Source: a virus. From it: a stretch of 31,092 bases of DNA. Below are positions 1 to 31,092 of this stretch, one piece after another. The notes under the pieces were generated by a model, which saw only the letters and a list, made by a program, of their open reading frames with translations, ran no database searches and was not told the DNA's origin. The stretch is taken from the UHGV virus genome UHGV-0204578, one strand, 5' to 3'. The position numbers were made by a program, and so were the translations under genes. How positions within the stretch are numbered: the stretch's first letter is position 1; every line of letters starts with the position of its first letter.

Positions 1-1144
1 TTTTTACTCCTGCAATTAGCACGGGGACGGTGAAAAATCCGTTGTCAGAAGCTACGCCTTTACCTACCCCTGCTTTGGCTATATCGCCCAAACCAAGGTA
101 TGCGAGAAGACCAGCTACATCCTTTCCACTCAAATTAGTAAGCGTATTGTCCAGCGGTTGTTTGCCTGCCAGTGCATTAAGCACTGTTGTTGAAAAGTTA
201 GGGTCATTCCCCAGCGCCGCCGCCAGTTCATTCAGTGTATCCAGTGCCGCAGGGGCAGAACCCACCATTCCTGCAATCGCCGATTTCACAAAAGCCGTAG
301 TGGCAATCTGTGTATTGTTGACCGACTGCGCCGCCGTGGGGGCTGTTGGCGTTCCGGTGAGTGCCGGACTCGACAACGGTGCTTTAAGTGCCAGCGCATT
401 GTTAATGGTGGTACTGAAATTCGGATCATTGTTAATGGCTGCGGCTATTTCTTTCAGCGTGTCCAGCGTGGCTGGCGCACCATTAATAAGGGCCGTCAGT
501 GCCGCCTGTACAAACGCAGTGGTCGCAACCTGCGTGGTATTATTCCCCGCCGCTGGCGTTGGCGCTTTGGGGGTTCCGGTAAATGTCGGGCTGGCTTTTG
601 GCGCGTACTGTGAATGCGGGTCCGGTGCGGCAAGATGTTTTGCCATCTGATCATCCGCGTACACCTTCAGCTCCAGTGCCTTGTCATCCACATACTTGCG
701 GGTTGCCAGCACTACAGCAGGGTCGATTTTCAGGGTGATATTGTCCGTGCTGCTGGTAATCAGCACCATGCGCACGGTCTGAGTGCGCCCGCTACCTTCA
801 GCCAGTTGCGGCTTATAGCTTTCCGGGCAGTTGCCCACGGCAATCAATGCCCCGGACTCATCAAACAAGCCCACTTCACGTATCCACCAACCGCCCTCGT
901 TTTCAGGGATCACCTGTTCGGCAATAATCTGGCTGCTGTTCTGCGGGTCGATATAAAGCATATTCAGCGCAGCCCGGCGTTTCTCATTTACCAGTGCCGT
1001 CTGCTTTGCGTCCGGCGTTGGCAATACTCCACCGCCATCGCCCACCGCCATATGGGTAATTTTTAGCGGCACACCGAGCGCGGCGGCGCTGGCAAGTTTC
1101 GCCGCGCCAATATCCGTCAGCAGGGTATAAAATTTTGTGCTCAT
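1..1144 (-). CDS. H: Tail fibre protein gpH, N-terminal ~381 codons; 3' part of gene lies beyond window start
   Basis: My own minus-strand translation from ATG at 1144..1142 (ATGA overlap with gpI stop) gives MSTKFYTLLTDIGAAKLASAAALGVPLKITHMAVGDGGG..., open to position 1. Matches the P2 gpH N-terminus from memory. Absent from the ORF track because no stop lies in the window. Confidence 0.8.
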   Translation of the reverse strand, partial: MSTKFYTLLTDIGAAKLASAAALGVPLKITHMAVGDGGGVLPTPDAKQTALVNEKRRAALNMLYIDPQNSSQIIAEQVIPENEGGWWIREVGLFDESGALIAVGNCPESYKPQLAEGSGRTQTVRMVLITSSTDNITLKIDPAVVLATRKYVDDKALELKVYADDQMAKHLAAPDPHSQYAPKASPTFTGTPKAPTPAAGNNTTQVATTAFVQAALTALINGAPATLDTLKEIAAAINNDPNFSTTINNALALKAPLSSPALTGTPTAPTAAQSVNNTQIATTAFVKSAIAGMVGSAPAALDTLNELAAALGNDPNFSTTVLNALAGKQPLDNTLTNLSGKDVAGLLAYLGLGDIAKAGVGKGVASDNGFFTVPVLIAGVK

Positions 1145-1746
1145 GGATTCAATCTCATTGTGTCAATAACATGGACCGCCCCGCCTTCATGCGCGGTGCC
1201 ACCGGAAATAATCGTTTCGTTGATATACGGATAGATCGTGATTTCTTCGCCAAGATAGCTGGCGGCTCCCACCCAATGCGGGCCGCTGGTCTGCAGATTG
1301 ATGGACATGCCGATCATGTGGCGGCTACATGGTTTGGCATCGCTTATCAGTCGCTCAAGTTCCAGATAGGTATCTTCAGTGATGCCCTGGTCCTGCACGC
1401 CGATATCCAGGCGAAACGTGCCCGGTGTTTCTCCGGTCTGCCACCACTCAATAATGCGGATCAGGAATCCGAACGGTTCCACCACCCGCCGCACGGCACT
1501 GGTGGTTCCTTTATGCTGATGAATATAAAAAGCATCCTTCACTACCTGGCGTTTGACGCTTTCTGTCCAGCCCTCGTCCCAGCGATCCACAGAGAACGCC
1601 CAGGCGAGATAAGGCAGGAAGCTGACCGGACAGGTAGCCGGATTCCACAAGTCACGCAGCGGCACCTGCAAATCAGAAATCCCGCTACAGGTTTGCGCCA
1701 GTCGGCGCTCCAGTGAAGTTGAACCCGGTGGCAGCAGACTATTCAT
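1141..1746 (-). CDS. I: Baseplate assembly protein gpI
   Basis: 201-aa ORF in P2 gene order between J and H; sequence resembles P2 gpI from memory. Confidence 0.8.
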   Translation of the reverse strand: MNSLLPPGSTSLERRLAQTCSGISDLQVPLRDLWNPATCPVSFLPYLAWAFSVDRWDEGWTESVKRQVVKDAFYIHQHKGTTSAVRRVVEPFGFLIRIIEWWQTGETPGTFRLDIGVQDQGITEDTYLELERLISDAKPCSRHMIGMSINLQTSGPHWVGAASYLGEEITIYPYINETIISGGTAHEGGAVHVIDTMRLNP

Positions 1747-2647
1747 CCGTTCCTCCGTTGGTTACGCTCCACTGCGTACATGATGCCGCCTGTGTTTTGT
1801 TCAGGACCACATCCGCCAGCGGAGAAGCCAGTTCCACACGTTGAACACCCTCAACATGCAGAGCAGCAAAGATGGCGCTACGGCGAATATCCCGACCAAG
1901 CCTCGTCTGGCTGGCAATGTACTTCTGCAGACTGGCTTTTGCCGCTGCCATTACCGGCTCTGCTTCCGGTCCCGGATAGAGAAAAATGGTGGCTTCCACG
2001 CGATACGGGATGATTTCTGCGCTGCGAACCGTCAGACGGTCAGCCACCGGGCGGACGTTCTCACTGTTCAGAGCTTTTTCCACCACGTCCAGCAGGTCTT
2101 TTTCTGCAGTTCCATCGCCTTCGCGGCTAAGGACAGTCAGCACCACCTCTGCAGGTGCCGGGCTGGTTGCACTGGCATCCGCCACCCGACCGTCGGCGCT
2201 TCGGGCATGAAATTCATAAGCTGCAGTTGGCCCCGCAACAGAAAGCCCTTCAAAGGCTGCAGGCACACGCAGGCGTAACGCTTCATCGCTTTCCATCACA
2301 GCTGCAACGGGCGGCACAGCATCATTATCAGCAGGCGTCACCGTCAGGCGTGTCACGTTGTAGTTGGCAGCGAGCTGGTCAAGATCGCCGCCCATCGCGT
2401 AAGCCACCATCACCGCCTGCGCGGCTTCGTTAATGCGCTGGCGCAGAAGCAACTCACGGTAAGCGTTCTCCTGCAACAATTTAGTGACGGGTTCAGATTC
2501 CAGTTCCAGCGTGCGGATCACTGCTTCCTGCTCATCTTTCGGATGAAGCGCCACAAATTCTGCCTTGCGTTCGGCAAGCAGCGTCTCAAAGTCCGGCACA
2601 TCCACAATCTGCGGTGCAGGCAACTGCGAAAGGTCAATCACTGCCAT
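1739..2647 (-). CDS. J: Baseplate assembly protein gpJ (302 aa from internal ATG)
   Basis: ORF 1739..2686; MAVIDLSQLPAP... aligns with the P2 gpJ N-terminus (MPIIDLNQLPAP...). ATG at 2647 is preceded by AGGAGC and gives 302 aa, the P2 gpJ length as I remember it. Confidence 0.85.
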   Translation of the reverse strand: MAVIDLSQLPAPQIVDVPDFETLLAERKAEFVALHPKDEQEAVIRTLELESEPVTKLLQENAYRELLLRQRINEAAQAVMVAYAMGGDLDQLAANYNVTRLTVTPADNDAVPPVAAVMESDEALRLRVPAAFEGLSVAGPTAAYEFHARSADGRVADASATSPAPAEVVLTVLSREGDGTAEKDLLDVVEKALNSENVRPVADRLTVRSAEIIPYRVEATIFLYPGPEAEPVMAAAKASLQKYIASQTRLGRDIRRSAIFAALHVEGVQRVELASPLADVVLNKTQAASCTQWSVTNGGTDE

Positions 2648-2993
2648 TCTCTGCTCCTGTTGATACGGAAAGGGACACAGGCACACCGTTATTCCGCCGC
2701 CCGGTCAGCTCCACCACCATTGAACCGTCAAAATTGCTGTTGATGGTGATGGAATCCAGCGTCAACCGTGGCTCCCAGCGACTCAGCGCCACATACACTG
2801 CCGACATGACCTGCAGGCGTAATGCCGGATTTTGTGGCTGATCTATCAGTGCCGACAGCAGGGAACCATATTCCCGGCGGGCAATACGGCTACCCTGCGG
2901 TGTCAGCAGAATGTCCCGCACCGACTGGCGCAGATGATCAATATCAGTAATGACTTTGCCGCTGGTATTGTTCATCCCGCTATAAAGCGTCAT
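2634..2993 (-). CDS. W: Baseplate assembly protein gpW (GPW/gp25 family)
   Basis: 119-aa ORF; similarity to P2 gpW (..RDYGSLL..IDQPQ.PAL..WEPR..); stop-start overlaps with V and J. Confidence 0.85.
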   Translation of the reverse strand: MTLYSGMNNTSGKVITDIDHLRQSVRDILLTPQGSRIARREYGSLLSALIDQPQNPALRLQVMSAVYVALSRWEPRLTLDSITINSNFDGSMVVELTGRRNNGVPVSLSVSTGAENGSD

Positions 2994-3568
2994 ACCGGGC
3001 CTCCGGTTGTATCGCCGCCTTTCAGGACGCCAGTATGCTGATGCGCATCAACCACGATCCCGTTAGAACTCATCGCTCCGCCGCCCTGGGTAACGCCACC
3101 ATTGATCACCACTTCGCTGTTAATGCGCGTGCGGTCAGCCTCCAGTACAAACTCACTGGTTTTCATGGTGATGTTGTCAGCAGCCTCAATGACCATTGAT
3201 TTGATGCCCCTGACATACCAGCGCCCGGTGGCGGGTTCGTATTCAAACCAGCCACCGTCAGGATGTTCTGTCACGCAGGCGTCCGCCGACGTCGACGGTG
3301 GTGCGAACTGATTCGAATAGACAGCGGGCAGCGCAAAGGCGGTTTCCAGATTGCCGCCCAGACTCAGCAGCACCACCTGCTCACCTTCCGATGGTCGCCA
3401 CCATGTACGGGCATTCCCGGCACGCAGCGTCAGCCAGCTGATCCAGTTGGTTTCAAGCTCGCCCGTTTTCACCCGGCAAAGCCAGTTTTCCCTGTCCACT
3501 TCGGTGACTACCCCTGTGCGGATCAGGTTGGTGATAAGGCGCATGATTTCGGTTAATTGTGCGTTCAT
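2990..3568 (-). CDS. V: Baseplate spike / tail protein gpV
   Basis: 192-aa ORF; N-terminus and overall pattern resemble P2 gpV; first gene downstream of the late-promoter dyad at 3615..3632. Confidence 0.85.
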   Translation of the reverse strand: MNAQLTEIMRLITNLIRTGVVTEVDRENWLCRVKTGELETNWISWLTLRAGNARTWWRPSEGEQVVLLSLGGNLETAFALPAVYSNQFAPPSTSADACVTEHPDGGWFEYEPATGRWYVRGIKSMVIEAADNITMKTSEFVLEADRTRINSEVVINGGVTQGGGAMSSNGIVVDAHQHTGVLKGGDTTGGPV

Positions 3569-3614
3569 AGGGAAAGGTTGCCATCAGGGGAAGAAAGGCG
3601 GCAGTGCTGCAACT

Positions 3615-3632
3615 TGTATCAGTGCTGATACA
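3615..3632 (-). promoter_or_regulatory. Late promoter activator site (TGT-N12-ACA dyad) upstream of the V-W-J-I-H operon
   Basis: tgtatcagtgctgataca lies inside a perfect 20-bp palindrome ttgtatcagtgctgatacaa between S stop and V start. TGT-N12-ACA is the conserved Ogr/B-dependent late-promoter element of P2/186. Confidence 0.55.
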
Positions 3633-3636
3633 AAGA

Positions 3637-4083
3637 TCACCCCGCCAGCCATTGCAGAATCATGTCGCGGGTCATTGCCTCAACATCATCATTTACACCC
3701 AGCAGGCGGCGCTCTGCGTAACGGACCTCCGGTCCTTTGCGACTGACGCGATCACGCAGGCCGTAATGGTGAACACAGGCAATACGCTGCACCTTGCCTT
3801 CAAACTGTACGCTGGCAGAGTCGGCGCTGGCGGCAGTTTTCAGGTATTTTGTGGTGCGCAACTTTGCAAACATCTGACGTTTGATGCGGCCTTTTTTGCT
3901 GCGTGCTGTTACCCTGCGCGGTTCATAACTGCTGCCATCTGGATTGCGCTGCATCCTGATATTCTGCTGCTGTGTCCGGCGCAGTTCCTGCGCCAGCTGG
4001 CGCATCATGCGGCTTCTCGTGGCTGGTTCCAGATTCGCCAGCAAGGCACTCAGCCAGTCGTCCACCTTCTGCAGTTCAGCCAC
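3637..4083 (-). CDS. S: Tail completion protein gpS
   Basis: 148-aa ORF (P2 S is about 150 aa) in the correct position between R and V. Confidence 0.8.
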   Translation of the reverse strand: MAELQKVDDWLSALLANLEPATRSRMMRQLAQELRRTQQQNIRMQRNPDGSSYEPRRVTARSKKGRIKRQMFAKLRTTKYLKTAASADSASVQFEGKVQRIACVHHYGLRDRVSRKGPEVRYAERRLLGVNDDVEAMTRDMILQWLAG

Positions 4084-4507
4084 GTTTCACCGTCCACATT
4101 TCTTCAGGTTCATCGGGTTCTGCTACAGCTTCAACGCTCGACACACTGCCGTCAGTACTGACCAGCACACGTTCCGTCAATTGCAGGTTAAGGCTGATAT
4201 CACAGACATCGTTGCGCAAAATATCCACCTCAAAGGTGAATAGCTTTTCCCGTAACGCCGGGTTATTGATGGCATCGGGCTGGTTATCCCGAAGCCACAG
4301 TAAAACCGGGGCCATCAACAGATTCTGGTCGCCGCTGAAATCCTCAACCACCACGTTCAGGGTGTAACGATACTCCCATGACATGGAGCTGGCCCCTGTA
4401 GCAACCAGCGAACCGTTATCCACAAACAGATGCAGTTTGTCCGGGTTATTGCGGACATAAGGCACCGCTTTATTGAGGGCGTGGCGCAGGGATTGTGGTT
4501 TGTTCAC
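4076..4507 (-). CDS. R: Tail completion protein gpR (start at internal GTG)
   Basis: ORF 4076..4528; GTG at 4507 gives MNKPQSLRHAL..., paralleling P2 gpR MLKPDSLRRAL...; preceded by CAGGAGC. Confidence 0.75.
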   Translation of the reverse strand: MNKPQSLRHALNKAVPYVRNNPDKLHLFVDNGSLVATGASSMSWEYRYTLNVVVEDFSGDQNLLMAPVLLWLRDNQPDAINNPALREKLFTFEVDILRNDVCDISLNLQLTERVLVSTDGSVSSVEAVAEPDEPEEMWTVKRG

Positions 4508-4760
4508 TATTTCGCTCCTGACACGCAATAATCATGTCCACTTTATCTGCACAGACCGCCCAGGCGGCCTCAGTTTCATCCAGCAACGCATTCAGATCAC
4601 CGTTAGTGCGCGGTGCTGCCTGCTCCAGCCGACACGGCGTCACTCGCGGACAACCACTGACGGTAAGCTGCACCTCCGGTGAGTGCCGGACGTTCCCGCA
4701 GCCGGATAATGTCAACAGGCAAAGGAGTATCAGCCCAGTGGCGTAAATCCTCGTTCTCAC
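4470..4760 (-). CDS. lysC: LysC (Rz1-like outer-membrane lipoprotein spanin component), nested out of frame in lysB
   Basis: 96-aa ORF with signal peptide and lipobox (LLTLSGCG), embedded in the 3' part of lysB in another frame as in P2. Confidence 0.7.
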   Translation of the reverse strand: MRTRIYATGLILLCLLTLSGCGNVRHSPEVQLTVSGCPRVTPCRLEQAAPRTNGDLNALLDETEAAWAVCADKVDMIIACQERNSEQTTIPAPRPQ

Positions 4761-5031
4761 GTTTCAGTTCCTCAATCCGGCGTTGTCGTTGTCTCAGCAG
4801 TGCGCTGGTCTGTTCTGCTTCGGCATAGAGCCGCGCCTGCTCCCGGTTATTGGTTTCAGTCAGAATGGACAGGCTGATAAGCTGGCTGTTGCTCTTTGCC
4901 AGTGCCTGGCTTTTGCTCTGCAGCTCGTCCGCCTGCGTGCTGATGGTCCGGCTGGCATCAGCCAGCCGCCACGTCTGCCAGCCCAGCGCCACCAGTAATA
5001 ACGCCAGCACAACCAGCAGCAACCGGTTCAT
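4603..5031 (-). CDS. lysB: LysB (Rz-like inner-membrane spanin component)
   Basis: 142-aa ORF with N-terminal TM segment and coiled-coil-like remainder; position after lysA as in P2. Confidence 0.8.
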   Translation of the reverse strand: MNRLLLVVLALLLVALGWQTWRLADASRTISTQADELQSKSQALAKSNSQLISLSILTETNNREQARLYAEAEQTSALLRQRQRRIEELKRENEDLRHWADTPLPVDIIRLRERPALTGGAAYRQWLSASDAVSAGAGSTAH

Positions 5032-5447
5032 GCTGCTACCTGTTGCGCCATCTGGTTACGGGTGATCCAGAAGGCAATAACGGTCAGCAGATAAAGGACC
5101 AGGGTAATGGTCCACCCCGTCCAGGCGAGACTGACAACAATCAGCAATCGCATCACCCAGCTGATAAATACGTTTTCTTTTCGGGTAATGGTCTTCAGCA
5201 AAGATGCCCTCAACTCCTGCCAGAGCGGGCCGTTCTTAATTAACGCAGCCAGTGCTACCGGAATTGCCACCCATGTCAGCAGACAGGCTACCCAGACACC
5301 GGACGCTGCCAGTACCGGAAAAATCCCCTGCGGATACACCATTGCTGCGATCAACAGCGCCATCCATAACATCAGAAACAGCCCGCTGATTAATTTCTTT
5401 TTCATTTCAGTTTGCTCCCTGTAAGCACCAGGCCATCTCCCGCGCAC
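5028..5447 (-). CDS. lysA: LysA (lysis timing membrane protein)
   Basis: Multi-TM small protein downstream of the endolysin. The ORF-track start at 5447 is GTG; an alternative ATG at 5405 with an upstream GGGAG avoids overlap with K. Confidence 0.65.
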   Translation of the reverse strand: MRGRWPGAYREQTEMKKKLISGLFLMLWMALLIAAMVYPQGIFPVLAASGVWVACLLTWVAIPVALAALIKNGPLWQELRASLLKTITRKENVFISWVMRLLIVVSLAWTGWTITLVLYLLTVIAFWITRNQMAQQVAA

Positions 5448-5919
5448 GGCGGTTATCCAGCCCCTGATTAAAAATACCTTTCACATAAACCCAGCGCGGC
5501 AACTGTCGGCACGCATCCGCCCAGCGCCGCTGGTTGAGTAATTTCACCAGCGTGGAACTGCAGGCATTGCCCGTTCCCACGTTGAAGGCAAACGACACCG
5601 CAGCGTCATACACCTTCTGCGGCGGCTGTTGCTTCACACACCTTTCCAGCGCCCGCTCCACACGCAGCACGTTAGAGATCAGCCCTTCCGCTGCCTGTCG
5701 TTCCGTAATGGTTTTGCCGGGAATGACGCCAGACGTATTACCAATGCCGTCGGTCCAGACACCCGCGCTGCACTGATACGGCTGCAGACGACAGCCTTCG
5801 TAATCGGCAATCAGTTTCAGCCCCTCCACGGAGGTGTGAAGCTGCTGAAAACCCGGCAGCGTGGCAGCAATAGCCAGCACGGCCCCGACAAGGCAGCGTT
5901 TAACGATTGATGGATTCAT
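5407..5919 (-). CDS. K: Endolysin gpK (lysozyme-like with N-terminal signal-anchor)
   Basis: 170-aa ORF with hydrophobic N-terminus and lysozyme-like core, resembling P2 K; strong GGGAGG RBS. Confidence 0.85.
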   Translation of the reverse strand: MNPSIVKRCLVGAVLAIAATLPGFQQLHTSVEGLKLIADYEGCRLQPYQCSAGVWTDGIGNTSGVIPGKTITERQAAEGLISNVLRVERALERCVKQQPPQKVYDAAVSFAFNVGTGNACSSTLVKLLNQRRWADACRQLPRWVYVKGIFNQGLDNRRAREMAWCLQGAN

Positions 5920-6115
5920 AGTCCTCCCGCGAGATCTGCCCGTCGCGCAGAAGCTGGTAGGCTTTGTGTTTGTAGTACCAGTTGATAGCCAGCATCAGCA
6001 CACCGATCATCAGGCCGCCCAGCGTTGAGGCATCCTTGATGGACAAATCGCCCAGCCAGGCCAGCACGACGGCGATGCAATACGTGATAAAGGCGCTGAT
6101 TCGCTCAAGCGTCAT
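5900..6115 (-). CDS. Y: Holin gpY
   Basis: 71-aa protein with two TM segments and a charged C-terminus immediately upstream of the endolysin. Confidence 0.7.
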   Translation of the reverse strand: MTLERISAFITYCIAVVLAWLGDLSIKDASTLGGLMIGVLMLAINWYYKHKAYQLLRDGQISREDYESINR

Positions 6116-6118
6116 AAT

Positions 6119-6322
6119 TCAGTCCCATAGCTGGACGGTCTGCACGGTGGTGGTTGTCGGAATGTCCGGCAGCTCCACCTGCAGCCCGTGAGGTAAAAAG
6201 GGGCCGTATTCGGCAAGCCCCGGATTTGCCTTCAGTACCTGCTCCGTGACACCCTGCGTGCGCCCGTAATGACGCCAGCAAAGTGCGTCCACCGTGTCAT
6301 ACTGATGCGCACGCACTTTCAT
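6119..6322 (-). CDS. X: Tail protein gpX
   Basis: 67-aa ORF (P2 X is 67 aa) between L and the lysis genes. Confidence 0.8.
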   Translation of the reverse strand: MKVRAHQYDTVDALCWRHYGRTQGVTEQVLKANPGLAEYGPFLPHGLQVELPDIPTTTTVQTVQLWD

Positions 6323-6786
6323 CAGATAAGCTCCACTGTGCAGTGCGGCGCATCCTGCACCCGGCTGATGGCCCAGCGGGCGTCACGCCATAAATCACCG
6401 CTTGCTTCCGCCAGTTCCTCGCCTCGCTTCGCACCGGATGCCGTGGCGTCATAGTCCTGGTAACGTTCGTTGAGCATGGCGCGTGCCCAGCAGTAAACCG
6501 CGTTGAAATAGTGCTGAATGCGCTCGCTTTTGCCGTCCAGTTGTTCCGCCGGGACCTCTGCCAGCGAGGCATATCCCAGCATCTGCTGACGTCTGCGAAA
6601 CTCATACAGCTCTGCGTTGACCTCCGAAATTGCCGACAGCGCAACCTGTTTTAAACGCGGCTGCGTCACCGTGCCGTCAGTGCGCATCACGCTGCGAAAC
6701 TCCGACAGGTCCACATCAGGCCAGAACGGCGTATTTCTGATGATTTCCGCCTGTTCCGGTGCCTGTTCTGGCGCAACAAACTTCAT
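6322..6786 (-). CDS. L: Head completion protein gpL
   Basis: Similarity to P2 gpL. The ORF-track start at 6849 is GTG; the ATG at 6786 (MKFVAPEQ...) has a GGAGAAAG RBS, so I place the start there. The alternative is 6849. Confidence 0.7.
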   Translation of the reverse strand: MKFVAPEQAPEQAEIIRNTPFWPDVDLSEFRSVMRTDGTVTQPRLKQVALSAISEVNAELYEFRRRQQMLGYASLAEVPAEQLDGKSERIQHYFNAVYCWARAMLNERYQDYDATASGAKRGEELAEASGDLWRDARWAISRVQDAPHCTVELI

Positions 6787-6881
6787 GCTGCTTTCTCCTG
6801 AAATAAAGGGCGGTGGACGGGGTTTTGATGTGGCAGTGCCTTTCGCCACCCCGTGCCGCCCGTGCGCGGGGGCACGTTCTG

Positions 6882-7532
6882 TCAGCGGCTGTCATTGCGC
6901 AGTCTGCGCTCCAGCTGCTGTTTGTCTTTTTTCACGCCACAGCGGGGATCGAGCTGTAACGCATGGTTGAGATGATTAAGGGCGGAAGCCGGATTACTTT
7001 CACTCAGGACAGCGCCAATCGCTTTATGCAGACGCGCCCGTGACTGGTCCGGCATATCCAGACCGTCTGTCAGCTCCAGCGTCTGCAGCAACAGATCGGC
7101 ATCAAAGCCGGTAGTGGCAAGCATTGCGCTCTGTGCCGCGTCTGCCATTTCCTCTGCCAGCACGGTCTGCACGTTGCGGTTACCCAGCGGCATCACCCAG
7201 CCATGACGCAGGGCATGACGCCCGATCTCCAGCGCCCCGGCATAATCTCCGGCATCAATACGCCACAGCATCACGTACATCAGCACGTCATCCTGTTGAG
7301 CGCCTCCGGCAGCCAGAACACCCTCCGCCCAGGCGGCGTACTTCGGCAGCAGCTCCACTTTGATTTCCGCTTTTTTGACCGTGGACTGAACACCCTTGAG
7401 ACGGCGTCGGTCTTCCGCCAGTTGCAGCAGCATCAGGTCATAGCCCGACGCGTGGCGAACGCTGCCGCCCTCACGGGCGGCCTGTTCAGCCTGAACGCGC
7501 AGGCGATGCTGCCGTGCGGGACTCAGGCTCAT
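6882..7532 (-). CDS. M: Terminase small (endonuclease) subunit gpM
   Basis: 216-aa ORF in P2 position between N and L; sequence resembles P2 gpM. Confidence 0.8.
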   Translation of the reverse strand: MSLSPARQHRLRVQAEQAAREGGSVRHASGYDLMLLQLAEDRRRLKGVQSTVKKAEIKVELLPKYAAWAEGVLAAGGAQQDDVLMYVMLWRIDAGDYAGALEIGRHALRHGWVMPLGNRNVQTVLAEEMADAAQSAMLATTGFDADLLLQTLELTDGLDMPDQSRARLHKAIGAVLSESNPASALNHLNHALQLDPRCGVKKDKQQLERRLRNDSR

Positions 7533-7535
7533 GGA

Positions 7536-8594
7536 TTACGCTCCGGTTTCTGCTGCGGCGGCGCTGAAGTCGCCAATCTGGATGTTTTCCACCAGTGCGG
7601 CGCAGCGGTAGTCCTCAACCACATAGGCTTCGTTAACGGATTCAAAGTTTTCAATCCGGTCACGTTTCGGGTTGTCGATAACTGAACGGCGGCGGGTATC
7701 CTCCTGCCAGTAGATGGACAGGTTATCCAGACGGGTGATCAGCAGCGCATTCGGCGGGAAGAACGGCGCACGCACGGCCTGCAGGCCACCCATGCGTTTC
7801 TGGCTGATGATCATATCTGCAGCCAGTTTTTCACTGTTCTCCTGCTCTTTGTTGACCAGCGGGAAATACTTGTCAGACAACAGTTCACGACCGCAAATCA
7901 CCACCAGATCGTCATCGTCCTGGTAGACCACGTCGATAAGCTCATTAACGGCATCCATCACCACGGCGTCCAGGTTGGCATATTCGCCACCTTTACCGAC
8001 TTTCACCGCGCCCGGTGTGGTTTCACCGCCCGTGGTGGTGCTGCCCATGACGTGATCCGGTGCATCCTCACGGATTTTCTGTAACCAGCCTTTGTTCACA
8101 TCCTGCAGCAGCGGGTTTTCGCTACGGTTGGAGGTTTTCGCACGCTTCACGCCGTTAAAGCCGATCATGATGCGGTCCAGTGCCTGACGTTTCACGATGG
8201 CGTCACGGATACGCACCTGGAAATCCTGAAACTTCGCCCACAGGTCCAGCTTCGCGTAGGTCAGTACCGTGTCAAAGTTGGTCTGCTCGCATTTGTATTC
8301 CACATCGACCATCAGCGTAGGATCGACAGGTTCACGCTCTTTCGCGGTGGTGTCAGTGGTTCCGGCAATGGTGCTGCCAACACCCAACCCCAGCAGCTGA
8401 CCGGACTGCTCAGTCACTGGCGTGACGTTAATCAGCGTCAGGAAAGCGGCGGACTGCTGGATCTGGTCTTCCAGCGTCTGCTGTACAGACGGCTCCACGG
8501 TGAACTTGCTGGACAGTTCTTCAACTGCCACACCGTTCAGACGCGCCAGCTGCTGCAGGTAAGCGTTAAAAGCAAAGCGGGTATTCTTCTTCAT
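7536..8594 (-). CDS. N: Major capsid protein gpN
   Basis: 352-aa ORF; clear resemblance to P2 gpN precursor. Confidence 0.9.
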   Translation of the reverse strand: MKKNTRFAFNAYLQQLARLNGVAVEELSSKFTVEPSVQQTLEDQIQQSAAFLTLINVTPVTEQSGQLLGLGVGSTIAGTTDTTAKEREPVDPTLMVDVEYKCEQTNFDTVLTYAKLDLWAKFQDFQVRIRDAIVKRQALDRIMIGFNGVKRAKTSNRSENPLLQDVNKGWLQKIREDAPDHVMGSTTTGGETTPGAVKVGKGGEYANLDAVVMDAVNELIDVVYQDDDDLVVICGRELLSDKYFPLVNKEQENSEKLAADMIISQKRMGGLQAVRAPFFPPNALLITRLDNLSIYWQEDTRRRSVIDNPKRDRIENFESVNEAYVVEDYRCAALVENIQIGDFSAAAAETGA

Positions 8595-8610
8595 CGGGTT
8601 TTGTGCTCCA

Positions 8611-9444
8611 TCAGCAATTGGTCAGAGTGTCAACGGGGGCGTTACCGCCTGTTGCACGCTGGCGGTAGTCCTGGCGGCTGTCTTCATGACTCAGCTTGTC
8701 CACCAGTTCGTTAAAGGCGGTTTGCTGTACCTGCAGGGCAGTCTCCAGCTCAGACAGGCGTTCTTCCTGCTCAGACAGGGATTTTTCGGTGCGTGCGCTC
8801 AGGTTCTGCTGCTCAGTGGCGACCAGCTCCACGGCCTTATGCACATCAGAGAACCGGGCGTCATCGGACTGCTCTTTTTTGGTAAACAGCGCCGTGACGC
8901 GGGCAAACAGGGACGGTTTGTCGTCCTGGATTTCTTCCAGTTCGATCACCGTTTCCTCTGCAGCGGTAAAGAGATTGGCAGGATTCTGCTTGCGGTTTGC
9001 CAGTGGGTTATGGGCTGCACTGGCGCTGAATGTCAGCATTTCAGTGCCCAGACTGGCAGGGTCATCAGTGGCAGCCAGGCCGACCAGGTAGGCTTTGCCC
9101 GTATCAGCGAACTTCGGGCTGACTTCCATAGAGGTGAATAATTTCTGGCCTTTTTTCACCAGTTCCACCAGGGACTCCGTTGGCTCAACGTCGGCATACA
9201 GCGCCATCTTGCCTGCCAGCGGACCTTCCGTGATTTCTTCAGCAAACAGCGCCGTCACCTTGCCGTAGCGGTTAAAGGTGCTGTCCGGCAGATAAGACTT
9301 GATGTGCTCAAGGTTAATCAGCGCGGTATACACCGCCGGGTTGTAGCTGGCTGCCATCTGTTCCAGCCATTCACGCTGGATTTCGCGTCCGTCGGTGGTG
9401 GCACCTTCCACCCCGATGCGAAAACGCTTTGCTTTCACTGTCAT
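8611..9444 (-). CDS. O: Capsid scaffolding protein gpO
   Basis: 277-aa ORF with acidic coiled-coil C-terminus; P2 gpO-like; first gene of the leftward late operon. Confidence 0.9.
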   Translation of the reverse strand: MTVKAKRFRIGVEGATTDGREIQREWLEQMAASYNPAVYTALINLEHIKSYLPDSTFNRYGKVTALFAEEITEGPLAGKMALYADVEPTESLVELVKKGQKLFTSMEVSPKFADTGKAYLVGLAATDDPASLGTEMLTFSASAAHNPLANRKQNPANLFTAAEETVIELEEIQDDKPSLFARVTALFTKKEQSDDARFSDVHKAVELVATEQQNLSARTEKSLSEQEERLSELETALQVQQTAFNELVDKLSHEDSRQDYRQRATGGNAPVDTLTNC

Positions 9445-9522
9445 GAGCCGTGCTCCGTTAGAAAAAACTTACTGGAGCCTTATGGTTGCGGTGATGGGGG
9501 CAGTGAAACAATGCGCGGTATT

Positions 9523-9540
9523 TGTACCGACAACCACACA
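9523..9540 (-). promoter_or_regulatory. Late promoter activator site (TGT-N12-ACA) for the O-N-M-L... operon
   Basis: tgtaccgacaaccacaca in the O/P divergent intergenic region, centred about 87 bp upstream of the O start codon. Confidence 0.5.
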
Positions 9541-9586
9541 AACCGCAGGCGGGGAAAGCCTTCATTCAAGGCTGTAGGTTTGTGCC

Positions 9587-11353
9587 ATGAACACCACACT
9601 GACACCCGCAGATCTCGATCCCCGTCGGCAGGCCATGCTGCTGTACTTTCAGGGATACCGCGTCGCCCGCATTGCTGAAATGCTGGGCGAGAAAGTTGCA
9701 ACTGTTCACAGCTGGAAAAAACGCGACAAGTGGGGTGACTATGGGCCGCTGGATCAGATGCAGCTCACCACCGCCGCACGCTACTGCCAGCTCATTATGA
9801 AGGAGCACAAAGAAGGGAAAGATTTCAAAGAAATTGACCTGCTGGCGCGCCAGTCGGAGCGCCACGCGCGGATCGGCAAGTTTAACAATGGCGGCAACGA
9901 AGCCGACTTAAACCCTAACGTCGCCAACCGCAACAAAGGCCCACGCCGTCAGCCGGAAAAGAATGTTTTCACCGATGAACAGATTGAGAAGCTGGAAGAA
10001 ATCTTCCATTCCTCCATGTTCAACTACCAGCGCCACTGGTGGGAAGCCGGAAAAACCAACCGCATCCGCAACCTGCTGAAGTCACGCCAGATCGGCGCGA
10101 CCTTCTATTTTGCCCGTGAAGCCCTGATTGACGCCCTGCTTACCGGACGTAACCAGATTTTCCTTTCTGCCAGTAAGGCTCAGGCCCACGTCTTTAAACA
10201 ATACATCATCGACTTCGCCAAAGAAGTCGAGGTGGAGCTGAAAGGCGATCCGATGGTGCTTCCTAACGGAGCCACGCTTTACTTCCTCGGCACCAATGCC
10301 CGCACGGCCCAGAGTTATCACGGCAACCTGTATCTGGATGAATATTTCTGGATACCGAAATTCCAGGAGCTGCGCAAAGTGGCTTCCGGGATGGCTATTC
10401 ACAAAAAATGGCGACAAACCTATTTTTCCACGCCATCCAGCCTGACCCACAGTGCTTATCCGTTCTGGTCCGGTGCGCTGTTCAACCGTGGACGCAACAA
10501 AGCTGACAAGGTGGACATCGACCTGTCCCACAGCAATCTGGCCCCCGGCCTGCTGTGCGCAGACGGGCAATACCGCCAGATAGTCACCGTGGAAGATGCG
10601 GTGCGCGGCGGCTGTAACCTGTTCGACCTCGACCAGCTACGCTTGGAGTACAGCCCGGACGAATACCAGAACCTGCTGATGTGCGAGTTCGTGGACGATC
10701 TCGCGTCCGTGTTCCCGCTCAGCGAACTGCAGGCGTGCATGGTGGACAGCTGGGAAGTCTGGACCGACTTTCATGCACTGGCCCTGCGCCCGTTTGGCTG
10801 GCGCGAAGTGTGGATCGGTTATGACCCGGCAAAAGGTACGCAGAACGGCGACAGCGCCGGATGCGTGGTGGTGGCACCGCCAGCCGTGCCAGGCGGTAAG
10901 TTTCGCATTCTTGAGCGTCACCAGTGGCGCGGGATGGACTTCCGCGCCCAGGCTGACGCCATCAAAAAACTGACCGAACAGTACAACGTGACCTATATCG
11001 GTATCGACTCAACCGGCGTCGGTCACGGGGTTTACGAGAACGTGAAAGCGTTCTTTCCTGCCGTCCGGGAGTTTGTCTACAACCCCAACGTTAAAAACGC
11101 CCTGGTACTCAAGGCCTACGACATTATCAGCCACCGCCGTCTGGAGTTTGACGCCGGACATACCGACATTGCGCAGTCATTCATGGCAATCCGTCGCGCC
11201 ACCACCGCCAGTGGCAACCGCCCGACCTACGAAGCCAGCCGCAGCGAAGAAGCCAGCCATGCCGATCTGGCATGGGCAACCATGCACGCACTGTTTAACG
11301 AACCGCTGCAGGGCGAGTCCGCCAATACCAGCAATATTGTGGAGATTTTTTGA
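9587..11353 (+). CDS. P: Terminase large (ATPase) subunit gpP
   Basis: 588-aa ORF (P2 P is about 590 aa) with strong P2 gpP-like N-terminus (..QAMLLYFQGYRVARIAEMLGEK..TVHSWKKRDKW). Confidence 0.9.
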   Translation: MNTTLTPADLDPRRQAMLLYFQGYRVARIAEMLGEKVATVHSWKKRDKWGDYGPLDQMQLTTAARYCQLIMKEHKEGKDFKEIDLLARQSERHARIGKFNNGGNEADLNPNVANRNKGPRRQPEKNVFTDEQIEKLEEIFHSSMFNYQRHWWEAGKTNRIRNLLKSRQIGATFYFAREALIDALLTGRNQIFLSASKAQAHVFKQYIIDFAKEVEVELKGDPMVLPNGATLYFLGTNARTAQSYHGNLYLDEYFWIPKFQELRKVASGMAIHKKWRQTYFSTPSSLTHSAYPFWSGALFNRGRNKADKVDIDLSHSNLAPGLLCADGQYRQIVTVEDAVRGGCNLFDLDQLRLEYSPDEYQNLLMCEFVDDLASVFPLSELQACMVDSWEVWTDFHALALRPFGWREVWIGYDPAKGTQNGDSAGCVVVAPPAVPGGKFRILERHQWRGMDFRAQADAIKKLTEQYNVTYIGIDSTGVGHGVYENVKAFFPAVREFVYNPNVKNALVLKAYDIISHRRLEFDAGHTDIAQSFMAIRRATTASGNRPTYEASRSEEASHADLAWATMHALFNEPLQGESANTSNIVEIF

Positions 11354-12393
11354 TGAAAGAACATATCGCGCCAGGCGAAACCGTAACTGCAGAAGAAACT
11401 AAAAAACCCGTTGCGGAGGCTTTCAGCTTCGGTGATCCCATTCCTGTACTGGACCGCCGCGAACTGCTGGACTATGTGGAATGCGTACAGATGGATCGCT
11501 GGTATGAGCCGCCCGTCAGCTTTGACGGACTGGCGCGCACCTTCCGCGCCGCCGTGCACCACAGCTCCCCGATCAGTGTTAAGCGTGACATTATCAGCAG
11601 TACCTATATTCCACATCGCCTTCTCAGCCAGCAGGCATTTACTCGTTTTGTGCAGGACTATCTGGTTTTTGGTAACGCCTACCTGGAGAAACGCACGAAC
11701 CGCTTTGGTGAAGTTATTTCGCTGGAGCCTGCACTGGCAAAATACACCCGACGCGGGCTTGACCTTGAAACATACTGGTTTGTGCAATACAGCCTGACGA
11801 CACAGCCGTATCAGTTCACAAAAGGTAACGTCTTCCACCTGATGGAGCCGGATATCAACCAGGAGATTTATGGTCTGCCGGGTTACCTTTCTGCCATTCC
11901 GTCAGCTCTGCTCAACGAATCCGCCACGCTGTTCCGCCGCAAGTATTACATTAACGGCAGCCACGCAGGCTTCATCATGTACATGACCGACGCCGCACAG
12001 AACCAGGAGGATGTGAACAACATCCGCAAGGCAATGAAAAGTGCTAAAGGACCGGGCAACTTCCGCAACCTGTTTATGTACTCGCCTAACGGCAAAAAAG
12101 ATGGCATTCAGATTATCCCGTTGTCGGAAGTCGCGGCGAAGGATGAATTTCTGAACATCAAGAACGTTAGCCGCGATGACATGATGGCGGCTCACCGCGT
12201 ACCGCCGCAAATGATGGGCATCATTCCCAACAACACTGGCGGCTTTGGGGATGTGGAAAAAGCGAGCCGTGTCTTCGTCCGCAATGAACTGATGCCCCTG
12301 CAAAAGCGACTGCAGGAGCTGAATGACTGGCTGGATGAAGAGGTTATCCGTTTTGAAGCCTATGACTTAGGACTTAAGGGCAAACGAAGCTGA
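11350..12393 (+). CDS. Q: Portal protein gpQ
   Basis: 347-aa ORF; extensive similarity to P2 gpQ (EAFSFGDPIPVLDRR..YVEC..WYEPPVSF...); ATGA overlap with P. Confidence 0.9.
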   Translation: MMKEHIAPGETVTAEETKKPVAEAFSFGDPIPVLDRRELLDYVECVQMDRWYEPPVSFDGLARTFRAAVHHSSPISVKRDIISSTYIPHRLLSQQAFTRFVQDYLVFGNAYLEKRTNRFGEVISLEPALAKYTRRGLDLETYWFVQYSLTTQPYQFTKGNVFHLMEPDINQEIYGLPGYLSAIPSALLNESATLFRRKYYINGSHAGFIMYMTDAAQNQEDVNNIRKAMKSAKGPGNFRNLFMYSPNGKKDGIQIIPLSEVAAKDEFLNIKNVSRDDMMAAHRVPPQMMGIIPNNTGGFGDVEKASRVFVRNELMPLQKRLQELNDWLDEEVIRFEAYDLGLKGKRS

Positions 12394-12430
12394 CATACTC
12401 ATAACATCAATAACCGACCAACTCTCACAA

Positions 12431-12465
12431 CGCCTCAGCAGCATTCTGCGGGGCGTTTCTTTTTG
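12431..12465 (+). terminator. Probable intrinsic terminator of the P-Q operon
   Basis: Imperfect GC-rich hairpin (cgcctcagcagcattctgcggggcg) followed by tttctttttg. Confidence 0.4.
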
Positions 12466-12559
12466 CCCTGACATCCCCCCCCCTCCACTAAATGAGGCCG
12501 CCAGCGGGCCAGAGGCTGTGCCGGATTTTGGCCATTTTACCCCGTTGCGCGCGCTCGTA

Positions 12560-12581
12560 TCCCCGCCACGCCTGCCCGCTT
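12560..12581. other. cos (cohesive-end packaging site) of the P2/186-like phage
   Basis: TCCCCGCCACGCCTGCCCGCTT; its reverse complement contains GGCGTGGCGGGGA, matching the P2-family 19-nt cohesive end (GGCGAGGCGGGGAAAGCAC) from memory. Lies just past Q, where cos sits in P2 and 186. The same 22-mer recurs at 24079..24100. Confidence 0.6.
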
Positions 12582-12611
12582 TATGTAGTGGTTTTCATGC
12601 ACCTGCATGAT

Positions 12612-12642
12612 CTACGCAAAAGCCCGCCAGTTCTGGCGGGCC
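12612..12642 (-). terminator. Intrinsic terminator downstream of the dinI-like operon
   Basis: Hairpin gcccgccag-ttc-ctggcgggc followed on the minus strand by TTTTG. Confidence 0.5.
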
Positions 12643-12776
12643 TTAGCAAAAACGATCCTCAAACGATCATGCGATCTCATGCGGCATAGACATGCACTAC
12701 AGAGCTAACGCCTCGCAAGGGCTCGTTGTTCAACCTTGCTGACGCCAGAAGCAAGTTCAGACGCCAGCAACGTTTC

Positions 12777-13010
12777 TTAATGCAGCCAGCTGTCGTCTTC
12801 CCACACCTTCTGCATAATTTTCATCACTTGTTTTCTTTCTTCGTCCAGTTGCAGTCCGGTTAGTTCCACACCGTTAGAGCTACCTTTGCGAATGCGAATT
12901 ACCGTTTTGGGATACAGGGGGCGCAGATTGCGGTAAAGCTCGGATTCAAGGGCGTCCAGGGTAGACTGGCTAATCTTCTGCTCTTTATCGATCATTATTT
13001 CAATGCGCAT
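12777..13010 (-). CDS. dinI: DinI-like protein (77 aa)
   Basis: MRIEIMIDK...DALESEL...KVWEDDSWLH resembles E. coli DinI (MRIEVTIAK...ETWESADDWF). ATG at 13010 is preceded by GAGGTGA. The longer track ORF 12777..13082 is an upstream extension. Confidence 0.8.
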   Translation of the reverse strand: MRIEIMIDKEQKISQSTLDALESELYRNLRPLYPKTVIRIRKGSSNGVELTGLQLDEERKQVMKIMQKVWEDDSWLH

Positions 13011-13020
13011 AAAAGTCACC

Positions 13021-13209
13021 TCAGCTGATGACATCCATTGAGCGGTTGTATTCGTGGGTTCTGATTTTTGCCATGAGTTCATCAGTCAATTCAGAAACCC
13101 ACTGCAGAGCCAGCCCCTTCTCTTCATCACTACACTCACTAGCCGCTACAAGCTTAAGAAAAAAATCAATGCGCTGGAGCTTCAAAGACTCCAAAAAATA
13201 GTCCTGCAT
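13021..13209 (-). CDS. Small SOS-regulated protein (62 aa), possibly a 186 Tum-type antirepressor analogue
   Basis: ATG at 13209 with strong RBS (TAGGAGGAAAG-ATG), directly downstream of the LexA box and co-oriented with dinI. The 96-aa track ORF would contain the promoter and LexA box, so the 5' extension is rejected. The Tum analogy is positional only. Confidence 0.5.
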   Translation of the reverse strand: MQDYFLESLKLQRIDFFLKLVAASECSDEEKGLALQWVSELTDELMAKIRTHEYNRSMDVIS

Positions 13210-13252
13210 CTTTCCTCCTATGACACCACACGCAACACTGTATGTATAACCA

Positions 13253-13268
13253 CTGTTTATATTTACAG
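13253..13268 (-). promoter_or_regulatory. LexA operator (SOS box) CTGT-N8-ACAG, with a weaker adjacent half-matching copy at 13238..13253
   Basis: ctgtttatatttacag is a perfect CTG-N10-CAG LexA consensus, about 45 nt upstream of the small-ORF start and overlapping -10-like TATA-rich hexamers. Confidence 0.75.
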
Positions 13269-13283
13269 TATATAATAATCTTA

Positions 13284-13314
13284 CTGATGTAAAACGTTTT
13301 TTTACGTTCATCAG
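13284..13314 (-). terminator. Inverted repeat / possible terminator after gene A
   Basis: ctgatgtaaaacgtttttttacgttcatcag: 6-bp outer and AACGT/ACGTT inner pairing between A stop (13363) and the LexA promoter. Not a canonical terminator (no clean T-run). Confidence 0.3.
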
Positions 13315-13362
13315 CCTGATATGCCTGGTATTATTAAGAGCACGAATTGTTAATCCGCGTAA

Positions 13363-15777
13363 TTAATACAGGTTCCGCCACTGATCATCTTCCTGCAAAC
13401 GCTGGTTCCGATAGAAGATACGCAGGCCTGCTCCTGACGGAATACTGCCTCCGCGAAGGAGTAAATCGACCTCTTTCTCGCTGCCATCAAATCCTCTGGA
13501 CTTCAGCTCATACACGAGCTGCAGTCGCTGATGGTCTGTAATTCGCTGTTTGTAGTCTTTACGCCGTTTCGGTTTCACCAGGCGTAACCTTGCTGCCAGT
13601 TCCCGGCGCTCTTTTTTGCTCATACTGTGCAGGTAATCGTGCAACTCCTTGTCATCCATGCTGGTAATGTCCGTTCTGGGGTCCCCATTAGCTGATTTAT
13701 CTTTCTCCTGTTGGTTCAAATTTTCAGCAAGGGGACAGTTATTGCCACGAGTCCAAGGGGCGCAAGCGCCCTGGTCGGCTGCCGCCTCCTGAACGTCAAC
13801 GGCTTTACGAACCATTTTCCACTTCACTGCATGAGTGCAGATCTTGCCCTCTGCAATGGGTGACCAGATGCCATAAATACGAATGCCGTGATCGCCATAG
13901 GCGGTCGGCTCTTCGTTGATTTCATAAGCGGTTCTGATGAGGTGATATTTACGGGGAACCAGTACGCCGCCCTGCTTCATGATGTAGGTGGCAAAACAAC
14001 CAGCATCAGCAGCAGCCAGGATGGCATCAAGGCGCGGGTTATCCAGTACCGGCGCACCTGCTTTTTTGTCCCCCTGTTGCCTTGCCGCCTGACCAGCCAG
14101 CAATCGCAGTTCACGGTAAGCCTGACGCCCCGGAATGCCAAAGAAGCGGAATTGCTGAACACGATGCAAAGACGCCCAGGCATTCACGTATTCAGCGTTA
14201 TCACGCAGAGATTTACCCGTTTCCTTGCTGATCTCGCCAGCCAGACCACGCCCGTCAATGTTCTTACTGATGTATTTCGCTATGTAGCTTGTCGGCGTTC
14301 CTTTGCGCGGGTTAATCAGCTCAGACTTAAAGCGCGGCCCCGTGTTATTGCCCAGCTCCTCGCGGTCTTCACGGATAGCAAACTTACGCAACAATGCAGT
14401 AATGGCGCGGCGGTCTTTTTTGCGCATGAAACACAACAGGTGCCAGTGAACTGTGCCGTCGTGATGCGGCTCAGCCACCCGCACGCCATACCAGCGCAAC
14501 CCGGCTTTGTGCATCGCCTTACGAAATGCAGCAAACATACCGACCAGATAATCGCTGCTTTGTCTTACCGTCGCATTTGTCCAGGTCGGGTTGGGCCTGC
14601 CGTTATTTAGCGTGGAATGGAAACGTGACGGACAGGTGATGGTGTAGAAAACGGCGCAGTCACCGCGCATTTCCGCGATAAGCTCCAGACCTTTAACACA
14701 GGCCATCATCTCATTGCGGCGATGCGCAGGGTTGCTGCTGCTGGCGTTTACCACATCCTCCATGTCCAGCGTGTCGCCGTCTTCGTTCACCAGTTCATGA
14801 GAACGGAAAAACTCCAGCGACTTACGGCGCTGCTCACGTTTATGCAACACGGCTTCATAGCTGACATAGGGAGATGCTTTTTTGCTGACAAGGCAGACAG
14901 CACGCAACTGCTCTTCCCGCCATTCGCAACGCATCTTCCATAATTTCCGGTACCACCAGTCGGCGCACAACATACGCGCCAGCGAACCCGGAATGAGTTC
15001 ATAGGGCACGGGTTTGCGGCGGTTTCTTTTCCGGCGGAGTTGCTCAAACGCAGGCGGGATAACATCCAGTCGCAGGGTTTCTGCTGCCACCTTTTCCCAT
15101 GTCTTGCGGATTTCTTCCGGCTTAACATCATCGGAGGCGTACAAATCACCACAAGCGGCATCAAGACACATGCTCATATGCGCAGCGACAAGGGTGGACA
15201 GGCGTTTCACCTGATCCTGACTCATTTCAGGCAGGATAAGCAGGCCGTCCAGCCCTTCATGGCTTGCCATAAAACGAAAAGATGCAGATAGCTGGCTGTC
15301 GCGTACATGCTCCAGTCGTTCCAGACATGGCTTAATCGTCTCACGTAAATAGCGGGAATAAGCCTTTGGCTTGCCCAGGCTGCTGAAGTATTCAATACGT
15401 TGCATCAGCGGCTTGCTGATATGGGAAGGCTGGGCGTTGACGTCCGCCAGAATGACCATATCCGGATTAAAACGCTGCTGCTCATGCGCCAGCTTTGCCC
15501 GACTAATGAGCTTATCCTGCTCCATTTCGCGCTGGACAGGATCACGGGATTCATTAAAGAAATAACGCTCCCAGACCTGATCACTCAGTGCCTCTCGGCG
15601 CAGCTGTTCCTGCTCGTTATCGGCAGCGTACAGAGTGATCAGGTTTGAAAGCGTAGAAACCGGCGCAACTTCCGCCGGGTCCAGATAAGGGTTAATGGCC
15701 TTTTTCGGGCTGTTCCATGAGAACGATGCGGCAGCCTCGTTAAAGCCGCAGCAGTTGTTCATATCGGCATGGCTCAT
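13363..15777 (-). CDS. A: Replication initiation protein A (rolling-circle HUH endonuclease, P2 gpA family)
   Basis: 804-aa ORF with HUH-like motif ([12 protein letters not shown]) and a paired-tyrosine motif (YIAKYISK) typical of P2 gpA/phiX174-type initiators. Confidence 0.85.
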
Positions 15778-16631
15778 GCACGTACTCCGTACACGGCAGA
15801 ACTATCCACGCCACGCGAATAATCAAATCCCACCCAGCAGCGCGGCCCGGAAACAGCAATGATTTCTGTTGCTGATTTACCCTCGCCAGCTGCCACACCG
15901 ATGCTGCGTTTTACCTTGATATAGTGGTGAGTAAAATTGCGATACAGCGAACGGATCAGGGATGTGTCACTGTTAGAAACAATGACCGGATGTCCTTCTG
16001 ATGACCGATGTTCAAGAACGGATGCCAGGTGATACTGGTCATCTTCAGTGAAGCCGTCAGCGTGATAGCCGGAAAACGTACCGTCATAAGGCGGATCGCA
16101 ATACACCACATCCCCCGCCTTCAACACCGCCAACGTTTCATCAAAGCTGGCGCAGATAAACGTTGCTCGCTGGGCCTTTTCTGCAAATGCGCGAATTTCT
16201 TTTTCAGGGAAATACGGATTTTTATAATTACCGTAGGGAATGTTGAAATGCCCGCTCTTGTTATAGCGACATAACCCACGGTAACCGTGACGATTGAGAT
16301 ACAGGAAATATACCGCTTTCATGAAATCAGTAATTTCAGTGGAGTAATTAAACTCCTGCCTTATGTTGTAATAAGCCACCTCCCTGTTTGCTTCCTCAAA
16401 TAAAACTCTGGCGCGAGATATAAACGATTCACAATCAGCGGCAACCTTTTTATAGAGGTTGATTAAATCAGGATTAATATCCGCAACCAGATAGCTGGGG
16501 TAATCCGTCTCCATCATCACAGCACAGGAACCCGCGAAAGGTTCAACCAGTCGCGGGCCAGCAGGAAGGTGTTTTTTCAGTTCGGACATAATGGCGGTTT
16601 TATTTCCCGCCCATTTCAGGATGGTGCTCAT
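15774..16631 (-). CDS. dam: DNA adenine methyltransferase (Dam family)
   Basis: Motifs ILKWAGNK (AdoMet binding) and DPPY (catalytic). ATG at 16631 is preceded by CAGGAGGTG; stop overlaps the A start (ATGA). The track ORF to 16703 is an upstream extension. Confidence 0.85.
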
Positions 16632-16930
16632 ACAGCACCTCCTGCAATAACATATCCTAAAGCTTCTAATGGGGTTAATGGGCGAATTGATAGCATCACC
16701 CATTGTTCTGAAACTGACATGACGTCATTAACCGGAAGCACATGAGAGATAACAGCGGCCCATTCCCTACCCGTAAATACGCCATGCTTCCATTCGCAAA
16801 GAGAAAGAACATCACCAACTTTATAGCCACGATCGTCTTTACGAAGTTCAGCCGTCTTTTGACCTGCAACCACAGCGTTGAAATACTTAGGTGCAATTTT
16901 TAATTGATGGATACGCACTGCCCTTGTCAT
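16628..16930 (-). CDS. Small ASCH/PUA-like (DUF3850-type) protein
   Basis: 100-aa product from ATG at 16930 (CGGAGGTGCTGT-ATG); family assignment from memory of P2-like early-region proteins, not verified. ATGA-coupled to dam. Confidence 0.55.
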
Positions 16931-17154
16931 ACAGCACCTCCGTTGTAGTGCTTGCCTTTCAGCTCTGCGATTTCCTGACAGGTAATGCAAAGCTGCACAC
17001 CCGGAATGGCGCGGCGTCGTGCTGGCGGAATTGGTGCTTCACATTCAATGCAAAGTACGCGGGATACGCCCGGCGTTTTGGTACGGGCAGCACAGATATG
17101 GCGCTGGCGTTCTTCTTCAACGCGCTGCTGTACGAGATCCATTGCATCAGCCAT
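16927..17154 (-). CDS. TraR/DksA-family C4 zinc-finger protein
   Basis: 75-aa ORF with C-x2-C-x17-C-x2-C ([26 protein letters not shown]); AGGAGGT RBS. Confidence 0.75.
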
Positions 17155-17387
17155 TAGTGGACCTCCTGCGCTTCGTTCTGGATTGCTTCAGCGGTCACAC
17201 GCAGCAGTTCTGCTGCTTCGACGTGGTTTAGCTGGCGGGATGTAATATGACACGCAAGGCTATCAAGGCGGGCAGCCATTGCCTCAGCCCTTGCCCGACG
17301 TTCTTCCAGACGAGCCTCTGTCAGTAAAATATTAAGTCCTGCGTCATCCGGTCCGGTTTTAGTCGAGAGGGTTTCAATATTACGCAT
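17154..17387 (-). CDS. Hypothetical early protein (77 aa)
   Basis: ATG at 17387 with CAGGAGAA RBS; stop overlaps the TraR start. Confidence 0.55.
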   Translation of the reverse strand: MRNIETLSTKTGPDDAGLNILLTEARLEERRARAEAMAARLDSLACHITSRQLNHVEAAELLRVTAEAIQNEAQEVH

Positions 17388-17454
17388 AATCAATTCTCCT
17401 GAATTTAGATAAAGGAATGCCCGGCGGGTTTACGCCATGAATTTCATTAATTGG

Positions 17455-17796
17455 TTAATTCGGCATGGCTAGCCGTCTGGGAAATAAGCTCACCACTGCA
17501 CGAAGATGATTCATTACTTTAATCAACTCCCGCTTTTCGTCAGTGGTCAGCTCATTAATGCTGATGCTATGACGTTCAGCTGGAATTTTTGCTATAAAGA
17601 ATATAGCAGCCAGTGCCCGTTTATTTCTTTCATAATTAACATCCCGTGGATCACGTATATCTTTAATAAACCGCTCAAGCTCTGGCTCAATATTCAGGCC
17701 AAATACTTTCGCCCTTAATTCCGCAATATGATTAAGTCCATTCAGGCGTTCACCTGGGCTTAATGGAACAGTCGCCGCAGCGCCATTAATTGCCAT
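17455..17796 (-). CDS. Hypothetical early protein (113 aa)
   Basis: Intact ORF co-oriented with the early operon; no recognisable motif. Confidence 0.5.
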   Translation of the reverse strand: MAINGAAATVPLSPGERLNGLNHIAELRAKVFGLNIEPELERFIKDIRDPRDVNYERNKRALAAIFFIAKIPAERHSISINELTTDEKRELIKVMNHLRAVVSLFPRRLAMPN

Positions 17797-17818
17797 AATT
17801 CATATCCCCAAAACGCAA

Positions 17819-18043
17819 CTATCGCTCTTTGTTCTTACGGTAACGCTCAAGAGGAGATATATTTTTTCGTATCATCTCTTTAACCTGCTCTCCCCGTAAA
17901 AACGTCCCATCCTTTAGCGTGAAAAAGTAACTGCCATCGCCCGACAACGACGGATAACAACAGAGCAAATCATCTTCAGGTACTGAATAACTCTCCCCTC
18001 TGTAACGAAACTGATAAACCACTTCACTTTCCGCTGCATACAT
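17819..18043 (-). CDS. Hypothetical early protein (74 aa)
   Basis: ATG at 18043 preceded by GGAGAAAG; protein-like composition. Confidence 0.5.
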   Translation of the reverse strand: MYAAESEVVYQFRYRGESYSVPEDDLLCCYPSLSGDGSYFFTLKDGTFLRGEQVKEMIRKNISPLERYRKNKER

Positions 18044-18210
18044 TTTGACTTTCTCCGTTTCCCCGTGGTCAATTCAGACAGCAATTCATCTTGTGAACGG
18101 CACGGATGCCAGCGTTTACCATCCTCACCCATGATCCAGCCGTGACCGTAGTGCATTGCCGGGCTTTGTTTTACCAGCAGCGATGCAAATGATGGTTCTT
18201 TCGTCAGCAT
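17914..18210 (-). CDS. Possible small early ORF overlapping the 74-aa gene in another frame (or frameshifted remnant)
   Basis: ATG at 18210 with the same GAGGTGCT start context as dam and the DUF3850-like gene. The N-terminal ~55 residues look protein-like; the C-terminal part is the out-of-frame shadow of the 74-aa gene. Confidence 0.3.
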   Translation of the reverse strand: MLTKEPSFASLLVKQSPAMHYGHGWIMGEDGKRWHPCRSQDELLSELTTGKRRKSKCMQRKVKWFISFVTEGRVIQYLKMICSVVIRRCRAMAVTFSR

Positions 18211-18217
18211 AAGCACC

Positions 18218-18727
18218 TCACAGCAAACCGAATGAAGCACCGAGGCCAGTCACGGTATCAACTGCACTCGCCATCGCAGGATTAGCCTGTAAACGGGCCT
18301 GCAATGAAACAGCCGCCAGCGCCATCAGTCGTGTTACAGAGTTAATGCTGCTGATAGCATCACGACGACCTGCACTGGTTTTTACATCGCCAGATACCGC
18401 ACCTGCAGCAACACGCCCGATCTCTGCGGTTGCACTCATGACGTAATGTGGCAGTTTCTCTTTTGCCACCTCATTAATCGGTACGCATGGCAGGCAGTGA
18501 ATCTGAGCCAGAAAACCATCTACCAGCGTTGAATCTTCAGTCAGATCGGTGAGTAACCAGATTTCTGGCGCTGTGAGCTGATGCGGTTGATCTGGGTTGA
18601 GTTTGTTTCGCAGTGTCTGAACATTCATTCCTGCACGTTCTGCCAGCTTCGCCATATTGTGGCGTAGTGCAAAAGCTCTACAGGCTTCATCAAAATGCGG
18701 ATGTTTGGAAATCTTGTAATCAAACAT
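18218..18727 (-). CDS. cII: 186 CII-like lysogeny-establishment activator
   Basis: 169-aa ORF, second gene of the rightward early operon after apl; length and sequence recalled as matching 186 CII (memory only). Confidence 0.65.
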   Translation of the reverse strand: MFDYKISKHPHFDEACRAFALRHNMAKLAERAGMNVQTLRNKLNPDQPHQLTAPEIWLLTDLTEDSTLVDGFLAQIHCLPCVPINEVAKEKLPHYVMSATAEIGRVAAGAVSGDVKTSAGRRDAISSINSVTRLMALAAVSLQARLQANPAMASAVDTVTGLGASFGLL

Positions 18728-18759
18728 GCTGCCCCCTTAGAAAGTTCTCATAATTGAAC

Positions 18760-19008
18760 TTAGCCACCAACGATGACATTAAAATTGAAATTGGATTGGC
18801 CCATGTTTTTCCTGACTTGTTCCTTTTTGTACTCAAGGTAACGTATACATACTCTGTCTTTCGGTTTTTCCTTTTTTTCCAAGAATTTAGCGAGCTTACC
18901 ATTATGAATCATTTGATATACCGAACCGCGAGAGCGGCCTTCCCATTCCGCGAACTCTGCAGGTGTCGCCATCACTTTTGGTACACGAATTGAAATGTCG
19001 TTGCTCAT
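18760..19008 (-). CDS. apl: Apl/Cox-like excisionase and early-promoter repressor
   Basis: 82-aa HTH protein, first gene transcribed divergently from cI, as 186 apl and P2 cox. Confidence 0.7.
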   Translation of the reverse strand: MSNDISIRVPKVMATPAEFAEWEGRSRGSVYQMIHNGKLAKFLEKKEKPKDRVCIRYLEYKKEQVRKNMGQSNFNFNVIVGG

Positions 19009-19127
19009 AGTGCAGTATCTCTCGATTAAGGTTTGGTTTATGTCGTTTTATCTTGTTTTATTAGATTCAATATTTGATACATCGAGATACTACGATCCAA
19101 TATTTGATACGTCAATAGGATTAAGAA
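19009..19127. promoter_or_regulatory. Immunity switch region: lytic promoter pR (minus strand) with candidate CI operators; lysogenic promoter pL not located
   Basis: Minus-strand -35 TTGACG (19115..19110), 17-bp spacer, -10 TAGTAT (19092..19087). Two 13-bp direct repeats caatatttgatac at 19068..19080 and 19098..19110 overlap -35 and +1. Confidence 0.55.
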
Positions 19128-19760
19128 ATGATACAGGTAAAAGCTGGCGAGAATACAGGGGGAAGAGAGGCTATCCATAGACTAATGGCAGCCTATGATT
19201 TCAAGTCCAGACAGCAACTTTGCGATCACTTAGGCGCATCAAAAAGCACTATGGCAAACAGATACTTAAGAGATAGCTTTCCCGCAGAGTGGGTGATTCA
19301 GTGCGCCTTGGAAACAGGAGTTTCTTTACTGTGGCTAACCACCGGACAAGGCGAACCAGGTTCAAACATTGACCCTAAAAAAAATATCAATTCTGTGAAC
19401 TCCAGCAGGGTTAAACCTCTTTCTGAGCTTGTATCTCCTGAAATTGACAAGGCAACTCTCAACGGTGGTTTATTGGTCGATGCTGGAAAAGCAATCATTG
19501 ATAGCAGCATACTCCCCTCAGACTCAAGCAACCTGCTGCTGGTGAGTACTTCTGGTGATTCTTATTTAATAGATCGCAACCAAACACCACCAGTAAATGG
19601 TACGTGGTTAGTGGACATCGACGGGATAAAAAGCATTGTAAAATTGACACGACTCCCGGGAAACAGATTAGTAGTGCATCAGGATGATTCATCGTTTGAG
19701 TGCGAACTGGATGACATTGAGGTAATAGGTCGCGCACTGAAAATCATTAAGAGCCTTTGA
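19128..19760 (+). CDS. cI: CI-type immunity repressor (186 CI-like)
   Basis: 210-aa ORF with N-terminal HTH-like segment, divergent from apl and immediately upstream of int, the 186 cI-int arrangement. Confidence 0.7.
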   Translation: MIQVKAGENTGGREAIHRLMAAYDFKSRQQLCDHLGASKSTMANRYLRDSFPAEWVIQCALETGVSLLWLTTGQGEPGSNIDPKKNINSVNSSRVKPLSELVSPEIDKATLNGGLLVDAGKAIIDSSILPSDSSNLLLVSTSGDSYLIDRNQTPPVNGTWLVDIDGIKSIVKLTRLPGNRLVVHQDDSSFECELDDIEVIGRALKIIKSL

Positions 19761-19761
19761 T

Positions 19762-20787
19762 ATGACCATCAGAAAACAGCCGAACGGAAAGTGGTTATGT
19801 GAATGCTACCCAAACGGGAGAGATGGCAAACGCGTACGCAAACAATTTGCGACGAAAGGCGAAGCCATTGCGTTTGAGAATTTCACCATGGATGAGGTAA
19901 ACAAGAAACCTTGGCTGGGAGAAAAGGAAGATCGGCGACAACTGTCAGAAGTGATTGAGCAATGGTATTCCCTGTACGGTCAGACACTCGCTGACCCTAA
20001 GCGATTAATGGCTAAGTTAAAAATCATTTGTAATGGACTTGGCGATCCCATCGCTTCTGAATTGACAGCAGGTGATTTCACAAAGTACCGGGAAGCCAGA
20101 TTAAAAGGTGAGGTCAAAAACGAAGATGGCGTGCTCATGTCACCGGTTAAGCCCAGAACGGTGAACCTTGAACAGCGTAACCTATCCTCAGTTTTTGGCA
20201 CACTGAAAAAGCTGGGACATTGGTCTGCACCCAACCCCCTCGCCGGTCTGCCAACTTTCAAAATTGCAGAAGGTGAACTGGCGTTCCTTGCTGCTGATGA
20301 AATCAAACGCCTGCTTGACGCATGTGCTGAATCTCAAAGTCCCAGTCTGCTAATGATTGCCAAGATTTGCCTGGCTACCGGGGCAAGATGGAGCGAAGCC
20401 GAAAACCTGCAAGGTAACCAGATATCAAAGTATCGAATTACCTATACCAAAACAAAAGGAAAGAAAAACCGAACTGTTCCTATTTCTCAGGAACTGTATG
20501 AAGAATTACCCAAAAACAGAGGAAAGTTATTCACACCATGCCGAAAGGCTTTTGAGCGTGCGGTAAAACGAGCTGGAATTGAACTACCTGAAGGTCAATG
20601 TACCCACGTTCTGCGCCACACTTTCGCCAGCCACTTTATGATGAACGGCGGAAACATTTTGGTATTGAGGGATATTTTAGGACACGCTGATATTAAAATG
20701 ACCATGATTTATGCCCATTTTGCACCTGATCATCTGGAAGATGCCGTTACCAAAAATCCACTTCATAACCTCAACTGGCATCGCTAA
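19762..20787 (+). CDS. int: Tyrosine integrase (P2/186 Int family)
   Basis: 341-aa ORF with C-terminal catalytic region HVLRHTFASHFMMNGGNILVLRDILGHADIKMTMIYAH (R..H..R..Y signature); reads toward the att core. Confidence 0.9.
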   Translation: MTIRKQPNGKWLCECYPNGRDGKRVRKQFATKGEAIAFENFTMDEVNKKPWLGEKEDRRQLSEVIEQWYSLYGQTLADPKRLMAKLKIICNGLGDPIASELTAGDFTKYREARLKGEVKNEDGVLMSPVKPRTVNLEQRNLSSVFGTLKKLGHWSAPNPLAGLPTFKIAEGELAFLAADEIKRLLDACAESQSPSLLMIAKICLATGARWSEAENLQGNQISKYRITYTKTKGKKNRTVPISQELYEELPKNRGKLFTPCRKAFERAVKRAGIELPEGQCTHVLRHTFASHFMMNGGNILVLRDILGHADIKMTMIYAHFAPDHLEDAVTKNPLHNLNWHR

Positions 20788-20904
20788 TAAATGGCGGCAT
20801 TTTGGCGGCAGAACACTAAAAACAAGTAAAACAAGCAAATACAGACTAACACTAACATCATGATTTAAAATAAAAAAATATGATTTTGTTAGTATAAAAA
20901 TGGT

Positions 20905-20949
20905 ATGTAGGAATTTCGGACGCGGGTTCAACTCCCGCCAGCTCCACCA
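20905..20949 (+). other. ssrA: att core: 45-nt copy of the 3' end of the tmRNA gene ssrA (fragment only)
   Basis: ATGTAGGAATTTCGGACGCGGGTTCAACTCCCGCCAGCTCCACCA matches the E. coli ssrA 3' terminus from memory. Sequence upstream is integrase coding/AT-rich arm DNA, so the full gene is not here. Confidence 0.75.
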
Positions 20950-20982
20950 AATGATGATCCGGATACGTCCGGTGAAGTACAG

Positions 20983-21017
20983 AAAGCCCGCATGGCACAA
21001 GCCCTGCGGGCTTTTTT
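20983..21017 (+). terminator. Intrinsic terminator downstream of the ssrA 3' end
   Basis: GC hairpin gcccgca...tgcgggc followed by TTTTTT. Confidence 0.55.
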
Positions 21018-21060
21018 GTGTCTGACGTTGTCCGAGAACATCCGGCTAAATCCGGTGATT

Positions 21061-21114
21061 ATTGGTATACGTTTAGGTATACGGTAGGATGTATACCTAA
21101 AAACGTATACCAAT
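21061..21114. promoter_or_regulatory. Inverted repeat of a 22-bp motif (ATTGGTATACGTTTAGGTATAC) upstream of the satellite integrase; candidate Int arm sites or int operator
   Basis: Arms at 21061..21082 and 21091..21114 are near-perfect reverse complements; a third copy (one mismatch) lies at 30515..30536. Confidence 0.5.
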
Positions 21115-21133
21115 TCATGAAGGAGCGGCCACA

Positions 21134-22327
21134 GTGGCACGGACAACACGCCCCCTTACCAACACCGAAGTTCTGCGCGCTAAGGCGTTAGAGAAGGATC
21201 TAACGCTGCACGATGGCGACGGGCTTTTCCTGATAGTGAAAACTAGTGGCAAAAAGCTCTGGCGCTTTCGCTATCAACGTCCGGTAACAAAGCAGCGGAC
21301 AATGATGGGGCTCGGTGCCTTCCCCGCCCTATCGCTTGCTGATGCCCGAGGATTAAGAGCGGATTACCTTGCCTTATTAGCCAACGGACTCGACCCGCAA
21401 ATTCAAACTGAAGTTGCAGAGGAACAGCAGCAAATAGCACTGGACAGTATTTTTTCAACGGTCGCCGCTAACTGGTTCCAGCTCAAAAGCAAAAGCGTTA
21501 CCCCTGATTACGCAAAAGACATTTGGCGCTCACTGGAGAAAGATGTATTCCCTGCCATCGGTGAGATCCCCGTTCAGCAAATCAAAGCACGGACACTGGT
21601 TGAAGCTCTTGAGCCAATCAAAGCTCGTGGGGCGCTTGAGACTGTACGTCGACTGGTGCAGCGCATTAACGAGATAATGATTTATGCCGTAAACACTGGC
21701 CTGATTGATGCTAATCCAGCATCAGGTGTTGGGATGGCCTTTGAGAAGCCCAAAAAACAAAACATGCCGACGCTTCGGCCAGAAGAGTTACCAAAACTCA
21801 TGCGTTCTTTGGTGATGTCAAATCTCTCTGTTTCGACTCGCTGTTTAATTGAATGGCAACTCCTGACGCTTGTGCGCCCTTCTGAGGCCTCCGGTGCTCG
21901 TTGGGCAGAAATCGATCTCGATGCAAAGCTTTGGACTATTCCAGCCGAACGGATGAAGGCGAAACGTGAGCACATAGTTCCTCTCTCAACTCAGGCATTA
22001 GAGATTCTCGAAGTGATGAAACCAATCAGCGCTCACCGTGAACATGTTTTTCCCAGTAGGAATGATCCAAAACAATCCATGAATAGCCAAACAGCTAATG
22101 CAGCTTTGAAGCGTATAGGATATGGAGGAAAATTAGTTGCACACGGTTTACGATCTATTGCAAGTACTACATTGAATGAAGCGGGCTTTAATTCAGATGT
22201 GATAGAAGCGGCATTAGCTCATACAGATAAAAATGAGGTAAGAAGAGCATATAACCGCTCTATCTATTTAAAGCAAAGAATAGGCATGATGGAATGGTGG
22301 GGTGAAAAAGTTTATAATAAAAACTGA
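21134..22327 (+). CDS. int: P4-family integrase (IntA-like tyrosine recombinase)
   Basis: 397-aa ORF, GTG start with AAGGAG 8 nt upstream; N-terminus MARTTRPLTNTEV...DGDGLFLIVKTSGKKLWRFRY typical of P4/CP4-57 integrases; sits about 185 bp after the ssrA 3' end as intA does in E. coli K-12. Confidence 0.9.
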   Translation: MARTTRPLTNTEVLRAKALEKDLTLHDGDGLFLIVKTSGKKLWRFRYQRPVTKQRTMMGLGAFPALSLADARGLRADYLALLANGLDPQIQTEVAEEQQQIALDSIFSTVAANWFQLKSKSVTPDYAKDIWRSLEKDVFPAIGEIPVQQIKARTLVEALEPIKARGALETVRRLVQRINEIMIYAVNTGLIDANPASGVGMAFEKPKKQNMPTLRPEELPKLMRSLVMSNLSVSTRCLIEWQLLTLVRPSEASGARWAEIDLDAKLWTIPAERMKAKREHIVPLSTQALEILEVMKPISAHREHVFPSRNDPKQSMNSQTANAALKRIGYGGKLVAHGLRSIASTTLNEAGFNSDVIEAALAHTDKNEVRRAYNRSIYLKQRIGMMEWWGEKVYNKN

Positions 22328-22366
22328 AAAAAAAATAAAAGCTCATTCTTATGAGCTTTTATTTTC
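22328..22366. terminator. Bidirectional intrinsic terminator between int and the cargo operon
   Basis: Hairpin aaaagctcat-tctt-atgagctttt flanked by an A-run on one side and a T-run on the other. Confidence 0.65.
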
Positions 22367-22964
22367 CTGCATTACCTTTCGAATTATCAGCATCCTGTTT
22401 ATTTTGAAAAGTCATAAAGGTATTATACCAACTAGAAACACGGAATATAGCAAGAACAGCTGCTAATGCAGAGAATACTGAGTAAATAAATATAAAGTAA
22501 GCAAAAAAACTAAATATTAATAACGCATACTTATAGAAAACACCTAAATAATAATACATAAAAGCATTATTTATGAGAATACTACTATAGGCCTTGGTAA
22601 CCAAGGCCGTAATAATAGTTAGTAATTGCAACAATATAAAATGGACAAAAGTTGCATTGACTGACATATAAGGAGAATATTCTACTTCCCCACTTTCACT
22701 TTTTTCATCACCAGTTATTATTTTTTTAAAGGCCTCATCACCAATAGCTATCCACATAGCAAAACCACCTAATGAAAAGCCCAGAAGGTTCGGCATCAAT
22801 GACAGGATATCATTCCACCACCCCTGATGAGACCAAGATGGATAAAGAATCACTGTCATTAAAAAAGCACACCAAAAATAGCGACTTTTAAACACAGCCC
22901 CAGCGCCACCATAGATTTTCCAGTATCTAGCCAATGCACTGGTTGATTCTTTTTCTTCACTCAT
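22359..22964 (-). CDS. Uncharacterised integral membrane protein (201 aa, about 4 TM helices); downstream gene of cargo cassette
   Basis: Hydrophobic segments YFWCAFLMTVILYPSW, ILSLMPNLLGFSLGGFAMWIAIG, VHFILLQLLTIITALV, YALLIFSFFAYFIFIYSVFSALAAVLAIF; start overlaps the upstream gene stop (TAATG); AT-rich. Confidence 0.7.
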   Translation of the reverse strand: MSEEKESTSALARYWKIYGGAGAVFKSRYFWCAFLMTVILYPSWSHQGWWNDILSLMPNLLGFSLGGFAMWIAIGDEAFKKIITGDEKSESGEVEYSPYMSVNATFVHFILLQLLTIITALVTKAYSSILINNAFMYYYLGVFYKYALLIFSFFAYFIFIYSVFSALAAVLAIFRVSSWYNTFMTFQNKQDADNSKGNAGK

Positions 22965-23893
22965 TACTTTCTCAGAAGCCTCTTAAATTCATCTGCTAAT
23001 GATTTTGCCCTTAATAACAATAGCTCAGAAACCGATGTTACGTCAGAATCATATGGTTCGACCCTTTGAAGTGGTACGTCACTTGAGGCATGAACCTCTA
23101 CTAATCCCGCCTCATTAATCCTGCGTATACTAACTTCACCATTTCTCGAAGCAATAAGAGCATCCTGTTTTAACTCACCATCAGGTTTAATTTCCTGACC
23201 TCGCTCAGATTTATATGTTTTATCCTCTTCAATAACCCCAATACGCTTGAAGCGCTTTTGCATAACATTTTCTGCAGAAGCGAGATCATCCGGATTAGGA
23301 CGTCGAGTGACCATATTTATACACGTAATACCTTTTAAAGAAAGCATACGTTCTACACTATCTGGCTCAGTCAATATTGTAACATTAACCTTTCCAAATT
23401 TCTCTATAATTCTCTCGTGAGAAAATATCCCATTCAGAAAGCTTTCTATTTGTCTTGGTGTAAGATGCCGGCTCTTGTCCTGCATTTCGTAAACTAAAAG
23501 ATGACTTGCGGGTAGAAAAACAAAAGAGAATCTAGCTACATTTGGTTTTAAATTATCAGGTATATTTATTCTTTCCTTTTCCTCATCTGAAGCTATATCT
23601 TTCTTTACGATATCGAACCAGTCGCCATTAACGTCAATATCTGTATACTTTAGAATTTCCCCCTCAAAAGGTTCACTAATTACCTGACCTTTCTTATAAG
23701 GATAAAAATATGATAAAGTTGCGAATGAGTCTCCTCTTAAATTAACATTGCTCGCATTTTTTCTTGCCATCCTGAATAACTCGACATACTTTTCTGGCGA
23801 GTGGGGGTGCATGGATATATTCACAGCCCCGTAAGTTAATTTTTTTGCCCTTGCCATTTTTATCTTTGTTCCCTTATTTCGTGAAAGAATCAT
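22964..23893 (-). CDS. Uncharacterised soluble protein (309 aa; 297 aa if start is ATG at 23857); upstream gene of cargo cassette
   Basis: Intact AT-rich ORF with no TM segments and no catalytic motif I recognise (no Walker A, no GS..DxD nucleotidyltransferase motif, no HxH); translationally coupled to the membrane protein gene. Confidence 0.7.
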   Translation of the reverse strand: MILSRNKGTKIKMARAKKLTYGAVNISMHPHSPEKYVELFRMARKNASNVNLRGDSFATLSYFYPYKKGQVISEPFEGEILKYTDIDVNGDWFDIVKKDIASDEEKERINIPDNLKPNVARFSFVFLPASHLLVYEMQDKSRHLTPRQIESFLNGIFSHERIIEKFGKVNVTILTEPDSVERMLSLKGITCINMVTRRPNPDDLASAENVMQKRFKRIGVIEEDKTYKSERGQEIKPDGELKQDALIASRNGEVSIRRINEAGLVEVHASSDVPLQRVEPYDSDVTSVSELLLLRAKSLADEFKRLLRK

Positions 23894-24078
23894 ATATACA
23901 TGAAAGGCTTAGGGAAAACTATGTCTTAACGCACACCATCTAATAGCCAAAGGAAATAAAAATACAATTCATTATTCAAAATGGGAATATTATTTCCTCC
24001 ACGGATAATGCTCATTGGTTCCACTACCAGATTCGTAAAAATTAAAAAAACAACATCCAAGAACAGCGCGCAATGCTC

Positions 24079-24100
24079 TCCCCGCCACGCCTGCCCGCTT
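24079..24100. other. cos site of the P4-type satellite, identical 22-mer to the helper cos
   Basis: TCCCCGCCACGCCTGCCCGCTT identical to 12560..12581; flanks also similar (ttttaatgcaggtgcatga versus ttttcatgcacctgcatga). Located between cargo and psu, where P4 cos lies. Confidence 0.6.
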
Positions 24101-24264
24101 CTTGGGGCGCTTTTAATGCAGGTGCATGAAGTGGCTCAGGCCGCGCCGCGACTGGCGCTGGTCGGGAGTACAGGAGCGGGAAAACGCATGCAAAACCATG
24201 CACCCTTTGGATGCATGGCTTAATTCGGGAAAAATGGCGGGAATTACGAGGATTTTTTGACAGG

Positions 24265-24831
24265 TTACGGCGCGGCCAGTTCGGCGCGTCGACGGGTGTA
24301 AATCATGCTCTGTGCAGGGGTGAATTTTTCACGATTATCATCCCGCGAAGGCGCGTCAGGCCTGTATCCGATGGCCGTTAAAATATCGCTATCCTGTGCC
24401 GAATAATTAATTTCATTTCCTGCGGCCAGCCAGACGGAAAGAGCTTCTCGCAGGTATGCTACTGAACGGTCAAGCGCACGGTTTTTTATCATCGTGGGCT
24501 GGTTCTTAATTCCCATCAGCTCGGGTGCCAGTGCGGCGGCCAGCTCCGCGCCGTTCTGCTGCATAAAATCGTACAGCCGGTTACGGATGCTGATGCGCTG
24601 CACCTCCTCATGCGAGGAAATGTAGCGACCGGCGGCCTGATTAATCTCCCATTTTTTTACGTCAATAATATCTCGCAGCGTCTGTAATCTGCGGGAACCT
24701 GATGCGTTGTCATCCAGCAATAATTCCTGATATTCCTGTTCTGCGGCGGTCAGTTCGGCTTTACAGTTCAGCCACGCCGTTTTGTTCGTCTGACAGGCAT
24801 CGAACGCCTGCTGTAAGGTCAGGGTGGTCAC
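24265..24831 (-). CDS. psu: Psu (polarity suppression / capsid decoration protein)
   Basis: 188-aa ORF (GTG start) with strong similarity to P4 Psu (..LQQAFD.CQ.NK.AWL..K.EL.AAEQEY..NQAAGRYI.SHE.VQ.ISIR.RL.DFMQQ..). Confidence 0.85.
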   Translation of the reverse strand: MTTLTLQQAFDACQTNKTAWLNCKAELTAAEQEYQELLLDDNASGSRRLQTLRDIIDVKKWEINQAAGRYISSHEEVQRISIRNRLYDFMQQNGAELAAALAPELMGIKNQPTMIKNRALDRSVAYLREALSVWLAAGNEINYSAQDSDILTAIGYRPDAPSRDDNREKFTPAQSMIYTRRRAELAAP

Positions 24832-24847
24832 GGGTTGTCTCTCCTGA

Positions 24848-25093
24848 TTAATGGTGGAACGGTGAGCTGTAGCAGCTTTTTACCCGGCGGGGTGTAACGG
24901 GTACTGTCGGCACCGGTGCGGGTTTCTCATCGACGACCGGGGAACGGATCACCTCAAAGATGGACTCATGCGTTTTGAATGTCGCCGAGCAGTGCACATT
25001 CTGGCACTGGAGGTAACTCTCTTTGACGCTGTCAGACATATAGCGGCTGGTGCGAACGTGGGCCGCTGTGCGACAGAAAGGGCAGCGCATCAT
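24848..25093 (-). CDS. delta: Delta/Ogr-family zinc-finger late-gene activator
   Basis: MMRCPFCRTAAHVRTSRYMSD...YLQCQNVHCSATF mirrors P2 Ogr (CPLCQHAAHARTSRY...HQCQNVNCSATF). Confidence 0.85.
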   Translation of the reverse strand: MMRCPFCRTAAHVRTSRYMSDSVKESYLQCQNVHCSATFKTHESIFEVIRSPVVDEKPAPVPTVPVTPRRVKSCYSSPFHH

Positions 25094-25827
25094 GACAGTA
25101 ACCCTCGTGCTTTCAGATCGGCTTCACGTTCCTGCATTTTTTCCTGCCAGACTTTTCGCTGACCGGGCGTGGCCGCAACGTCATGCTCCATATGTGGCAG
25201 CGTGGAGGCCGCCAGCCCTGTTTTAAAAAGCACTGGTTCATCAGTCAGACGGATATTGCAGTCCTTCACCGCCTGCTCAAGCCATGATTTCACCTTATGC
25301 ATAACGGCATGCTCTGGTTCGACATAGCCCTGATGCCCGATGGTGTTGGCAAGCGGATTTTCTTTAACCAATATGCTGAGTTTCATTGCTCTAACGAGTG
25401 CGCCGCAGGTTTCACGTAGGGCGGCATCGAGTTCATGCTCTGCATACTGGCTGAGTACGCCGTGATGCGCCTGACGGTATGTTCTGGCCGTGCTGTCACA
25501 GGCTCCCCGAAGGCTGTCCAGCTCGAAAGACAGCACCTCAGCCATGTTGTCACATTCCAGTGCCAGCTCCCGCCGTGCCACGCGCGCAATATGGCGTTGT
25601 TTCAGCTCGTCGGTAATGACAGCACCACCGGCACGAAAGGCGGTGCGCCATGCACCGGAATCATTGCCGTTTTCCTGCTCCAGTTCAGTTTTTTGCGTTT
25701 TCACCTGGCTGATGGCCGTCGTGGTTTCGTCCATGCGTCGGGCATTGGTCAGATGTGCTTCTCTGGCCGTCTCAAGACTTTCTATTGCGGGTTTAAGGTA
25801 GTCGGGAATAACAGCGGTCTGAGTCAT
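25090..25827 (-). CDS. sid: Sid (capsid size determination external scaffold)
   Basis: 245 aa from ATG at 25827 (GAGGAGA RBS); position and length as P4 sid, upstream of delta and psu; helical, Gln/Glu-rich. The track ORF start at 25893 is an upstream extension. Confidence 0.75.
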   Translation of the reverse strand: MTQTAVIPDYLKPAIESLETAREAHLTNARRMDETTTAISQVKTQKTELEQENGNDSGAWRTAFRAGGAVITDELKQRHIARVARRELALECDNMAEVLSFELDSLRGACDSTARTYRQAHHGVLSQYAEHELDAALRETCGALVRAMKLSILVKENPLANTIGHQGYVEPEHAVMHKVKSWLEQAVKDCNIRLTDEPVLFKTGLAASTLPHMEHDVAATPGQRKVWQEKMQEREADLKARGLLS

Positions 25828-25899
25828 GTCGGGTCTCCTCTTCGTTTCAATCTGAGGAGATTCTGCCGCGCCGGACACAACAACACGATTCATTGCCGT

Positions 25900-25917
25900 T
25901 GTGGCAAAAATGGCACA
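25900..25917 (-). promoter_or_regulatory. Psid late promoter activator site (TGT-N12-ACA)
   Basis: tgtggcaaaaatggcaca centred about 81 bp upstream of the sid ATG; same dyad type as the helper late promoters. Confidence 0.6.
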
Positions 25918-26004
25918 AACAGACCTTAAAACCCGGCTGGCCAGAGAAAGGTCTCATGAAAACATTACTCACCGTTTGTTTTTTTACTTATAACTATTCA
26001 CTAC

Positions 26005-26114
26005 TGTTCACTGAAAAGAAAAAGATAAGTAATACAGTAAGTTAAAGGGTGAACAGTTGAAGGTCTGACTGTTCACCGTCTGTTCACCACTGTTCACCTT
26101 TCAGTTTGTTCAGC
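26005..26114. repeat. Iteron cluster (TGTTCACC type), candidate alpha-binding ori/crr element
   Basis: Exact TGTTCACC at 26070, 26081 and 26091 (10 to 11 bp spacing), inverted GGTGAACA at 26048, degenerate copies at 26005 and 26107. TGTTCACC is the P4 type I iteron. Confidence 0.65.
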
Positions 26115-26367
26115 CAGTCAGCCACTTAGACTTTTTGGCGATTAAAAAACAGAAGTATATAAACAAAAGTAATCAGCAATGGGCCACCGGTTTGCCAACG
26201 TTTGCCAAAAAACGGCCAACGTTTGCCACTGTATAAAAATCGCTCTGTTGTGTGGTGGAGTACTACAAAATGACTTGTTGCCCTGAGGGAAAATATTCAC
26301 AAAATAGAGAGCTACCCGAAGCCGGACGGACACGACCGGCACTGTATGGACTTTGTGAGGTAGCCCG

Positions 26368-26634
26368 ATGCACACCGTTTTTTCTTCCCCGTCTTCTGCC
26401 CCTGCCGCGCCGCTGATGCCGGTTTCTGATACCGTTCACGAACGCTTTATCCGTCTGCCCGAAGTGATGCATCTGTGCGGCCTGTCCCGCTCGACCATTT
26501 ACGACCTCATCAGCCGGGAAGCCTTCCCGAAACAAATCTCCCTCGGCGGAAAAAATGTGGCGTGGGCGCAGTCTGAAATCACTGCATGGATGGCGGATCG
26601 CATTGCCGAACGTAACCGGGGCTATGACGCATGA
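26368..26634 (+). CDS. alpA: AlpA/Vis-family small DNA-binding regulator
   Basis: 88-aa ORF with the AlpA-type HTH segment [49 protein letters not shown]. Confidence 0.75.
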
Positions 26635-26761
26635 TGATGATCGCTCAGCAAACAGCCCCTTTTTCTGGCTTGCTTCTTTTCGCCATTTCCAGGTATAGTT
26701 TTCCCGCTGTCGCAAAATCGACAGCCGGGCGTGGAAACCCGAGCAACTCGAAGGCGACACC

Positions 26762-26785
26762 AGACGCGCCATGCGTCTTTTTTTG
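26762..26785 (+). terminator. Intrinsic terminator inside an untranslated leader
   Basis: agacgc-gccat-gcgtct hairpin followed by TTTTTTT, in the roughly 400-bp gap between alpA and the next RBS-bearing start. Confidence 0.55.
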
Positions 26786-27032
26786 TGTCGCAACTAACGC
26801 CACAGAGCGCCAGATAATGGCGTGGTGTGCGGATCGTCGTGCAGACGTCACTTTGTGTCTCCTGTCCGCAATCGCATATCATGCTGTCATGTCAATGGTA
26901 GCTCAGGCGGGGCAGCCCTCGGGCTGGCCGGTATTCTTCGAGGCCGGTATTTCCACCCCCGTCTGGGCTATCGCCACTGAGCGTGGAAACTCCGGCGATA
27001 GCAATAATTTGCTACTCGAAGGAGGTTGCCTT

Positions 27033-27227
27033 ATGGCTACGACCCTCACCCCGTCACAGCCTCAGTTTGTCTTTGTGTTTGCCGCCGTCCGTCGTGCAGA
27101 CCGTAAGCCCCGTATCTGTATGCTCCGCACCGTTGCCGGTGACGAGCACGCCGCACGTCTTTCCCTCGTTCGCGATTACGTCCTCTCGTTCGCTGGCCGT
27201 CTGCCGGTTGCGGAGGTGCGCGCATGA
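27033..27227 (+). CDS. Hypothetical small protein (64 aa)
   Basis: ATG at 27033 preceded by AAGGAGG (7-nt spacing). The upstream in-frame 134 codons of track ORF 26631..27227 contain the terminator, look non-protein-like and are rejected. Confidence 0.5.
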
Positions 27228-27451
27228 GACACACCACCATTACCGCCCGTGACCTCGAATGCCTTGAGCACATGCGCAACGTCGGCCAGCTCGTCAATGA
27301 GCTGATGCAGGTGCAGGACTGTACGGCCGTTCGTCGTGACCCTGCTCAGCAGTCACAGCTCACCTCCGTGATTTACCTTATGACCGCCCAGCTCGACGGC
27401 GTGGTTGAGCGCTGCAATCAGCACTGGCTGACCGGGGAGGGCAACGTATGA
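27224..27451 (+). CDS. Hypothetical small protein (75 aa)
   Basis: ATGA-coupled to the previous ORF, GGAGGTG RBS. Confidence 0.55.
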
Positions 27452-27768
27452 AACAGCCATTACCGCCCGTATTACGCGCCGCGCTGTATCGTCGCGCCGT
27501 GGCCTGTGCATGGCTGACGGTGTGCGAATGCCAGCACCGCTACCCGCACCTCACCCTCGACGCGCTGGAAAGCGCCATTGCCGCCGAGCTGGAGGGCTTC
27601 TATCTGCGCCAGCACGGCGAGGAAAAGGGCCGTCAGATTGCCTGTGCATTACTGGAAGATTTAATGGAAGCCGGGCCACTGAAAGCCGCGCCGTCACTGT
27701 CCTTTCTCGGGCTCGCGGTGATGGATGAACTTTGCGCCCGTCACATCACATCGCCTGTACTGCACTGA
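27448..27768 (+). CDS. Hypothetical protein (106 aa)
   Basis: ATGA-coupled to the previous ORF, directly upstream of alpha. Confidence 0.55.
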
Positions 27769-27782
27769 GGGAGAAAATAACA

Positions 27783-30116
27783 ATGAAAATGAATGTAACG
27801 GAAACCGTAAAACAGGCCTGCGGCCACTGGCCGCGCATTCTCCCGGCGCTGGGTGTGAAGGTCATTAAAAACCGCCATCAGGCCTGCCCGGTATGCGGCG
27901 GCTCTGACCGCTTTCGCTTTGACGATAAAGAGGGGCGCGGCACGTGGTTCTGTAACCAGTGCGGCGCGGGTGACGGCCTTAAACTGATTGAGAGGGTATT
28001 CGATGTATCTGCCTCAGAGGCCGCCCAAAAGGTGAATGCTGTCACCGGCAACCTGCCGCTGGTTGCCCCGGAGGTGATTGCGGCCGCAGAGGCTGAAACC
28101 GATGCCGACCGCAAAGCGGCGGCCGAGCTGGCCGTAAAACTCATGGAGAAGACCCGCACGGCTGCCGGCAATGCCTACCTGACCCGCAAGGGCTTCCCCG
28201 ATAGTGAATGTGTGATGCTGACGGCCACACATAAAACCGGCGGTGTGACGTACAGTGCCGGGGATTTGGTTGTTCCGCTGCATGACCATTCCGGCGCGCT
28301 GGTTAATCTTCAGCTTATCAATGCTGAGGGTCTCAAACGCACCCTGAAAGGCGGCGCGGTGAAAGGGGCATGCCATATCATCGAAGGGCAGAAACAGGCA
28401 GGAAAACGCCTGTGGATAGCAGAGGGCTATGCAACAGCACTCACCGTGCATCACCTGACTGGCGAAACCGTCATGGTGGCGCTGTCGTCCGTGAACCTTC
28501 TTTCTCTGGCGAGCCTTACCCGACAAAAGCACCCGGCCTGTCAGATTGTCCTCGCCGCCGACCGCGACCTCAGCGGGAACGGCCAGACCAAAGCCGCAGC
28601 GGCTGCACTGGCTTGTGAGGGCGTTGTTGCCCTGCCGCCGGTATTTGGTGACTGGAATGATGCGTTTATGCAGCAGGGTGAGGACGCCACACGCAAAGCT
28701 GTCTATGGTGCCGTCCAGCCAGCCACACAAAGCCCGTTCGACACCATGAGCGAAGCCGAATTTACCGCCATGAGCGCCAGCGACAAGGCTTTGCGGGTAC
28801 ATGAGCATTACGGCGAAGCGCTGGCGGTGGATGCGAACGGCCAGCTCCTGTCCCGCTATGAAAACGGCATCTGGAAAAATATCCCTGCCGCCACTTTTTC
28901 ACGGAATGTGGCTGATTTATTCCAGCGCTTACGCGCCCCGTTCTCATCCGGGAAAATCGCCTCGGTGGTGGAGACCCTGAAACTGATTATTCCGCAGCAG
29001 GATACACCTGCGCGCCGTCTGATTGGTTTTCGTAACGGGGTGCTGGATACCCAAAGCGGGATATTCAGCCCACACAGCAAATCGCACTGGCTGCGCACCC
29101 TGTGCGATGTGGATTTTACCCCGCCGGTGGACGGGGAAACGCTGGAGACGCACGCGCCGAACTTCTGGCGCTGGCTCGACCGTGCGGCCGGTAAAAATCC
29201 ACAAAAACGCGACGTGATTCTGGCCGCGCTGTTTATGGTGCTGGCGAACCGTTACGACTGGCAGCTCTTTCTCGAAGTCACCGGTCCCGGTGGAAGCGGT
29301 AAAAGTATTCTGGCCGAAATTGCGACCCTGCTCGCCGGGGAAGATAACGCCACGTCAGCCGATATCGACACACTGGAAGACCCGCGCAAGCGTGCCTCCC
29401 TGATTGGCTTCTCGCTTATCCGTCTGCCAGACCAGGAAAAATGGAGCGGTGACGGCGCAGGACTTAAGGCCATCACCGGCGGCGATGCGGTCTCAGTTGA
29501 CCCGAAATACCAGAACCCATACTCAACACATATTCCGGCGGTGATTCTGGCCGTGAACAACAACCCCATGCGCTTCACCGACCGCAGCGGCGGTGTGTCG
29601 CGCCGCCGGGTGATTATCCACTTCCCGGAGCAGATTGCGCCGGAGGAACGCGACCCGCAGCTCAGGGATAAAATTGCGCGCGAGCTGGCCGTGATTGTGC
29701 GCCAGCTTATGCAGAAATTCAGCGACCCGATGACTGCACGCGCACTGCTCCAGTCGCAGCAGAACTCCGACGAGGCACTCAGCATCAAGCGCGATGCTGA
29801 CCCGACGTTTGATTTTTGCGGCTATCTGGAAATGCTCCCGCAGACCAACGGGATGTTTATGGGGAATGCCAGCATCATCCCGCGTAATTATCGTAAATAT
29901 CTCTATCATGCGTATCTGGCCTATATGGAGGCCAACGGATACAGAAACGTGCTCAGCCTGAAAATGTTCGGGCTGGGGCTGCCCATGATGCTGAAAGAGT
30001 ACGGCCTGAATTATGAGAAGCGGCACACCAAGCAGGGGATACAGACTAACCTGTCGCTGAAAGAGGAAAGCTACGGCGACTGGCTGCCTAAGTGCGACGA
30101 ACCCACAGCGATATAA
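27783..30116 (+). CDS. alpha: Alpha primase-helicase (P4 alpha family)
   Basis: Starts MKMNVTETVKQ... (GAGGGAG RBS), giving 777 aa, the P4 alpha length as I remember it. N-terminal zinc-binding primase motif CPVCGGSDRFRFDDKEGRGTWFCNQCGAGDG; Walker A GPGGSGKS in the helicase domain. Confidence 0.9.
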   Translation: MKMNVTETVKQACGHWPRILPALGVKVIKNRHQACPVCGGSDRFRFDDKEGRGTWFCNQCGAGDGLKLIERVFDVSASEAAQKVNAVTGNLPLVAPEVIAAAEAETDADRKAAAELAVKLMEKTRTAAGNAYLTRKGFPDSECVMLTATHKTGGVTYSAGDLVVPLHDHSGALVNLQLINAEGLKRTLKGGAVKGACHIIEGQKQAGKRLWIAEGYATALTVHHLTGETVMVALSSVNLLSLASLTRQKHPACQIVLAADRDLSGNGQTKAAAAALACEGVVALPPVFGDWNDAFMQQGEDATRKAVYGAVQPATQSPFDTMSEAEFTAMSASDKALRVHEHYGEALAVDANGQLLSRYENGIWKNIPAATFSRNVADLFQRLRAPFSSGKIASVVETLKLIIPQQDTPARRLIGFRNGVLDTQSGIFSPHSKSHWLRTLCDVDFTPPVDGETLETHAPNFWRWLDRAAGKNPQKRDVILAALFMVLANRYDWQLFLEVTGPGGSGKSILAEIATLLAGEDNATSADIDTLEDPRKRASLIGFSLIRLPDQEKWSGDGAGLKAITGGDAVSVDPKYQNPYSTHIPAVILAVNNNPMRFTDRSGGVSRRRVIIHFPEQIAPEERDPQLRDKIARELAVIVRQLMQKFSDPMTARALLQSQQNSDEALSIKRDADPTFDFCGYLEMLPQTNGMFMGNASIIPRNYRKYLYHAYLAYMEANGYRNVLSLKMFGLGLPMMLKEYGLNYEKRHTKQGIQTNLSLKEESYGDWLPKCDEPTAI

Positions 30117-30125
30117 CCTACCTCA

Positions 30126-30149
30126 GACCGGCAACAGCCGGTCTTTTCC
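30126..30149 (+). terminator. Intrinsic terminator after alpha
   Basis: agaccggc-aaca-gccggtct followed by TTTTCC. Confidence 0.6.
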
Positions 30150-30168
30150 TTTCTGGCCATTGCCACAG

Positions 30169-30455
30169 GGTGAACAATCCACTGCTCACCCTTCACCGTA
30201 TATTCACCCTGTATCACCATGAAATTATTGATAAAAAACCAGAGGTGAACAGTGTGAACAGTAAAACCTGAAAAAACTTTTTATCACCCCTCACATCGCC
30301 TGAGCGGACGGTTCCAGAACGAGCACAAATCACAAAGGTGAAGAGTCGACTGTTCACTCTTCACCAACCATTCACCACTTATCATTATGATATTAAAAAG
30401 AAAAAAAGAGAGGTGAACAGTGTGAACAGTTAAATGCAAAAAAACTTTTTTTTAA
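30169..30455. repeat. Two tandem ~168-bp repeats, each carrying TGTTCACC-type iterons (crr-like cis replication region)
   Basis: Units starting near 30169 and 30337 are clearly homologous; GAGGTGAACAGTGTGAACAGT occurs in both (30242 and 30410), with several TTCACC/GGTGAA half-iterons. Confidence 0.65.
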
Positions 30456-30514
30456 TGCGTTCCATTCAAAAAAACAGGTTTGCAAAACCAAAGTAAACAC
30501 TACAGCAAATCGCC

Positions 30515-30536
30515 ATTGGTATACGCTTAGGTATAC
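30515..30536. repeat. Third copy of the 22-bp GGTATAC-containing arm motif near the satellite right end
   Basis: ATTGGTATACGCTTAGGTATAC; one mismatch to 21061..21082. Confidence 0.5.
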
Positions 30537-30735
30537 AACTGAAAGTTGAATTGATAAATATTCAATAAAATCAAAATATTGAGAAAAATTTTCAGACTCC
30601 GCCAGCCCAATCATGATTGGACGGTGTAAGGACAACACCAACAAAAACAGGAAGTTAGAAGTCTCAGCAAAACACCGACCAGACGGTGAGGAGACATAAA
30701 AGGATACGCAAAGGAGCCGCGGCTCCTGGTAACAT

Positions 30736-30760
30736 GAAAGCCCACAGATGTGGGCTTTTT
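30736..30760. terminator. Intrinsic terminator between satellite end and flanking gene
   Basis: aaagcccaca-gat-gtgggcttttt; 10 bp downstream of the stop of the minus-strand flanking gene. Confidence 0.6.
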
Positions 30761-30769
30761 CGTTGATGG

Positions 30770-31092
30770 TCAGAACGACCAGTTCACACCAGCTACCGCG
30801 TTCCACGGGGATTCCACACCGGCACTATGGCTATACCCCACCCCAAGATGCCCGCTTAACGTACTGCTGAATGAGGCTTTAATACCTGCCTGGTATATTC
30901 CACGTCTGCCCGACAAATAATTGACGAAATTACCGTCACTATTCACTTTCACCCGGTTATCATCGACAAATTCTTTGCGCACAGCCGCCTTCAGCCACGG
31001 CTCAACTTCCATGCCGTTCCCCAGACGCATGTTGTAACTCAGCGTTGCGCCCAGTTCACGATATATACTGCGGGTATCGACTGATTTCGATT
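30770..31092 (-). CDS. 3' end of a probable outer-membrane beta-barrel / autotransporter gene (5' part beyond window end)
   Basis: Frame stays open upstream of the track M to the window edge (my translation ...SVDTRSIYRELGATLSYNMRLGNG...). C-terminus ...VGYSHSAGVESPWNAVAGVNWSF ends in an aromatic-x-F beta-barrel signature. Confidence 0.45.
   Translation of the reverse strand, partial: SKSVDTRSIYRELGATLSYNMRLGNGMEVEPWLKAAVRKEFVDDNRVKVNSDGNFVNYLSGRRGIYQAGIKASFSSTLSGHLGVGYSHSAGVESPWNAVAGVNWSF

Follow-up and report, generated by a model that had tools for sequence, protein, structure and literature searches.

The three small open reading frames directly upstream of alpha in the window (the whole stretch of DNA that was analysed, 31,092 nucleotides of the virus genome UHGV-0204578) are very probably kil, orf75 and cnr, three neighbouring genes in the early ("left") operon of a P4-like satellite. 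Most satellites of this kind share the gene order, which is their standard architecture, and the locus is an ordinary one. A sequence-only reading had put all three frames forward as candidates for helper takeover; ORF1 and ORF3 leave that list as homologues of P4 Kil and P4 Cnr, respectively, and only ORF75, the product of the middle frame, stays on it.

The satellite and its neighbouring prophage

The P4-like satellite covers 21.1-30.1 kb of the window, from int at 21134 through alpha at 30116. In the gene list, the integrase (21134-22327) and psu (24265-24831) enclose two hotspot genes on the minus strand, and psu is followed by delta/ogr (24848-25093) and an ORF in the sid position (25090-25893), which is assigned by position only and has no Pfam match. 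The core set of P4-like satellites as defined by Moura de Sousa and Rocha is represented by Pfam matches for the integrase, Psu, Ogr_Delta, AlpA, Phage_ASH and the alpha domains. A 4.3-kb stretch shows ~80% nucleotide identity to phage P4 across 89% of its length, with the same gene order; in P4 itself this order reads ORF88 (vis), the "cI 137-aa ORF", epsilon (95 aa), ORF151, ORF106 and alpha.

Upstream of the satellite, the window contains a 186-type P2-like prophage that is ~95% identical to Klebsiella phage Kp4845-2. The suggestion of a 186-type CI/Apl switch nearby was borne out by a CI protein with PF07022 and PF16452, by CII/CP76 and Fil, and by an 82-aa ORF that occupies the Apl position. 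The prophage also encodes a GPA replication protein and a Dam methylase. Since the 3′ end of ssrA (20911-20950) sits between the prophage and the satellite, the two elements are tandem integrants at the tmRNA gene.

Kil and Cnr in a coupled chain under probable antisense control

The three ORFs had been described as translationally coupled genes of 64, 75 and 106 aa upstream of alpha, and their coordinates and sizes proved exact. All lie on the plus strand: ORF1 (kil) at 27033-27227, with its ATG at 27033 and its TGA at 27227, ORF2 (orf75) at 27224-27451 and ORF3 (cnr) at 27448-27768. ORF1 is preceded 7 nt upstream by the Shine-Dalgarno sequence GAAGGAGG. The tetranucleotide ATGA serves as shared stop and start of ORF1 and ORF2 (27224-27227) and of ORF2 and ORF3 (27448-27451), and the Shine-Dalgarno sequences of ORF2 and ORF3 (GGAGG) are embedded in the final codons of the gene before each. 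A spacer of 14 nt containing GAGGGAG separates ORF3 from alpha (27783-30116, plus strand), which encodes a primase-helicase of 777 aa with Zn_Ribbon_Prim, Toprim_3, D5_N, DUF5906 and Pox_D5 domains. Alpha matches phrog_2249 at 5e-231 and shares ~80% nucleotide identity with P4 alpha. The order kil, orf75, cnr is kept in ~50 loci from different Enterobacterales species, the ATGA overlap between orf75 and cnr is present in 50 of 51 loci, and dN/dS is low throughout (kil 0.15, ORF75 0.28, cnr 0.095, with dS of 0.5-0.9). The conserved order, the maintained overlap and the low ratios together establish the three ORFs as real genes rather than chance frames.

ORF1 is at the same time the in-frame 3′ portion of a longer ORF of 198 aa, eta (26631-27227, plus strand; PF10554 Phage_ASH, 1.8e-24), which holds the CI RNA gene as well as kil; P4 eta (199 aa) also matches PF10554. 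The start of eta is in turn ATGA-coupled to the stop of vis/alpA (26368-26634, plus strand), an 88-aa gene with a PF05930 Phage_AlpA match at 3e-20 whose product is 72% identical to P4 ORF88. Given that eta contains ORF1 and is coupled to vis, the coupled chain is vis-eta(kil)-orf75-cnr, with vis as its first gene.

ORF1 is 85% identical over 62 aa (E=5e-38) to the 65-aa Kil of P4, the C-terminal product of the eta frame. In addition, it matches the NCBIfam model NF033153 phage_ICD_like with 78.3 bits against a cut-off of 25 (E 3e-22), and a homologue carries the PGAP label "host cell division inhibitor Icd-like protein". Judged by these similarities, ORF1 is Kil, a predicted Icd-like inhibitor of host cell division. 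The protein is very basic (pI 11.2). Its gene is nested in eta, is the first to be translated downstream of the CI RNA and has a Shine-Dalgarno sequence overlapped by a CI-RNA target. The likeness to P4 kil thus extends beyond identity to a length within one residue, to the location at the 3′ end of an eta frame of ~198 aa overlapping the CI RNA gene, and to the CI-RNA target over its own Shine-Dalgarno sequence. According to PMC10111431, P4 Kil is a truncated Eta acting in cell killing (Forti et al. 1999, as cited there) and P4 kil is nested in eta. The same source states that P4 makes full-length Eta from the upstream late promoter alone, and that Eta translation blocks immunity-dependent termination.

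ORF3 is 92% identical to P4 ORF106 (E=6e-73) and matches PF17345 DUF5375 over its full length (213 bits, cut-off 30). On this homology, ORF3 is Cnr, the counterpart of the P4 copy-number regulator, and would likewise act on alpha. P4 Cnr is reported to bind the alpha initiator and thereby to limit P4 DNA replication. In both elements the protein has 106 aa and its gene lies directly upstream of alpha, but it is coupled to a full-length ORF75 here and to a 21-codon remnant in P4. The position of cnr directly upstream of a P4-type alpha recurs in more than 50 loci. In the survey of P4-like elements in PMC8628076, the cnr family, which controls plasmid copy number, lies between the "epsilon" marker and alpha in 90% of the elements.

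The CI, or C4-type, antisense immunity RNA is encoded on the plus strand at 26891-26978 (RF01695, full length, 76.1 bits against a gathering score of 45). Upstream of it lies a leader (26693-26783, plus strand) with a seqA-like CI-RNA target, in which the Rfam families c4-a1b1 (26693-26745) and isrK (26706-26783) were both matched above their gathering scores. In the terminator scan, this leader ends in a terminator-like hairpin at 26762-26778 followed by a T-run. The CI loop UUCUUCGAG at 26934-26942 is complementary to two sites, namely CUCGAAGGA at 27015-27023 and CUCGAAGG at 26747-26754. The former, with 9 nt of complementarity to the loop, belongs to a seqC-like target overlapping the kil Shine-Dalgarno (CUCGAAGGAGG; 27015-27025, plus strand). 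Across ~50 related loci, which display at least 12 loop variants, the loop and both targets co-vary. Such three-way covariation is strong evidence that the ribosome-binding site of kil is a target of the antisense RNA. The loop/target pair is UUCUUCGAG/CUCGAAGGA here, unlike the UCCUGUGAA/UUCACAGGA of P4, and this difference would make for an immunity of another specificity. A simple scan of 25850-27850 yielded no sigma-70-like promoter; equivalents of PLE and PLL were thus not located.

The operon anatomy was read from this sequence, and how the operon is regulated is taken over from P4. As long as the satellite is a prophage, the CI RNA would pair through its one loop with both the leader site and the site at the kil ribosome-binding site. 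This pairing would stop kil translation and cause premature termination, leaving kil, orf75, cnr and alpha silent. Once the upstream late promoter has been switched on by the helper, vis would be translated, and after it eta, with the ribosomes crossing the CI region; transcription would then continue downstream. The ATGA overlaps would then hand ribosomes from eta/kil to orf75 and on to cnr, with alpha next.

The immI region of P1 and P7 (c4 RNA, icd, ant) offers a second model. In P1, ant sits behind icd. Here as there, a C4-family RNA lies upstream of an Icd-like gene, the RNA loop pairs with the ribosome-binding site of that gene, and more genes are translationally coupled downstream. By analogy with P4 and P1, kil and the genes coupled behind it would be silent in the immune state. 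The downstream genes are orf75, cnr and the primase gene in this satellite and not the Ant antirepressor, and the operon also serves replication.

The ORF75 family and its relation to epsilon

ORF75 matches phrog_10110 over its full length (1-75 of 75) at 4e-45, and has no Pfam, NCBIfam or PADLOC match. When its homologues are clustered at 90% identity, 311 clusters result; every one comes from Enterobacterales and bears the name "hypothetical". Among 1.84 billion representatives, a profile search picked out only 28 members of the family and no annotated relative. Near-identical proteins (at least 88% identity) occur in E. coli, Klebsiella, Salmonella, Citrobacter, Enterobacter and Edwardsiella. 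No ORF75 was found in INPHARED phages, and four apparent "plasmid" matches turned out to be chromosomes or pieces of them under the wrong label, with the familiar satellite surroundings. Moura de Sousa and Rocha (2021, PMC8628076) described a 75-aa protein without assigned function in 61% of P4-like elements and noted its absence from P4. ORF75 agrees with that family in size, in its place beside cnr between the "epsilon" marker and alpha, and in being absent from P4; no difference was apparent, and the locus is a typical member. A natural deletion fusion of ORF75 and Cnr also exists (P0008).

The AF2 model of ORF75 is an antiparallel two-helix hairpin with helices at residues 8-31 and 40-70 (pLDDT 83.5). 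A sequence profile search found no relative in the PDB, and Foldseek comparison of the hairpin with the PDB and BFVD returned generic helical hairpins only, none with an E value below 0.29; the "primase helicase-binding domain" 5z51 was rejected as a chance fold match (E=4.8). The protein is acidic (pI 5.4). About 20 residues, including H16, C64 and the motif LxHLRNxG, are invariant down to ~40% identity, and in the model H16 and C64 would face each other across the hairpin. ORF75 is thus predicted to be a small acidic helical-hairpin protein restricted to P4-like satellites.

Selection on ORF75 is purifying, with dN/dS of 0.23-0.28 overall and 0.15 in helix 2 (dS ~0.7-1.0). At the same time, its non-synonymous rate is 2-4 times that of Cnr, Kil and the alpha N-terminus (dN 0.25 vs 0.06-0.12), and it evolves faster than Vis too. 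The last codons (GEG) encode the cnr Shine-Dalgarno sequence and are constrained at the DNA level, as would be expected if ORF75 were mainly a translated spacer that brings ribosomes to cnr and carries its Shine-Dalgarno sequence, with little function as a protein. P4 also lends itself to this reading: what it retains is an in-frame remnant of 21 codons, with the start, the GGAG inside it and the ATGA shared with cnr. However, purifying selection runs along the whole of ORF75 and is strongest in helix 2, the invariant residues persist among distant homologues, and the predicted fold is confident. As selection acts on the ORF75 protein, a role as a pure spacer is very unlikely.

Mapping of 57 Cnr-bearing loci from species-representative genomes revealed three architectures. 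Type A, that of the window, is kil-orf75-cnr and accounts for 41 complete loci. In type B, kil-epsilon-ORF151-cnr, are P4, three P4-identical MAG contigs and L055. Type C has the order kil, epsilon, ORF151, an intergenic hairpin, orf75 in an 86-aa form and cnr, and comprises six loci plus L054, which has ORF151 and no detectable epsilon. Wherever the epsilon-ORF151 cassette is present, it separates kil from orf75 and never orf75 from cnr; in all three architectures, orf75 or its remnant directly precedes cnr and shares an ATGA overlap with it. In the alignment, both ends of orf75 survive in P4, joined in a mini-ORF of 21 codons (L001, 3610-3675) that is ATGA-coupled to cnr, which identifies P4 as a deletion derivative. 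The succession alpA-eta-orf75-cnr-alpha is retained in the most divergent members of the family.

These arrangements bear on the idea that ORF75 modulates or neutralises Kil, as an acidic partner translated together with a division inhibitor that is toxic and very basic. The opposite isoelectric points (11.2 for Kil, 5.4 for ORF75) and the ATGA coupling of kil and orf75 in the majority architecture fit such a partnership, but P4 has kil without ORF75. Moreover, when epsilon-ORF151 is present, orf75 parts from kil and stays with cnr, for which reason this role is highly improbable.

P4 epsilon is an antirepressor. The sequence-only reading had placed it in this position of the P4 genome, and it is indeed located between kil and ORF106; also correct was the remark that none of the three small proteins obviously resembles it. 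None of them matches PF25738 ("Derepression"), whereas P4 epsilon and the epsilons of L037 and L044 match it at 1e-43 to 1e-51. Comparison of ORF75 with epsilon and ORF151 gave E=18 or no alignment by BLASTP and hhalign probabilities of 0.4% and 0.1%, and both epsilon and ORF151 are absent from the window by tblastn, Pfam and hhalign. Like P4 epsilon, ORF75 is encoded between kil and cnr in the same operon; unlike it, ORF75 has relatives that coexist with epsilon elsewhere, and it has no sequence or profile similarity to it. The notion that ORF75 stands in the position of epsilon does not hold: in relatives that have both, ORF75 lies downstream of epsilon-ORF151, intact and under purifying selection. 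Being intact in type C with a dN/dS of 0.20, ORF75 is not redundant with epsilon, and it is no positional replacement for it.

In complete E. coli genomes, cnr was found at 1810 places, true epsilon at 1188 (nearly all with 95% identity or more to P4), and orf75 of the window type at 86. The near-exclusivity of epsilon and ORF75 in E. coli was rejected as a sign of functional replacement. In 976 of 993 E. coli genomes, epsilon shows 95% identity or more, and the epsilon-bearing elements are one successful, near-clonal lineage of P4 type, so the exclusivity does not stem from independent events. It is further undercut by divergent E. coli elements (e.g., the O157 type), which carry a divergent ORF75 of 73-74 aa that is detected by HMM (E ~1e-30) and missed by blastn.

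Annotation practice also deserves comment. PF10554 (Phage_ASH) matches eta, historically the "put. ash gene", and not the 95-aa epsilon, which belongs to PF25738. In the methods of PMC8628076, PF10554 is the "epsilon" core marker of P4-like satellites. Since this marker detects eta, an element scored as "epsilon-positive" may, like the present satellite, have no epsilon, and automated annotation with this "epsilon/Ash" marker has hidden both the missing epsilon and the retained orf75.

ORF75 could still be an antirepressor independent of epsilon, or another helper-manipulation factor, adapted to the repressors of 186-type helpers or of others outside the P2 type. The satellite lacks a true epsilon and its adjacent helper has a 186-type CI; to our knowledge, P4 epsilon does not target CI of this type. 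In type A, orf75 is coupled directly behind kil, matching P1, where ant follows icd, and P4, where epsilon follows kil; the protein is small, acidic and the fastest-evolving of the operon, and the P4 lineage, which has no ORF75, carries epsilon. Against this, ORF75 and epsilon-ORF151 occur together in 6-7 of the 57 loci and in a widespread 86-aa Enterobacter form under purifying selection, and the exclusivity seen in E. coli goes back to one clonal P4-type lineage. Furthermore, the near-identity of ORF75 across six genera speaks against such a role, and neither sequence-profile nor fold searches revealed similarity to any known antirepressor. On balance, an antirepressor of this kind seems unlikely.

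Possible roles of ORF75 and their meaning

Our preferred reading, which is tentative and, taken by itself, less likely than not, is that ORF75 serves as a protein-binding accessory of an orf75-cnr-alpha replication-control unit. It is favoured because the coupling to cnr is constant and is preserved even in the P4 remnant. However, P4 replicates and controls its copy number without ORF75, and ORF75 evolves faster at non-synonymous sites than its operon neighbours, a pattern more in keeping with a partner that is external and variable than with one that is internal and conserved. Nor did mirror-tree comparisons of ORF75 with Kil, Cnr, alpha segments and Vis help this accessory role; they were dominated by linkage, were inconsistent between locus sets and gave no specific signal, and the fold searches offered no pointer to function either. 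The main alternative to an accessory of replication control, which is rather doubtful, is that ORF75 acts as a factor for the manipulation of helper or host.

For two of the three genes, the biology is already explained by P4 genetics (kil and cnr), and the third, orf75, belongs to a documented family. What is new here about the 75-aa family is its coexistence with true epsilon, the deletion remnant in P4, the measures of selection and the predicted fold. P4, the model of P4-like satellites, is without orf75, a gene maintained by purifying selection in the majority of its relatives; true epsilon, in turn, is missing from most relatives that do not belong to the E. coli P4 lineage. In the present case, the resident helper of an epsilon-less satellite is a 186-type prophage, in tandem with it at ssrA. 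ORF75 might be an ancestral epsilon-independent effector by which the majority of P4-like satellites work on an outside partner, or else a hitherto overlooked third component of the Cnr-alpha replication switch, a proposal that we regard as improbable as it stands. If the former were true, the partner would be a helper repressor of non-P2 type or another protein of helper or host. If either were true, P4 would be an atypical deletion derivative that has misled the field about the standard toolkit of these satellites.

Gene architecture upstream of alpha

Two arrangements of the satellite early region dominate in different hosts. Among complete E. coli genomes, the P4-type, epsilon-bearing architecture prevails (1188 of 1810 cnr places), and the epsilon encoded there is almost always at least 95% identical to that of P4. 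Elsewhere in the Enterobacterales, as sampled by species representatives, the order kil-orf75-cnr dominates instead (41 of 57 loci). P4 itself (L001) retains a trace of orf75: its 21-codon mini-ORF MPYQLMQPARNAVICHREKSK (3610-3675), closed by a stop codon, is what an in-frame deletion has left of the gene in its 86-aa form, and the ATGA overlap with the start of cnr has been kept. In epsilon-bearing elements, the stretch between ORF151 and orf75, or what remains of orf75, contains the conserved hairpin GTGCGTATC...GATACGCAC and, after it, AGGAG. The hairpin is found in P4 (about 3560-3610) and in two related epsilon-bearing loci, L037 (about 5670-5745) and L044. It could act in processing or attenuation at the border of the epsilon-ORF151 cassette.

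Natural fusions of ORF75 are rare, with two cases (P0008 and P0033) in the homologue set. In the first, an internal deletion has fused ORF75(1-73) with Cnr(51-106), and the second is a Kil-ORF75 fusion created by a frameshift; each probably stems from a defective element or an assembly error.

Integration site, flanks and possible replication elements

The 3' end of ssrA (tmRNA; 20911-20950) has an integrase gene on either side, one from the 186-type prophage and one from the P4-like satellite (region 19762-22327). The helper and the satellite have thus integrated in tandem at ssrA. E. coli Z1323PEC0011 and K. pneumoniae strain 176 carry close relatives of the satellite without an adjoining helper. 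At the right flank, the minus strand encodes the C-terminal end (...AGVNWSF) of an autotransporter-like ORF (30770-31030); in a related E. coli locus, ypjA/ehaD is the next gene past the satellite.

Between int and psu, in the satellite's defence hotspot, lie two overlapping minus-strand genes (22359-22964 and 22964-23893), one for a DUF4747 protein of 309 aa and the other for a 201-aa protein with no Pfam match. As neither protein has a PADLOC match, the two could form an uncharacterised defence pair. Two features resemble replication elements of P4: the two direct repeats of about 114 nt downstream of alpha (30169-30282 and 30337-30450) are similar to crr, and the TGTTCAC(C) cluster in the sid-vis intergenic region (26040-26110) is similar to the ori type 1 repeats.

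CI/C4 RNA and its leader

Across the window and loci L003-L057 (about 50 loci), the loop of the CI/C4 immunity RNA (26934-26942) covaries with both the upstream target (26747-26754) and the kil Shine-Dalgarno region (27015-27023). The loop takes at least 12 different sequences in this sample, and that of the window is shared with no other locus in it. Such sequence diversity suggests many immunity specificities. The leader also contains a full-length Rfam match to isrK (26706-26783), an Hfq-binding sRNA of Salmonella, which overlaps the c4-a1b1 target motif. The terminator scan placed a terminator-like hairpin and T-run (26762-26778) at the end of this match. A short sRNA-like transcript may arise from the leader.

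The Phage_ASH marker and epsilon

Published work on P4-like satellites takes Phage_ASH (PF10554) as its core marker for "epsilon" (PMC8628076). In our Pfam scan, what this profile detects is eta, formerly annotated as the "put. ash gene" (26631-27227 in the window; 2209-2808 in P4). The real 95-aa epsilon of P4 (2801-3088) has no PF10554 match and belongs to PF25738 ("Derepression"). Some satellites scored as epsilon-positive may thus lack epsilon.

Follow-up and report, generated by a model that had tools for sequence, protein, structure and literature searches.

Two clusters of TGTTCACC-type iterons in UHGV virus genome UHGV-0204578 (31,092 nt; "the window" denotes this entire stretch) very probably represent ori and crr, the two halves of the bipartite origin from which a P4-like satellite prophage would replicate. 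The original prediction had likened the pair to the P4 origin, and both clusters indeed align base for base with annotated P4 elements. It had left open which cluster is which; judged by these alignments, the cluster downstream of alpha (30164–30451) corresponds to crr and the one in the sid/alpA region (25995–26098) to ori, of the type called ori1 in the P4 literature. The reading draws on the homology of both regions to P4, on how many iterons there are and how they are placed, oriented and spaced, on an apparently intact alpha with its DNA-binding domain, on a Cnr that likewise appears intact and on family-wide iteron conservation, all as read from sequence comparison. The system as such is already known, its two-part origin having been worked out in phage P4 decades ago, and the window holds one further P4-like copy that appears to be intact.

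Architecture of the two iteron clusters

Exact TGTTCACC occurs eight times in the 31-kb window against 0.99 copies expected, at least eight copies being reached in none of 100 shuffles. Seven of the eight fall in the two clusters (26048, 26070, 26081 and 26091; 30169, 30244 and 30412). With up to one mismatch to TGTTCACC, 10 sites lie within 260 bp (30169–30428), where the remainder of the window would predict 0.35 (Poisson P ~5e-12), and five lie within 104 bp (25995–26098; 0.14 expected, Poisson P ~4e-7). The clusters are separated by ~4.16 kb start to start (26005 to 30169), slightly less than the distance of about 4.3 kb given initially. The features of both regions are listed below; where no strand applies, none is given, and the strand of each iteron stands in brackets.

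25995–26098: ori; aligns with P4 ori type 1 repeats 9310–9413, with the same spacing as in P4 (10, 43, 22, 11 and 10 bp); six type I iteron positions at 25995 (+) TATTCACT, 26005 (+) TGTTCACT, 26048 (-) TGTTCACC, and 26070 (+), 26081 (+) and 26091 (+) TGTTCACC
26013–26047: AT-rich stretch of 35 bp inside ori, between iterons 2 and 3; 77% A+T versus 48% in the whole window
26190–26229, + strand: three GTTTGCCA repeats (starts 26190, 26200 and 26221) at the place of the three "ori type 2 repeats" of P4
30125–30150, + strand: t-alpha, Rho-independent terminator of alpha; 8-bp stem with 6 G-C pairs, then a T run; aligns with annotated P4 t-alpha 4604–4628
30164–30451: crr (cis replication region); aligns with P4 crr 4291–4590 at 84% column identity; blastn match to X05623 and X51522, both of which annotate crr here
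30164–30284: crr repeat A (alpha-proximal), counterpart of P4 repeat 4471–4590; type I iterons 30169–30176 (-) TGTTCACC, 30183–30190 (+) TGCTCACC, 30201–30208 (+) TATTCACC, 30244–30251 (-) TGTTCACC and 30253–30260 (-) TGTTCACA
30332–30451: crr repeat B (alpha-distal), counterpart of P4 repeat 4291–4410; type I iterons 30337–30344 (-) TCTTCACC, 30351–30358 (+) TGTTCACT, 30369–30376 (+) CATTCACC, 30412–30419 (-) TGTTCACC and 30421–30428 (-) TGTTCACA

The imperfect direct repeats predicted downstream of alpha are real. A repeat search returned one family of two 114-nt copies (30169–30282 and 30337–30450) that are 77% identical and start 168 bp apart, and the 21-mer GAGGTGAACAGTGTGAACAGT, quoted beforehand as common to both, is present exactly at 30242–30262 and 30410–30430. 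While the 168-bp period of the presumed tandem repeats thus holds, a full tandem array does not: 30164–30451 consists of two diverged units of ~120 bp and a unique, unrepeated spacer of ~48 bp, so that "tandem" is only loosely right. On visual inspection, the DNA after unit B bears no resemblance to the spacer, and Tandem Repeats Finder, run on 29900–31092, returned no 168-bp array, only 9-bp GTGAACAGT doublets. The five iterons of either unit have the same offsets as in P4 (0/14/32/75/84); among all ten, three are exact, six carry one mismatch and one carries two. The region follows closely upon alpha, the order being alpha stop codon (ending at 30116), terminator, crr, and then an arm-type repeat and attachment (att) core at 30515–30609.

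In the ori cluster, the three exact, helically phased copies on the same strand were found as predicted at 26070, 26081 and 26091, in steps of 11 and 10 bp. The cluster itself had been placed at 26005–26114; it exists, with limits better set at 25995–26098, which adds the degenerate TATTCACT at 25995 and drops TGTTCAGC at 26107–26114, a site that has no P4 counterpart. Four of the six iterons match exactly; another deviates at one position and the last at two. The AT-rich stretch between iterons 2 and 3 is near-identical in P4 and strongly conserved across loci with alpha homologues.

Comparison with P4 ori and crr had been set beforehand as a test of the idea, and as both regions align, the idea stands. 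In blastn searches against phage records, window positions 27451–30451 matched P4 (X51522, 4291–7300, minus strand) with 80% identity, a span that on P4 takes in ORF106, alpha, the alpha terminator and "crr (cis required region for replication)" with its two 120-bp direct repeats; a separate match covered the sid/ORF88 region. Pairwise alignment of 30110–30480 with the reverse complement of P4 crr gave 84% identical columns, and alignment of 25890–26380 with the P4 ori region placed each of the "ori type 1 repeats". For all 16 type I iterons annotated in P4, the window holds a counterpart with the same orientation and internal spacing; of these counterparts, seven are free of mismatches, another seven show a single one and the remaining two show two.

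As in the window, P4 crr directly follows alpha and its terminator and is built of two ~120-bp direct repeats with five type I iterons each, in the same order and orientation and at the same offsets. The units are 168 bp apart in the window versus 180 bp in P4, because a 14-bp hairpin (CGGCAGAATGCCG) of the P4 spacer is missing in the window. Three crr iterons of the window (TGCTCACC, TGTTCACT and CATTCACC) are one base off their P4 equivalents, and P4's own crr iterons are likewise degenerate. P4 ori shares with the window the six iteron positions at identical spacing, the 35-bp AT-rich stretch and the location between sid and ORF88/alpA. In P4 all six copies are exact, whereas the two outermost ori iterons of the window read TGTTCACT and TATTCACT. 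Loss of a single ori iteron reportedly inactivates ori1. A second P4 origin, ori2, has been reported inside alpha.

A further difference concerns the three 10-bp type 2 repeats of P4 ori, in whose place the window has three copies of the 8-mer GTTTGCCA within the intergenic stretch. P4 positions 9176–9205, which hold the type 2 repeats, map to window positions 26203–26232, where the sequences are unrelated, and repeats of the P4 type (CTTTAAGTGG) are absent from the window. Among 67 related loci, 12 carry at least two GTTTGCCA copies upstream of alpha and none carries at least two copies of the P4 type 2 sequence. Loci with at least two GTTTGCCA copies mostly encode an AlpA that is at least 88% identical. 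We rejected a clean co-variation of GTTTGCCA with AlpA, as several loci with 97–98% identical AlpA have no copy, leaving only a loose correlation. The type 2 repeats reportedly lie outside the minimal ori1, and for this reason we do not treat them as defining. Scanned for promoters, the ori region yielded no sigma-70-like site; this carries little weight, since the late promoters in the sid/ori region of P4 depend on an activator.

Two other readings of these regions were dropped. Scans for tRNA, for tmRNA (ARAGORN) and with Rfam gave no structured RNA in either cluster, the Rfam matches being confined to 26693–26978, where the C4 antisense RNA, its a1/b1 targets (c4-a1b1) and isrK are found; we take this stretch to be the P4 CI-RNA immunity region. 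Small open reading frames (ORFs) across crr (30092–30271, +; 30284–30439, -; 30393–30806, -) are not regarded as genes, as conservation tracks the iteron blocks. In the two E. coli records inspected, no gene is annotated between alpha and the following feature.

The satellite and its chromosomal setting

The genes around the two clusters are those of a P4-like satellite:

21134–22327: int (Pfam)
24265–24831: psu (Pfam)
25090–25893, - strand, transcribed away from ori: sid (capsid size determination); 67% identical to P4 Sid over 239 aa
26368–26634, + strand, transcribed away from ori: alpA; Pfam Phage_AlpA, E = 3e-20; clearly similar to P4 ORF88 side by side
26631–27227: ash (Pfam)
27448–27768, + strand: P4 ORF106 homologue; 92% identical to P4 ORF106; Pfam DUF5375, E = 6e-64
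27783–30116, + strand: alpha (primase, helicase and origin-binding protein); 777 aa from MKMNVTET; 84% identical to P4 alpha over 775 aa

ORF106 of P4 is Cnr, the copy-number regulator that acts on alpha, and ORF88 of P4 is Vis. Alpha contains zinc ribbon, Toprim, D5_N, DUF5906 and Pox_D5 domains (Pfam), and its residues 671–770 (nt 29793–30092) are identical to the P4 origin-binding domain (PDB 1KA8) at 94 of 100 positions. Across the family, the DNA-binding domain is not more conserved than the helicase core. Delta is represented by an 81-aa protein of the Ogr/Delta type, half the size of P4 Delta, both halves of which it matches. All seven P4-like core genes are hence present in canonical order (int, psu, delta, sid, alpA, ash, alpha), the set described as the core of P4-like satellites (PMC13586616). 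The hotspot between int and psu (22359–23893, - strand) holds two cargo genes, encoding a 309-aa DUF4747 protein and a 201-aa protein without Pfam match. PADLOC gave no match for the two cargo proteins; from their location, they may be an undescribed defence pair.

Window positions 20905–20949 repeat the final 45 nt of E. coli ssrA without mismatch. The 250 bp after 20949 match E. coli NCTC10973 at the ssrA-int junction of an element with 94% identity that is flanked by ssrA and ypjA, and the right flank (30456–31092) is 99.4% identical to the ypjA region of the same strain. The satellite therefore extends from ~20950 to ~30600 and, judged by these matches, occupies the ssrA 3' end of an E. 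coli-type chromosome. Crr adjoins an ssrA-type attachment module in the window versus a leuX-type module in P4. CP4-57, at ssrA in E. coli K-12, is also a P4-like satellite prophage.

A repeat, ATTGGTATACGYTTAGGTATAC, i.e., ATTGGTATACG(T/C)TTAGGTATAC, is present near both satellite ends (21061–21082 and 30515–30536) and, by analogy with the annotated arm repeats of P4 attP, is probably an integrase arm-type site. The putative attR core (~30591–30609) matches the attL core (20927–20946) imperfectly, with 85.7% identity over 21 nt. Between crr and ypjA, positions 30599–30760 are 84–86% identical to phage records, one of which, Escherichia phage LLS, annotates the sequence as "tmRNA pseudogene". 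Rfam and ARAGORN detected no tmRNA in the window; the segment is probably an old att remnant of the ssrA site.

Upstream of the satellite, the window contains another prophage (1–20904, with int at 19762–20787), of which positions 87–20768 are 95.5% identical to 35.5-kb Klebsiella phages of the Kp4849-2 type. The ORF sizes of these phages and the Salmonella/Felsduovirus matches suggest that it is P2-like. It ends at the 45-nt copy of the ssrA 3' end, and the satellite begins directly after; a helper-type prophage and a P4-like satellite are arranged in tandem at the same ssrA site.

Conservation and variation among related elements

We surveyed 80 loci with alpha homologues (57–94% identical) from other Enterobacterales, 64 of which had enough upstream sequence to look for ori. 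An ori cluster was found in 60 of these 64, ending 1.5–2.5 kb before the alpha start (median 1.67 kb), and a crr unit directly after alpha (36–69 bp) in ~40 of the 80. In alignments of 67 crr units and 62 ori segments, iteron columns were 90–99% conserved, compared to 30–60% for the columns between them. Such a contrast is what selection on protein-binding sites would be expected to leave, whereas a coding region or a recent duplication would show another pattern. The degenerate TATTCACT is itself the family majority at its ori position.

The A-type crr units of other elements reach up to 99% identity with the A unit of the window or that of P4, whichever is nearer. In one example element, the A unit reaches 99% and its partner B unit 89% identity to the nearer window or P4 units, versus 72% for the window's own A against its own B. 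A and B units are thus each closer to their counterparts elsewhere than to each other, and both are therefore old and separately maintained. Relatives with two units space them by either 166–168 bp or 177–181 bp, with none between. The two classes (~167 and ~179 bp, or ~16 and ~17 helical turns) could reflect a phase constraint for alpha-mediated looping; a single inherited 14-bp indel is the simpler reading.

Of 5426 complete E. coli genomes, 1138 contain DNA resembling crr, which is chromosomal in every case; none was found on E. coli plasmids. P4-like satellite prophages of Enterobacterales are likewise chromosomal (PMC8628076, PMC10085698). In the E. coli entries inspected (about 12–13), neither ori nor crr is annotated; 11 have no feature at the crr match, and two have only a "hypothetical protein" there. 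The published surveys of P4-like satellites deal with proteins and leave ori and crr aside (PMC8628076, PMC10085698), the terms "crr" and "origin of replication" each occurring zero times in the former; the non-coding origin has therefore been left unannotated in genomes.

An element of E. coli CUVM53, located at tRNA-Leu, has a different integrase and a SIR2-family cargo gene. Compared with window positions 24066–30451, its stretch from psu through crr is 94–97% identical, and crr is 100% identical over 335 bp. The similarity stops exactly at 30451, the distal end of crr, and the border between crr and the att site thus marks a boundary between modules. In 10 of the 80 loci, ORFs of 123–595 aa lie downstream of alpha, either between alpha and crr or between proximal and distal crr-type units that are 1.2–2.3 kb apart. 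These ORFs are unannotated; one, of 595 aa, begins with a P-loop-like motif. Their positions fit a minor defence hotspot described as "primase to att site", for which the place of insertion relative to crr units was not described (PMC13586616). Because ORFs lie beside or between crr units in these 10 loci and the CUVM53 similarity ends at the distal crr edge, one might speculate that crr also serves as a junction for module exchange and cargo insertion in P4-like satellites, an idea that we consider rather doubtful. Were the repeated alpha-binding units to promote such recombination in their own right, crr would drive the modularity of the satellites.

A model for replication and its alternatives

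Based on the likeness to P4, we suggest that the C-terminal winged-helix domain of alpha would bind the TGTTCACC-type iterons of ori and crr, and that the two alpha-loaded sites would be joined by looping of the ~4.2 kb between them. The helicase of alpha would open ori at the 35-bp AT-rich stretch, where the primase of the same protein would begin bidirectional synthesis; crr would be needed in cis without being the site at which synthesis starts. Cnr, encoded just upstream of alpha, would modulate DNA binding by alpha and in this way limit copy number. Alpha binding, looping, the requirement in cis and the action of Cnr are all reportedly part of the P4 model. P4 alpha binds the origin repeats via its winged-helix domain, then unwinds and primes (PMC4234260). 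Alpha binding, looping, the initiation site and continued replication of the present element would follow by analogy. Against an origin of the P4 kind one can hold that two of six ori iterons deviate (TGTTCACT and TATTCACT), that seven of ten crr iterons are mismatched, that the units are spaced by 168 bp and that the P4 type 2 repeats are absent.

The satellite may be a defective prophage. Ori and crr could then be present by descent in a decaying element and no longer support replication, which we regard as unlikely. Only four of six ori iterons and three of ten crr iterons are exact, the satellite measures ~9.7 kb versus 11.6 kb for P4, delta is half-size at 81 aa and the attR core has degenerated, with 85.7% identity to that of attL over 21 nt, as decay would have it. 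However, alpha, cnr, sid, psu, alpA, ash and int are all intact ORFs with high identity to P4, and the deviating iterons follow the family consensus, unlike the outcome of random decay. The identical crr in the otherwise different element of CUVM53 moreover argues for recent spread.

Separate iteron clusters are also known from iteron-type plasmid origins such as those of P1, F and R6K, which share with the present arrangement clustered 8-bp initiator-binding repeats at the origin and a second, distant site. The initiator differs, being a fused primase, SF3 helicase and winged-helix protein here, whereas the plasmids are Rep/DnaA-dependent. In many iteron plasmids, iteron clusters away from the origin exert negative copy-number control. 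By the same token, crr might act mainly negatively, titrating alpha or handcuffing ori to cap copy number, instead of being a required positive part of the origin. The conservation of Cnr beside alpha would be compatible with such a role, as would the many relatives with a single unit or with units displaced by 0.7–2.3 kb, which indicate that dose and position are flexible. Yet P4 crr is annotated as, and named for, a requirement in cis for replication; P4 replication in vitro needs both ori and crr on the template, the distant cluster being required and not merely inhibitory; and most close relatives retain some crr-type cluster. A mainly negative crr thus seems quite improbable. That the repeats downstream of alpha are instead arm-type sites for the integrase or excisionase of the nearby attachment site, with crr ~140 bp from the putative attR core and ~65 bp from the arm-type repeat, can practically be dismissed, as that repeat (ATTGGTATACGYTTAGGTATAC) differs in sequence and lies outside crr, the crr motif is the one found in ori ~4.2 kb away, and CUVM53 has an identical crr with another integrase and attachment site (tRNA-Leu), the similarity ending at 30451.

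Taken as the bipartite origin of a P4-like satellite, the two clusters carry small biological weight, confirming a textbook origin in one more P4-like prophage. Mildly new are the variation in crr copy number and spacing, the ORFs beside or between crr units, and the lack of ori and crr annotation in genomes. The iteron architecture could serve as a rule for annotating origins, with crr given as five sites at 0/14/32/75/84 and ori as six sites at 0/10/53/75/86/96, and it could help to separate replication-competent from decayed satellites. The conservation profile of the family, finally, provides a map of the bases likely to be contacted by alpha.

Follow-up and report, generated by a model that had tools for sequence, protein, structure and literature searches.

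A P4-like satellite of 9.66 kb is integrated at the 3' end of E. coli ssrA, and positions 30590-30620 (TTTCAGACTCCGCCAGCCCAATCATGATTGG) of the 31,092-nucleotide stretch of DNA analysed here (the window) are quite likely to be its true attR, a composite site from which it would still be able to excise. The window is a piece of the E. coli chromosome in which a P2-like prophage and then the P4-like satellite occupy the same ssrA site in tandem. The proposed attR lies at the end of the island distal to the integrase gene, and beyond it comes the sequence that directly adjoins ssrA in genomes without an island. Sites of this kind, the attRs of P4/IntA-family islands at ssrA, are known and ordinary; the present one is allelic to psaA of K-12.

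The right boundary was located by means of empty sites. Of 5,426 complete E. coli genomes, 2,514 matched in one place a query composed of the last 250 nt of ssrA and the sequence to the right of the 30590-30620 feature, and the top matches aligned as a single colinear piece. In strains 1919D3 and 720632 ssrA runs ...GCCAGCTCCACCA straight into (A)ATCATGATTGGACGGTGTAAGG..., followed by ypjA. At the empty site ssrA ...CCACCA is joined directly to (A)ATCATGATTGGACGG, and the window carries ATCATGATTGGACGG from 30609. Since the sequence from 30609 onwards (AATCATGATTGGACGG... through ypjA) directly follows the CCA of ssrA in ~2,500 island-free genomes, the satellite ends there and ypjA is chromosomal. 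Judged by this comparison, the end of the satellite is at 30606-30608 and the boundary is certain, where an earlier, sequence-only reading of the same DNA had called it uncertain. The comparison with satellite-free strains which that reading had proposed thus defines the empty site in roughly half a collection of finished genomes (~2,500 of 5,426). NCTC10973 has the same satellite and the same right junction, adjoining intact ssrA and without the P2-like prophage.

A conserved chromosomal spacer (30609..30769, + strand), located directly 3' of ssrA in the empty-site genomes, leads to the 3' end of ypjA (30770..31092, - strand; approximate coordinates, transferred from NCTC10973), which encodes an adhesin-like autotransporter (YpjA/EhaD) and runs off the window. 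The sequence-only reading had also considered that the true attR might lie beyond the window, in which case this beta-barrel gene would be cargo of a larger island. The single exact ssrA core in the window is indeed at 20929-20949, with no further copy at up to 3 mismatches, and the lack of a second exact copy inside the window would fit an attR further to the right. However, ypjA and its 160-bp spacer stand directly 3' of ssrA in the ~2,500 island-free genomes, and the end of ypjA was found in 5,341 of the 5,426 complete genomes, and we give an attR beyond the window virtually no chance of being correct. The satellite has an exact right boundary, ypjA does not belong to its cargo, and there is no sign of a lost att site.

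Within the attR the core-like 20-mer reported earlier, AGACTCCGCCAGCCCAATCA, is real and occupies 30594-30613. Its likeness to the ssrA core CAACTCCCGCCAGCTCCACCA, given before as about 15 of 21 positions, corresponds to a gapped alignment with 15 matches in 21 columns and one gap, and its distance of about 60 bp from the right arm repeat was measured as 57 nt. That repeat (ATTGGTATACGCTTAGGTATAC, 30515..30536, + strand) is a predicted arm-type integrase-binding site of the P arm and matches the copy at 21061-21082 with 95% identity. Next to it on the right is the satellite's AT-rich P arm (30537..30598, + strand), which was delimited by alignments, is the same in NCTC10973 and terminates in TTTCAGACT. 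On these alignments TTTCAGACT is an arm owned by the element, which departs from the GGGTTCAACTC of ssrA since it has never belonged to that gene; the P arms of other elements differ, terminating in TTCAGACT or TTCAAACT. The crossover block CCGCCAGC (30599..30606, + strand) is identical to 20935-20942 in attL, and the next two nucleotides, CC (30607..30608, + strand), align as the remnant of a displaced ssrA tail, here termed the short allele. Their counterpart is TCCACC in intact ssrA and CCACC in K-12 psaA, the window tail being without T357 and without ACC relative to ssrA. Together with the chromosomal flank, the CC forms a perfect 14-bp palindrome, CCAATCATGATTGG (30607-30620), which also occurs in CCACCAATCATG-type empty sites, where it overlaps the CCA end of ssrA.

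Dozens of Enterobacterales species and genomes, and 57 IMG/VR contigs, have the exact 17-mer TCAGACTCCGCCAGCCC (30593-30609) preceded by the AT-rich arm of an element. K-12 has this 17-mer at the right end of CP4-57, in overlap with psaA. This recurrence indicates that the likeness of TCAGACTCCGCCAGCCC to ssrA is a feature of the family, due neither to chance nor to local decay. The earlier suggestion of a decayed right junction holds in that the site is degenerate compared with ssrA, lacking T357 and ACC, but this is mostly the normal state of such an attR, and CCGCCAGC is intact in attL as well as in attR. Exact identity of these two sites extends over 8 bp, short of a classical exact-repeat att pair. 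Inspection by eye for inverted-repeat core sites round the crossover block revealed no convincing symmetry.

The left end of the satellite is marked by an exact 45-nt copy of the ssrA 3' end (ATGTAGGAATTTCGG...CAGCTCCACCA; 20905..20949, + strand), which matches the ssrA 3' ends of K-12 and NCTC10973. It is both the displaced fragment that ends the P2-like prophage and the bacterial half of the satellite attL. It contains the attL crossover block CCGCCAGC (20935..20942, + strand), whose position follows from the literature on U357 deletion and from partner swapping as discussed below, and the functional-type tail TCCACCA (20943-20949), in which T20943 is the counterpart of T357/U357. The P' arm of the satellite (20950..21133, + strand) comprises a terminator-like hairpin with a T-run (20999-21013 plus tail), predicted to be able to terminate ssrA. 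The arm also has the arm-type repeat ATTGGTATACGTTTAGGTATAC at 21061-21082, with a further copy in inverted orientation at 21091-21114. In NCTC10973 this P' arm adjoins the intact gene. No tmRNA gene was found in the window by ARAGORN or by Rfam at gathering thresholds, because ssrA is present there as the 45-nt fragment only.

The P2-like prophage extends from position 1 to about 20900, with its integrase gene at 19762-20787 (Pfam). In strain D3 a P2-like prophage is colinear with window positions 681-19355 at 84-97% identity, and the order there is smpB, intact ssrA, P2-like prophage, ssrA fragment and P4-like satellite; the helper-satellite layout of the window thus recurs in that strain. 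By analogy with D3, we infer that the functional ssrA of the present chromosome is located to the left of the window, where the P2-like prophage has its other end. An identical 21-mer, CCCCGCCACGCCTGCCCGCTT, is located in the cos-like regions of both the prophage (12561-12581) and the satellite (24080-24100); these are its 2 exact copies in the window, where none would be expected by chance. The common cos-like 21-mer suggests that the satellite could be packaged by the adjoining P2-like prophage. A P2 cos sequence had matched the satellite only, with 3 mismatches, and was replaced by this helper/satellite 21-mer.

The satellite (20950-30608, 9.66 kb) is complete. Its integrase (397 residues, 21134..22327, + strand) is of the P4/IntA type, contains the Pfam domains Arm-DNA-bind_3, Phage_int_M and Phage_integrase, and is 62% identical to K-12 IntA over 393 residues without gaps. 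Two cargo genes between int and psu (22359-23893, - strand) encode a DUF4747 protein of 309 residues and a protein of 201 residues that has no Pfam match. The interval between int and psu in P4-like satellites is a frequent home of anti-phage systems, and PADLOC gave no match for either of these genes. Psu, Delta (an Ogr/Delta zinc finger) and a gene in the Sid position follow (24265-25893), Psu and Delta being assigned by Pfam and the Sid-position gene having no Pfam match. An AlpA/Vis-type excision regulator of 88 residues (26368..26634, + strand) was identified by the Pfam family Phage_AlpA (E = 3e-20). The C4/isrK-type RNA region (26693-26978) matches the Rfam families C4 (antisense RNA), c4-a1b1 (the a1/b1 target) and isrK; it lies upstream of the replication genes and overlaps an Icd-like open reading frame, and these RNAs are probably the CI-type immunity RNA system of the satellite. 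The alpha primase-helicase gene (27732-30116, Pfam) is followed by a crr-like region of two direct repeats of 114 nt (30169-30450) that is rich in GGTGAACAGT-type iterons and whose repeats share 82% identity with the P4 crr region. Iterons resembling the GGTGAACAGT type were also seen near 26038-26107, and the iteron region near 26040-26107 is probably the ori. With Int, Psu, Delta, alpha primase-helicase, a CI/C4-type RNA, crr and a cos-like site, the element is a P4-like satellite by gene content.

The place of strand exchange can be narrowed by published excisions of related islands. In published work, ssrA of K-12 loses T357/U357, the partner in the G.U wobble pair, when CP4-57 excises, and excision of CP4So in Shewanella likewise deletes U357 (PMC10107115, PMC5148205). 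The loss of U357 in these excisions places the crossover 5' of that T, and the laboratory strain DTU-1 has the T-less empty site predicted from it, with a 362-nt ssrA ending ...CCGCCAGC-CCACCAATCATG. Swapping of arms and tails among the junctions described below, taken with the U357-deleting excision, puts the crossover within (C)CGCCAGC. At either end of the satellite (20935-20942 and 30599-30606) the block is intact, and the minimal block common across elements is the 7-bp CGCCAGC, which is all that the island of ETEC H10407 shares with ssrA. The length of CGCCAGC is typical of a tyrosine-recombinase overlap. Partners and tails are exchanged at (C)CGCCAGC; the exact crossover of the present integrase would lie there by extension from experiments with IntA, to which it is 62% identical, and with the Shewanella integrase, rather than from work with the satellite's own enzyme.

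The tails to the right of the block occur in three main alleles at the same E. coli site, of which the window has the shortest, and this may bear on how efficiently the satellite excises and on the known switch in which excision inactivates tmRNA. TCCACC is the tail of island-free genomes and is found in the attR of MCJCHV-1 and KSC9, this attR form occurring in 54 genomes (exactly in 6, the remainder, including MCJCHV-1, having one arm mismatch). CCACC is the tail of K-12 psaA and was found in 633 genomes, many of which are laboratory K-12, and CC is the tail of the window, of NCTC10973 and of 90 E. coli genomes. Rare tails of 3 and 4 nt were also seen (CCC at locus L037 and CCCC at locus L033). 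Tail allele and left partner are independent of each other. The arm terminating ...atatttattcaaact has the TCCACC tail in MCJCHV-1 and the CC tail in 2009C-3133 and ST2747, and the arm of CP4-57 type is joined to CCACC in K-12 and to CC at locus L039. The left partners of the CC tail are of at least five kinds. Two are satellite arms and a third is the arm of CP4-57 type; also among them are the ssrA fragment that ends a lambdoid prophage in A36 and, in H10407, the arm of an unrelated island, where CGCCAGC is the sole identity with ssrA. In Kosakonia (locus L119) the left partner of a short tail is likewise an ssrA-type fragment, and across species the short tail was found in at least seven different right-hand contexts. 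Among ~125 enteric junctions the T-less long tail is the commonest form (97), followed by the short tail (20) and tails with T (6). Compared by sequence, the short allele would most simply derive from CCACC if a unit of the CCA-CCA repeat were lost, and recurrent CCA-CCA slippage is plausible. Recurrent slippage, as opposed to inheritance of one allele, would weaken the argument drawn from A36 and H10407 for repeated recombination at short-tail sites.

Strand exchange to the right of the tail, in CCACCAA, was rejected as the main model on the strength of the U357-deletion literature, DTU-1 and the swapping of arms and tails. Under that model TCAGACTCCGCCAGCCC would be a wholly element-borne attP and the ACC would have been lost after integration; in a variant, T357 lies inside the overlap, and each event may generate a heteroduplex from which either tail can segregate. 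It has the merit of accounting for a P arm that is nearly always accompanied by a T-less tail (97 long and 20 short versus 6 with T), a linkage that persists in tandem-array junctions before the P' arm of another element (FACU 2024 and many IMG/VR contigs). Set against this are the T-less ssrA left by excision (PMC10107115, PMC5148205, and DTU-1), the occurrence, at a single chromosomal site, of one P arm with a T-containing, a T-less or a short tail, and H10407, which shares only CGCCAGC with ssrA, and we regard an exchange in CCACCAA, or its variant, as improbable. A crossover in (C)CGCCAGC is preferred. T-less tails are linked to many right-hand contexts, among them P' arms from several elements and flanking sequences from many species, and this is not easily explained by a crossover confined to CGCCAGC; it points to some exchanges to the right of the tail, to a T inside the overlap, or to T-less attP variants that integrate at secondary sites.

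P2-like and lambdoid prophages inserted further upstream in ssrA were observed in KL53 (L193), A36 (L195) and Kosakonia (L119), and the ssrA fragments that follow them carry T-less or short tails. These fragments look like footprints of departed P4-like islands, functional ssrA having been restored by the incoming phage.

The closest known counterpart of the attR is psaA (b4645), at the attR of K-12 CP4-57. The right end of CP4-57 is TTCAGACTCCGCCAGCCCACCAATCATG, also read TTCAGACTCCGCCAGCCCACCAATCATGATTGG, of which 14 bases are annotated as the pseudogene psaA. Both sites lie between the island and ypjA and have the same succession of TTCAGACT, CCGCCAGC and CC... before the same flank, ATCATGATTGGACGG. 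The 14-nt psaA sequence itself, CCGCCAGCCCACCA, is absent: the window has CCGCCAGCCCA and then ATCATG, 3 nt (ACC/CCA) being missing, and the tail is CC where psaA has CCACC. As aligned, the window feature is the positional orthologue of psaA in a different allele, 3 nt shorter. CP4-57 shares with the satellite an integrase of the same family (62% identity) and an AlpA-type regulator. However, CP4-57 is a 22-kb mosaic whereas the island in the window is a compact and complete P4-like satellite of 9.66 kb, and the attL of CP4-57 abuts the functional gene whereas that of the satellite abuts the 45-nt ssrA fragment behind the P2-like prophage.

Phage P4 has a like set of genes and sites (int, psu, delta, the Sid-position gene, alpha primase, a CI/C4-type RNA, crr and a cos-like site) and an attP in which arm-type repeats flank a short core, as in the satellite. 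P4, in contrast, targets a tRNA-Leu gene (leuX) rather than ssrA, and its core has roughly 20 bp of exact identity with the target, whereas the satellite and its target are identical over 7-8 bp with a similar but non-identical flank. The P4-like island CP4So of Shewanella oneidensis, also in ssrA, differs in genus and island content, but its attR, going by the published description (PMC5148205), likewise lacks the T of the G.U pair; there, excision by IntA and AlpA exchanges strands 5' of the T and leaves a defective tmRNA (PMC5148205). In keeping with the Islander/TIGER concept (PMC4383910, PMC7192596), the satellite has its target gene at one end and a 3'-end fragment at the other. Unlike the fragments of that concept its own is an inexact repeat, so that repeat-based mapping fails, while the neighbouring P2-like prophage has the classical exact 45-nt fragment. 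Because the two ends share just 7-8 bp, att finding based on repeats fails for this common class of ssrA islands, for which comparison with empty sites succeeds.

We propose that the attP of the satellite would consist, in order, of the P arm (arm-type repeat, AT-rich spacer and TTTCAGACT), CCGCCAGC, TCCACCA, the hairpin and the P' arm-type repeats. On integration, the P4/IntA-type tyrosine integrase would exchange strands in (C)CGCCAGC, common to attL and attR, such that the host ssrA tail is swapped for the element's copy and the old tail is left at attR. Everything from 30607 rightwards would then be chromosomal, first the old tail remnant CC and then the native ssrA-ypjA spacer, and the other arm of the satellite would supply the functional tail and terminator at attL. 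Excision would need Int and AlpA/Vis and would cross 20935-20942 with 30599-30606, releasing a 9,664-bp circle with a good tail and leaving the chromosome as ...AACTCCCGCCAGC-CCAATCATG.... The predicted circle junction is TTTCAGACT-CCGCCAGC-TCCACCAAATGATGATCC and the predicted empty junction GGGTTCAACTC-CCGCCAGC-CCAATCATGATTGG; in island-free relatives, ssrA would be expected to be followed by AATCATGATTGG. In the K-12-type arrangement, as published, excision inactivates tmRNA through loss of the G.U pair. As the P2-like prophage stands between the satellite and the functional ssrA, excision of the satellite would leave that gene undamaged.

The recombination module is intact, with a full-length Int, AlpA/Vis and arm-type repeats on both arms, and relatives with degenerate tails, K-12 CP4-57 and Shewanella CP4So, do excise (PMC10107115, PMC5148205). 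By analogy with them the short CC tail should still support excision. With the short tail, the flank from the chromosome stands 3 nt nearer to the crossover block than in K-12, which could disturb the right-hand core site. Hence a second reading accepts the site as the true attR but holds that the change from CCACC to CC shifted or destroyed the right-hand core site of the integrase, locking the satellite in place. As an allele, the short tail is in the minority (90 genomes versus 633 with the K-12 form, and 20 of ~125 enteric junctions), it fits CCA-CCA slippage in an unselected copy, and the published excisions concern T-less long tails only. A locked satellite is nevertheless at odds with the intact crossover block, Int, AlpA and arm sites, and with the occurrence of the short tail beside at least five left partners, including the ssrA-type fragments of A36 and Kosakonia, since many left partners are the expected product of repeated site-specific exchange. 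We consider a locked satellite unlikely, though with an appreciable chance of being right, and favour an excision-competent attR.

A more speculative proposal, which we think doubtful, is that the defective tails to the right of CGCCAGC are maintained, rather than decaying neutrally, since they tie tmRNA function to island occupancy, the present satellite being uncoupled by the 45-bp ssrA copy of its helper. If this were so, loss of an island would break ssrA and gain of an island would repair it, and the satellite, freed from the ssrA lock, could excise freely upon induction of the helper.

A reconstructed P-core-P' query for the free attP retrieved from the phage collection only P4 crr and partial matches. 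Among the E. coli genomes it gave one contiguous match, in FACU 2024, which was rejected as evidence of a circle as it is the junction of a tandem array. The array in FACU 2024 (L008, 3351-15300) consists of a complete P4-like satellite and, past the junction TTCAGACTCCGCCAGCCCACCAAATCATGATCCGG, another integrase gene of the P4 type, which IS1 has truncated; ypjA is also disrupted by IS elements in this strain.
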